DNA of 49,342 bases, filler included, from Jimgerdemannia flammicorona (Eukaryota), in the NCBI GenBank assembly GCA_003990765.1. It is 2 parts of 2 records of this genome, joined end to end, with 100 filler letters (N's around TTAATTAATTAA, not from the genome) between each part and the next. Parts side by side here need not be neighbours in the genome. Positions count along the whole stretch, not along the records: positions 24,723 to 49,342 come from RBNJ01000951.1; 1 more part is not named here. One strand, 5' to 3'. Every line of letters begins with the position of its first letter. The stretch's first letter is position 1. Below, piece by piece: positions 1-49,342 of the stretch. The position numbers and the translations under genes were made by a program. Below the pieces are notes generated by a model. The model saw only the letters and a list, made by a program, of their open reading frames with translations. It was not told the DNA's origin and made no database searches.

Positions 1-2003
1 ACCCAATCGATCATGGGGTTCTCTTGTTTTAACCATGGAGTTCCAAGGATGATTTCATTGTCAGGAAGTGGTACGATTTGGAGGGTAACATGTACTCGGT
101 AGTTGCCAATTCGGAAGGGTAGATTGCGGACTTCTTTGCTAATAACATGTGAGGTTCCATCTGCTGTAGCAACTGCTTGAGTTTGCTGTACTGGGGAGGT
201 GAAGACCTTGAGTCTGTTGGCTGTCTCCTCATTGATGAAATTGCCTGAGGCACCACTGTCTATCATAATCTTGACAGGTGCTCCGTTGACAAAAGCCTTA
301 AGGGTGAGCAGTTTGTCTGATCCAATAGTGGTGATTTCAGTTGTAGGAGCCTTTCTTCTGTTGGTTCTTCTTTGAGCCAGTTCGTTGACACAAGAGAAGC
401 AATCATCAATCATTCGGGAAGAGTACATTCCAATACCATGAGGGCATCAGCCACTTGGTACATATCCATCTTCTATCTTCTTATAGAATTGCTCTTCTTT
501 GCTTATGGTAGGTTGGGCTGGTGCTTTGTTTGATGAGCCAAATCCTTAGGATCCTCGGATGGTGGGTAGTAGTTCAGGGACTTCCTTGACTGTCAAGGTT
601 GACTCAATTTTTTCGAATAGGATCTGGGCGATGCAGAAACCAATAGGGATCTTGAAGGGTGTCCAACTGTGATTTCGGATGAGGACAATGATTTCGCCTG
701 TATAATCTTCGTCAATGACTCCTCCTTCTACTGAGAGTCCTTTCAGCGCTAGGCTGCTGCAACAGCATATTCTTCCAATATGTCCTTCAGGGATTTGGAT
801 ACTGATTCCTGTAAAGACTTGTTTGACTTCTCAGTTAGAAACTGTAGCTTCTTCAGCTGCATACAGGTCATATCCGGCTGCTTTTTGACTTCCTTTGGTT
901 GGGGCCTTAGCAGTTTGTCTTAACTTGACAAAGTCTAGTATTCTGGTAGTCAGGTTGTTGAGGTGGTGCAGAGTTGTAACAGTTGCTCGTGTTGCTGTTC
1001 GGGGTTTTCGGTTGGGGCAGGCACTGGCCATGTGTCCTGTCTTTCGGCAATAGAAGCACGCTCCGCTTCTTCGAAGTTCATTTCTTTCGCCTTCAGTAAG
1101 TTTCTTGAAGGTACTGGGCTGGGTAGGTTCAGGATTTCTGGGTGTCCACGAGATGGATGTGGAGGGAGCTCGAGATGCTTCATGCTTGGGTTCTTCTTTC
1201 TTGGTCCAAGTCTTTTCCTTGTTGTTGAATTGCCTTCGGGGCAGAATTGGTCCAGCTGTTAGGATTCGCTTGACCATGGTCTTGATTCTTGCTAGGCACC
1301 ATTGTTGGTGGTCACAACCAACTGGGCGGCCTTGTTCTCGGATTTTTCTAGTAAGCCATTCAGGTAGTATATCGAATAAATGGTCTGCTCTTGTACCATT
1401 TCGTGCTTCATCATTGGCAATGTATCCTAGGCCAATAGTGTTCAGGAGTGACTCGAGTTTTGTACAGAAAGTTTCGAATTCTTCCTTGCCATGTACATCA
1501 AATTTGAGGTTGCGGAGTTTTACTCGAGATTCAGCAATCATGGTCTTGCTACGATATTGAGCAATTATGAGTTGTTTGAGTCTAGGGGCTGTAGGACGGG
1601 CTGCATATCCTGGGGCATTGTTTGCTGCATTCTGGGCAACTACTGCAGGTCGGGTATCCTATGTGAGGGGTTTTTCAGGAAGGGTTCACCACCATTCTTC
1701 GGCAGGTCCTCGGAAGAATATAACAACTCAGCAGACATAGGCTGTAGTTGTAGCAAAGAGTTGTTCCAGGGTGTGGTCTTGATTGTTTGTCAGAAAGCGG
1801 TCAGCAACTCGCTCATTGGTCCATTGATTGGCTTCAAAGTTGGTGTCAACTACACTGATGAAGCTTTGGACTTCTTGTGCGGTACCATTGAAAGTAGGTA
1901 GGCTCAGATTTTTGGTAGGTCGGGTCTGTTCAGCTAAGGCAGTAATGGTTGCTGCCATTATAGCTACTTGGGCTGTGAGATCCAGAATCTGTTGGTTCGC
2001 CAT
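1..2003 (-). pseudogene. gag-dUTPase-protease part of the A1 polyprotein, one reading frame with a few in-frame stops
   Basis: ATG 2003 (MANQQ..LPTFNG), ORF 1541-831 and the protease D codon at 260 are all in one frame. Stops at 1728 and 831 are TGA, compatible with CGA deamination. Confidence 0.9.
533..940 (-). pseudogene. dUTPase domain of A1
   Basis: AAGYDL, SSLALKG, GVIDEDYTGEI, IAQILF, RGS*GFGSS correspond to trimeric dUTPase motifs I-V. Confidence 0.93.
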
Positions 2004-2949
2004 GTTGTTGACTGGAGGCGGTTGGACTGCGGGTAGTGGTGTTACTGGTACTACTTGAGGTACTGGTGCAGAGTGTGATGGGGTTCTTTGGGTCTGTGTA
2101 AGTTGCTGGAGTAGTAGTTGTGGATCTGGAGTGAGGGCTTGATAGATGGCTGTTTGTTGCTGTGTAGGTGTATTCTGTCCTGATGGATGTGTGTCTCCTT
2201 CAGTGGTATATCCGGGATCAAATTCAGTGAGATACTCCTCCTCTTCTTCGGTTTGGTCCCCGTGTAATTGGGTTTGCTCGGCGTCAAAGTAGACAGAATC
2301 AGTTGTATATCTGATCTCAGATGGACTTAATTCAAAGTCAAGTTCAGGTTCGGTATTGGTTTCAGATTCAGGTAGGGTTGTAGTAGGGCCTGCTTCAGGT
2401 TCGGGGTTAGGTAGTTGATGAAGGGTTTCTCTTGCTTCTTCTTTAAGGATATGGCGGGCCTTGCTGTTCTGGAATTGGTAGTATAAGGCGGTCTTGGTCC
2501 TGGTGTGGTGAAAGTTGGTAGAGTTAAGCCACTTGGCTATAGAGGCTTGGGCTTCATGAGGAACTAAGGCTAGAAAGACTGCTGCTGGTTACCCTAGGTT
2601 GCTCAGATTTGTAGAGCTGACAAAACTCTTGTTGAGAAGAGTAAAGAAGGCTTCAATAAGACCTTCTTCATCTTGACTTGCTGGGTGTAGTGCAAGGAGT
2701 TCGGTGAATAGGGTTTCGCCTATTTGCTGGTTTAACTTAAGTACTTCTTTCTTTGAATGAAGTTTATCCCACTTGTTGCAGGTGTGGAGGTCAAATTGTC
2801 CTTATACGTCAGGTTCAATTCTCTCCAGATTGTCAGATTGTTCAGATAAATTCTAGTTCAGAGGTTGGGCTTTATACCAACTTGTAGAAATTTGCAAAAG
2901 GGTTTATAGTGGGGTGAGGAAGCGTCTTGAAGTGGAATTGGATTGTAAA

Positions 2950-2961
2950 CCGCTGCTACCA
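2950..2961 (-). promoter_or_regulatory. Primer-binding site, probably tRNA-iMet
   Basis: TGGTAGCAGCGG, 3 nt inside the LTR end; complementary to a tRNA 3' end ...GCTACCA typical of initiator Met tRNA. Confidence 0.8.
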
Positions 2962-3420
2962 AGTTGTAAGAGGGTTACTTTTTAGGGTAACTGTTACATA
3001 GTTCTGGAAAGGTTTTCTGGATATTCTGGATGTTCTGGAAGACCATTTTCTTATGGTCAGGATCAATTTTGTATGGAGTATGTCCTCTACGCTTATTGAT
3101 TTCAAGATTGGGTTGATGTCTCAACCAAAGTCCTTTTCCAGACTAGTTCTGGATGTTCAGGATTTTCCGTATTTCAGGAAGTTCAAGAAACTAAGACCAG
3201 CTTAGTTGAATTGGCGTATCGCTGCAGACAATACTCAATTAGGAAATTTCGTGACAGGGTTAGGAGTGGGACCTAACAGGGAGCAGATTTACTTAAGAGT
3301 GGTTTGTGGGTTATGGAATAGGTTTATTTGCTATTCATGATATTGCTATACTAGGAGTATTTGTGTGAAGGGATATTGTGGGGAAGTGCTCAGGAGTTGT
3401 GTTCGGATTGTTCAAGCCTG

Positions 3421-3490
3421 TTTGAGTCTGTTTGAGTCTGTTTGAGTCTGTTTGAGTCTGTTTGAGTCTGTTTGAGTCTGTTTGAGTCTG
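3421..3490. repeat. (TTTGAGTCTG)7 perfect 10-bp tandem repeat in the LTR, just downstream of the TATA box
   Basis: Seven exact copies; other LTR copies have only 1-2 degenerate units. Confidence 0.97.
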
Positions 3491-3712
3491 TGATTCTGAG
3501 GTCTGGGGGAGGGGGTATTTATACTAGTGAGGGGCTATCTGGACTATGCTAGATATGGATGTAGCACTAAGTGCCTTGCTGAGTTGGAATGCAGTCACAT
3601 AGTACAAGTGTGATCTGACATGTCAAGAGATCATCTGACTGCTGAGTCAGTTCACAGTCATATCATACAAGGCTAATCTAACTATGTTATGACTGCTAGA
3701 CTATTTATAGGT

Positions 3713-4828
3713 TTAGGCACTATCTGGGTAGTCCTCGATGACATCACCATTGATTGTATCATCTCTGATGAAGTAGTCATCTAGGAATAATGGTTCGCGG
3801 ATTACTTCTCCTTGTTGGCTGAGGTAATAATATATTGGAACTTCGTCTCCATCCCACAGGATAGCATCATCTGTTTTGTATGCTGGATAAGGTGTTGGTG
3901 GGCAAAGGATGGGTGTACTGTCTTCACTTTCATCGGATTCGCTATCTGCATACCTTCTATAGGTTACAGTACTATAAGTCGCGGGGTTATAGTAAGCTGG
4001 TGGCTGTGGTTCATGTCGCTCGTACTCGGGTGGTGGAGTGGTTGGTTTGATCTCGAGGGTTGTCTGAAGGTACAGGTTGTGTTCTCCAGTCTCTTCATTG
4101 TAATTGAAGTAATCAGGGGTAAACGCGGGTTGGTATTCGTACCAGTGGTCATTGTCCCAATAAGTCTCGTATGCAGTTATGAACTGTTGTAAGTTCATCG
4201 GCAAGGTTGGCGGAGTGATCAGGGTTGGCAGAGATCCTGGGCTAGAGGTCATGTTGGTGTCAGAGGGATCATTGTCTTCTGCTTCATCTTCATCGAAGTG
4301 GATTATATCGTAGACGTCCTTCATGGTATATCCGACTTGAGGCATTTGCAGGATGTGGTCATCAGGGTGTGGAAAGGTTCTGTCTGTAGTTTCGATGTAC
4401 TCGAGGTACTTGTGGTTGAGTTCTTGTATCATGTCATCAATTTGGCTGTAGGACAGGGTAGCAACCATTTCGCTGGTAGTAACTCAGAGGTGGGGAATAA
4501 AGGCGTTGTACTCGTAGAAGAGTTCTCGATGTTTGCAGGTGATAAGCTTCTGGTGTTGGGATATCTGAGTAAGATCTGTATCATAGTGGTGTTCGACTAT
4601 GTCTTCCAGGAGGCAGCCGATCTGGTAGTAGCTTGAGATTTGTCCGATTCGGTGAGCCTCATTAAGCATGTTCAGGGCATTCCATCGGGCTTCCACGAAG
4701 TAGAGGGGTGCCAGGCTATGGATATTCATGAGGGGCAGAGGGGGTGTGGCTCGGTTGACAATAGCATTCCAAATGTCAGTGCAGATGCGGTTGTAGATCT
4801 CAGTGGTCATGTTTGTGTGTTTGGACAT
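3713..4828 (-). CDS. LTR(U3)-encoded acidic, Pro/Tyr-rich protein of unknown function (~371 aa, one internal TGA at 4484-4486)
   Basis: ORFs 4484..4867 and 3713..4468 are in one frame. The stop is a sense codon (Q) in the 20139-21371 copy. Contains PPEY and PPAY. Confidence 0.75.
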
Positions 4829-5067
4829 TGTGGTTGTTGTTTGTTTTGGTTCTCTGATTCGACACATCTCGGTGCTCGGTATATATGCATTTGGTCCTGA
4901 TTGGTAAGGTTCCGTTTGTGTAGATCTTGTGTTCTGTAACTTCGTATTAACTCAGCTTTGTGCGCTGTGACTTCGGTTTGACTCAGCTTTGTGATCAAGC
5001 AGGTGATTTCCAGATTTGTTCAGAGGGTGATGTATAATTTCGGTGGCTTGGAGGTTGTGCGCTTACA

Positions 5068-8000
5068 AGAACTGACCCATAGACTGACAAGTAGATGCCC
5101 AAGTACTACACTATCTCACTAGTGGGGATGATTGCTCCTATAACTTCTCCTTCCACCAGACCATTGCCTAGCACTATTGTTTCACACTTGTACCAATTCA
5201 GCTTAATCCCAGAGTTCTCCTCATACTATTCCACTGTCTTCTTGAGCTCCTCAATATCAGTAATCGATCACAAACCAATCACCATATCATCTGCAAAGGC
5301 CCCAACTTTCCACCCAATTCTATAGATAGAGAGCCCTGCTATCTTTCACCTAATCCTGTCCATTAGGGGTTCCAGGAAAAGAGCATACAAAATGGGGGAC
5401 AGTGGGTCCCCCTGGGGCACCCTCCTATCCAGAGGGAACACTACCCCTCTATATCTATTACACATGAGTGCAGCCCTACTCCCTTTCAGTAGGCTGACCA
5501 TTATTGATTGAAATTGGCATGGAACCTCCATTCTATCCAATACCTTCACCAGCCAGACTCATTGCACCCAGTCATAAGCCTTCTTCTGGTTTAAGAAGAC
5601 TAGACACCATCCAGTCCACAGGCTCTTGTCCCTTCAATGACTCCATGTACCCAGGCTGTGCCATCTCTGATGAGCCGACCACCAACAAATCCCCTCTGCT
5701 CAATACTTACAACTTACTGGGCCACCTTCTGTAGCCTCATAACCACCACCTTAGTTATTAACTTCCTGTCCATATCAAGCAACATTATCAGCCACCAGTT
5801 CTTCCAATCCTCTCACCTTCCTTTGTTCTTATAAAGCAGTATCACCAGCCCAAGATTCTGCTCCCCCACCCATCTCCCTATCTATAATATAAAGTCACAC
5901 AATGCTGTCATCTCTCTCATCACCTCTGAGACTCCAACCATTCACTTCCAGAAGTCCCAGGGCAGACCATCCTCCCCAGGTGCCATATCTGGGATTGTTG
6001 TGGCAAGAATCTAGTGGATCTCATCTTCCTTTACAGGCATCACCAGGTCACCTAGCCCCTCTACTTATGGTGGGTACCAATCCTCTAATGTTCAGTCAAT
6101 GACAGCAGCATCTGCCCCACCCTCCTTCTCACTCCACAATCTGCTCCATCACTCCTTCAACAATCCAAGAATGCCCTATACACTATACACTAGTACACCA
6201 TCTGAGTCAAGTACCCCCTCCCACTATTGCTGTACCCTCCTTACTCTAAGGGTTCTTATAAGAAACTTGGAAGGCCTCTCCCCTTCCTCCAGCATCTGCC
6301 AATGAAGCCATGCTGCCAAACTTTGCACCCTTGCCTCCTCCTCTTCCTGCAACACCTGTTGTAGTTCTCCAACCTCTCTCTTTGCCCTCATTAATCTCCA
6401 ATCTTTGTCATCCTCCAATATTGCCAGTCTCACCCACTCCTCCAGAAGTCTAGCCAATCTAGTAGAAACCCAACATACTCTTTGCCTTCTCTGCTTCCCT
6501 ACCTCCTTGCCAGCCTCACTCCAGTAAATCTTGGCCATCTCTTTCATCCTCATCTATCAAACCTCGATTGAGGTGCCTTTCTGTTACCAGTTCTTCACCC
6601 TCAGCTGAATATCTCTAGTCTACTCATCCCACTAGAACTTGTCATCTAATAAAGAGGAATTTAGGCACCAATGTCAAGGTCCATCCCCACTTCCCCCAAA
6701 GCACCCTTATCCCAAAAGGCCCCAGTGATCTGACCATGGGCACTATTCCACCTCCAGTGACTTTCAAACATCTAGGCCCCAGCAACTGACTGTTAGAATC
6801 CAGTTGATCCTTGTCTCCAGGCTCTCAGCCCAATGCATATAAACCCTCCTATCCCCCCAGTACTCTCTACCCACATCTACCAGTATACTTAGTCTTTCTA
6901 CTTCCTCCCACATTGCCAGCCCCCCACTCCTGCTCTCAGCACCTCATCCTCCATCTATTCTATCCTTTAGTATATCCCGAACCATGTTGAAATCTCTCCC
7001 AAGCATATCTACCCCAGCCTCAGCAAGGATCTCACTCTTCTGGAGATCCTTCACCCAATCCACCTGCTCACCCCAGACAGCAGAGCAGTAACAAGAGCCA
7101 ACTGTAACTGGCTCCCAGCCTGCATGAATCCACTCACCCCAGACCAGTCTCTCCTCTCAGCTCCTCACATCCCTTATCTCCCCTCTGCCTTTCCGAATCA
7201 GAATCCCAACCTTGCCTTTCCAAATCACCATGCCTCCCCATTTCTTAGTCCATTCCATTCTATCAGAATTATCCTCACACCTGACATCCTGCAAGAGGAA
7301 GAGATCGGCCTCCAATCCCTTCAGCCAAGTAAAAATGTTCCTACATCTAGCAGTGCCCCATAACCCATTCATGTTTAAAGAAAAAATGTTAGTTGTACTG
7401 TTCATAATGAAATACATTTTGTTATCAGTCTATCTCTACTGCTCTATGTTCATCTCCTCCTGTGCCATGTCCAGATTATGTTCTGCTATTACCTCCTCCT
7501 CTTCAGCCCTCTGAGCCTCTAATCTAGCCAACAGCTCATTTATCTCCCCATCCACCTTCTCCTCAAACTCCTCCTGATACTCTATGCAAGCCTCCTGCCA
7601 AAGCTGCAATCCATGGTACTTATTTCAGTAGTATTCAGCCCTCTCTCCAGTGATCACCACCATCTCTGCCTCCTGCTCCTTGTTCACCTCATACCCCTCC
7701 TCCTTCAGATATACTGCAAGAATTTCTACCTTTAGTACTATCATCACTCCATCCCCTTGCAATATCTGTGCCCAGTGCTTATCACCCATTATTCTCAAGT
7801 CCACCTCCCCCAACTTTTCTGCTGTCAGGTTGTTCATCATCCTGTACATTCAAAGTAGGTTCCCCACCTCCTTCCCTCCAGGGGTCACTGGCCTCCCTCT
7901 ATCCAGTATTGTGGTGTCAACCCCAGTACTTGCAACCTCATCCCATACCTCCAGGATATCCACTAGTTCCTCCTCTCTGGCTGCCACCACACATCCCCCA

Positions 8001-9538
8001 TTTGTCACCTCTGGAACTCCGAATTTCACCCATTGGGTCCCCAGCATTGTCACATTCTCCACTATCTTGTTTCTAGAAGCTGGGCCTCGCCTGATAAGTG
8101 GAGAAGGGGTGGGGGAGTCCTCCCAGGCCTCCTCCCAAACCTCAAAGGTATTGTCAGCATATGGATCATTAGTAGTCACCTCCTTCTCCTTCCCTGTCTC
8201 CTTCCTGGCATTCCCCCCTCTCTCACCAGCCCAGACACTTGCTTTGGCCCCCCCCACACCCTTCATCTTGCTCGTGTTCTCCAGTGATCTGCCCTCCAGT
8301 TTAGCCAGCAGATCCTTCTGCCTTTTACATCTCTGAGCCCTCTCCCACTGCACCTTGTCCACTCAAATCCACTTTCCATCCACCACCTCCAGATGCATCG
8401 ACTCTTCAAAGGCCTTCTAAGTCTTTGTATGCCACTCCACAGCACTACCCAATTCTTTGAGCACTTCCAATAAATCCTCTTCCTCCTTCTCACTTCCCTT
8501 CACTCTTGTCACCTTATACAAGATTGCTCTCCAAACCATCACTGCAGGCCAGTCCCTCACCTTCTCAGTAGCTTCCTTTCCAGTCAGCTGAATCCTCATA
8601 TCCATATCATTAGTTCTGAGCAAGGTCCCTTCCTAGACTCTGAATCTGATATCCACTATCTCTCTATATTCTACCATGACTTTCTCAACTCTCCTTCTCA
8701 TCTCCACTGCTGTCACTATGGGCACTCCTTTCACCAGTAGTTGGACCACTCTTGGATCCTATTTCAGGCAATGTACCATCAGGACACACACCTTTCCAAC
8801 TACCAACCCCACCTTCAGTACCTCCTCCAGTGGCTCAGCCTCTTCAAAACCAACCTTCACCCCCTCTAGTCTCTTCAAAAACTTTACTGACATGGCTCCT
8901 GCCACCTGCTTAGTAATAAGCCCCAGTATCATTTTCACCATCACTACTAAGCCCTGGAAGCACAGTATAACTGCAAATACCAAGATCGATTTTTTGAGTA
9001 ATGGGGCCACTGCCAGGCCTGTCACACCATCTGTCAGATTCCCTTGTCTTCCAAGCCTTAGCCTCTCAGCCTCACCATCAGCCATTATATCTGGATTTTT
9101 TTTCAGATTGGCAGTCCCATCACTATCAGCAGTCACACTCTCCCCAGCTGCTACTCCTCCAGTTCTACTGCCCCCCCTTCCAAGGGCTCCTCCCCCACTC
9201 ACTGCTGCCTTCTTGGTCTCCTTGCCCCTCCTCAGCCAACCCTCCAGCCCTGATGCCTGCTGTCTCCCCTTCATCATCTCTGCAAAGCTTGCCCTTCCAG
9301 ACCCTTGGCCTCTGCCATTACCTCTACTCCTTCCACATTTACCCACCAGCAGCCCCCTCATACCCCCCCCCAGGCCTGGACCCCTCTCCACCTACTACCA
9401 TTCAAAAGTACTTGGGCCACTCTGCCCAGTACACACCTCAGATTATCTGTCAGTCACTATGTTGTTAGTCTCTTTTCTCCAAAAATGATATTGTAAGTAT
9501 CTTCCAAAGGTTGTGTAATCTGAATGGTACCAGAGAAA
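5068..9538 (-). mobile_element. Decayed L1/Tx1-like LINE (ORF1 ~9391-7430; ORF2 from ~7417 with AP endonuclease and RT), interrupted by A1
   Basis: APE: IFSLNMNGL, LLQD, SDH. RT: VPQGDPLSPILYALFLEPL and FADD. Colinear with 37897-43776. Confidence 0.92.
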
Positions 9539-9624
9539 GATATCTGTCCACTTGGCTTATAGATATAATAGAGTAGGTTGGGTGTTGATATACTTGAGGG
9601 ATTGATGATAAGTAATAACATCAA

Positions 9625-10195
9625 TATTATAATGTAGGGCAAGTTGGGGGATTTGTGCAGATGCTGGAACATTGGCTGGGAGAGTGTGAGATTTTGGGGG
9701 ACTTTTGGATAGAAGTAGGAAATAGGCTAGGTGTAGAGAGAAGGCCAGATGGTGTGAGAGACTGCTGGGAGGATTTGAAATCTCAGCTAGTGAGTAGTGT
9801 GGACAATAGTTGGCTCACTGTAGGGTGGGTTTTAGCAGTATGGGTGGGACTGACTAGACATTGGCTTTTTATTTTTGAGGAGGAGTAACAGATAAGTTTA
9901 TAGAAGAAGTTGTTAAGATGAGAGGGGTTGATGGGGGATCTGCTGACTGAGTGGTGGGTGGGTTGGGGTCCCCAGGATAGGTGACATCATGGTCTGGTGG
10001 AAAGGATTTATGAACAGAGTGGTGGATGGGTAGAGATGGTGTTAGACAAAGTGGCCTTTTATTGAGTAGGGGTGGAGAGAGAGGCCCCCCTTGGGGGATC
10101 AGATGAGGGGTGGACTCAATGTATTTATATGGGATAGATGGGTATTAATAAAGGAAGGAGTCCAAGTGACTATAAAAAAAAAAAAAAAAAAAAAA
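9625..10195 (+). mobile_element. 5'-truncated LINE 3' end with poly(A) tail and 15-bp TSD
   Basis: EHWLGEC C-terminal Cys/His motif, AATAAA, A-tail; TSD AAGTAATAACATCAA at 9610-9624 and 10196-10210; matches reverse complement of 37897-38470. Confidence 0.93.
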
Positions 10196-11106
10196 AAGTA
10201 ATAACATCAAACTCAACACCTTCTAAATAGTATTGCCAGTGGTCTAGTATATATATTATTACTAGTAGTTCCTTCTTATGAGTAGCTAGCTTTTGTTCAG
10301 CTGGGGCTAGCTTGTGAGACTTGAAAGTAATAGGTTGATGTTCTTTACCATTATCTTGTAATAGGACTACTCTAATAGCAAAATTCAATGTATTAGTAAT
10401 GACTGTAAATTTTAGATCTTGATCTACATTATGCAGGACTGGAGTATAGGTTAGGCAGTTCTTGAGTTCTTGAAAAACTTATTAACAGAAGAGGTCTCAG
10501 GTGTAGAGTACATAGTGGTCTGAGTGTGGGGCCTTTCTCATGAGATTAGTCAGTAGCTCAGTAATACCAGAGAAGTTTCTGACAAAGTAGTAGTAATAGC
10601 CAGCTAGACTAAGAAAGGATCAGAGTTCTGTAAGGTTTGACAGAATGGGCCATTCTTTAATTGCTGCTATCTTATATAGGTCTACTTGAATTTCTTGTAT
10701 AGAGATAATGTGGCCAAGATATTTAACTTATTCCTTAAAGAATTCACACTTCTTGAGCTTGGTGTAAAGCTTGTATTTTTGCAGGATCTCCAGGACTATT
10801 CAAATGTGTTTGAGATATTCTTCTTTAGTTGCACTAAAGATCAGAATGTTGTCAAGATATATCAACAGAAAAATAAATAGTTGGTCCTTGAATATCTTAT
10901 TTATCAGGGTCTGGAATATGACAGATATATTAGTGAGACCAAATACTAAGACCAGAAATTCATAGAGTCTAAAGAGAGTTATAAATGTAGTCTTGAGAAT
11001 ATCTTCTGACTTGATTCAGATCTGATGGTATCCTGACATGAGGTCTAACTTGGTGAAGTACTTGGCATTCTTGAGAGCATCAAAGATTTGATCAATCAAG
11101 AGTAGT

Positions 11107-13145
11107 TGTAAGAGGGTTGCTTTTTAGGGTAACCATTACGTAGTTCTGGAAAGGTTTTCTGGATATTCTGGATATTCTGGATATTCTGGAAGACCGTTTT
11201 CTTATGGTCAAGATCAATTTCGTATGGAGTACGTCCTTTATGCTTATTGATTTCAAGATCAGGTTGACATCTCAACCAAAGTCCTTTTTTTTTCAGACTA
11301 GTTCTGAATGTTCAGGATTTTCCATATTTCAGGAAGTTCAAGAAACTAAGACCAGCTTAGTTGAATTGGCGTATCACTGCAGACAATACCCAATTAGGAA
11401 ATTTCATGATATGGTTAGGAGTGGGACCTAATGGGGAGCAGATTTACTTAAGAGTAGTTTGTGGGTTATTTAATAGGTTTATTCGCTATTTATGATATTG
11501 CTATACTAGGAGTAGTTGTGTGAAGGAATATTGTGGAGAAGTATTCAGGAATGTTGTTGTGTGTTCGTGTCTGAGATTCTGAGGTCTGGGGAAGGGGGTA
11601 TTTATACCAGTGAGGGGCTATCTGGACTATACTGAATATGGATGTAGCACTAAGTGCTTTGCTGAGTCGGAATGCAGTCATGTAGTACAAGTGTGATCTG
11701 ATATATCAAGAGATCATCTGCTGAGTCAGTTCACAGTTACGTCATACAAGGCTAATCTAACTATACTATGACTGCTAGGCTATTTATAGGTTTAGGCACT
11801 GTCTGGGTAGTCTTTGATGACATTACCATTGATTGCATCATCTCTGATGAAGTAGTCATCTAGGAAGAGTGGTTTGTGGATTACTTCTCCTTGTTCACTG
11901 AGGTAATAATATATTGGAACTTCATCACCATCCCACAGAATAGCATCATCTGTCTCATATGTTGGATAAGATGTTGGTGGGTAAAGGAGGGGTGCATCAT
12001 CTTCACTTTCATCAGATTCACTGTCTGCATACCTTCTGTAGGTTACAGCACTATGAGTCACAGGGTTGTAGTAAGCTAGTGGCTGTGATTCATATCACTC
12101 ATACTCGGGTGGTGGAGTGATTGGTTCAATCTCGAGAGTTGTCTGGAGGTACAGATCGTGTTCTCTGGTCTCTTCATTATAGTTGAAGTAATCAGGAGTG
12201 AATGTGGATTGGTATTCATATCAGTGGTCATTGTCCCAATAAGTCTCATATGCTGTTATGAATTATTATAAGTTCATCAGCAAGGTTAGCGGTGTGATTA
12301 GAGTTGGCAGAGATCCTTGGCTAGAGGTCATGTCAGTGTCAGAGGGATCATTATCTTCTGCTTCATCTTCGTCAAAGTGGATTATATCATAGATGTCCTT
12401 CATAGCATATCTGACTTGGGGCATTGCAGGATATGATCATTGGGGTGTGGGAAGGTTCTATCTGTGGTTTCGACATACTCGAGATACTTGTGGTTGAGTT
12501 CTTATATCATGTTGTCGATTTGGCCATAGGATAGGATAGCAATCATTTTGGCTGTAGTAACTCAGAGGTGGGGAATAATAGTGCTATACTTGTAGAAGAG
12601 TTCTCGATGTTTGCAGGTAATGAGCTTCTGGTGTTGAGACATCTGGGTAATGTCTGTATCATGGTGGTGTTCAATCATGTCTTCTAGGAGGTGGCTAATC
12701 TGGTAGTAGCTTGAGATTTGTCCAATTCAGTGGGCCTTACTAAGTATGTTCAGAGCATTCTATCAGACTTCTATGAAGTAGAGGGGTGCTAGGCTATAGA
12801 TATTCATGAGGGGCAGAGGGGGTGTGGCTCTATTGACAATGGTATTCCAAATGTCAGTGTGGATACAGGTATAGATCTTAGTGGTTATGTTTATGTGTTT
12901 GGAAGTTGTGGTTATTGTTTGTTTTGGTTCTCTGATTCGATGTGTCTCAGTGCTCGGTATATATACATTTGATCCTAATTGGTAAGATTCCGTTTGTATA
13001 AATCTTGTGTTCTGTGACTTCATATTGACTCAACTTCATGATCAAGCAAGTGATTTCCAGATTTGTTCAGAGGTCATGTGTGATTTCAGTGGCTTGTTCA
13101 GAGGGTGACATGTAATTTTGGTGGCTTGGAGGTTGTGTGCTTACA
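11107..13145 (-). repeat. 3' LTR of A2, with a decayed U3 ORF
   Basis: TGTAAG..CTTACA; ORF remnants 11792..12061 and 12763..13023 match the U3 protein. Confidence 0.95.
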
Positions 13146-13159
13146 ACTCTCCCCTTCTT
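13146..13159 (-). promoter_or_regulatory. Polypurine tract
   Basis: AAGAAGGGGAGAGT immediately before the 3' LTR TG; same tract at 30891-30904 in A3. Confidence 0.88.
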
Positions 13160-13355
13160 AGCTTTCAATATCCTCATTGGGGCCTTCTAATTTTGTTCAG
13201 TACTATAGGGAAAATAGGCTTGCTTTCAGTTTTGCCATTTTTTCCAGAGGGTCAGTATTCTTGTCTTGTTTTTTGCTGAGTTCTTGGTTTGCAATAATTA
13301 TAATGTTCGGAAGGATAATATATAGTATGTATGGATAGGTGCAGAGTATTTGGTT

Positions 13356-16300
13356 CTAGTTGTTTGAGGAATCATATTCCTGAACTAGGTTAGTAGCATT
13401 CTGGAGATTGGTCTTGGGTTCCCAGGTTGCATCGTAGATCGGATAACCTTTCCATTTGACAAGATACTTAGGGTGGCTCTTGTTGCCACATTTGTTGAGG
13501 ATTTGTTCAACTTCGTACTCTTCTTGGTCATTAATAATGACAGGTGCAGGTGGTTTGGTGGTCTGGTTTGGAAATAGCTCATCATCATTCTCATTATATC
13601 ACTTGAGACGTTGAACATTAAAGACTGGGTGAATCTTAATGGTGTCTGGTAGCACCAATTTGTAGGAGATTGAAGAAACTTGTACAATAACTTCAAATGG
13701 TCCAATGAACTTGCTGTTCAGCTTTGTAGATGGTCTGTGCTTGAGGTTGTTAACTCGGTATCCTCTAATGTCTAGTAGAACTTTTTCTCCAATATCAAAG
13801 ATTTCTTCTTGGCGGTGTTGGTTAAAATACTGTGACTGTTGTTCTTGAGCTCATGATAAATTCTCAATAGCAATCTGGCTTAGATTGTACATTCAGAGTA
13901 AGAATTCTTCAACAGCTTTGACTGTGGAGGGTTCTTCAGTGGTTTGGATAAGTGTCAAAGGGGCATTTGGATTTTGTCCAGTATTGGCGAAGAATGGGGT
14001 CATTCTGAAAGAGGCTTGCTTGCTATTGTTATAGGTAAACTCAACTGTGGTAAGGTGTTCATGCCAGTCATCTTGTCTGTAGGAAATATAGTTCCTTAGC
14101 ATTTGTTCTAGAGTTCAGTTCATTCTTTCAGTTTGGCCATTAGTTTCCGGGTAAAAGACTATAGATAGTGCAAGTTTTGTTCCAAGGTATGTATGGAGGG
14201 CTTTCCAAAATGGCTGGTGAATTTCGGGTCTCGGTCATTAACAATGATCTTGAGAAGACCATGATAGTAGAAGATGTTGTCAAACAAGAGTGTGGCTATG
14301 TCTGGTGCTATTGCAGTAGTGGTAGTAGATACAAAGTGGGCTTGTTTGCTGAAATAGTCCATAAAGACAACAATTGCATCTTTCCTATTCTTGGTTTGGG
14401 GTAGTTGTACAATGAAGTCTATAGAGATTTGTTCCCAATTAGCAGATGGTACTGGGATAGGGTGAAGTAAGCTGGGTTTTGCTAGTGTTGAGGACTTGTT
14501 TCATTGGTAGGCATCACAGGAAGTGATATAGGTTTTGAGCTAATCTGCCATGTGGGGCCAATAGAAGTTTTGGGAGATAACTTCATAATATTTATTAAAT
14601 CCTAAATGTCCAGCTATAGGGGCATTATGACATTCAAATAGGATAGTTCTTCGGAGGTCTCAGTTGTTTGGGACATACAGTCTGTCTTTGTAGTAGATAG
14701 TATTATCCTTCAGTTGGTATTGATGATACTGTGTATGCTTGTCGGCATTGTCACTATTCAGAATTTCTCACAGTGCTTGAGCTTCCTTATAATTGGCACA
14801 TGCTGTGATAATTTGTTCCATGATGGAGTTTGTAACCAAGGTGAGAGTTTGGATAACCTCTTCGATTGGTGGTCTGGAGATTGCATCGGCAACAATATTT
14901 TCCTTGCCAGGGCAGTACTGGATTTAATAGTCAAAGTTGGTGAGGACTTTCATCCATCTGGCTTGCTTTCAAGAAAGGGTAGCCTATGTCTTGATATTGA
15001 CTAATAATTTGTGGTCAGTCAATATAGTGAAGTGTGCTCTTTCTAGGTAGAGTCGCCATTTGATCAGAGTATCTACGATGGCTAGCATTTCCTTCTCGTG
15101 GGTTGCATAGTTAATTTCAGCATCATTGAACTTGCAGGAGTGATAGGCCACAGGGTGTCCTTCTTGTATGAGTACTGCTCCAAGGGCTAGGTCAGAGGCA
15201 TCAGTGGTAACTTCATATAGCAGTACAGGGTTTGCCACTTGAAGTACTGGAGTGGTTATCAGGGCATCCTTTAGTGCTTGAAAGGTGGTATCTTGCTCAG
15301 ATCCCCAAGTTACAAGATTGTTGAAGTCTTTTTCTTGTTTTATGGTCCAGGGTTGTTCTTGTTTCTTGTTATGCTTGATCATTTGGGTGAGGGCAGTAGT
15401 GATTTTAGCAAAGTTGGCAACAAATCACCTGTAATAGTTTGCTAATCCCAGAAATGACTGGAGGTCTTTCAGCTTCTTAGGTCTGGGCCAATCCTTGATT
15501 GTGGAGATTTTGCTTAGGTCTACTTTGATTTCATTTGGAGTGACAATGTGTCTAAGGAATTGAATTTCTTTCAGGAGAAATTCGCACTTGCTGAGTTTTG
15601 CAAAGAGTCGGTTTTCTCAGAGTTTTAGTAGTACTAGTTCAAGGTGTTCAAGATGTTCCTTCAGAGTTTTGCTAAAGATTAGGATGTCATTAATGTAGAC
15701 AATAATGAATTTGTCCAGATATGGATATAGAATGGTATTCATCAGTATCTAGAAGGTTGCTGGAGCATTAGTTAAGCCAAAGGGCATAACCAGGAACTCA
15801 AAGTGTCCATAGCGAGTTTGGAAAGCTGTCTTGTAGATATCTTCTTCTTTCATAGCAATTTGCTAGTAACCATTTTACAGGTCAAAGGAGCTCATGAATT
15901 GCAGGTTGGTGAGCCTATCGAATATTTCATCGATCCTTGGTAGTGGGCAACAGTTCTTGATGGTCTATTCATTGAGATTGTAGTAGTCAATACACATTTA
16001 CAGATCTCTTCCTTTTTTGACAACAAATAGGACTGGTGCACCATAAGGTGATATGCTGGGTCTGATGAATCCTTGTTCTAGGAGTTTGTCAATTTCTTTC
16101 TTGAGTACATCAATTTCTCTTGGAGACATGTGGTAGATTGACTTGAAGGTTGGTTTGGCATCTGGGATGGTCTTGATGGCATGGTCTACTGCTCATTTAG
16201 GAGGTAGGCCTTTTGAGAGTTTCTTTGGAAATATGTCTCAAAATTTCTAGAGTAGTGGTCTGACATGGCTGTCAACTTTGGAAAAATCTTCTTCAGAGTT

Positions 16301-18487
16301 CTCAGGTTCTCCTTTAGATGGATGGATGGAGATGGCAAAGAGAGGGCATTTCTTAGTCAATTTCTTGAGTTGTAGTTTGTTGATGTGGGTGATCTTTGGT
16401 CTAGGGTCACTAAAATTAAGTAGGTCCTTTTCACCTTGCAGTTTGAAGTTGTGGCGTTCTTTCTTGATGGTCAGAGAATGGTTTACCCAATCGATCATGG
16501 GGTTCTCTTGTTTTAACCATGGAGTCCCAAGGATGATTTCATTATCAGGAAGTGGTACGATTTGGAGAGTAATATGTACTTGGTAGTCACCAATTTGGAG
16601 GGGTAGATTGTGGACTTCTTTGCTAATATCATGTGAGGTTCCATCAGCTGTAGCCACTGCTTAAGTTTGCTGTACTGGAGAGGTAAAGACCTTGAGTCTG
16701 TTGGCTGTTTCCTTATTGATAAAGTTGCCTAAGGCACCACTGTCTATCATAATCTTGACAGGTGCTCAGTTGACGAAAGCCTTAAGTGTGAGCAGTTTGT
16801 CTGATCCAATGGTAGTGATTTCAATTGTAGGAGCTTTCCTTCTATTGGTTCTTCTTTGAGCCAGTTCATTGACACAAGAGAAGCAATTATCAATCATTTG
16901 GGAAGAGTACATTCCAATGCCATGGGGACATCGACCACTTGGTACATATCCATCTTCAATTTTCTTATAGAATTATTCTTCTTTGTTCATGATAGGTTGG
17001 GCTAGGGCTTTGTTTGATGAGCCAAATCCTTTGGATCCTCAGATGGTAGGTAGTAGTTCAGGGACTTTCTTGACTGTCAGGGTTGACTCAATTTTTTCAA
17101 ATAGAATCTGGGCAATACAGAAACCAATAGGGATCTTGAAGGGTATCCAACTGTGGTTTTGGATGAGGACAATAATTTCACCTGTGTAATCCTCATCAAT
17201 GACTCCTCCTTCTACTAAGAGTCCTTTCAATGCTAGGCTGCTGTGACAGTATATTCTTGCAACATGTCCTTCAGGGATTTGGATGCTGATTCCTGTATAG
17301 ACTTGTTTGACTTCTCAGTTGGAAACTGTAGCTTCTTCGGCTGTATACAGGTCATATCTAGCAGCTTTCTGACTTCCTTTGGTTGGGGCCTTAGCAGTTT
17401 GCCTTAGCTTGACAAAGTCTAGTATTCTGGTGGTCAGGTTGTTGAGGTGGTGCAGAGTGGTAACAGTTGCTCATATTGCTGTTCAGGGTTTTCGGTTAGG
17501 GCAGGCACTGGCCATGTGTCCTGTCTTTTGGCAATAGAAGCATGCTCCACTTCTTCGAAATTTGTTCCTTTCACCTTCAGTAAGTTTCTTGAAGGTACTT
17601 GGCTGGGTGGGTTCATGATTTCTAGGTATCCAAGAGGTGGATATAGAGGGAGCTTGGGATGCTTCATGCTTGGGTTCTTCTTTCTTGATTCAAGTCTTTT
17701 CCTTGTTGTTGAATTGTCTTTGGGGCAGAATTGGTCCAGCTGTTAGGATTCACTTGACCATAGTCTTGATTCTTACCAGGCACCATTGTTGGTGGTCACA
17801 ACCAACTAGACAGCTTTGTTCTTAGATTTTTCTAGTAAGCCATTCAGGCAGGGCATCAAATAAGTGGTCTGCTCTTGTACCATTTCATGCTTCATCATTG
17901 GCAATGTATCCTAGGCCAACAGTCTTCAGGAGTGACTTGAGTTTTGTATAGAAGGTTTCAAATTCTTCTTTGCCAAGTATATCAAATTTGAGGTTACAGA
18001 GTTTTACTCGGGATTCAGCAATCATGGTTTCACTGCAGTATTGAGCAATCATGAGTTGTTTGAGTCCAGGGGCTGCAGGATGGACTCTATATCCTGGGGC
18101 ATTGTTTGCTGCATTCTGAGCAACTACTGCAGATCAGGTATCCTATGTGAGGAATTTTTCAGAAAGAGTTCACCACCATTCTTTGGCAGGTCCTCAGAAG
18201 AATATAACAACTCGGCAGATATAGGCTGTAGTGATACCAAAGAGTTGTTCCAGAGTGTGGTCTTGATTGTTTGTCAGAATGCAGTTAGCAACTTGCTCAT
18301 TGGTCCATTGATTGGTTTCAAAGTTGGTGTCAACTATACTAATGAAGCTTTGGACTTCTTGTGCAGTACTATTGAAGATAGGTAGGCTCAGATTTTTGGT
18401 AGGTCAGGTCTGTTCAGCTAAGGTAGTAATGGTTGCTGCCATTATGGCTATCTGGGCTGTGAGTTCTAGAATCTGTTAGTTTGCCAT
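13356..18487 (-). pseudogene. gag-dUTPase-PR-RT-RNaseH-integrase-chromodomain polyprotein pseudogene of A2
   Basis: RT ([25 protein letters not shown]), RNase H (TTDASDLALGAVL, HEKEMLAI), IN (CHNAPIAGHLG, NDRDPKFTS, NGQTER), GPF motif, chromodomain (EYEVEQIL..YLVKWKGY..TWEP). Confidence 0.95.
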
Positions 18488-19448
18488 ATTATTTACTAGA
18501 GGTGGTTGGACTACTGGTAGTGGTGTTACTGGTACTACTTGAGGTACTGGTACAGAGTGTGATGGGGTTCTTTGGGTCTGTGTAAGTTGCTGGAGTAGTA
18601 GTTGTGGGTCTGGAGTAAGGGCTTGATAGATAACTGTTTGTTGCTGTATAGGTGTATTCTGTCCTGATGGAGGTACTTCTCCTTTGGTGGTATATCCGGG
18701 ATCAAATTCACTGAGATACTCCTCCTCTTCTTCGGTTTGGTCCTTGTGTAATTGGGTTTGCTTGGCGTCAAAGTAGATAGAATCAGTTGTATATCTGATT
18801 TCAGATGGACTTAATTCAAAGTCAAGTTTAGGTTCGGTATTGGTTTCAGATTCAGGTAGGGCTGTAGCAGAGCCTGCTTCAGGTTCGGAGTCAGGTAGTT
18901 AATGAAGGGTTTCTCTTGCTTCTTTTTTAAGAATATGGTGGGCCTTGCTGTTCTGGAATCGATAGTATAATGTAGTCTTGGTCCTGGTATGGTGAAAATC
19001 AGTAGAGTTGAGCCACTTGGCTACAGAGGCTTGGGCTTCGTGAGAAACTAAGGCTAGAAAGACTGCTGCTGGTTGTCCTAGGTTACTCGGGTTTGTGGAG
19101 CTGACAAAACTCTTATTGAGAAGAGTAAAGAAGGTTTCAATAAGACCTTCTTCATCTTGACTTGCTGGATGTAGTGCAAGAAGTTCAGTGAATAGAGTTT
19201 TGCCTATTTGCTAGTTTAACCGGAGTACTTCTTTCTTTGAATGAAGTTTATCCCACTTGTTGCAGATGTGGAAGTCAAATTGTCCTTATACATCAGATTC
19301 AATTTTCTCCAGATTGTCAGATGGTTCAGATAAATTCCAGTTCAGAGGTTGGGCTTTATACCAACTTATAGAAATTCGCAGAGGGGTTTGTAGCAGGGTG
19401 AGAAAGCATCTTGAAGTGGAATTGGATTGTAAACCACTGCTACCAAGT

Positions 19449-21493
19449 TGTAAGAGAGTTGCTTTTTAGGGTAACTGTTATGTAGTTCTGGAAAGGTTTT
19501 CTAGATATTCTGAATATTCTGGATATTCTGGAAGACTGTTTTCTTATGGTCAAGATCAATTTTGTATAGAGTACATCCTCTATGCTTATTGATTTCAAGA
19601 TCAGGTTGACATCTCAACCAAAGTCCTTTTTTTTTTTAGACTAGTTCTGAATGTTCAGGATTTTTCATATTTCAGGAAGTTCAAGAAACTAAGACCAGCT
19701 TAGTTGAATTGGCATATCACTGCAGACAATACCCAATTAGGAAATTTCATGATATGGTTAGGAGTGAGACCTAATGGGGAGCAGATTTACTTAAGAGTAG
19801 TTTGTGGGTTATTTAATAGATTTATTCGCTATTCATGATATTGCTATACTAGGAGTAGTTATGTAAAGGGATATTGTGGGGAAGTATTCAGGAATGTTCT
19901 TGTATATTCAAGTCTGAGATTCTGAGGTCTGGGGAAGGGGGTATTTATACTAGTGAGGGGCTATCTGGACTATACTGAATATAGATGTAGTACTAAGTGC
20001 TTTGCTGAGTTGGAATATAGTTATATAGTATAAGTGTGATCTGATATATCAAGAGATCATCTGACTGCTAAGTCAGTTCACAGTCATGTCATACAAGACT
20101 AATCTAACTATACTATGACTGCTAGGCTATTTATAGGTTTAGGCACTATCTGGGTAGTCTTCAATGATATCACCATCAATTGCATCATCTCTGATGAAGT
20201 AGTTGTCTAGGAAGAGTGGTTCGTGGATTACTTCTCCTTGTTTACTGAGGTAATAATACATTGGAACTTCATTACCATCCCACAGAATAGCATCATCTGT
20301 CTCATATGCTGGATAAGGTGTTGGTGGGTAAAGGAGGGGTGCATCATCTTCACTTTTATTAAATTTGCTGTCTGCATATCTTCTATAGGTTACAGTACTA
20401 TGAGTCACAGAGTTGTAGTAAGCTGGTGGCTGTAGTTCATGTTGCTCATACTCAGGTGGTGGAGTGGTTGGTTCAATCTCGAGGGTTGTCTGGAGGTACA
20501 GGTCGTGTTCTCTGGTCTCTTCATTGTAGTTGAAGTAATCGGGAGTGAATGCAGATTGGTATTCGTACCAGTGGTCATTGTCCCAATAAGTCTTGTATGC
20601 TGTTATGAATTGTTGTAAGTTCATTGGCAAGGTTGGCAGTGTGATCAGGGTTGGCAGAGATCCTTGGCTAGAGGTCATGTCGGTGTCAGAGAGATTATTG
20701 TCTTCTGCTTTATCTTCATCGAAGTAGATTATATCGTAGATATCCTTCATGGTGTATCCAACTTGGGGCATTTGCAGGATATGATCATTGGGGTGTGGAA
20801 AGGTTCTATCTGTGGTTTTGACATACTCGAGGTACTTGTGGTTGAGTTCTTGTATTATGTCGTCGATTTGGCCATAAGATAGAGTAGCAATCATTTCAGC
20901 TGTGGTAACTTGGAGGCAGGAAATAATGGTGCTATACTCATAGAAGAGTCCTCGATATTTGTGGGCAATGAGCTTCTGGTGTTGAGACATCTGGATAATG
21001 TCTGTATCATGGTGGTGTTTGATCATGTCTTCCAGGAGGCAGCTGATCTGGTAGTAGCTTGAGATTTGTCCAATTCAGTGGGCCTCACTAAGCATGTTCA
21101 GAGCATTCCATTGGGCTTCCATGAAGTAGAGGGGTGCTAGGCTATGGATATTCATGAGGGGCAGAGGGGGTGTGGCTTTGTTGACAATAGCATTCCAAAT
21201 GTCAGCGCAGATATGGATATAGATCTCAGTAGTCATGTTTGTGTGTTTGGAAGTTATAGTTGTTGTTTGTTTTAGTTCTCTAATTTGATGTGTCTCAGTA
21301 CTCGGTATATATGCATTTGATCCTGATTGGTAAGATTCCGTTTGTGTAAATCTTATGTTCTGTGACTTCATATTGACTCAGCTTCATGATCAAGCAGGTG
21401 ATTTCCAGATTTGTTCAGAGATTGTGTGTAATTTCAGTGGCTTGTTCAGAGGGTGACATGTAATTTCAGTGGCTTAGAGATTGTGTGCTTACA
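19449..21493 (-). repeat. 5' LTR of A2
   Basis: TGTAAG at 19449, CTTACA at 21493; PBS TGGTAGCAGTGG adjacent. Confidence 0.95.
20139..21371 (-). pseudogene. Second copy of the U3-encoded acidic protein (one stop at 21075)
   Basis: ORFs 21075..21371 and 20139..21026 are in one frame and align along their length to 3713-4867. Confidence 0.75.
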
Positions 21494-22379
21494 GTAGTGG
21501 ATAGTGATTCTTGATAGTGAGTTTGTTGAGTACATGATAGTCTATGTACATTCACAGAGTACTATCCTTCTTCTTGATGAATAAGACTAGTGAGCCATAA
21601 GAAGATTTGCTTGGTTGGATGACTTCTTATGCAAGTAGTTCTTCTAGTTCCTTCTTGACTGCTTTAATTTTGAGTGGTGACATGCAGTACATATGTTTCT
21701 TGAATGATACAGCTCCTGGGGTCAGTTTAATTTCATAATCAATTTCTCATATAGGTGGTAGATCAGATTACTTATCTGGAAAGACATCCTTGAACTTTTC
21801 TAGCAGTAGCTTGATGCTTTCATTGACTGATAGTCTCTTGTTTTATTTTTTGGGGCAGATCATTATAATAAAGGCATGCATTGTCTTCTTGAGTGCTTTC
21901 TTATACTATATAGCTGACAGTGTTGCAATCTGGATCTTACTCATAGTCTTGTCTATCTTGATCATAATATTGGCTCCATCTTAAAGTTAGGTGACTTCAT
22001 TCTTATACCAATCAATGTCTGGGTTGTACTTTATAAGTCAGAGTTTTCCTAGAATCAGGTTATGATCTCCTAGTAGTATAATCTTGAAGTCTACTTGTTT
22101 CCAATATTTCTGGATCTTGATGGGCAGTTTGGTGGCAATTGACTTGATGGGGTATAGAGTACTGTCTGTAGTAACTATACTATTGTTCTTGGGTATAGGC
22201 TTGGTGAGGATCTTGAGGCTTTCAATGAGATTCTGATTGATGAAGTTCTCTGCAGCTCCACTGTCTATGAGTACTTGAACTTCTCTTCCTTTGACTAGAC
22301 CTTTGAAAATGAGTATAGCTTGAGCTTGATTTTCACTAAGACTTGCTGCTTGATCAGTGCTGTCAAAACTCTTTTGATC

Positions 22380-22760
22380 TCATTTGGTTTCAGAGAGTTC
22401 TTGGACTTCTGTAATCTTGAGTTAACTGGCTTTTTCTAGGATCATTTGTGTGACTCAGTCTCCTTCTTTAACTATGTAGTCTTAATCCTTCTGATTGATA
22501 AGCAAGACTTAAACTTGTCCTCAAAAGTCTGGATCAATGATACCAGTACCTACATCTAAATGATATTTGACACTGAGTCCTAATCATAGTATAATTCTAG
22601 CATAATGTTCTTTAGAGCATTGAACTGCAATTCCAGTAGGCATTAGAGTATAGCTCTTGGCTGGAATAGTGACTTGTTTGACTGAGTGTAGGTCAAGACC
22701 AATGGCTCCTTCTGTTTGATATTAAGAGACCTGGGCCTTCAGATAAAGCTTCTTGACCTT
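22380..22760 (-). pseudogene. dUTPase domain of Gypsy B
   Basis: AIGLDLHS, TGIAVQ, LGLSVK, GIIDPDF*GQV, GD*VTQMIL; lies between the Zn knuckle and the protease. Confidence 0.85.
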
Positions 22761-23827
22761 AAGCTCAAGTTGACTGATAGTAGAATTGATAGGTGTGTTC
22801 TTAGACAATATAGTGACTGGTCTTGAGGATTTGCTAGTCTTTTTAGGACATTTGGTTGCAATGTATCCTATTTGGTGACAGAAGAAACAGGCTCTAGATT
22901 TCTTCAGGTGGTCCTTTTCTTCAGAAGTAAGCTTAGTGTTCTTTTTGTTTATAGTATCTAAGTCCATTAGTGCTGGACCAACTGTTCTTGGTTGGTTTCT
23001 GTGATAGTTCTCAAAGTGGTTCTTCTTGTGGTATTCTGGTTTGAAGTAGTTACCAAAGGTGATAATATCAAATCTATCAGCAATTCTCATGGCTTCATTA
23101 AGAGTTTTGAGTTCTTCTAGCTCAACCTTAACTTGTATATTTCCCTTCAGACCTCAGACATAGCAGTCTATCTTTTTATCCTCAGATACTGCTGGTAGCT
23201 CAAGTAGAATTGATAAGAATTGTACATTATAGCTTTATACAGACTTGAGTTACTTAATGTTTGCTAGCTTGTCCCTGGCTAGCTTAATAGTATTAGCAGA
23301 CTTGAACTGCTTGTGAAGGGCTCTCTTAAAAGCTTTCCAATCTCTGATTTGTATATATAAGTATACAGATGTAACCATGATATGGTTGTACTACTAAATA
23401 GCTGTATTTCCTCAGAGAAGTATGGTAGCAAATTGAACTTACATATTATCTTCTATTCTTGTAAGCTCGAAGTATTGATTCAACTGGAAGGTCCATATAT
23501 CTATAGATAGTCCTCCTTAATGACCATCAAAGGTATCTGGCTTGAGTAACTTAAAACTAACTAGTGCTATAGCAGAATGTGATCTTATAGTTTGTATTTT
23601 CTGATGTTCTAGTTGTACTTGAAGTTCTTGAATTTGGTAGGCTATAGCATTGATCATATCTTCTATATTGAGCTATGATCCTCTTGCTTCTTTTATAGCA
23701 GAGGGGTCTGGCTGATAGACTGACTCTTTATAGCTTATTTCAGGTTTGTATTACTAGTTGTGACTGGTTTCTGAATTCATATAAGGTTTCTTAATAAGGC
23801 AAGATGTAACCACTCACTGCTACTAAG

Positions 23828-24622
23828 TATAATAGTTCTAGTTTCTTTAAGAAGAAGTGGCTAAATCTGGAAGTTCTAGTTGGCCTAAAGTAGCTCAAAG
23901 AGATACTTAAAGATTCAAGTATTCTTAAAGGATTTCTAGAAGAAAATATTCTGAGCTTTATTCAGGTAGAGAATAAGAATATTTATACATGATCTGAAAG
24001 AAAGATCTGGAAGGATTTTGGAAAGAAAGAGAAATGTTAAGAAATAGATTCTTGACAAAGCTGACTAATACTATTCTACAATGTTCTGAAAGATTCCATA
24101 ACTAGCTAAGACAGAATGCTTGGTACCAAAGAAAGACAAGAATGTTCTAGTAGTGTCTGGGTGCTGAGAGAAGGTTTCTAAGTAAGTAAAAAGTGACAGA
24201 ACATAGTAGAATATTCAAGAAATGACAAGAAAAGACTAACTAAAAGATACAAAAATATACTAAGACTAAATATGACTATAAAATTATTACATTACTATTA
24301 ATATCTAGTAGAAAAGATATATATATAAGAAGAAGAGTAGTGAGTAGATTATAGTGATTAATAATATAGTTGTTTTTGAAAGAGTGAGAGTGGGGGAGAG
24401 AGAGTATATTAGAGTAGGATAGAGTGAAGTAGATTGAGTTAGAGCTATTGATATAGTATAAGAACTATATATTTGTTATAAATTAGTTAATAAAGACTTG
24501 AAAAAGATATATAGTTCTGAGTCAAATGATTAAACTTTATTTAAGTAAATAAAAAAGATATTTATATAAGATCTGAAAGAAGAATTTAGAAATTTAAAAA
24601 AAAAAAATTAGAAATAAAAATA
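23828..24622 (-). repeat. Probable heavily decayed 5' LTR of Gypsy B, running into the gap
   Basis: PBS-like TAGTAGCAGTG at 23825-23815 just upstream of gag ATG (~23780); AT-rich sequence beyond; second LTR is not in the window. Confidence 0.55.
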
Positions 24623-24722
24623 NNNNNNNNNNNNNNNNNNNNNNNNNNNNNNNNNNNNNNNNNNNNTTAATTAATTAANNNNNNNNNNNNNNNNNNNNNN
24701 NNNNNNNNNNNNNNNNNNNNNN
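24623..24722. other. Assembly gap: 44 N + TTAATTAATTAA six-frame stop linker + 44 N
   Basis: Directly visible. Confidence 0.98.
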
Positions 24723-24726
24723 CGCA

Positions 24727-25736
24727 CCAATCAAAAGGCCCCACCGAAGCAGCACCTGCCCCAGCCCCGACGACCGCCCCCAGCCTGGCACCCTACTGGT
24801 TCACCGTTATCGCCCTTCTGCCTATCTGTGACGGCCATCTCCCCTCCCAACCCGACAACACCCGAAAAGCAGTCACCTACGCCAGAACCGCGCTCGCCGG
24901 GAAGCTCGCCAAAGCCAGAGGGCCCCACCACAGGCACCGAGGACCTGCAGGTAACCTACACTGAGCACTTGACGCCCAAGGTCGGCCGACTCCCTACGTA
25001 GCCCGAGACACACCGAGACAACACCTTGTTGGCGACGGCAAAAGGAAGAAGGCACCGCACCAAAACGGGTATACCCCAGACGCAGCTGAAGGCACCAGAA
25101 TCCGCGAAAAAGTGGAGGAAGCACCGATCCGACACCGATAAAGGGGCAACTCATCACCATCGCCCTCCTCCCACCATGCCCCTGCAGGCACAGCAAACCA
25201 ACCTGAGGTAGAGGGGGTAATAGTAGGGGAAAGGGGACTCAGAAGGTCGCCTACCAAACCTTGTGACCGGTAAGGTAGCGGAGAAAGGAGCTGAAAGAGG
25301 GCAATGGTGATAAGTTACCTCTTTATCAGTATCAGATCAGTGTCTTCTCCACTTTTTTACAGTTTCTGGTACCTTTGACTGTATCTGGAGTGCATTTGTT
25401 TTAGTATGGTGTCTTCTTTCTTTTGCCATCATCAACAAGGTACTGTCTTGGTATGTTATGGGTTATATAGGGAGTTGGCCAACCTTGGGCATCAAGTGCT
25501 CAGTATAGGTTATCTGCAGATCCTTGGTGCCTGTGGTGGGGCCCTCTGGCTTTGGTGAGCTTCTTGGTAAGTGTGATTCTGATGTAGGTGACTGTTTTTC
25601 AGATATTGTCAGATGGGAGAGGAGATGGCCATCACAGATAGGAGGATGGACAATAACGGTAAATCAGTGGGGTACTAGGCTAAGAGTGGTCATCAGGGCT
25701 GGGGTGGATAATATTTCAGTGGAGTCTTTTGATTGG
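24727..25736. repeat. ~440-bp imperfect inverted repeat (arms 24727-25167 and 25297-25736) of an unclassified element
   Basis: For example GCCAAAGCCAGAGGGCCCCACCACAGGCACC versus GGTGCCTGTGGTGGGGCCCTCTGGCTTTGGT; similarity is continuous over the arms. Confidence 0.92.
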
Positions 25737-26376
25737 CTGGTAGAGGGTGGGGTAGTATAGGGACTGGTGTTCTGGCTGTACCCAACTGGAACTGGGAGCT
25801 GATGTAGCAATGCAATCAAGGCCTGTAGACTTGGGGAGTGGGGCCTTCCTTATTTAGCAGTATCTGACTGGAACCGGGAGCTGACACAGTAACATAATTG
25901 AGGCCTACAAGCTTGGGGAGTGGGAGTGGGGTCTTTTCCAGCCCTAGCCTATGTGTAAGTCCTTTGAGGAAGGTGCTGCATATAAGTCCTTTACTCATCT
26001 ACTTTGAATCTACTTTGCTCTTTGTTGGTTAGTTGAGGGGTTTTTTCTTTGCCTCAGGCTTTCTTTTGGAGTTTGGGGGGCTATTCTTTATTCAGTCCTA
26101 GTACTGCTAGATCTGATGCATAGGTGTGCTCTCACATGTAAATGATGATCCAGTCCTGGTGAGCAGACAAGTCTAGTATATGTCATGGAGTTGATGTAGC
26201 CAGTGTTTGACAGGTATAGCTGAAGCAGTGGGACTGCTGGACAATTTAGTAGCCTAGGTTAATGGGAGATATTGTTCAGTAAGTGGTGGGAGAGAGTTTT
26301 GGCCTATATAGTCTAGATTCTCTTCTAATAAAAATCTGCAGGACTATGAGTCTATTAAAAAAAAAAAAAAAAAAAA

Positions 26377-29300
26377 GACTAACCAGACAGCATCTAAATC
26401 TATAATAGCTTAGCAGTCATAGTATAGTTAGATTAGCCTTGTATGATGTGACTATAAACTGACTCAGCAGTCAGACAATCTCTTAATATATTAGATTATA
26501 CTTATACTACATAACTATATTCTGACTCAGCAAGGCACTAAGTAGTACTTCCAACAAATTGAATCAAATCGAATTTGGCCCAAACTCGATTCAATTCGAT
26601 TGAATCAAGGGTCCAATTTGATTCGATTCAAATTGAATAAAGGTCCAATTCAATTTGAAGTTTGATTCAAACCTTAATTTTCAAAATATAATAACTCGAT
26701 GAAAACTCATCCAAATTTAACATATTTTAGCTTGTTAGATTCACCGTATTAATGTGATTCTAACAAGCTAAAGTACGTTAGATTTGGATGAGGTTTTGCT
26801 GAGTTATTGCATTTTGAAAATTAGGATTCGAATCAGACCCTCAATTCGATTTGACTTTTGATTCAATTTGAATTGATTCGAATTGAAAAATCCCCAATTT
26901 GATTCGACTTGTTTAACCCTCAATTCGATTTGATTCCAATTGATTTGACTTGTTTGGGAGCACTAGCACTAAGTACTATATTCATATTCAGCATAGCTCA
27001 GATAGTCCCTCACTAGTATAAATACCCCCTCCCCCAGACCTTAAAATCTCAGACTTGAAGACTTGAACAATTTGAACACAACTCCTGAGCACTTCCCCAC
27101 AATATCCCTTTATACAACTATTTCTAATATAGTAATATTATGAATAGCAAATAAACCTATTTAATAACTCACAAATTACTCTTAAGTAAATCCACTCTCC
27201 ATTAGGTCCCACTCCTAACCCTATCATGAAATTTCCTAATTGGGTATTGTCTGCAGCAATATGCAAATTCAACTGAGCTGGTCTTAGTTTCTTAAACTTT
27301 CTGAAATATGGAAAATCCTGAACATTCAGAACTAGTTCAAAAAGAGACTTTAGTTGAGATGTTAACCCAATCTTGAAATCAATAAGTATAGAGAACATAC
27401 TCCATATGAAATTGATCTTGACCTTAAGAAAATGGTCTTTTAGAATATTCTGAACTTTCAGAAAACCCTTCCAGAATTATATAATGGTTACCCTAATAAG
27501 TAACCCTCTTATAACTTAGTAGCAGCAGTTTACAATTCAATTCCACTTCAAGATACTTCCTCACCCTACTACAAACCCCTCTGAGAATTCCTATAAGTTG
27601 ATATAAAGCCCAACCTCTGAACTGGAATTTATCCTGAACTATCTGACAATCTGGAGAGAATTGAACCTGATATATAAGGACAATTTGACCTCCACACCTG
27701 CAACAAGTGGGACAAACTTCATTCAAAGAAAGAAGTACTCTGATTAAATCAGCAGATAGGCAAAACTCTATTCATTGAACTCCTTGCCCTACACCCTATA
27801 AGTTAAGATAAAGAAGGTCTTATAGAAGCCTTCTTTACTCTTCTCAACAAGAGTTTTGTCAGCTCCACAAATCTAAGCAACCTAGAACAACCAGTAGCAG
27901 TCTTTCTAGTCTTAGTTTCTCATGAAGCCCAAGCCTCTATAGCCAAGTGGCTCAACTCTACTGACTTTTACCATACCAGGACCAAGACCACATTATATTA
28001 CTGATTCTAGAATAGTAAGGCCTGCCATATTCTTAAGGAAGAAGTAAGAGAAACCCTTTATCAATAACCTAACCCTGAACTAGAAGCAGGCCCTACTATA
28101 GCTCTACCTGAACCTGAAACCAATACTGAACCAGAACTTGACTTTGAATTAAGTCCATCTGAAATCAGATATACAACTGACTCTGTCTATTTTGATGCCA
28201 AGCAAACCCAACTATACAGGGACCAAGCTGAAGAGAAGGAGGAGTATCTCAGTAAATTCAATCCTAGATATACCACTAAAGGAGATATATCTCCATCAGG
28301 ACAGAATACACCTATACAGCAATAGACAGCTATCTATCAAGCCCTTACTTCAGACCCACAACTATTACTCCAGCAACTTATACAGACTTAAAGAATACCC
28401 TCATACTCTGCACCAGAACCTCAAGTAGTACTAGTAACATTATTACCAGTAGTCCAACTGCCTCTAGCAAACAATATGGCAAACTAACAGATTCTAGATC
28501 TTATAGCCCAGGTAGCAATAATGGTGGCAACCATTACTACCTTAGTTGAACAGATCTGACCTACCAAAAATCTGAGCCTATCTATCTTCAATAGTACTGC
28601 ACAAGAAGTCCAAAGCTTCATTAGTGTAGTTAATATCAACTTTGAAGCCAATTAATGACCAATGAGTAAGTTGCTGACTGTCTTCTAACAAACAATCAAG
28701 ACTATGCTCTGAAACAACTCTTTGCTACTACTATGGCCTATGTCCACCAAGTTGTTATATTCTTCTAAGGACCTACTAAAGAATGGTGGCGAACCCTTCC
28801 TGAAAAATCTCTCACATGGGACACCCAACCTGCAGTAGTTGCTCAGAATGCAGTGAATAATACTCCAGGATATAGAGCCCATCCTGCAGCCCCTGGACTG
28901 AAATAACTCATAATTGCTCAATACTATAGTGAAACCATAATTGCTAAATCTCAAGTAAAACTCCACAACCTCAAATTTGATATATATGGCAAGAAAGAAT
29001 TTGAAACCTTCTGTACAAAACTTGAGTCACTTCTGAACACCATTGGTCTAGAATATATTGCCAATGACAAAGCATGAAATGGTACAAGAGCAGACCATCT
29101 ATTTGATGCACTACCTGAATGGCTTATAAGAAAAATCTGAGAACAAGGACACCTAGTTGGTTGTAACCACCAACAATAGTGCCTGATAAGAATCAAGACT
29201 ATGGTCAAGTGAATCCTAACAGCTGGACCAATTCTGCCCTGAAGACAATTCAATAACAAGGAAAAGACTTAGACTAAGAAAGAAGAACCCAAGCATGAAG

Positions 29301-32300
29301 CATCCTGAGCTCCCTCAACATCCACCTCATGAACACTCAGAAATCATAAACCTACTCAGCCAAGTACCTTCAAGAAACTCACTGAAGGAGAAAGAAATGA
29401 ACTTTGAAGAAGTGGAGTATGCTTCTATTGCTGAAAGACAGGACATATGACCAGTACCTGTCCGAACTGAAAACCCTGAACAGCAATATGAGCAACTGTT
29501 ACTACCCTGCACCATCTCAATAACCTGATCACCAGAACACTGAACTTTATCAAGTTAAGACAAACTGCTAAGGCCCCAAGCAAAGGAAGTCAAAAGGCAG
29601 CTGGATATGACCTGTATGCAGCTGAAGAAGCTATAGTTTCCAACCAAGAAGTTAAGCAAGTCTATACAGGAATCAGTATCCAAATTCCTGAAGGACATAT
29701 TGGAAAAATATACTATTGCAGCAGCTTAGTATTGAAAGGACTCTCAGTAGAAAGAGGAGTCATTAATAAAGATTATACAGGTGAAATTATTGTTCTCATC
29801 CAAAACCATAGTTGGACACTCTTCAAAATTCCCATTGATTTCTATATTACTCAGATCCTATTTGAGAAAATTAAATCAACTCTGATAGTCAAGGAAGTCC
29901 CTAAACTACTACCTACTATCTGAGGATCCAAAGGATTTGGCTTATCAAGCAAGGCCTCAGCCCAACCTACTATGAACAAAGAAGAACAATTCTATAAGAA
30001 AATCAAAGATGGATATGTACCAAGTGGCCAATATCTCATGGCATTGAAATATACTCTTTTCAAATAATTGACAATTGCTTCTCTTATATCAATTAACTGG
30101 CTCAAAGAAGAACCAACAGAAGAAAAGCTCCTACAACTGAAATCACTACCATTGGATCAGACAAACTGCTTACACTTTAAGCTTTTGTCAACTGAGCATC
30201 TGTCAAGATTATGATAGACAGTGGTACCTCAGGCAACTTCATCAATAAAGAAACAGCCAACAGACTCAAGGTCTTTATCTCTCTGATACAACAAACTCAA
30301 GCAGTTGTTACAGCTGATAGAATCTCACATATTATTAGCAAGGAAGTCTGCAACCTACTCTTCCAAATTAGTGACTACTGAATATATGTTACTCTCTAGA
30401 TCATACCACTTTCTGACAATGAAATCATCCTTGAGACTCCATGGTTAAAACAAGAGAACCCCATGATTAATTGGGTAAACCATTCTCTGACCATTAAGAA
30501 AGAATATCACAACTTCAAACTGTAAGATGAAAAGGACCCACTCAGCTCTAGTGATTCTGAATTAAAGATCACTCACATCAACAAGCTACAGCTCAAAAAA
30601 TTGGCCAAGAAATGTCCTCTCTTTGCTATCTCTATCTGTCCATCCAAAGAAGAACCCGAGATCTCTAAAAAAGACTTTTCCAAAGTTGACAGCTGTGTTA
30701 GACCTCTACTCCAGAAAGTCCAAGACATATTTCTGAACTGAACTACAGAACCACCTGCACCTGTCATTATTAATGACCAAGAAGAATACAAAGTTGAATA
30801 AATCCTCAACAAATACAGCCACAAGAACTATCCAAATAGTACAACAATACTAGATCAAATTAGAAGGTCTCAATGAAGATGTCAAAAGCTAAGAAGGGGA
30901 GAGTTATAAGTACACAATCTCTAAGTTACCAAAATCACATATTATCCTCAGAACTAATTTGGAAACCATATGCAAGACTACAAAATAAGTTACTGAAGAG
31001 ATCATCTGATTACACAAAATATGTCAGCAAGTATGAGAACCTACTGCCAAGATACAAGAATACCAGAAGAAGTACTACAACTGTAAGACTAACTCTGAAC
31101 CTCTATAACTAGTTTAGTATACTGTACTATTACAAAAGAAAACTGAAAGTACCAAAATCAAACCAAGATAAGAAGAACCCTATCTTATCCATCAAAGGGC
31201 ACTTATCAACTTAAGATCAAAATATACTGCAACTATATAAGATCTCATTATTTAGCAAAAGTAAAATATATTTGAACAACTCTATTCGCTCTATCTGTGT
31301 CATCTCTGTTAGAGAGTGATGGATGCTTCATCTAAACTCAAGAAAGTCAACATTATTGAAACTAATCTCAAGCTATCCACGTGATAGATATTACTACTAG
31401 AAATTGTCTCAGATTATAGAAAATATCATTTCCAAGAGGTTTGAATTCCCAGCCATAATATTAAAAGCCCTTGCCCTAGACAAGAATGGCCAGTCCTCAC
31501 AAATATATCAGAAGTTTAAAAAAAAAAGAGAACCAAGACCTGTTATTCTTATACAACTACTGCCACCAAGGACAGTCTTAATCTTGCAAGAGATAGAAGT
31601 GACAATATCTTTAAAACTGATGATATCAGAAGTCAGAAAATTGCTCAGACTTTATCAGAGATAATGTTATCAATAGTGATGTTATTAAAGACTAACCAGA
31701 TAGTATCTAAATCTATAAATAGCTTAGCAGTTATAGTATAGTTAGATTAGTCTTATATGATATAACTGTGAACTAACTCAGCAATCAGACAATCCCTTAA
31801 CATATTAGATCACACTTATACTATATGACTGCATTCTGACTCAGTAAGGCACTAAGTACTATATTCATATTCAGCATAGCTCAGATAGCCCCTTACTAGT
31901 ATAAATACCCCCTCCCCCAGACCTTAGAATCTCAGACTTGAAGACTTGAATAATCTGAACACAACTTCTGAGCACTTCCCCACAATATCCCTTCACACAA
32001 CTACTCTTAGTATAGTAATATCATGAATAGCGAATAAACCTATTTAATAACCCACAAACCACTCTTAAGTAAATCTACTCCCCATTAGGTCCTACTCCTA
32101 ACCCTATCATGAAATTTCCTAATTAGATATTGTCTACAGTAATATACCAATTCAACTGAGCTGGTCTTAGTTTCTTGAACTTCCTGAAATATAGAAAATC
32201 CTGAATATCCAGAACTAGTCCAAAAAGGGACTTTGGTTGAAATATTAACCCAATCTTGAAATTAATAAGCATAGAGGATATACTCTATATGAAATTGATC

Positions 32301-32396
32301 TTGACCTTAAGAAAATGGTCTTCCAGAATATTCTGAACTTCTAGAAAACTCTTCTAGAACTATATAATGGTCACTCTAACAAGTAACCCTCTTACA
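26377..32396 (+). mobile_element. Gypsy family A copy A3: truncated 5' LTR (to 27513), gag-dUTPase-PR (28476-~30500), RT/RH/IN deleted, 3' LTR 30905-32396
   Basis: Reverse-complement homology to 1-3730; junction from the RT start to EPPAPVIIND at ~30740; PPT; CTTACA end. Confidence 0.92.
26543..26965. mobile_element. hAT-type MITE / foldback element inserted in the A3 5' LTR
   Basis: 8-bp TSD GCACTAAG (26535-26542, 26966-26973); TIRs TAGTACTTCCAACAAA / TTGTTTGGGAGCACTA; empty site at ~31849. Confidence 0.92.
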
Positions 32397-32644
32397 AAAG
32401 CCCAAGAAGGGTATGTTAAGTACTAGCAAATAGTGATTTTTGAGATAGAAATAGGTCAGGAACAAAATCTTTCCAATGATTAATATCACTTTATATATAT
32501 ACTATAAATTTTGTAAAAAAATTATCTAAAACAAATAAAATTCATATTATATATATAAAGCCCAGATGCTGCTTTATTAAATAAAATATAGAGTATAATT
32601 ATATTCATATTTAGACCATAATATATTGTCTCTTATTATATATT

Positions 32645-33110
32645 TATTAAGATCTCCTTTACTATCTTTTCTTTATCATCTTTATACCTTTTGCTATCTT
32701 TAACTCATTTATTATTTTCTATTTATTATTTTTAATCTGTTTACTATCTTCTCTTTGCTATTTTTAACTTATTCTTTACTGAGATCTCCTTTGCTGTCTT
32801 TTCTTTACCATTTACCATCTTTGACCTATTTGCCATCTTCTATTTACTGTCTTTAACTCATTTACCATTACTGTCTTTAACTTATTCACTATTACTATCT
32901 TTAACTCATTCACTATCTTTAACTTATTTGCTATCTTTGTCTCATTCACTATCTTTTCTTTGCTGTCTTCACTAAGATTCTCTTTTTTATCTTCTCTTCA
33001 CTGTCTTTAACTTGTTTATCATCTTTACTAAGATTCTCTTTATTGTCTTTCTGTCTTTATATCCTTTACTATCTTCAATTAATCTTACTATCTTCTCTTT
33101 ACCATTTATT
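32645..33110. repeat. Degenerate pyrimidine-rich minisatellite (TTTACTATCTT / ACTGAGATCTC-type units)
   Basis: Many recurring ctttactatcttt and tttgctatctt motifs. Confidence 0.85.
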
Positions 33111-34129
33111 AATATACTATAATTAAAGAGAAAACAATATATTATTAATATTGAAAAGATAAGAAAAGCTTATAATAAAATATATTGAACAGATACAGAT
33201 ATAGAAATAACAAAAGATATTGAAGAGTAGAATGAGATCTTTACTGAGAGTGAGAGTGAGAGTGAGAATGAGAATGAATCAGATGAGAAGAATGAGTAGA
33301 GTGAGCTTTTGACTAAGATGTAGTCTATTGAATCTGAAGAAAAATCTCATCTACATATAGCTTATACTAGTTCATCTCAGATATTAAAATATTATTAAAA
33401 ATTATATATAAAAGAATTAGAAAGAGCTACTATAGGAATATATGATATTACTTTATTCTTTCAAAGAACTATTATTGCAGAAACTACAGATACTATAGAG
33501 ACTATATTTGATGAGAAATTAATAGTTGAAAAAAAGATAATAGATGAAATTAAGGAATATCTTAGTAATATAAAATCTATTAGTACTGAAGAAAAAGTCA
33601 AACTATAAGCTATTCTTCAATATCTATATCTACATCAAACAGAAATAATAAAAGATAATATAAGTTTATAGATTGCTACTGCTAATGATAAAACAAAATA
33701 CTGAGTATATTATCTTATAAGCTGAACCAAAGAATGGAAAGCTAATGGAAAGATTAAATTATCATATAGAGAAAAGCATCCAAAAACTAAAAATCTATTA
33801 ACTGAAAATAATATCAATTTGACTCTTAGCTCTTAGTTATGTAGTTATAAGTTTGATATTACTTCTCAAACTCTCTAAAAGTATATCAATAAAATCATTC
33901 TTCCAAACATTAGTATTTTGAATAAGAAAAAATATATCAGTAGGAAAACTGCATCTAGATGGCTATTAGCTCTTGGATAGACTCATTTAGAACAAAAAAA
34001 GATATTTTGATAGTTATAAGAGAGAAGATATTGTTACATATTACTAAAAAATTTTGAAGTAAATAAAGATATATATGAGAGATATATAATTAGAGCAGAT
34101 TTTGCTTTATTTTTAGAAAAGGTATCTAT

Positions 34130-35400
34130 ATCTATATTATCAAAGGTTCTATCTTCAGATTCCTCCTTCTCTTTATCTATATCTGTATTATTGCTAAAGA
34201 CTTTATCTTTGAGGGCTTTATTATGAATTTCTATGCTGAAGGCTTCATTATCTACATTGTTGCCAAAGGCTCTATCTTTGGAGACTTTATTACAAATTCC
34301 TATGCTGAAGACTTTACTATCTATATTATTACCAAAAGCTCCACCTTTAGGACTTTGTTATGAATTTCTACACCAAAGGCTTCTTTATCTATATTATTGC
34401 TGAAGACTCTATCTTTGGAGGCTTTATTATAAATTTCTGTCTCATTATTCATATCTATATTGTTGCCAAAGACTTCATTATCTATATTATTACCAAAGGC
34501 TCTATCTTTGAAAGCTTTATTATGAATTTCCATGCCAAAGGCTTCTTTATCTGTATTATTGTCAAAGACTCTATCTTTAGAAGCTTTATTATGAATTTCT
34601 GTACTGAAGGCTTCTTTATCTATATTATAAATTTCTACTCTATCATCTGTATCTACATTATCACTAAAGACTTCATCATCTATATAAATTTCTATACCAA
34701 AGACTTTTTTATCTATATTATTACTGAAGACTCTATCTTAGGAGACTTTATTATGAATTTCTATACTGAAGACTTCTTTATCTATATTATAAATTTCCAT
34801 CCTATTATCTGTATCTATATTATTACCAAAGGCTCTATTTTCAGAGACTTTATTACAAATATTTATACTAAAGACTTCTTTGTCTACATTATTGTCAAAA
34901 GCTCTATCTTTAGAGGCTTTATTACAAATTTTTACATCAAAGACTTCTTTATCTGTATTATGAATTTCTACTCTATCATCTGCATCTATATTGTTATCAA
35001 AGACTTTATCATCTATATAAATTTCTATATCAAAGACTTCTTTATCTATATTATTGCTGAAGGCTCTATCTTCTAGAGCTTTATTATAAATTTCTGCACT
35101 GAAGACTTCTTCATCTATATTATAAATTTCCACTCTATCATCTATATCCACATTATTACTGAAAGTTTCATTAGCTATATTTGAAGGCTCTATCTTTGGA
35201 GGTTTTATTATGAATTTCTATGCCAAAGGCTTTTTTATCTACATTATGAATTTCTGCCCCATTATCTATATCCATATTATCACTAAAGACTTTATTGTCT
35301 GCTCTATCTTCAGGAGCTTCATTATGAATTACTACCTTATTATTATCTATATCATCATTCACATCATCATCCACATTATCTTCAGAAGATTCTGAGGCTC
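34130..35400. repeat. Degenerate ~66-bp/composite tandem array inside the transposase; minus strand reads NNIDKEVF.IEIHNKASKDRAF repeats
   Basis: Recurring ctctatcttt..gctttattatgaatttc..aaagacttctttatctatattatt; ORFs 34738..35151 and 34321..34533. Confidence 0.88.
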
Positions 35401-36429
35401 TAGTAGCTTTTAATCTTGAAATTGCTACTCTATCTAATAGTGAGTATCTATTAGTCTTTTATACTTATAATAAGAATATTTTTTACTCAAATGATTCTCA
35501 AAATATAATCTGGTATCTAACCAGAGAAATGCTACTTTAAAAGAAAGATAAAAAGAAGATCTATTATAGTTAGTAAATTTATTTCAGAAGTTAATAGACT
35601 ATTGAAATATATTTATGAAGATAGTATAATCTTAGAAGCTAGAGAAATCATTCATTCTGGAAAAAATCATAATAGCTACTAAACTGATATAGATATGCTA
35701 AGTAATTCAAAAAAGCTATAGTAATTTATCAAGAGAAATTTTCTAACTATGATGCTTTATAGATATTTGATAACTTATCAAATAATAACTATTTTACTGA
35801 TGATATATGTATTGTAGGTGAGCAATATGAATCTTAATTCTGATGAAAAGCAAGTACTGTTAAGAGATATATATATTCTTCAATAGTATAAAATAAATAA
35901 TGTTCTTTTCTGATAATTATCCTAATGAGAAGCTGAGAGAAAAAGTTAAAGATATGAAACAAATACTGATAGAAAGAGAACTTTGGTAAGAAGATTTGTT
36001 GAAAACTTATAATAAATACAAGACAGCTACTATAGACTTTACATAATATTATACTCAATGAATTTTGAAACTATAATCTAATTTTATAGCTTAGAAATCT
36101 TTATTAGAGGAGATTGCTGAAAAAGAAGGTCAAAATATTACCTTTTATCCAAAGTTTTATTGTGAACTTAACTTTATTGAGATGTATTGGGGAAAAGTAA
36201 AGTAGTATATCAGAAAATATTATAACTATACCTTCAAAGGTCTTTAAGAAATAATATCTATAGCCTTAGATTTAATTGAACTTATATTTATTTAGAAGTT
36301 TATAAGAAAGGTTTTTAGATATATAGATGCTTACAAATTAAGACTCACTGATCTTGATATAAAGAGATAGATGAAGAAGTATAAATCACATAGACAAATT
36401 TCTTTGAATTGGAAAAATGATAATAATTA

Positions 36430-37550
36430 GACTCTTTCTCTTCACTGTTTTTCCTTTGTTATTTTCTCTTTGCTATCTTTACCCTCTTTACTATCTTCTC
36501 TTTGCTATCTTTATCATATTTACTATCTTACCAAGATCTCTCTTTATTATCTTTCTTTTACTATCTTTACTATATTTACTATTTTTACTGAGATTTCCCT
36601 TCATTATATTCCCTTTGCTATCTTTACTATATTTGCTATTTTTATTAAGATCCTTTTTACCCTTTGCTATCTTACTAAGATTCCTCTTTACTATCTTTTC
36701 TTACTATTTCACCAAGATCTCTTATCTTTATTATCTTTATTATATTTACTACCTTTGCCATATTTGCCCTTCACTGTCTTCCTTTTTTACTATTTTTATC
36801 TAAGATCCCTCTTTACTATCTTTTCTTACCATCTCACTAAGATCCCCTTTGTTATCTTTTTTTTACTAACTTTACCACCTTTACTATCTTTGCCCTTCAT
36901 CATCTTTGCCCTTCACTATCTTTCTCCTTTACTATTTTCTCTCTTTACTATCTTTCTCTTTACTATCTTCTCTCTTTGCCATCTTCTCTTCACTATCTTT
37001 ACCATATTTTCTATCTTATGCCATTTTACTAAAATTCTTCTTTGCTGTCTTCTTTTTACTATCTTTATCATATTTGTCATCTTTTTCCTTTACCATCTTT
37101 ATCATGTTTCCTATTTTACCAAGATCCTCTTTTGTTATCTTTCCTTTGCTATCTTTACTATGTTCATTGTCTTTATTAAGATTTCCCTTCTCTATCTTCT
37201 CTTTATCATCTTTACCTTATTTATCATCTTTACTAAGATCCTTTACAGTCTTTATCTCTTTGCTATCTTTACTCCCTTCTCTATCTTCTCTTTGCTATCT
37301 TCTCTTTGCCATCTTCTCTTTGCTGTCTTTACCTCCTTCACTGTCTTTACCCTATTTATCAACTTTACTGAGATCTCTTTTTACTATATTCTCTTTGTCA
37401 TCTTCTCTTCACTGTCTACTTTCTTCACTATCTTTCTCCTTCACCACCTTTACCTCTTTACTATCTTTCCTTCACTATATTTACCTCCTTCACTATCTCC
37501 ATCTTTACTGAGATCTCTATCTACTTATCTGAAAATCTTTATTATCTTTA
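36430..37550. repeat. Degenerate pyrimidine-rich minisatellite, same unit family as 32645-33110
   Basis: Recurring tttactatctt, ctctttgctatc and actaagatcc motifs. Confidence 0.88.
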
Positions 37551-37896
37551 TAAAAACACTTGAAAATTTGATATAATTTGGTACAAAGCTTTATATACTA
37601 AATATGAATGGATTTACAAAATTATATTAAGTTTAAATATATATTTGTCAAGTTTTTTAGAGTGATAGCTTTTCTTCAATTCTCAATTTTTCCTGATATA
37701 TATATATGAAAAGTGAAGAATAGAACTTTATATTTTGGTATCTAAATAAAAAAAGGACTTCATAATTTTGTAGATAAATAACTAGAAAACAAAAGTATGA
37801 AGCAAGTTTGTTAATATTTTTTGTTGTTCTGAAGTTCTATTCTTTTAAAAATCTTTCAAAAAATTTATTGAGACTAGATGTTCAATACTGTATGAC

Positions 37897-40800
37897 TTTT
37901 TTTTTTTTTTTTATATAGTCTCTTAGACTTCTTCCTTTATTAATATATCTATTTATCCTATATATAATATATTGAGCTTACTCCTATCTGATCTCCCTAG
38001 AGGGACCTCTCTCCCCCCACACTCTCTTGATTAAAGACCACTAGGTCATTAATTACCTCCACCTACCCACTACTATGTTTACAAATCTCTTCCATCAGAT
38101 GGCAGTAATGCCTATCCTAGGGATCTTATCTAATTCACCACTCTGTCAGTATATCTCCCATCAACCCCTCTCATCTTAACAACCTCTTCTATAAACCCAG
38201 CTATTACCCCTCCTTAAAAATAAAGAGCCAATGTTCAGCCAGCCCTACCTATATAGCTAAAATCCACTCTACAGTAAGCCATTCATTACTCACCCCTCCC
38301 ACCAACCTAGTTTGCAAATCTTTCCAGCAATCTCTCCCCCCATCTGGTCTTCTCTTCACACTCAGCTAGTCTTCTACTATTATCCAAAAGTCTCCCAGAA
38401 CCTCACACTCTCCCAGCTAATGTTCTGGTATCTATATAAATCCCCCAACTTACTCTATATTATAGCACTCCTCACATTCCAGTAGACCACTATCTACCAG
38501 ATGCTCAGTATGAAAATTCAACATAATATTCCTCTGTAGCATCTGCTACTATACTATCCAGTACTTGGAAGGAAGTCATCTTTGTACCTCAGCACTTTAT
38601 ATCCAGACTCCTGTCTAATTCTACTCCTAATCAATCTTCACTGCTTACCAACTACTAGGCCAAAGATCCTGACTGAGTTCTTACTGATACTCTACTCTAT
38701 CATCAATATCAAACTCAATAAGTAGAGTACCCCCCAAAAGTAGTCTATCTCATCTCTATATAGCTGGTCCCCATAGTATCTCTTCTTTATTGCTATATCA
38801 GCACAAGCCTATATAGTGTACTCTATCTGCTATCCCTCACTAGAAGCCTTTATACCATAGCTAATAGCTTCCATCCAGGTCTATCAGAGATAACAAATCT
38901 CCTGAGAACTCTCTTAGAGAGAATCTCATCTTCTACACCTTCTGCATCAGTGATACGCATCTCTTTCCCCTCAGTTCCACAGCCTGCTTCAATCACTAAG
39001 CTCTCAGGCAGTACAGCCTCTTAGGAAAATTCACCAGTCCTAGCTCTCCTCAAACTACTGGCATTGAAAGGGTATCCCAACTAATCTGGGACCACCTCTC
39101 AGCCCAAATCCAATCCCTAGCCAGCTTCATCAGTCTCTTCACCACCCAAGCTAGAAAGTCCAAATAATAGATAATATACTACAGCTTAGAGAACTAGTAG
39201 ATATTCAGAATTGATACCCAGTCTGTCAGGGAGATATAGTGACCTCTCCAACCTCTAAGTACCTCTTCCCAGATGACCACCCTCCTCTCCCACCATACTC
39301 ATGACAAGACAGATCTATATACTGAAAGGAAGATGTCTAGTTATCTTACTGCTTCTCCTGCTGGGACAATTGTTCCAATGATATTCCCTCTCACTAATCC
39401 ATTTTCCAACACCATTGTCTCACACTTATACCAATTGAGTTTTGTTCCAGAGTATGCCTCATACTATTCTACTATCTCTTTAAGAGCCTTAACATCTATC
39501 ACTGATCCAAGTCCAACCACCATATCATCTGCAAAGGCTCTCACCTTCCACACTATACCATAAATAGTGAGCCTTACCACCTTCTACTAAATCCTATCCA
39601 TCAAAGGTTTTAATAAAAGGACATATAAAATAGAAGACAGTAGATCTCCCTGAGGAACTCTTCTCCCCAAGGAAAATGCCATACCTCAGTGACTATTACA
39701 CATCAGTGCTACCCTACTATTCTCTAATAGATTCAACTTAGAAGCTCGAAATAGTAGGGGAACTCCTATTCTGTTCAGTATCTTGCTTAGCCACATCTGC
39801 TGAACATAGTCATAGGTCTTCTCCTGGTCCAAAAAGACCAGTCTCCCATCCAATCTATTAGCCCATGCCCCTTCAATGATGCTATAGACCCAGGCTGTCC
39901 TATCACTGATAAGTCTGCCTCCAACAAAGCTCCACTACTTCTCACCCAATATCTGTTGGGAAATCTTCTGTAATCTGGCTATAATTACCTTAGTAACTAT
40001 CTTCCTATCCATATTCAGAAGCATAATCAGTCTCCAGTTCTTCCAATCCTCTCTCCTCTCCTTATCCTTATACAACAGGGCCACCAGCCCTAGGTTCTGC
40101 TCTCTCACCCACTGACCATTCAGAAGAACAAGATTACAGAGGGCTGTCATCTCTCCTAACACTCTAGAGACCCTCACAATCTTCTTCCAAAAGTTCCAAG
40201 ATAGTCCATCCTCTCCTGATGCTATTCTAAGCTTAGTTACCACAAGAATTCTCTAGATCTCCTCCTTTTGAATCAGTAGGATCAAATTCCCCAGGCTCTT
40301 TACCTATAGCAGCTCTCAATTCTCCAGAGTGTCTCCAATTGTCTCTATATTGGCACTCTCTTCCTCCTCACTCTACAGACCCCTCCACCACTCCTTCAGC
40401 AATCCCAAGATCTGTTGTATACCATATACTATTTTCCCCTCTGCATCAAGAACTCCATCTCATCAATATCATACTCTTTTTTCCTGGAGGAGTCTTGATA
40501 AGTATCTAGTAGGTCTCTCTCTCTCCTCAAGCCCCTGCTACCTCAACCTAGCTATCATTTCTTTTATATGCATCTTCTTCTTCTCTCTCAATACCTATTG
40601 TAACTCTATTACTTTTAGCTTAGCTCACACTAATCTCCAATCATCCATCTCTCCAGAATTTATCAAATCAGCCCATTCTATCTGTAATATAACTAACCTA
40701 TTAGAAGCACACCTTACTCTTTTCCTTCTCTGCCTCCCAGTATCCCTACTAGCTCCTCCCCAGTAAACCCTTGTAGTTTCTTTCAACTTCATCTACCAGA

Positions 40801-43776
40801 CATCTACTTGCAAGCCCTCATGTATCCAGCTTGTGATCTTTACCTGAATGTTCTCTACCCAAGAGTCCAACAATACCTTCTCAGCCAGTAGAGAGAAGTT
40901 AAAGTACTAATATCCAGATTTATCTCCACTCTCCCCAAACTGCCTCTGCCCTAATAATCTCCAGTGATCTAACTATAAACACCACTCTACTTCTAAAGTC
41001 CTCCAAACATCCATGTCTCAGCATTTGGCTGTCAGTATCCAGTCAATCCTTATATCTAAGCCATTCACCCAGTGTATATAAATTCTCTTTTCTCCTACTG
41101 TATTCTGCCTATATCCCCTAAGGAGCTAAGATTCTCTACCTCCTCTCATATATTCAGACTGCCACTCCTTCTACCAGCACTTCTCTCTCTATCAGTTCTA
41201 TCTAACTGAAGATTCTGTACTATATTGAAGTCACCTCTCAGAACATTCATCCTATTCTCTAAGAATGTATCTTCCTCTAAAAGACTCTTAATTCATATAA
41301 TCTGCTCATCTCTAGTCACAGAGTAGTAGTAAGAGCCAACTCTCACTGGCTCTCACTCTGGTTGATACCATTTTCCCCTATACCAAACAGTCTTTCCAGC
41401 TCCTGACTCCACTCAAATTCCCTTTACCCCTCTATACCAAAATCACCACTTTGCCAATCTAAGCTATAGCTCCCCCCTATTCTCTAGTCCACTCTACTTG
41501 ATCTATATCATCCTTGCAATATACATCCTACAGCAGAAAGAGATCAGCCTCCAATCTCTTAAGCCAAGTGAAAATATTCTTATACTACCCAGATCTCCAT
41601 AATCTATTTATATTCAGAGAAAAAATATTAGTTATACTGTTCATTGAGAATAATATTTAGAAGTACAGTCTCTTTACAACTCAGTCCTCCTCTCTTCCCT
41701 TGCTAGATCCATTCCTTGCTTTTCAGTAGACTCTCCCCTTATAAGCTTATTTACTTCTAATCCAGCCAAAAGGTCAGTCAGTTCTACATCCTTCTTCTCT
41801 TCCATTGTATCTCTATACTCCTGGTATATACTCTGCCAGAGTTGAAGTTCTCTCCTCTGTTTCTATCAGAATGCAGCCTATTCTCCTATAGCTACTATCA
41901 ACTCTTTCTCTCTTGCCTTATCAATCTTATATCTCTCCTTTTCTATGAAGATTGCCAATACCTCAACCTTGAGAGCCTCTATCACACTATTGCCCCAAAG
42001 TACTCTTTCTCAATACTCCTCACTGACAACTCTCAAGTCCATCTCATCTAACTCCTCTGCTACCAAGTTGTACATAATGTGATACATCTACCATAGGTCT
42101 CCAACATCTTTTCCTCTAGAAGTATCTGGCCTTCTCATACCCAGCATAGAGGTATTAATCTCTATACTAGCAGTTTCTTCTCACTTGCCATCAGAGACAT
42201 CCACTACTTATTCTTCTGAGATTCTACTATCCATCCTTTTATTGCTATATTGGGGACCCCAAATCTGACCCTATGTATATTCTTTATCTCAACATTCTCA
42301 CTACCTTGTATCTTTCCAGGACCAGCTGGTATCTTACTATCCTCATCATTCTCAAAGATCTCTAGCATACTATCATTATACATATCTGATCCCTAGCTCT
42401 CCTTACTGTCTATATATCTATCTTCTTCAGTTTCTTACTTCTACTAGCCCAGTTACTTGCCTTCATCCTCTCTATCACCCCTGCTTCACTCAATATCTTA
42501 ACAGTACTTTTCTTTATACTAGCCAATAGCTCTCTCTCTACTTCATCTCTTGGGCCCTCTCCCACTATCTCTTATCTATCTGGACATTTTTCCCCTCTAT
42601 TACCTCTAGATATATCAAATCTATATAGGCCTTCCAAGCTTTTACCTGATATTTCACTGCTTCTCCAAGTTTCTCTAATACTTTTGAAAGGTTCTTCTTC
42701 TCCTCCTTACTCCTCTTCATCCTCAAATCTTATAGATAAAAGTTCCCCACAGTATTACCAAAGACTAGTCACTCATCTTCCCAGTGGCCTCTTTTCCAGC
42801 CAGCTAAATCCTGATATCAACATCTCTAGTTCTAAAAGTAGTCTCCTCCTATATCTGGAATCTAATATCTACCACATTATCATACTCTGCCATTACCTCT
42901 TCAAACCTCCTCCTAGTCTCCATGCTCATCACTATAGGCACCCTCTTCACCAGTAGCTAAACCACTCTGGGGTCCCACCTCAAGCACTGCACTATGGAGA
43001 CCACTACCTCTCCTATAGTCACTCTAGTCTTCAATGCTTTCTCCAGTAGGCCTGCTTTCTCAAAACCCACTTCCACTCTCTCCAATTCCTTCAGGAACTT
43101 CACTGAGATAGCTCCTACCACTTGCTTTGAGATAATCCCCAGGACCATCCTTGCTGTCACCACCAGGTCTCAGAAGCACAAGGTCATAGCAAACTTTGAG
43201 GTCAATTTCTTAAGTAATGGTACCACTGTCAGCCCTGTTACACCATTGGCCAGGTCTCTCTTCCTCTTTGGTCCCAACAGTCTGGCTCTACTATCAACCA
43301 TCATATCTGGATTTTTTTCCAGATTCCCAGTCATACCACTATCAGCAGTCTCTCCCCTACTTCTAGCTACCACTCCACCAGCCCTTCCACTCACTGGCTG
43401 AGGTACTGCCCCTCCTGCTTCTCCTTCCCTCTACTTTCTCTTCCCCTCTGCCTAACTACTATGAGATCCAACAGGCCATCCTCCATCCTTCAGCATATCT
43501 GCAAAGCTCCTCCCCTTCTGCCCTCCTGCTCCTCCCCCAGTGCTGCTACTACTACCTAAACTGCCCTGCCCACTTGGACCTCTGAAAGACCCCATCTCTA
43601 ATCCATACTCTCATCTAATATATTGCCAGTCAAAGGCTCCAGGTCCACCCAACCTAGTACACATGTCAGCTTGCTTGTTGGTTGCCATGACCTTAGTACC
43701 TTTCTCCAATAAATGCTTTGAAAGTGTGTTGTAAAAGTGTGTGTAATGTGAATGGTAACTGAGAAAGGTTGCTGGC
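37897..43776 (-). mobile_element. Full-length decayed L1/Tx1-like LINE (ORF1 ~43600-41660, ORF2 41643-~38000, poly(A))
   Basis: Poly(T) from 37897; TSD ACTGTATGAC at 37887-37896 and 43777-43786; MNSITNIFSLN start; NWRLIMLLNMDRKI, QGDLLS and FADD. Confidence 0.93.
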
Positions 43777-43866
43777 ACTGTATGACCACCAGACAGTCTC
43801 TCCGCTCACCGTGACGTGTTCATCTTCTCTCTCAGCCACCCCCTTGATACACAAAACAACACAACC

Positions 43867-45303
43867 ATGTCCAACCAGTTTAGAAGCGGTTTCAGCCTGA
43901 AGGACGATATCGCCGTCGTCTGGACCAACCCCACCTTCCACGACGTGACCATCGTCTGCGCGGACGGTGTTAAGCTTGGCGCCTGCCGTGTTGTCCTCGC
44001 GGCGCGGTCTGACTTCTTTATGGCAATGTTTTTTGGAGGCATGCACGAGTCCGCCTCGAAGGAGATCGCTCTGCGCGACATCGATTCGGAGGCCATGAAA
44101 ATTGTCCTTGAGTACATCCACACAGAGGCTATCGGTTCGGCTGCTCCCTTGAACGCGCTCGACGTGTATCGTGCGGCGAGCTTCCTTCAACTTCCCAAAC
44201 TCGTAGATATGGCACTGGAGCTGGCCAATGAAGTTGAAGTCAAAGTAGCTGTGCCGCTACTCAACAAGGCCATTGCGTTCGTACCCTACAGCGAAATCAG
44301 TAAAGAACTTTATGACGTACTTTTCAAAGCTTTTTGCAATCATCGCCTCGAGATAGGCGATCTCAATGACCTTACCGACGAAGCTCTGGAGCTAATACTC
44401 ACACGACCCAAGGCGACAGTCTTCAATACACCCGAGTATGATCTGCTGCTTTGCGTCGTCGAATGGGCATGGGATCGTGACGGGGACGCCCCATCTATAA
44501 CCGAACGTCACGCGGTCTTCGACATCCTAAGCGACTTATCGGACTTCGACATCAAAATTGTCATAGGGAATGACCCTTCGCGCGCAGCTTTGGTGAAAAT
44601 GTTGCAGCATATTGATTTCACGCTCATATGCCCTCACCGCTTGAACTATCTCAACGAGGCCATTGACGTGCTCACCGATAATTCACCCCACTACAACTCG
44701 GCTCTTTATCATGCCTGCAGGAACACTAGATGTTCTTCTGGCCACCCATCAAAGTACCGCGGTCATTCTGAATGGTGTCCCCAATGGGACCGATCTAAAT
44801 TAGCGTCCGTCAGGATCGTTGTTTCGGAGGGCGACACGGTCATAAGTTTGCCCAGTGCAATTTCGGGTGCGGCACAGATAACGGCGCGGACGGCGCGAGC
44901 CTCCAGCGTATGCCTCGCGGATGCTAATGGAATCTGCGAGTGGGATGTCGTCGTTGAAGCGTTTGGCGGACGCGGGATCCAAGTGGGATTGGTCAATGAA
45001 TCATTCGATACGTTCCAACAGGCTATGTCTCATGGAATGACCGCAACGGCGTGGATTTTCCAATCTAATATCGAAGGGGGAAACATCATTCTGCCATCGG
45101 TGGAGAAGAGCGCTGTTCCCTATGGCACCGGCGTTGGCAATGGCGATGCCATAACGTTTCATTTGGACATGAAAATGCATAATTGCTCACTCTCAATCAA
45201 TGGAAGGAACTATGGTGTCATCTGGGATAATCTTCCAGATATTGTATATCCTGCTGTATCATTGTTTTATGGAACTAGATACCGATTTAGAGCTCGATCT
45301 TAG
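43867..45303 (+). CDS. BTB/POZ + C-terminal SPRY/B30.2-like protein (putative Cullin-3 adaptor), 478 aa, intronless
   Basis: FHDVTIVC..ACRVVLAARSDFFMAMFFGGMHES..EI.L (BTB); WDVVVE, VGL, GDAITFHLDM, SING, YPAVSL (SPRY); intact CpG-rich ORF; first ATG at 43867. Confidence 0.9.
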   Translation: MSNQFRSGFSLKDDIAVVWTNPTFHDVTIVCADGVKLGACRVVLAARSDFFMAMFFGGMHESASKEIALRDIDSEAMKIVLEYIHTEAIGSAAPLNALDVYRAASFLQLPKLVDMALELANEVEVKVAVPLLNKAIAFVPYSEISKELYDVLFKAFCNHRLEIGDLNDLTDEALELILTRPKATVFNTPEYDLLLCVVEWAWDRDGDAPSITERHAVFDILSDLSDFDIKIVIGNDPSRAALVKMLQHIDFTLICPHRLNYLNEAIDVLTDNSPHYNSALYHACRNTRCSSGHPSKYRGHSEWCPQWDRSKLASVRIVVSEGDTVISLPSAISGAAQITARTARASSVCLADANGICEWDVVVEAFGGRGIQVGLVNESFDTFQQAMSHGMTATAWIFQSNIEGGNIILPSVEKSAVPYGTGVGNGDAITFHLDMKMHNCSLSINGRNYGVIWDNLPDIVYPAVSLFYGTRYRFRARS

Positions 45304-46924
45304 ATATTCTACACAAAAGTTTGTATAAATAAGTTCATCCTTTCCAAAGAATTACAATTTCCACTGATACATGGTTAAGATATTATCACACATTACACTC
45401 TTATGAAAATTTGTAAACATCAAATGCATATTTCCCATTCTATAAATATTTATAAAGGGACATCGTTCTTCTGCACATCATGACATATTTCTATTTCTAT
45501 GCTCGGACGGCCATATTCTCTGGCAAATGTTTGGCACAGAAAGCCTGTGAGCTAAAAAAAAAAAACATTATAACCTCCAAAATTCGTTCGGGGTATGGTT
45601 TTTGTCATAGGAATTCGGGTGGCTGAGAGATGCCAGATGGTTGCCATACTTTTTTAAAGAAGCTCAATGAAAGTACCATCGACTAGATATTTTATATAAC
45701 GGTTACAAAGGCACTGGACCGGAAAAGGTACCTAAGCGATAGGGACCATTAGCCATTATAAACAAAAATGAACCAACTATTGCATGGATATCAACCCAAG
45801 GCGTTCTGGAAAACTTATTCAAAATACTCCGAGGTGCCCGATAATTGCACCGTTTACGCGAACGTGATTAGATCAATATATTTTCTGTTGCATTGCTCAT
45901 AAATCTTGGTGGAGGACGCCTATGATTTTTTAAACAGCTATTGGCCTTTAGGTTAACAGACTAAATTATCTAGTGCTAAGCTTTGGCCAAAGTGAATTGG
46001 CGTGCGTGAAGCACGATTTCTCGTACAATCGTTAGGATAAGTCGGCGCTTCGGCGTGGTAGTCCCATTACTCTAGATATCAAAAAATTGACCAGAGTATA
46101 AACCTCACCAATCTCTAAAAGAATCCCTTTTCTGACATCCATCATCTCTAGATCTCCCTCGCTGTCATCCTCCTCGGCTTTGCTATTGACATTATCCTGA
46201 TTATTCTTGCCATCCTCTTCAACATCATCCTCTGCCATTCCCGCGGCAACACCTCCACTGACACAAATACGTGCGCCCTCAGCACCTCGGCGACGACCCC
46301 TTTCTCCACGTCCTTGTTCGCAAGCCGTAATCTAAACCATCTCAAAACTGTGCGCTCCTACCCCACCATCATCACAAACATTATCTGTTCTCCACTGCAA
46401 GGTGGACGAAGCGCTACCATGCGGGCTGGACAATAAATCAATAAATGGAGTGTGTGCGATGTTGTCCAAGAAAGAATCGTAAAGGAGTGACGGCACCAGC
46501 TGACGACGTCGGCGGCAAGCATAACTTTTTTGAAAATAAATGCGATGCCATCTTCTCGTTGTGTTTTTGGATTGCTTTGATTTTATTTTGCGTTCAGGAT
46601 CCGTGAGAAGAGAATGTCGGGATGGAACAGTCATAAACTGGTATTCGGTGGGCTGTATACGTTCTCATCACTAAGGACATTTATACATAACCTAGGACAA
46701 AGCCGAACAACACCATTACATTACCTTAGAACTAGAACGGAGGAACAATTGAACGTCTTACAATAAACTCAATATTTTGCAATTAAGTATACCCTCAATC
46801 TATGGACTGAGCCTGAGGCATGATAATTCAATCCAACACCGTCAAACACCGTATCACCCATGTATCCCCCACCCCACAATGCACGCCACCCACTTTCCAC
46901 ACCACCAACCCAACTCCTGCCACC

Positions 46925-49012
46925 TCACGGCCATGAATCATAATATCCCAACACAAGCCAATACCCACACACAGCGACTACGATGACGGGTGCCTCATAC
47001 CAAGCAGCCAACAGCAACGTCCAAACCGAGAGCCAGTACACGTCTCCCCACACGGGCCCGCCAGTGCTCCAAGGAAACTTCTCGTGGCGCACGTGACAGC
47101 GTTGGACCTCCGGCTCTCGCGCCATATTGCGGCACCAGATCCGTCCTCTCAAGAAATCCGGCCAGGTCTTGCGGTTGTTATCGACGAGAGTTCCGGACGA
47201 GAGTTCATTCACGTCCACGTCCACGTCCGCGCCTACGTCCACATCTTCGTCCACGTCCATGTCCGCTCCAATGTCCGTGTCCGCTCCAATGTCCATGTCC
47301 GCTCCATTGTCCACGTCCACTTTAACATTCTCGTCCATGTCCACGTCCGCTCCCTCTTCCACGTCCACATCCTGGTCCACATTCTCGTCCGCGTCCACGT
47401 CCACGTCCACCGGGACCTCGACGACTGACATGATGGGGGCGCGCGTATGATGCTCAAAGACCGCGGCGTCGTAATTGTCTTCGGTATATTCGAGCCATTG
47501 CCAGGCAGAGGCGACGGGGTCTTTACCTTCGTTGTAGCTCTCACCATAGTTATCGCTATAGTACTCGCTGTCGTCCTCGTAGTCATTTTCGCTGGCTTTC
47601 TCGCCCTCATCTTCGCTAAATTCCTCCTCTATAGCATTTTCCGGATTGCCCTCCCCCTCCTCCGTTGCCACACCATCCGCGCAAATACGACCGCGACCTC
47701 TCCGGCGCCAAGCACACCCCCCCTCGCTGCATTTAAACTTGCGCCTCCTCAACAAGCGCCACAACCACTCGGATATTACAAATTCTGGGTTTCCAAATCC
47801 GTACGGACACCACACCTCCCGTAGCATTGGACAAGCCTCCAGCACGGCCTCGATAAACGACGGGCGAATCCCTGAGCATCCGCGCAGGCGTAATTGACGA
47901 AGGCGTGGCCATCGCAGGTCTCCGGGCCTAATATCCTTGCCCGTCAGCCCATGACAAGCGTCGAGCTCAAGGTACTTGAGCCTAGTGGCGTTCCGTCCGA
48001 GCACACAAAGGAACGAGTCCATGATCTTCTGGTTCCGCACGATGACCACGCGCTCAATGTGGCGACATCGTCCGGCCAAGAAGCATAGGGACGCGTTCGA
48101 GGCCTGAATGGTATGCAAATTCGGCGCATCGTACTGGCGGGTGCATGACTCGGACTCGAGCGTGTCGAGCGTGAGGCTCCTGAGGCGGCGGCAGGAGATA
48201 CCGAGCTGGACGACGACGGATTCGAGGCCTGGTGCGGGGTGAAGATGAGATTGCATAATGGAGAAGGATTCGAGATTCGGCCACGAGGGAAGGACGGTGA
48301 TAATGCGGGGATCGCCCGGATAATGTTCGTAGTGGGCCATGTTTGGGCAGGCGGCGAGGGCGTCGAAGACGTCGGGAGTGAGCTGGAGGCGTTGTGCGGA
48401 GATGGAGTGCAGAGTCGGGGAGAGTATACGGATGAGGAGGTCGAGATGGTTGTGTGTCGTGTCGGGGGCTGTTGAGTAGAGTGTGTGGAAGCCTAGGTGG
48501 GTGACGGTGGAGCAGAAGGGTTCAATGCGGAAGTAGAAGGAGATGACGTGATCTGTGATGGGGGGTTCCCAGTGAGCGGGCTCGTGGATCCGGATGGCTT
48601 GGAGGTTTCGAGAGATGGCGAAGAGGTCGACAAGGAGGTCGGCGGTTTTAGTGTCGCGCGATTCCAATGATGACGGAGAGCGTTTGAGAATGCTCTTGGG
48701 GGGTCTTTGGATCGATGCGAAACGGCGCAGTTGTTGGAGATCGATGGTGATGAAATCAATGTGGTCGCCATGGTGGAGGCGGAGGTCGCGCGAAGTTTGT
48801 AACAGGCGCACAAATCTTTCCAAATGTCCAAGGTCGTAGGAGTAAGAGGAAAGGGGGTCCACGAACAAATGTTGGAGGAAGGGTTCTGCGGTGGTTTGCC
48901 ACTCGTGGCAGACAAGGGAGGCGGCGAGGATGTCGAGAGGCGGCGGAGGGGGGTCCCAAAGAGCGACTGGAAGGAGGTAGTTAAAAACGGTTATAAGGAT
49001 GTTTGGAGGCAT
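46925..49012 (-). CDS. F-box/LRR (RNI-like) protein with acidic repeat region and hydrophobic C-terminus; start uncertain (ORF open to 49147)
   Basis: MPPNILITVFNYL..ASLVCHEWQ (F-box); Cys-containing LRRs (LKYLELDACHGLT, LRQLRLRGCSGI, CPML). Confidence 0.85.
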   Translation of the reverse strand: MPPNILITVFNYLLPVALWDPPPPPLDILAASLVCHEWQTTAEPFLQHLFVDPLSSYSYDLGHLERFVRLLQTSRDLRLHHGDHIDFITIDLQQLRRFASIQRPPKSILKRSPSSLESRDTKTADLLVDLFAISRNLQAIRIHEPAHWEPPITDHVISFYFRIEPFCSTVTHLGFHTLYSTAPDTTHNHLDLLIRILSPTLHSISAQRLQLTPDVFDALAACPNMAHYEHYPGDPRIITVLPSWPNLESFSIMQSHLHPAPGLESVVVQLGISCRRLRSLTLDTLESESCTRQYDAPNLHTIQASNASLCFLAGRCRHIERVVIVRNQKIMDSFLCVLGRNATRLKYLELDACHGLTGKDIRPGDLRWPRLRQLRLRGCSGIRPSFIEAVLEACPMLREVWCPYGFGNPEFVISEWLWRLLRRRKFKCSEGGCAWRRRGRGRICADGVATEEGEGNPENAIEEEFSEDEGEKASENDYEDDSEYYSDNYGESYNEGKDPVASAWQWLEYTEDNYDAAVFEHHTRAPIMSVVEVPVDVDVDADENVDQDVDVEEGADVDMDENVKVDVDNGADMDIGADTDIGADMDVDEDVDVGADVDVDVNELSSGTLVDNNRKTWPDFLRGRIWCRNMAREPEVQRCHVRHEKFPWSTGGPVWGDVYWLSVWTLLLAAWYEAPVIVVAVCGYWLVLGYYDSWP
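47210..47410 (-). repeat. 18-bp coding repeats giving hexapeptides (GADMDI/GADVDV/DEDVDV)
   Basis: Repeated tccacgtccacg / gtccgctccaat units; seen in the translation. Confidence 0.85.
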
Positions 49013-49342
49013 GAATGGCAAGGCAGATAGGAAGGAGAAAGGGAATAAAGGAGAAAAGGACAGGCTGATTCCATTATAAGAGTCATTATGACGTAATGCC
49101 CACATTATGCCGTAAGGTCGGCTCTCTGCATGAGCGCCTAACGCCACTAATTAATTAAGCATCATGAAACACCCAAATTTTTTCTGCACTGTCAGGACTC
49201 TCGCTCAAGGACAGCTGGCAAGGATTAAAGTAGGGAGATTAAGGTAGGTAAAGCGCCAGGTAGGCTTACAAGGGTCGGCGGACGCTATACAAGTACAACT
49301 GGTAAGGACCAAGGTAGGTGGGTTAAGGTAGGTAGAAAAAAA

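Follow-up and report, generated by a model that had tools for sequence, protein, structure and literature searches.

A probable accessory gene contained within the U3 of a chromovirus-type Ty3/Gypsy element

Genes in and beside the LTRs of described retroelements

A gene placed inside a long terminal repeat (LTR) is best known from MMTV, where the superantigen ORF, sag, lies in the U3 of the LTR and is expressed from a spliced mRNA; in the same virus, gag and protease are separated by a dUTPase. Foamy-virus tas/bet and HIV nef are 3′ accessory regulators that run into U3, and foamy viruses make use of an internal promoter. Apart from the element described here, the only examples of the gene-in-U3 layout that we know of are retroviral (MMTV sag and, in part, nef and foamy-virus bel).

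The stretch of DNA that we analysed, hereafter the window, is 49,342 nucleotides long, filler included, and holds on its minus strand two copies, A1 and A2, of one LTR retrotransposon family. Like sag, a long sense ORF in the LTRs of this family takes up the greater part of a U3 of unusual length and is accordingly carried twice by each element and placed 3′-terminally in the genomic RNA, and in the A element too a dUTPase stands between gag and protease. Unlike sag, to which it shows no sequence relation (no Pfam family was assigned and no PDB sequence matched below E = 0.33), the ORF encodes an N-terminal domain that gave no match to its fold and a protein in which no transmembrane segment is evident by eye. 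The carriers differ as well, the A element being a chromodomain Ty3/Gypsy element that has no env and whose host is probably a fungus, and expression from a spliced mRNA has been shown for sag whereas we infer it for the U3 ORF. A candidate TATA-like box at 4886-4879 would parallel the internal promoter of the foamy viruses that serves tas/bet; in contrast to tas/bet and nef, which begin upstream of the LTR and overlap it, the U3 ORF is entirely inside the LTR, past the polypurine tract (PPT), and no homology to them was found. The closest system in layout is MMTV sag and the closest in logic are foamy-virus tas/bet and HIV nef, none of them being homologous.

Among LTR retrotransposons, additional ORFs have been described in plants (Grande gene23, RIRE2 and Retand), in Boty of Botrytis and, as ORF3, in the bdelloid elements Vesta, Juno and TelKA (PMC7264820, PMC5408684). 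The bdelloid ORF3s are typically separate transcription units with spliced messages, and the LTRs of these elements measure 159-551 bp (PMC5408684). The U3 ORF resembles them all in being a family-specific extra gene beside gag and pol, such genes often being orphans that have no known function (PMC7264820, PMC5408684). As far as the descriptions in these two sources extend, those ORFs are internal, placed after pol but before the 3′ LTR, or ahead of gag, while the U3 ORF lies within the LTR (PMC7264820, PMC5408684); beginning 257 nt inside the LTR, it falls outside the internal region in which such additional ORFs are located. Fungal chromoviruses that bear a dUTPase, near the protease, include PosPlaTy3, Phanerochaete elements and Tmt1 of Tuber, and a figure legend of the same source gives some fungal elements an "add. 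ORF" with function not known (PMC2864245). The A element is like PosPlaTy3, the Phanerochaete elements and Tmt1 in combining a dUTPase with a chromodomain in a Ty3/Gypsy element, and unlike them in its U3 ORF, as far as the text of that source extends, in which no ORF is placed in an LTR (PMC2864245).

A full-text literature search for ORFs inside retrotransposon LTRs returned retroviral (MMTV) or irrelevant matches only, and the figure of PMC2864245 may bear on this point. The first reading of this DNA, made from the sequence only, had tied the novelty of the protein to there being no already described LTR ORF of its kind, and the search gave no retrotransposon match. To these searches, the ORF is an orphan accessory gene in a position not found described for LTR retrotransposons. 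Extra genes are the least understood part of the biology of these elements. A selected gene wholly in U3 would be duplicated in every element, would survive in solo LTRs after the remainder is lost by recombination, and would adjoin the promoter that it may regulate. In a dUTPase chromovirus such a gene would be a striking convergence with retroviruses, and it would offer a tractable case for how retroelements acquire and express accessory genes. Since the protein is an orphan, any function found for it would be new.

Element family, LTR anatomy and copies of the ORF

The A1 5′ LTR (2965..5067, minus strand) is 2,103 bp long and has the ends TGTAAG...CTTACA; the internal part of A1 extends from 2964 down to 1 and then beyond the window start. 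A2 is a complete element (11107-21493, minus strand) with a 5′ LTR at 19449..21493 and a 3′ LTR at 11107..13145, and the A1 and A2 copies of the LTR are about 2.05-2.10 kb long. The primer-binding site (PBS) TGGTAGCAGCGG (2950..2961, minus strand) lies 3 nt past the A1 LTR end. The PPT AAGAAGGGGAGAG (13159-13147, minus strand) precedes the A2 3′ LTR, which is followed by the target-site duplication (TSD); this 5-bp repeat, ACTAC (GTAGT on the plus strand), is found at 21498-21494 and 11106-11102. All the marks by which the LTR limits had been set on sequence alone, namely TG..CA ends, PPT, PBS and the GTAGT TSD, were located in A1 and A2.

On the minus strand, the element encodes in order a CCHC zinc knuckle, dUTPase, aspartic protease, RVT_1, RNase H, integrase, a Tf2-type SH3 domain and a chromodomain. 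Pfam scores were 5.7e-20 for dUTPase (PF00692), 1.5e-14 for the RVP-type protease (in A1), 2.6e-26 for RVT_1, 9.2e-30 for RT_RNaseH_2 and 7.5e-16 for Chromo, and the integrase domain rve scored 6.7e-4, under the cut-off, in the decayed copy. More specifically, the decayed internal region of A2 (13146..19448, minus strand) holds the protease at 16247-16660, the RT at about 15400-16297, RNase H at 14984-15424, the integrase at 14159-14500, and the SH3-like domain with the chromodomain at 13150-14159. Both the structure (TG...CA direct LTRs, PBS, PPT and a short TSD) and the domain order (PR-RT-RH-IN-chromodomain) are those of a Ty3/Gypsy chromovirus, and the domain set, which includes dUTPase and chromodomain, identifies the element as a chromovirus-type Ty3/Gypsy element with a dUTPase. 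The element that carries the U3 ORF is probably of the fungal kind.

Within the LTR, the ORF is flanked by putative promoter elements on both sides. A TATA-like ATATATAC (4879..4886, minus strand), kept in 3 of 3 LTR copies, stands 69 nt 5′ of the conserved ATG and is a candidate promoter of the U3 ORF itself. Two TATAAATA boxes follow on the same strand, one at 3702..3709, 3 nt past the stop codon of the ORF, and one at 3516..3523, and an AATAAA poly(A) signal (3323..3328, minus strand) lies within R/U5. The second TATAAATA box is likely the promoter of the genomic RNA, which would place the U3/R border near 3490.

The ORF has 365-371 codons, fills about 70% of the U3 of this 2.1-kb LTR and is found in all three full LTR copies. 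Its start is 257 nt inside the LTR and downstream of the PPT, and it is contained in U3 (4810-3713), between the LTR start at 5067 and the TATA boxes at 3709 and 3523. The A1 copy (3713..4810, minus strand) runs for 365 codons from a conserved ATG at 4810 to a TAA at 3715-3713. A further ATG at 4828, private to A1, adds 6 codons and gives a frame of 371 (4828 to 3713); this site reads ACT in both A2 copies and in 723.8 of 727.8 depth units in contigs from the soil run X1. The ACT found elsewhere at this site, together with the start of the environmental protein P0003 (see below), identifies the ATG at 4810 as the conserved start. The sequence-only reading had described one sense ORF over more than half of the LTR upstream of the TATA box in three LTR copies, and it was located just so. 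Its protein of about 370 residues at 3713..4828 does exist as a frame of 371 codons in A1, but the ATG at 4828 belongs to that copy only and the conserved length is 365 codons.

In each of the three LTR copies, in-frame stops precede the ORF, which sits between the 5′ end of the LTR and the TATA boxes, and with the PPT they part it from pol; the U3 ORF is therefore not a pol extension. Read-on of pol into the LTR was ruled out by these stops in all three copies.

All three copies of the ORF in the window are dead. A1 has one in-frame TGA at codon 115 (4484..4486, minus strand), where the ancestral codon was presumably CGA (Arg). The copy in the A2 5′ LTR (20139..21236, minus strand) has one TGA at 21077-21075, codon 60 in the 371-codon numbering of A1, and the A2 3′ LTR keeps a remnant (11792..12887, minus strand) with at least 5 stops, a 1-nt deletion and a start mutated to ATA. 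In all three copies the damage to the ORF is of the C-to-T or G-to-A type at CpG, and the stops of A1 and of the A2 5′ LTR are at different codons, each a CGA changed to TGA. The codon of the A1 stop is also TGA in the A2 3′ LTR and reads CAA in the A2 5′ LTR; in the simplest history that these sequences suggest, three decays at the CpG of one ancestral CGA would explain the three states. P0003 is open across the A1 stop, with an Arg there, and has an Arg at the A2 5′ LTR stop codon as well. Judging from these alignments, the ORF was open in the ancestor of the A copies. An open ancestor had been proposed because the single stops of A1 and the A2 5′ LTR differ; both points stood and gained from the two Arg residues of P0003, with the qualification that the A1 stop recurs as TGA in the A2 3′ LTR.

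Evidence for a protein-coding ORF

In A1 the longest stop-free sense run has 256 codons; the A2 5′ LTR reaches 311. Among 2000 mononucleotide shuffles of the A1 LTR, one attained 251 codons or more, with a run of 255, and none of 2000 first-order Markov simulations of the same LTR attained 251. Base composition favours open frames here, as the sense strand is rich in A (34%) and C (28%) and poor in G (16%).

At insertion the LTRs of A2 were identical; the differences that now separate its 5′ and 3′ LTRs at the ORF codons therefore provide the neutral spectrum and served as the neutral control. All 119 differences are transitions, and the single-copy changes in ORF codons divide into 42 synonymous and 75 non-synonymous. 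On the branch that joins A1 to the A2 ancestor, synonymous changes outnumber non-synonymous ones by 50 to 37, a significant departure from the control (Fisher p = 0.0028); as this branch includes the neutral decay of A1 itself, the test is conservative. In the reading frame of the ORF, NG86 omega was 0.17, as against 0.38 for the neutral control; the two alternative frames gave 0.82 and 3.6. The selection signal in the window is moderate, and hypermutable CpG context could distort it.

Variation was also compared in public runs. In contigs from four of them, namely X1, guessed to be DNA, X2, X13 and X14, 14 of the 21 best-supported variant sites of the ORF fall on third codon positions, compared with a neutral baseline of 39% (binomial p = 0.011), the sites being drawn from the best 40 of 457 variant rows. 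Indels or joints were seen in the run contigs at about 7 loci, 2 of them in the ORF, too few for a claim; one of the latter consists of a +1 and a -1 change, 3 nt apart, on one and the same contig. Many copies in the soil runs carry nonsense variants, at CGA codons, and in X1 a T occupies the first base of the Arg-271 codon (4018) in 163.5 of 289.9 depth units. These common nonsense changes, and the broken state of every copy in the window, speak against coding.

Two outside relatives, both known as proteins from short contigs, appear to belong with the ORF by sequence. P0003 is an environmental protein of 128 residues, from a 1,180-bp metagenome contig, that is identical to A1 at 111 of 128 positions and begins at a Met matching the ATG at 4810. 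P0002, an environmental protein of 247 residues from a 998-bp contig, aligns with residues 121-370 of A1 with 167 of 250 positions identical (67%), ends at the same C-terminus, and has two gaps, each of 2 residues and both in frame. P0002 starts at Met-121, and the N half is documented only within the A-element ORF family.

A word-indexed search of 5.8 billion clusters returned P0002 only, among near lengths, and P0003 only, among shorter lengths, and HMMER against 1.84 billion representatives gave these two as true relatives, plus three repeat-inflated matches. The latter, P0004-P0006 (E = 6e-8 to 3e-4), are long proteins made up of tandem repeats and aligned in 5-10 repeated stretches. Of these, P0006 is a type IX secretion substrate from a bacterium, and for P0005 the Pfam sums include many spurious ones. 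Being repeat-rich, they were treated as repeat-inflated chance matches and rejected as relatives. DNA relatives of the U3 ORF were found neither in metagenome contigs nor in viral contigs. In the ESM Atlas, P0003 matched at 0.90-0.93 with 131-155 shared features, less than the 170 that mark a true family, and the matches were to unrelated families; the C half of the ORF protein gave no usable match there.

In neutral simulations of the A1 codons down to 67% identity, the frame stayed open in 1.3-2.9% of 1000 runs per setting. Protein databases hold called ORFs only, so that open copies are favoured in them; conditioning the simulation on an open frame removes this bias. In 1500 such open-frame runs, the mean share of BLOSUM62-positive replacements was 29-31% and the maximum 48%, compared with 51% (41 of 80) between A1 and P0002. 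At the level of sequence comparison, this pattern indicates purifying selection on the protein while the family diversified.

Codon usage in the ORF correlates with that of the element's own gag-pol at r = 0.72 and with that of two host genes in the window at r = 0.41 and 0.23, values that bear on the origin of the ORF. It might be a host gene, or a piece of one, that was transduced into U3 as passive cargo and is conserved only through its host copy. Capture of cellular sequence is known for LTR retrotransposons, as mentioned in PMC7264820, and the sister element B (see below) has another insert at the same place in U3. However, no cellular homologue appeared among the 1.84 billion representatives or the 5.8 billion clusters, the codon usage is like that of gag-pol and unlike that of the two host genes, and the ORF is a complete one that has a start and a stop of its own and was retained across LTR copies that diverge by about 12-14%. 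We consider a host origin of this kind very improbable.

The strand composition, in turn, raises the question of a chance or relic ORF devoid of function, in a region conserved as cis-regulatory U3 DNA. The A/C-rich, G-poor strand and the one shuffle in 2000 at 255 codons would allow it, and it would fit a protein that has no homologue with a known function and no confident fold and whose copies in the window are all dead. This explanation is hard to reconcile with a synonymous excess that is frame-specific, with replacements relative to P0002 that are more conservative than in all 1500 simulations, with two indels that are both in frame, with a P0003 that is open across the stop, and with the third-position excess among variant sites; we regard it as improbable. 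Five lines of evidence for coding agree, each moderate alone, and the U3 ORF is probably a coding sequence. The proposal that it is genuinely protein-coding inside U3 is in this way backed by selection, relatives and codon usage. Our preferred interpretation, which we think likely, is that a chromovirus-type Ty3/Gypsy element carries here, wholly inside U3, a real accessory gene that is specific to its lineage.

Predicted protein, expression and possible roles

No Pfam family was assigned to the whole protein, to its C half or to P0003. That the protein belongs to no described family, as the sequence-only reading had suspected, agrees with this result, with the PDB search and with the finding of two relatives among 1.84 billion representatives. 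An origin from the element's own gag was rejected, as the two did not resemble each other in sequence (best E = 0.25 and 7.2). Residues 121-371, the C half, carry a net charge of -41 and contain 10% Tyr, 14% aromatic residues (Phe/Trp/Tyr) and 11% Pro, and P0002 is alike. Short blocks, in which Tyr, Phe, Pro, Asp and Glu abound, are conserved between A1 and P0002, for example FPHPDDHILQMPQV, FTPDYFNYNE.TGEHNLYLQTT, PPTPYPAYK and EPLF.D.YFIRDD. AlphaFold gave a mean pLDDT of 32 for the full-length protein, a model value that would fit disorder and would equally fit a non-protein. For the N-terminal 128 residues the pLDDT was 54.9 and the pTM 0.48, with four helices; Foldseek of this model against the PDB returned generic helical bundles only (best E 1.3, TM-scores at most 0.34). 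Models and composition suggest a product with a helical N part of about 110 residues and a very acidic C part of about 250 residues that has no confident fold. This product would most likely serve the element in trans, as an adaptor or regulator relying on short linear motifs, and most likely not as an enzyme or a structural protein.

PPxY motifs usually sit in proline-rich, unstructured acidic settings. Two such motifs, PPEY at residue 266 and PPAY at residue 276, occur in the A1 and A2 5′ LTR copies, in a proline-rich, acidic segment that has no confident structure; the earlier observation that PPPEY and PPAY are kept in both copies is borne out. The protein might accordingly be read as an adaptor that recruits an Rsp5/Nedd4-type ubiquitin ligase, whose WW domains would bind the two motifs. 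In the A2 3′ LTR, the DNA still encodes PPPEY but has QPLAY at the second motif. P0002 keeps 0 of the 2 motifs, reading PLSEY and QPLAY, even though the adjoining blocks, outside of which the motifs lie, are well conserved in it. The loss of PPxY had been named beforehand as what would tell against the Rsp5 idea, and its absence from P0002, the one diverged homologue that was found, weakens that idea. Both losses in P0002 replace Pro by Leu or Ser and may reflect decay of that particular copy, since they are of the C-to-T type and the same Pro-to-Leu change is seen in the A2 3′ LTR. On this evidence, a role as an Rsp5 adaptor seems unlikely.

Concerning expression, a gene placed in U3 is part of both LTRs and comes last in the genomic RNA. 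Through the U3 of the 3′ LTR, the ORF would form the 3′-terminal cistron of that RNA, by analogy with MMTV sag, HIV nef and foamy-virus bel, and a cistron in this position would need a shorter message of its own. Such a message could be a spliced subgenomic mRNA that carries the ORF, or a transcript that starts from the TATA-like box 69 nt before the ATG and ends at the LTR poly(A) signal. In X13 and X14, two runs guessed to be RNA, contigs were deep over 3104-3387 and shallow across the ORF. This contrast supports no conclusion, since depth in contigs does not allow regions to be ranked and R-U5 is common to related families.

The location of the gene directly upstream of the two TATAAATA boxes suggests another role, that of a transcriptional activator of the LTR promoter just downstream, similar to foamy-virus Tas, in which the acidic, aromatic C half would activate and the helical N part would target. 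The C half fits this by composition only (net -41 over 251 residues, 14% Phe/Trp/Tyr), and acidic-hydrophobic clusters such as EPLF.D.YFIRDD are kept in P0002. Yet composition is weak evidence by itself, the protein showed no recognisable DNA-binding domain, basic patch or nuclear localisation signal, and the model of the N domain is of low confidence (pLDDT 54.9, best Foldseek E 1.3). We hold a Tas-like activator to be unlikely.

More speculatively, each LTR, solo LTRs included, might be a self-contained gene, in which the conserved TATA-like box at the 5′ border of U3 would drive the 365-codon ORF and the poly(A) signal would end the transcript. The acidic orphan protein would then act in trans across the family, for example by activating the TATAAATA promoter or by countering silencing, as a fungal parallel to Tas. 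We put this forward as a long shot, to which we give a small chance. If it were true, the dosage of the regulator would rise with LTR copy number.

Whatever its function, the accessory gene that we propose may be dispensable in cis, as a complete LTR of the sister element B lacks the ORF. The 3′ LTR of B (30905..32397, plus strand) is complete and corresponds to that of A in its first 50 nt, in the TATA boxes and in R-U5. In the place of the ORF it holds an unrelated stretch of 0.7 kb (30955-31648, plus strand), followed by the last 18 ORF codons (31651-31704, plus strand). The internal region of B is 86% identical to that of A2 over 3.8 kb. The ORF-less U3 of B was also considered as a decayed ORF; nucleotide and purine/pyrimidine-coded comparisons revealed no similarity, the scores being within those of shuffles. 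At the sequence level, the comparison of A and B shows that the 5′ half of U3 is a variable module of the family. In Podospora, the LTR subfamilies of crapaud vary mainly in the 5′ half of the LTR (PMC10787394), and so do the A and B LTRs here. The variable region of crapaud is one for which the available part of that account describes no coding capacity, in contrast to the A LTRs, which carry an ORF (PMC10787394). The other LTR of B, a partial 5′ LTR (26374-27516, plus strand), is disrupted at two places: an insertion ending in poly(A) interrupts it at 26376, and a palindromic insert that is MITE-like occupies 26555-26965.

As a side observation, the public runs with pieces of the A LTR are mostly labelled soil metagenome.

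Transitions between the two A2 LTRs

In the full-length element of the same family as A1 (A2, 11107-21493, minus strand), we compared the two LTRs (11107-13145 and 19449-21493) over the codons of the orphan ORF carried in U3. All of the 119 differences between them are transitions, and these cluster at CpG and CpA/TpG. The same ORF holds 36 CpG in A1, with 13 and 9 in the two A2 LTRs. The differences between the A2 LTRs in these codons look like the product of a methylation-linked or RIP-like hypermutation.

Insertions and a tandem repeat in the LTR copies

A1 is itself inserted in a LINE-like element (5068 to about 8300, minus strand), of which we recognized the reverse transcriptase motif AFADDMVIG (about 5300-5274, minus strand) and an endonuclease-like ORF (7157-7417, minus strand). 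A second piece of this kind, 78% identical to the one around A1, is located at about 39410-39538. The 5' LTR of the sister element B is interrupted by an inserted sequence with 20 nt of poly(A) at its end (26356-26375) and also contains a palindromic, MITE-like insert of about 410 bp (26555-26965).

When contigs from public sequencing runs were compared with the A1 LTR, those of both "organism B" runs were found to leave it at positions 3092, 3623, 4174, and 4906, in each case entering one common foreign sequence in which the motif TTTAGAAACTAGAAC occurs, either as such or as the reverse complement. The foreign sequence probably represents one terminus of a different mobile element, repeatedly inserted into copies of the A1-type LTR. 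On the minus strand of the A1 LTR, directly downstream of the second TATA box and near the presumed transcription start, lies a tandem repeat, (CAGACTCAAA)x7 (3421-3490); it is restricted to A1, and contigs of other runs skip it.

The internal region of A1

The internal part of A1, on the minus strand, encodes a dUTPase domain (PF00692, 5.7e-20) at 546-830, with its start within 831-905. The order of domains is a gag CCHC knuckle (about 1011-1061), the dUTPase, and then the protease (3-446); a dUTPase between gag and protease is also found in betaretroviruses. Between the PBS and the CCHC-containing part of gag, we observed a frame of about 356 codons (1728-2801, minus strand) with a single stop at 2588 and an acidic stretch. 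This frame had no match in Pfam and may either be the N-terminal portion of gag or constitute an additional, uncharacterized leader ORF.

Other features of the window

Two runs of N, 44 each (24623-24666 and 24679-24722), within the filler joining the two records, were taken as assembly gaps. An AT-rich block with 24-28% GC (32400-38000) contains, at 34317-35111, tandem repeats about 162-333 bp in size; it also has long frames of low complexity (36408-37576). Two apparently intronless host genes of 50-58% GC were detected at 43786-45303 (plus strand) and 46925-49150 (minus strand): the product of one combines BTB/POZ and SPRY (6.3e-21 and 5.4e-7), and that of the other is 741 residues long and gives a weak, sub-threshold match of F-box-like type (3.1e-4).

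Follow-up and report, generated by a model that had tools for sequence, protein, structure and literature searches.

In the betaretrovirus MMTV, the sag gene is an ORF inside the U3 of the LTR, and in lentiviruses the nef gene begins before the polypurine tract and extends into the 3' U3. For soybean, a process of "LTR swapping" is said to have been reported by Du et al. in 2010. In the Solanaceae copia elements Tnt1, Retrolyc1, and Retrosol, the coding sequence is conserved and the subfamilies Tnt1A, Tnt1B, and Tnt1C differ by their U3, a pattern that has been termed modular evolution, with the variability targeted to the U3 (PMC1838419). As far as that account goes, the U3 of the Tnt1 superfamily is regulatory and non-coding, and its variants consist of short repeats and indels. 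Recombination in reverse transcription between related elements has been found to generate mosaic LTR retrotransposons (PMC6894440), and in bdelloid rotifers, related LTR retrotransposons carry varied 3' ORF3s, which has been read as modular structure and gene sharing (PMC5408684).

The element analysed here, A3, appears to most resemble the modular U3 subfamilies Tnt1A, Tnt1B, and Tnt1C. The coding region and the R-U5 part are conserved between A3 and two other copies of its family, A1 and A2, and the U3 cannot be aligned. LTR subfamilies that differ in their U3 are already well known, but there the U3 is regulatory DNA, and here the replaced interval is a whole protein gene that is kept by the sister copies. 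Unlike in Tnt1, a 412-codon gene makes up one U3 variant and an unrelated 660-bp block the other, and the element is of the Ty3/gypsy type and resides in a fungus-like genome.

The retrotransposon family and the ORF in its U3

The window, i.e. the whole stretch of DNA of 49,342 nucleotides from Jimgerdemannia flammicorona that was analysed, harbours one LTR retrotransposon family in three copies: A1 (1-5068, minus strand), which is cut by the window start, A2 (11104-21493, minus strand), and A3 (26374-32397, plus strand). A pair of long terminal repeats, which start with TGTAAG and end with TTACA, flanks the internal region, and domains of a gag zinc knuckle, a dUTPase, an RT, and an RNase H are present in the family. 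Pfam matches were obtained to zf-CCHC (the gag zinc knuckle, E 1.4e-4), dUTPase (E 6.2e-22), and RT_RNaseH_2 (E 9.2e-30), which identifies the family as Ty3/gypsy elements with a dUTPase; the integrase and the chromodomain were read by eye and not by a domain scan. Gypsy elements with a dUTPase have been described from fungi (PMC2864245).

The LTRs of A2 (5' LTR at 19446-21493, 2048 bp, and 3' LTR at 11104-13145, 2042 bp, both on the minus strand) are 91% identical, and the 5' LTR of A1 (2962-5068, minus strand) has 2107 bp. A 32-bp duplication near the 5' end of the LTR is present in A2 and absent from A1. The division of these LTRs into U3, R, and U5 is a putative one. In the 5' LTR of A2, the U3 holds an ORF of 412 codons at 20139-21377 with one internal stop, and in A1 this ORF lies at 3713-4951, again with one internal stop that is at a different position than in A2; the copy in the 3' LTR of A2 is more decayed. 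The ORF matches no Pfam family, and a search among 5.8 billion protein clusters recovered one relative, P0002, which is intact, has 247 aa, and is 61% identical (E 2e-96), and none of 28 pattern matches of the A1 protein in IMG/VR was confirmed. A sense ORF thus lies wholly in the U3 of A1/A2 and its protein is conserved in a relative, as expected for an accessory gene that is borne by the LTR, and to judge from the intact relative P0002, this ORF is evidently a real gene. A few bases past the stop of the ORF follows the motif TATAAATA (31714-31721 in A3, plus strand), which the alignment finds conserved in 5 of 5 LTR copies and which presumably is the core promoter (TATA box).

An unrelated block in the 3' LTR of A3

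The 3' LTR of A3 (30905-32397, plus strand) has only 1493 bp. It begins with TATAAG, where A1/A2 have TGTAAG, ends with CTCTTACA, and is adjoined upstream by the polypurine tract AAGAAGGGGAGAG (30891-30903, plus strand), which is common to A2. Its first ~80 bp (30905-30985, plus strand) are the LTR 5' terminus shared with the other copies, in the form of A1, i.e. without the 32-bp duplication of A2. Then follows an A3-specific block of ~660 bp (~30986-31647, plus strand) with 41% A and 33% G+C, before the LTR rejoins the family sequence with the last 18 codons of the A1/A2 U3 ORF (DFIRDNVINSDVIKD*PDSI; 31648-31705, plus strand). Four codons before the old stop, both LTRs of A3 have a TAA (GACTAACCAG) in place of the TAC of A1/A2. 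The block stands in for ~1.2 kb of A1/A2 that begin ahead of the ORF's ATG and stop short of its last 18 codons, and the flanks of the block are 84-87% identical to A1/A2. A run of ten A is found inside the block at 31519-31528.

In BLASTN comparisons of the 3' LTR of A3 with A1/A2, homology was detected only at 30857-30954 and 31649-32397, and the left match reaches ~30985 when the alignment tolerates transitions. The 120-nt tile at 30905-31024 gave z values of 13-18 against A1/A2, in contrast to 0.4-1.5 for the next tile, and an extension of the left homology to 31092, in which an ATG falls opposite the start codon of A1/A2, was dropped because of these latter values. Inside the block (~30986-31647), the 120-nt tiles had no similarity to the DNA of A1/A2 (z -0.9 to 2.9), the stretch just upstream of the rejoin was matched or beaten in its score by 17-48 of 200 shuffles, and a tblastn search with the A1/A2 U3 ORF found only its last 18 codons in the A3 LTR (E 2.7e-5). 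That the block diverged gradually from the A1/A2 ORF can be dismissed, as a transition-tolerant local alignment of the whole block reached a z of ~2 that comes from the two edges only. The block also is without a counterpart in the rest of the window, where on both strands the best score was 135.5, as compared to 120.6 +/- 9.9 and a maximum of 139 for shuffles.

In the genes, A3 is as close to A1/A2 as these are to each other. Over gag to protease, the transversions amount to 1.09% (35/3216) for A3-A2, 1.32% (39/2959) for A3-A1, and 1.05% (31/2961) for A1-A2, and in the shared part of the LTR they are at 1.5-2.2% for A3 versus A1/A2 and at 1.2% for A1 versus A2. With such closeness, and with flanks that are still 84-87% identical, a drift that became unalignable over 660 bp is not feasible, and the block is thus a replacement within one family. 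The comparison agrees well with the original prediction, in which the 5' end and the 3' part of the A3 LTR were said to match A1/A2, with breakpoints at ~30965 and ~31645 that only slightly differ from the ~30985 and ~31648 found here, and in which the middle was described as unrelated and about 550 bp shorter, in line with the 1493 bp as compared to 2042/2048 bp in A2 and with a block that has no match to A1/A2. It also had been assumed that the subfamilies share gag-pol and promoter, and gag to protease as well as the part from the putative promoter through R and U5 are indeed shared, with internal transversions of 1.1-1.3% versus 1.05%.

A3 is an old and damaged copy

The internal region of A3 (27515-30904, plus strand) still comprises gag, dUTPase, protease, and a tail of pol, and is 87% identical to A1/A2. 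A deletion at ~30728-30733 removed RT, RNase H, and integrase, and a second deletion of ~254 nt lies before the polypurine tract. Of the 5' LTR, a remnant is left at 26374-27514 (plus strand), the first base of which is the equivalent of 31687. This remnant starts right behind a run of ~21 A that is preceded by AATAAA, its junction sequence has no second copy upstream, and it is interrupted by a palindromic insertion of ~420 bp (26545-26965). As the part equivalent to the block is missing from the 5' LTR, the second LTR of the element cannot confirm the block.

In a three-way alignment of 2959 columns, 243 changes are private to A3, and 188 of these are C>T or G>A. Such changes have affected 16 of 28 CpG sites (57%) and 101 of 417 CpA sites (24%), and the excess of C>T and G>A, commonest at CpG and CpA, marks A3 as an old copy that decayed by deamination. 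The genuine gag-dUTPase-protease part of A3 has accumulated 27 stops in 704 aligned codons, which is ~10 per 262 codons.

Reading frames across the block

A stop-riddled frame from the ATG at 31021, running in phase into the terminal codons of the A1/A2 ORF, had been taken as the relic of a gene. The phase is correctly given, since phase 1 applies to ATG 31021 as well as to the terminal codons (GAC at 31648), but as a relic of an ORF the frame (31021-31695, plus strand) fails, because its 20 stops in ~231 codons correspond to chance (19.4 +/- 4.1 in dinucleotide-preserving shuffles). To be in phase is a 1-in-3 event, and the agreement between the ATG and the terminal codons therefore means no more than chance. 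In a codon-usage score that was trained on the family's own genes, this frame reached -46.2.

A different frame of the block, in phase 0, is a candidate for a decayed ORF of ~263 codons (30873-31664, plus strand). It starts upstream of the polypurine tract with ATG 30873 (a second ATG is at 30879), crosses the tract, and ends with TAA 31662, 50 nt before the putative TATA box, in another phase than the terminal codons shared with A1/A2. It contains four internal stops (31110, 31212, 31317, and 31398), as compared to 19.4 +/- 4.1 expected ones, and 0 of 1000 shuffles had four or fewer stops in any of the six frames; the next-best frame of the block has 14. As the genuine genes of A3 have ~10 stops per 262 codons, four stops are well within the range of a decayed gene of the age of A3. 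Stop-poor frames are also present in the satellite arrays of the window. The codon-usage score of the phase 0 frame is -11.4, in comparison to +34 for gag of A3, +28 for dUTPase of A3, and +27 to +32 for the A1/A2 U3 ORF, with a score that is imperfect, as an AT-rich control (33000-33660) reached +33.5.

The read-through translation of the phase 0 frame, with X at the four stops, found 0 families in Pfam, 0 matches among 5.8 billion clusters in the range of 138-440 aa, and 0 matches among 1.84 billion representatives (phmmer). The real gene of A2 found only one relative in such searches, which indicates that the protein databases are thin for this organism. In contrast to the U3 of A1/A2, the block offers no sense ORF that lies wholly in the U3 and has relatives, as phase 1 is random and phase 0 starts outside of the LTR and found 0 relatives. 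The block may be a decayed ORF in phase 0, which is somewhat less likely than not, and it would otherwise be a non-coding U3.

Copies of the block in soil metagenomes

Contigs of four soil-metagenome runs (X1 to X4) from two studies were aligned to 30600-32500 at a likeness of at least 80%, and depth was obtained in 29, 26, 28, and 22 of the 30 bins of this region; bin 32456-32500 had no cover, and some block bins were empty in X2 and X4. Among those listed, the contigs are of 109-242 nt and 80-99% alike, and no copy number can be read from their summed depth. Of the sampled words of 30728-32397, three runs contained a share of 0.06-0.12 and the fourth run, which belongs to one of the same studies, next to none. 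As even the best run has only 0.12 of the sampled words of the locus, the contigs are other copies and not the A3 locus itself.

At listed sites inside the block, another base is carried by 5 to 18 distinct contigs of X1. Among the listed contig differences, T>C and A>G predominate, in agreement with the copy in the window being the decayed one. All listed contig indels inside the block have a length of 1 nt, and 106 nt are skipped at one joint. Two contigs bridge the left junction and extend more than 31 letters to either side of it, X1 record 1 (30913-31052, 19 differences) and X4 record 25 (30885-31020, 16 differences). The right junction has no bridging contig among those listed, where X3 record 22 runs through the block and ends at 31653, 6 letters past it. 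These runs also contain loose ends that read as the A1/A2 type, namely ahead of 31649 (X2 and X4) and past 30939 (X2). Both U3 types are represented by many diverged short contigs in four runs from two studies, which comprise no full LTRs or insertion sites.

The block is thus a repeated and diverged sequence, attached in other copies to the same LTR start, and it coexists with the other U3 type. One of the cases that had been named as fatal to the original prediction, a block in single copy, does not apply in view of the many diverged block contigs in runs from two studies. Of 216 pattern matches of the translated block in JGI metagenome contigs, 0 were confirmed, and a 22-nt LTR motif had 0 matches in these contigs. 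An IMG/VR contig (L001) that was matched by an 18-nt motif was a chance match, as it had no BLASTN similarity to the window.

How the block may have entered the LTR

The A3 LTR probably represents a second LTR subfamily, in which the central U3 was replaced by the unrelated block of ~660 bp and the replacement was then propagated. The replacement would have arisen once, by recombination, and retrotransposition would then have propagated the block. Both daughter LTRs receive their U3 from the 3' U3 in reverse transcription, so that one recombinant RNA-to-DNA event is enough to fix a new U3 in a lineage. The most likely route would be a reverse transcriptase that switched between two co-packaged RNAs with common flanking stretches; the capture of a foreign RNA would be another route. 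The breakpoints seem to lie at the inner edges of those parts that are needed in cis, which would be the ~80-bp 5' end by the polypurine tract on the one side and the promoter-proximal stretch, the TATA box, R, and U5 on the other side. Such positions would fit to a template switch, and they would fit to a capture of foreign RNA as well. The 18 codons that were kept are more plausibly explained as promoter-proximal sequence, or as the homology at which the switch took place, than as the tail of a shared protein. What speaks against propagation is that the 5' LTR of A3 lacks the relevant part, so that a passage of the block through reverse transcription is not seen in the element itself, and no donor for the block was found in the DNA of the window, in Pfam, or in the two large protein searches.

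It has also been considered that the U3 is a slot for alternative, fast-evolving protein genes that are exchanged repeatedly, perhaps in conflict with the host, and that A3 carries a second accessory gene. In A1/A2, this slot does hold a real gene (412 codons, interrupted by a single stop in each of the two copies), one frame of the A3 block is conspicuously poor in stops and terminates 50 nt before the putative TATA box, and both U3 types are found in the same metagenomes, but the frame from ATG 31021 is random by its stop count, and the stop-poor frame is off-phase with the terminal codons, lacks the codon usage of the family, and found 0 relatives. As only two U3 types have been seen in the window and the soil-metagenome contigs together, and as no frame of the block found any relative, the hypervariable U3 gene of the original prediction, exchanged between subfamilies, is not borne out, a repeated exchange is unlikely, and the cargo slot or arms-race locus to which the U3 had been likened is conjectural. 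It is also doubtful that two forms of the family carry unrelated accessory genes in the same U3 interval, by which the U3 would be an exchangeable gene slot between the cis-acting ends of the LTR. The two products would in this case be an acidic protein of 412 residues encoded wholly in the LTR and a protein of ~263 codons that extends from upstream of the polypurine tract to the putative TATA box, and such a pair appears rather unlikely.

A one-off accident, in which the U3 ORF was deleted and other repeat or filler DNA was inserted after integration and never propagated, would go along with the other damage in A3, i.e. the deletion from RT to integrase, the ~254-nt deletion, the truncated 5' LTR, and the nested palindromic insertion, and also with the single occurrence of the block in the window. 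Such an accident is quite unlikely in view of the diverged block contigs from two studies, of which two join the LTR start exactly as in A3 and which, with 0.12 as the largest share of the words of the locus, do not stem from the A3 locus. Cellular transcripts can be captured by retroelements, as is known from oncogene capture and from maize Bs1, and a piece of a host mRNA that was captured during reverse transcription could account for one stop-poor frame with a codon usage unlike that of the element's own genes as well as for the A10 run at 31519-31528, but a search of 1.84 billion representatives with the decayed copy yielded 0 protein relatives, and this origin is regarded as very unlikely. 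That the A3 LTR is a mere chimaera, assembled from collapsed repeats, can hardly be assumed: the window is dense in repeats and has two runs of N (24623-24666 and 24679-24722), but there is no N in or near the LTR, the left junction is repeated by independent contigs, and one contig runs through the block to 31653.

Relation to other systems

The formation of a second LTR subfamily, as favoured here, would be similar to the recombination that, in the cases covered by PMC6894440, links gag-pol and LTR parts from different lineages and has its breakpoints where the sequences are homologous. In contrast to the recombinants of that account, the process is here deduced from a single product, and no donor lineage was found. 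The ORF3s of bdelloid rotifers, as far as they are described in PMC5408684, belong to recognisable families (env-like, GDSL, DEDDy) and are positioned between pol and the LTR, whereas the block has no family and lies inside the LTR.

The ORF of A1/A2 is placed like sag of MMTV, as a sense ORF wholly inside the U3 and therefore carried by every LTR, but there is no sequence relationship, and the A3 type has lost the ORF and has a candidate frame that starts outside of the LTR. The topology of this candidate phase 0 frame, with an ATG before the polypurine tract and an end in the U3 before the promoter, would be that of lentiviral nef, again without sequence similarity and with a frame in A3 that is a candidate only. 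If the block should be such a second gene, this family would provide a natural example of a retrotransposon that exchanges accessory genes.

The metagenome contigs indicate that the ORF-less variant nevertheless spread, and this suggests that the U3 gene of A1/A2 is not needed in cis for the family to multiply. The comparison of the two U3 types also marks out which parts of the 2 kb of the LTR are indispensable, namely the first ~80 bp and all that follows from a point ~65 bp before the putative TATA box.

Reading frame and decay of the family A copies

Just 5' of the polypurine tract, an ATG is common to A2 (13146-13260) and A3 (30861-30904), two copies of the dUTPase-bearing Ty3/gypsy family A, and the peptides that start from it begin with MRILKAKKGRV... 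in A2 and MKMSKAKKGRV... in A3. In A2 this frame ends within the LTR after 38 codons; in A3 it continues through the block of about 660 bp (approximately 30986-31647) that lies in the 3' LTR in place of the A1/A2 U3 ORF.

The dominant decay changes in the A3 internal region (27515-30904) are C>T and G>A, and the same holds for A1 and A2. Sorted by context, decay rates in the A3 lineage are 57% for CpG, 24% for CpA, 15% for CpC and 6% for CpT, a mixed signature that is both methylation-like and RIP-like.

Rearrangements in and near the LTRs

Exactly at the start of the A3 5' LTR, which is equivalent to position 31687 of the 3' LTR, there is an AATAAA and, behind it, a stretch of about 21 A (26330-26378). 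Motif and tail resemble the 3' terminus of a poly-A retroposon, which would have cut the LTR short or divided it in two; the upstream part that the LTR lacks is absent from the window. The same LTR also carries an insertion of about 420 bp (26545-26965) that contains a long palindrome (26614-26885, self-complementarity 78%) and is flanked on both sides by the 10-bp duplication GCACTAAGTA, which occurs only once in the A3 3' LTR; the insertion looks like a MITE-type DNA transposon. Close to their starts (about 13050-13085 and 21400-21435), both A2 LTRs contain a direct duplication of 32 bp (CCTCTGAACAA...) that is absent from the LTRs of A1 and A3. Upstream of A3 there are two stretches of N, each 44 bases long (24623-24666 and 24679-24722), and after them comes an inverted repeat rich in G+C (24847-25167 and 25297-25617) with 79% complementarity.

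Genomic surroundings

The three family A copies are surrounded by RNase H, gag and protease pieces from further gypsy-type elements, at 10170-10478 and 22038-23153, both on the minus strand, and at 38000-43000, and the region is therefore a nest of retrotransposons. Two long G+C-rich ORFs look like host genes: one on the plus strand (43786-45303) encodes a protein with BTB/POZ and SPRY domains (E 6e-21 and 5e-7), the other on the minus strand (46925-49150) a protein of 741 aa whose F-box-like match is weak and does not reach the Pfam cut-off.

AT-rich tandem arrays at 34164-35300 and 36500-37289, spaced at 69/162 bp and 588 bp, are probably satellite DNA, and they contain long stop-free frames such as 36431-37576 (381 codons). 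Also AT-rich is 33000-33660, which in one frame scores +33.5 on the codon-usage test trained on retrotransposon genes, and this score is a false positive or else marks a coding relic that has gone unrecognised.
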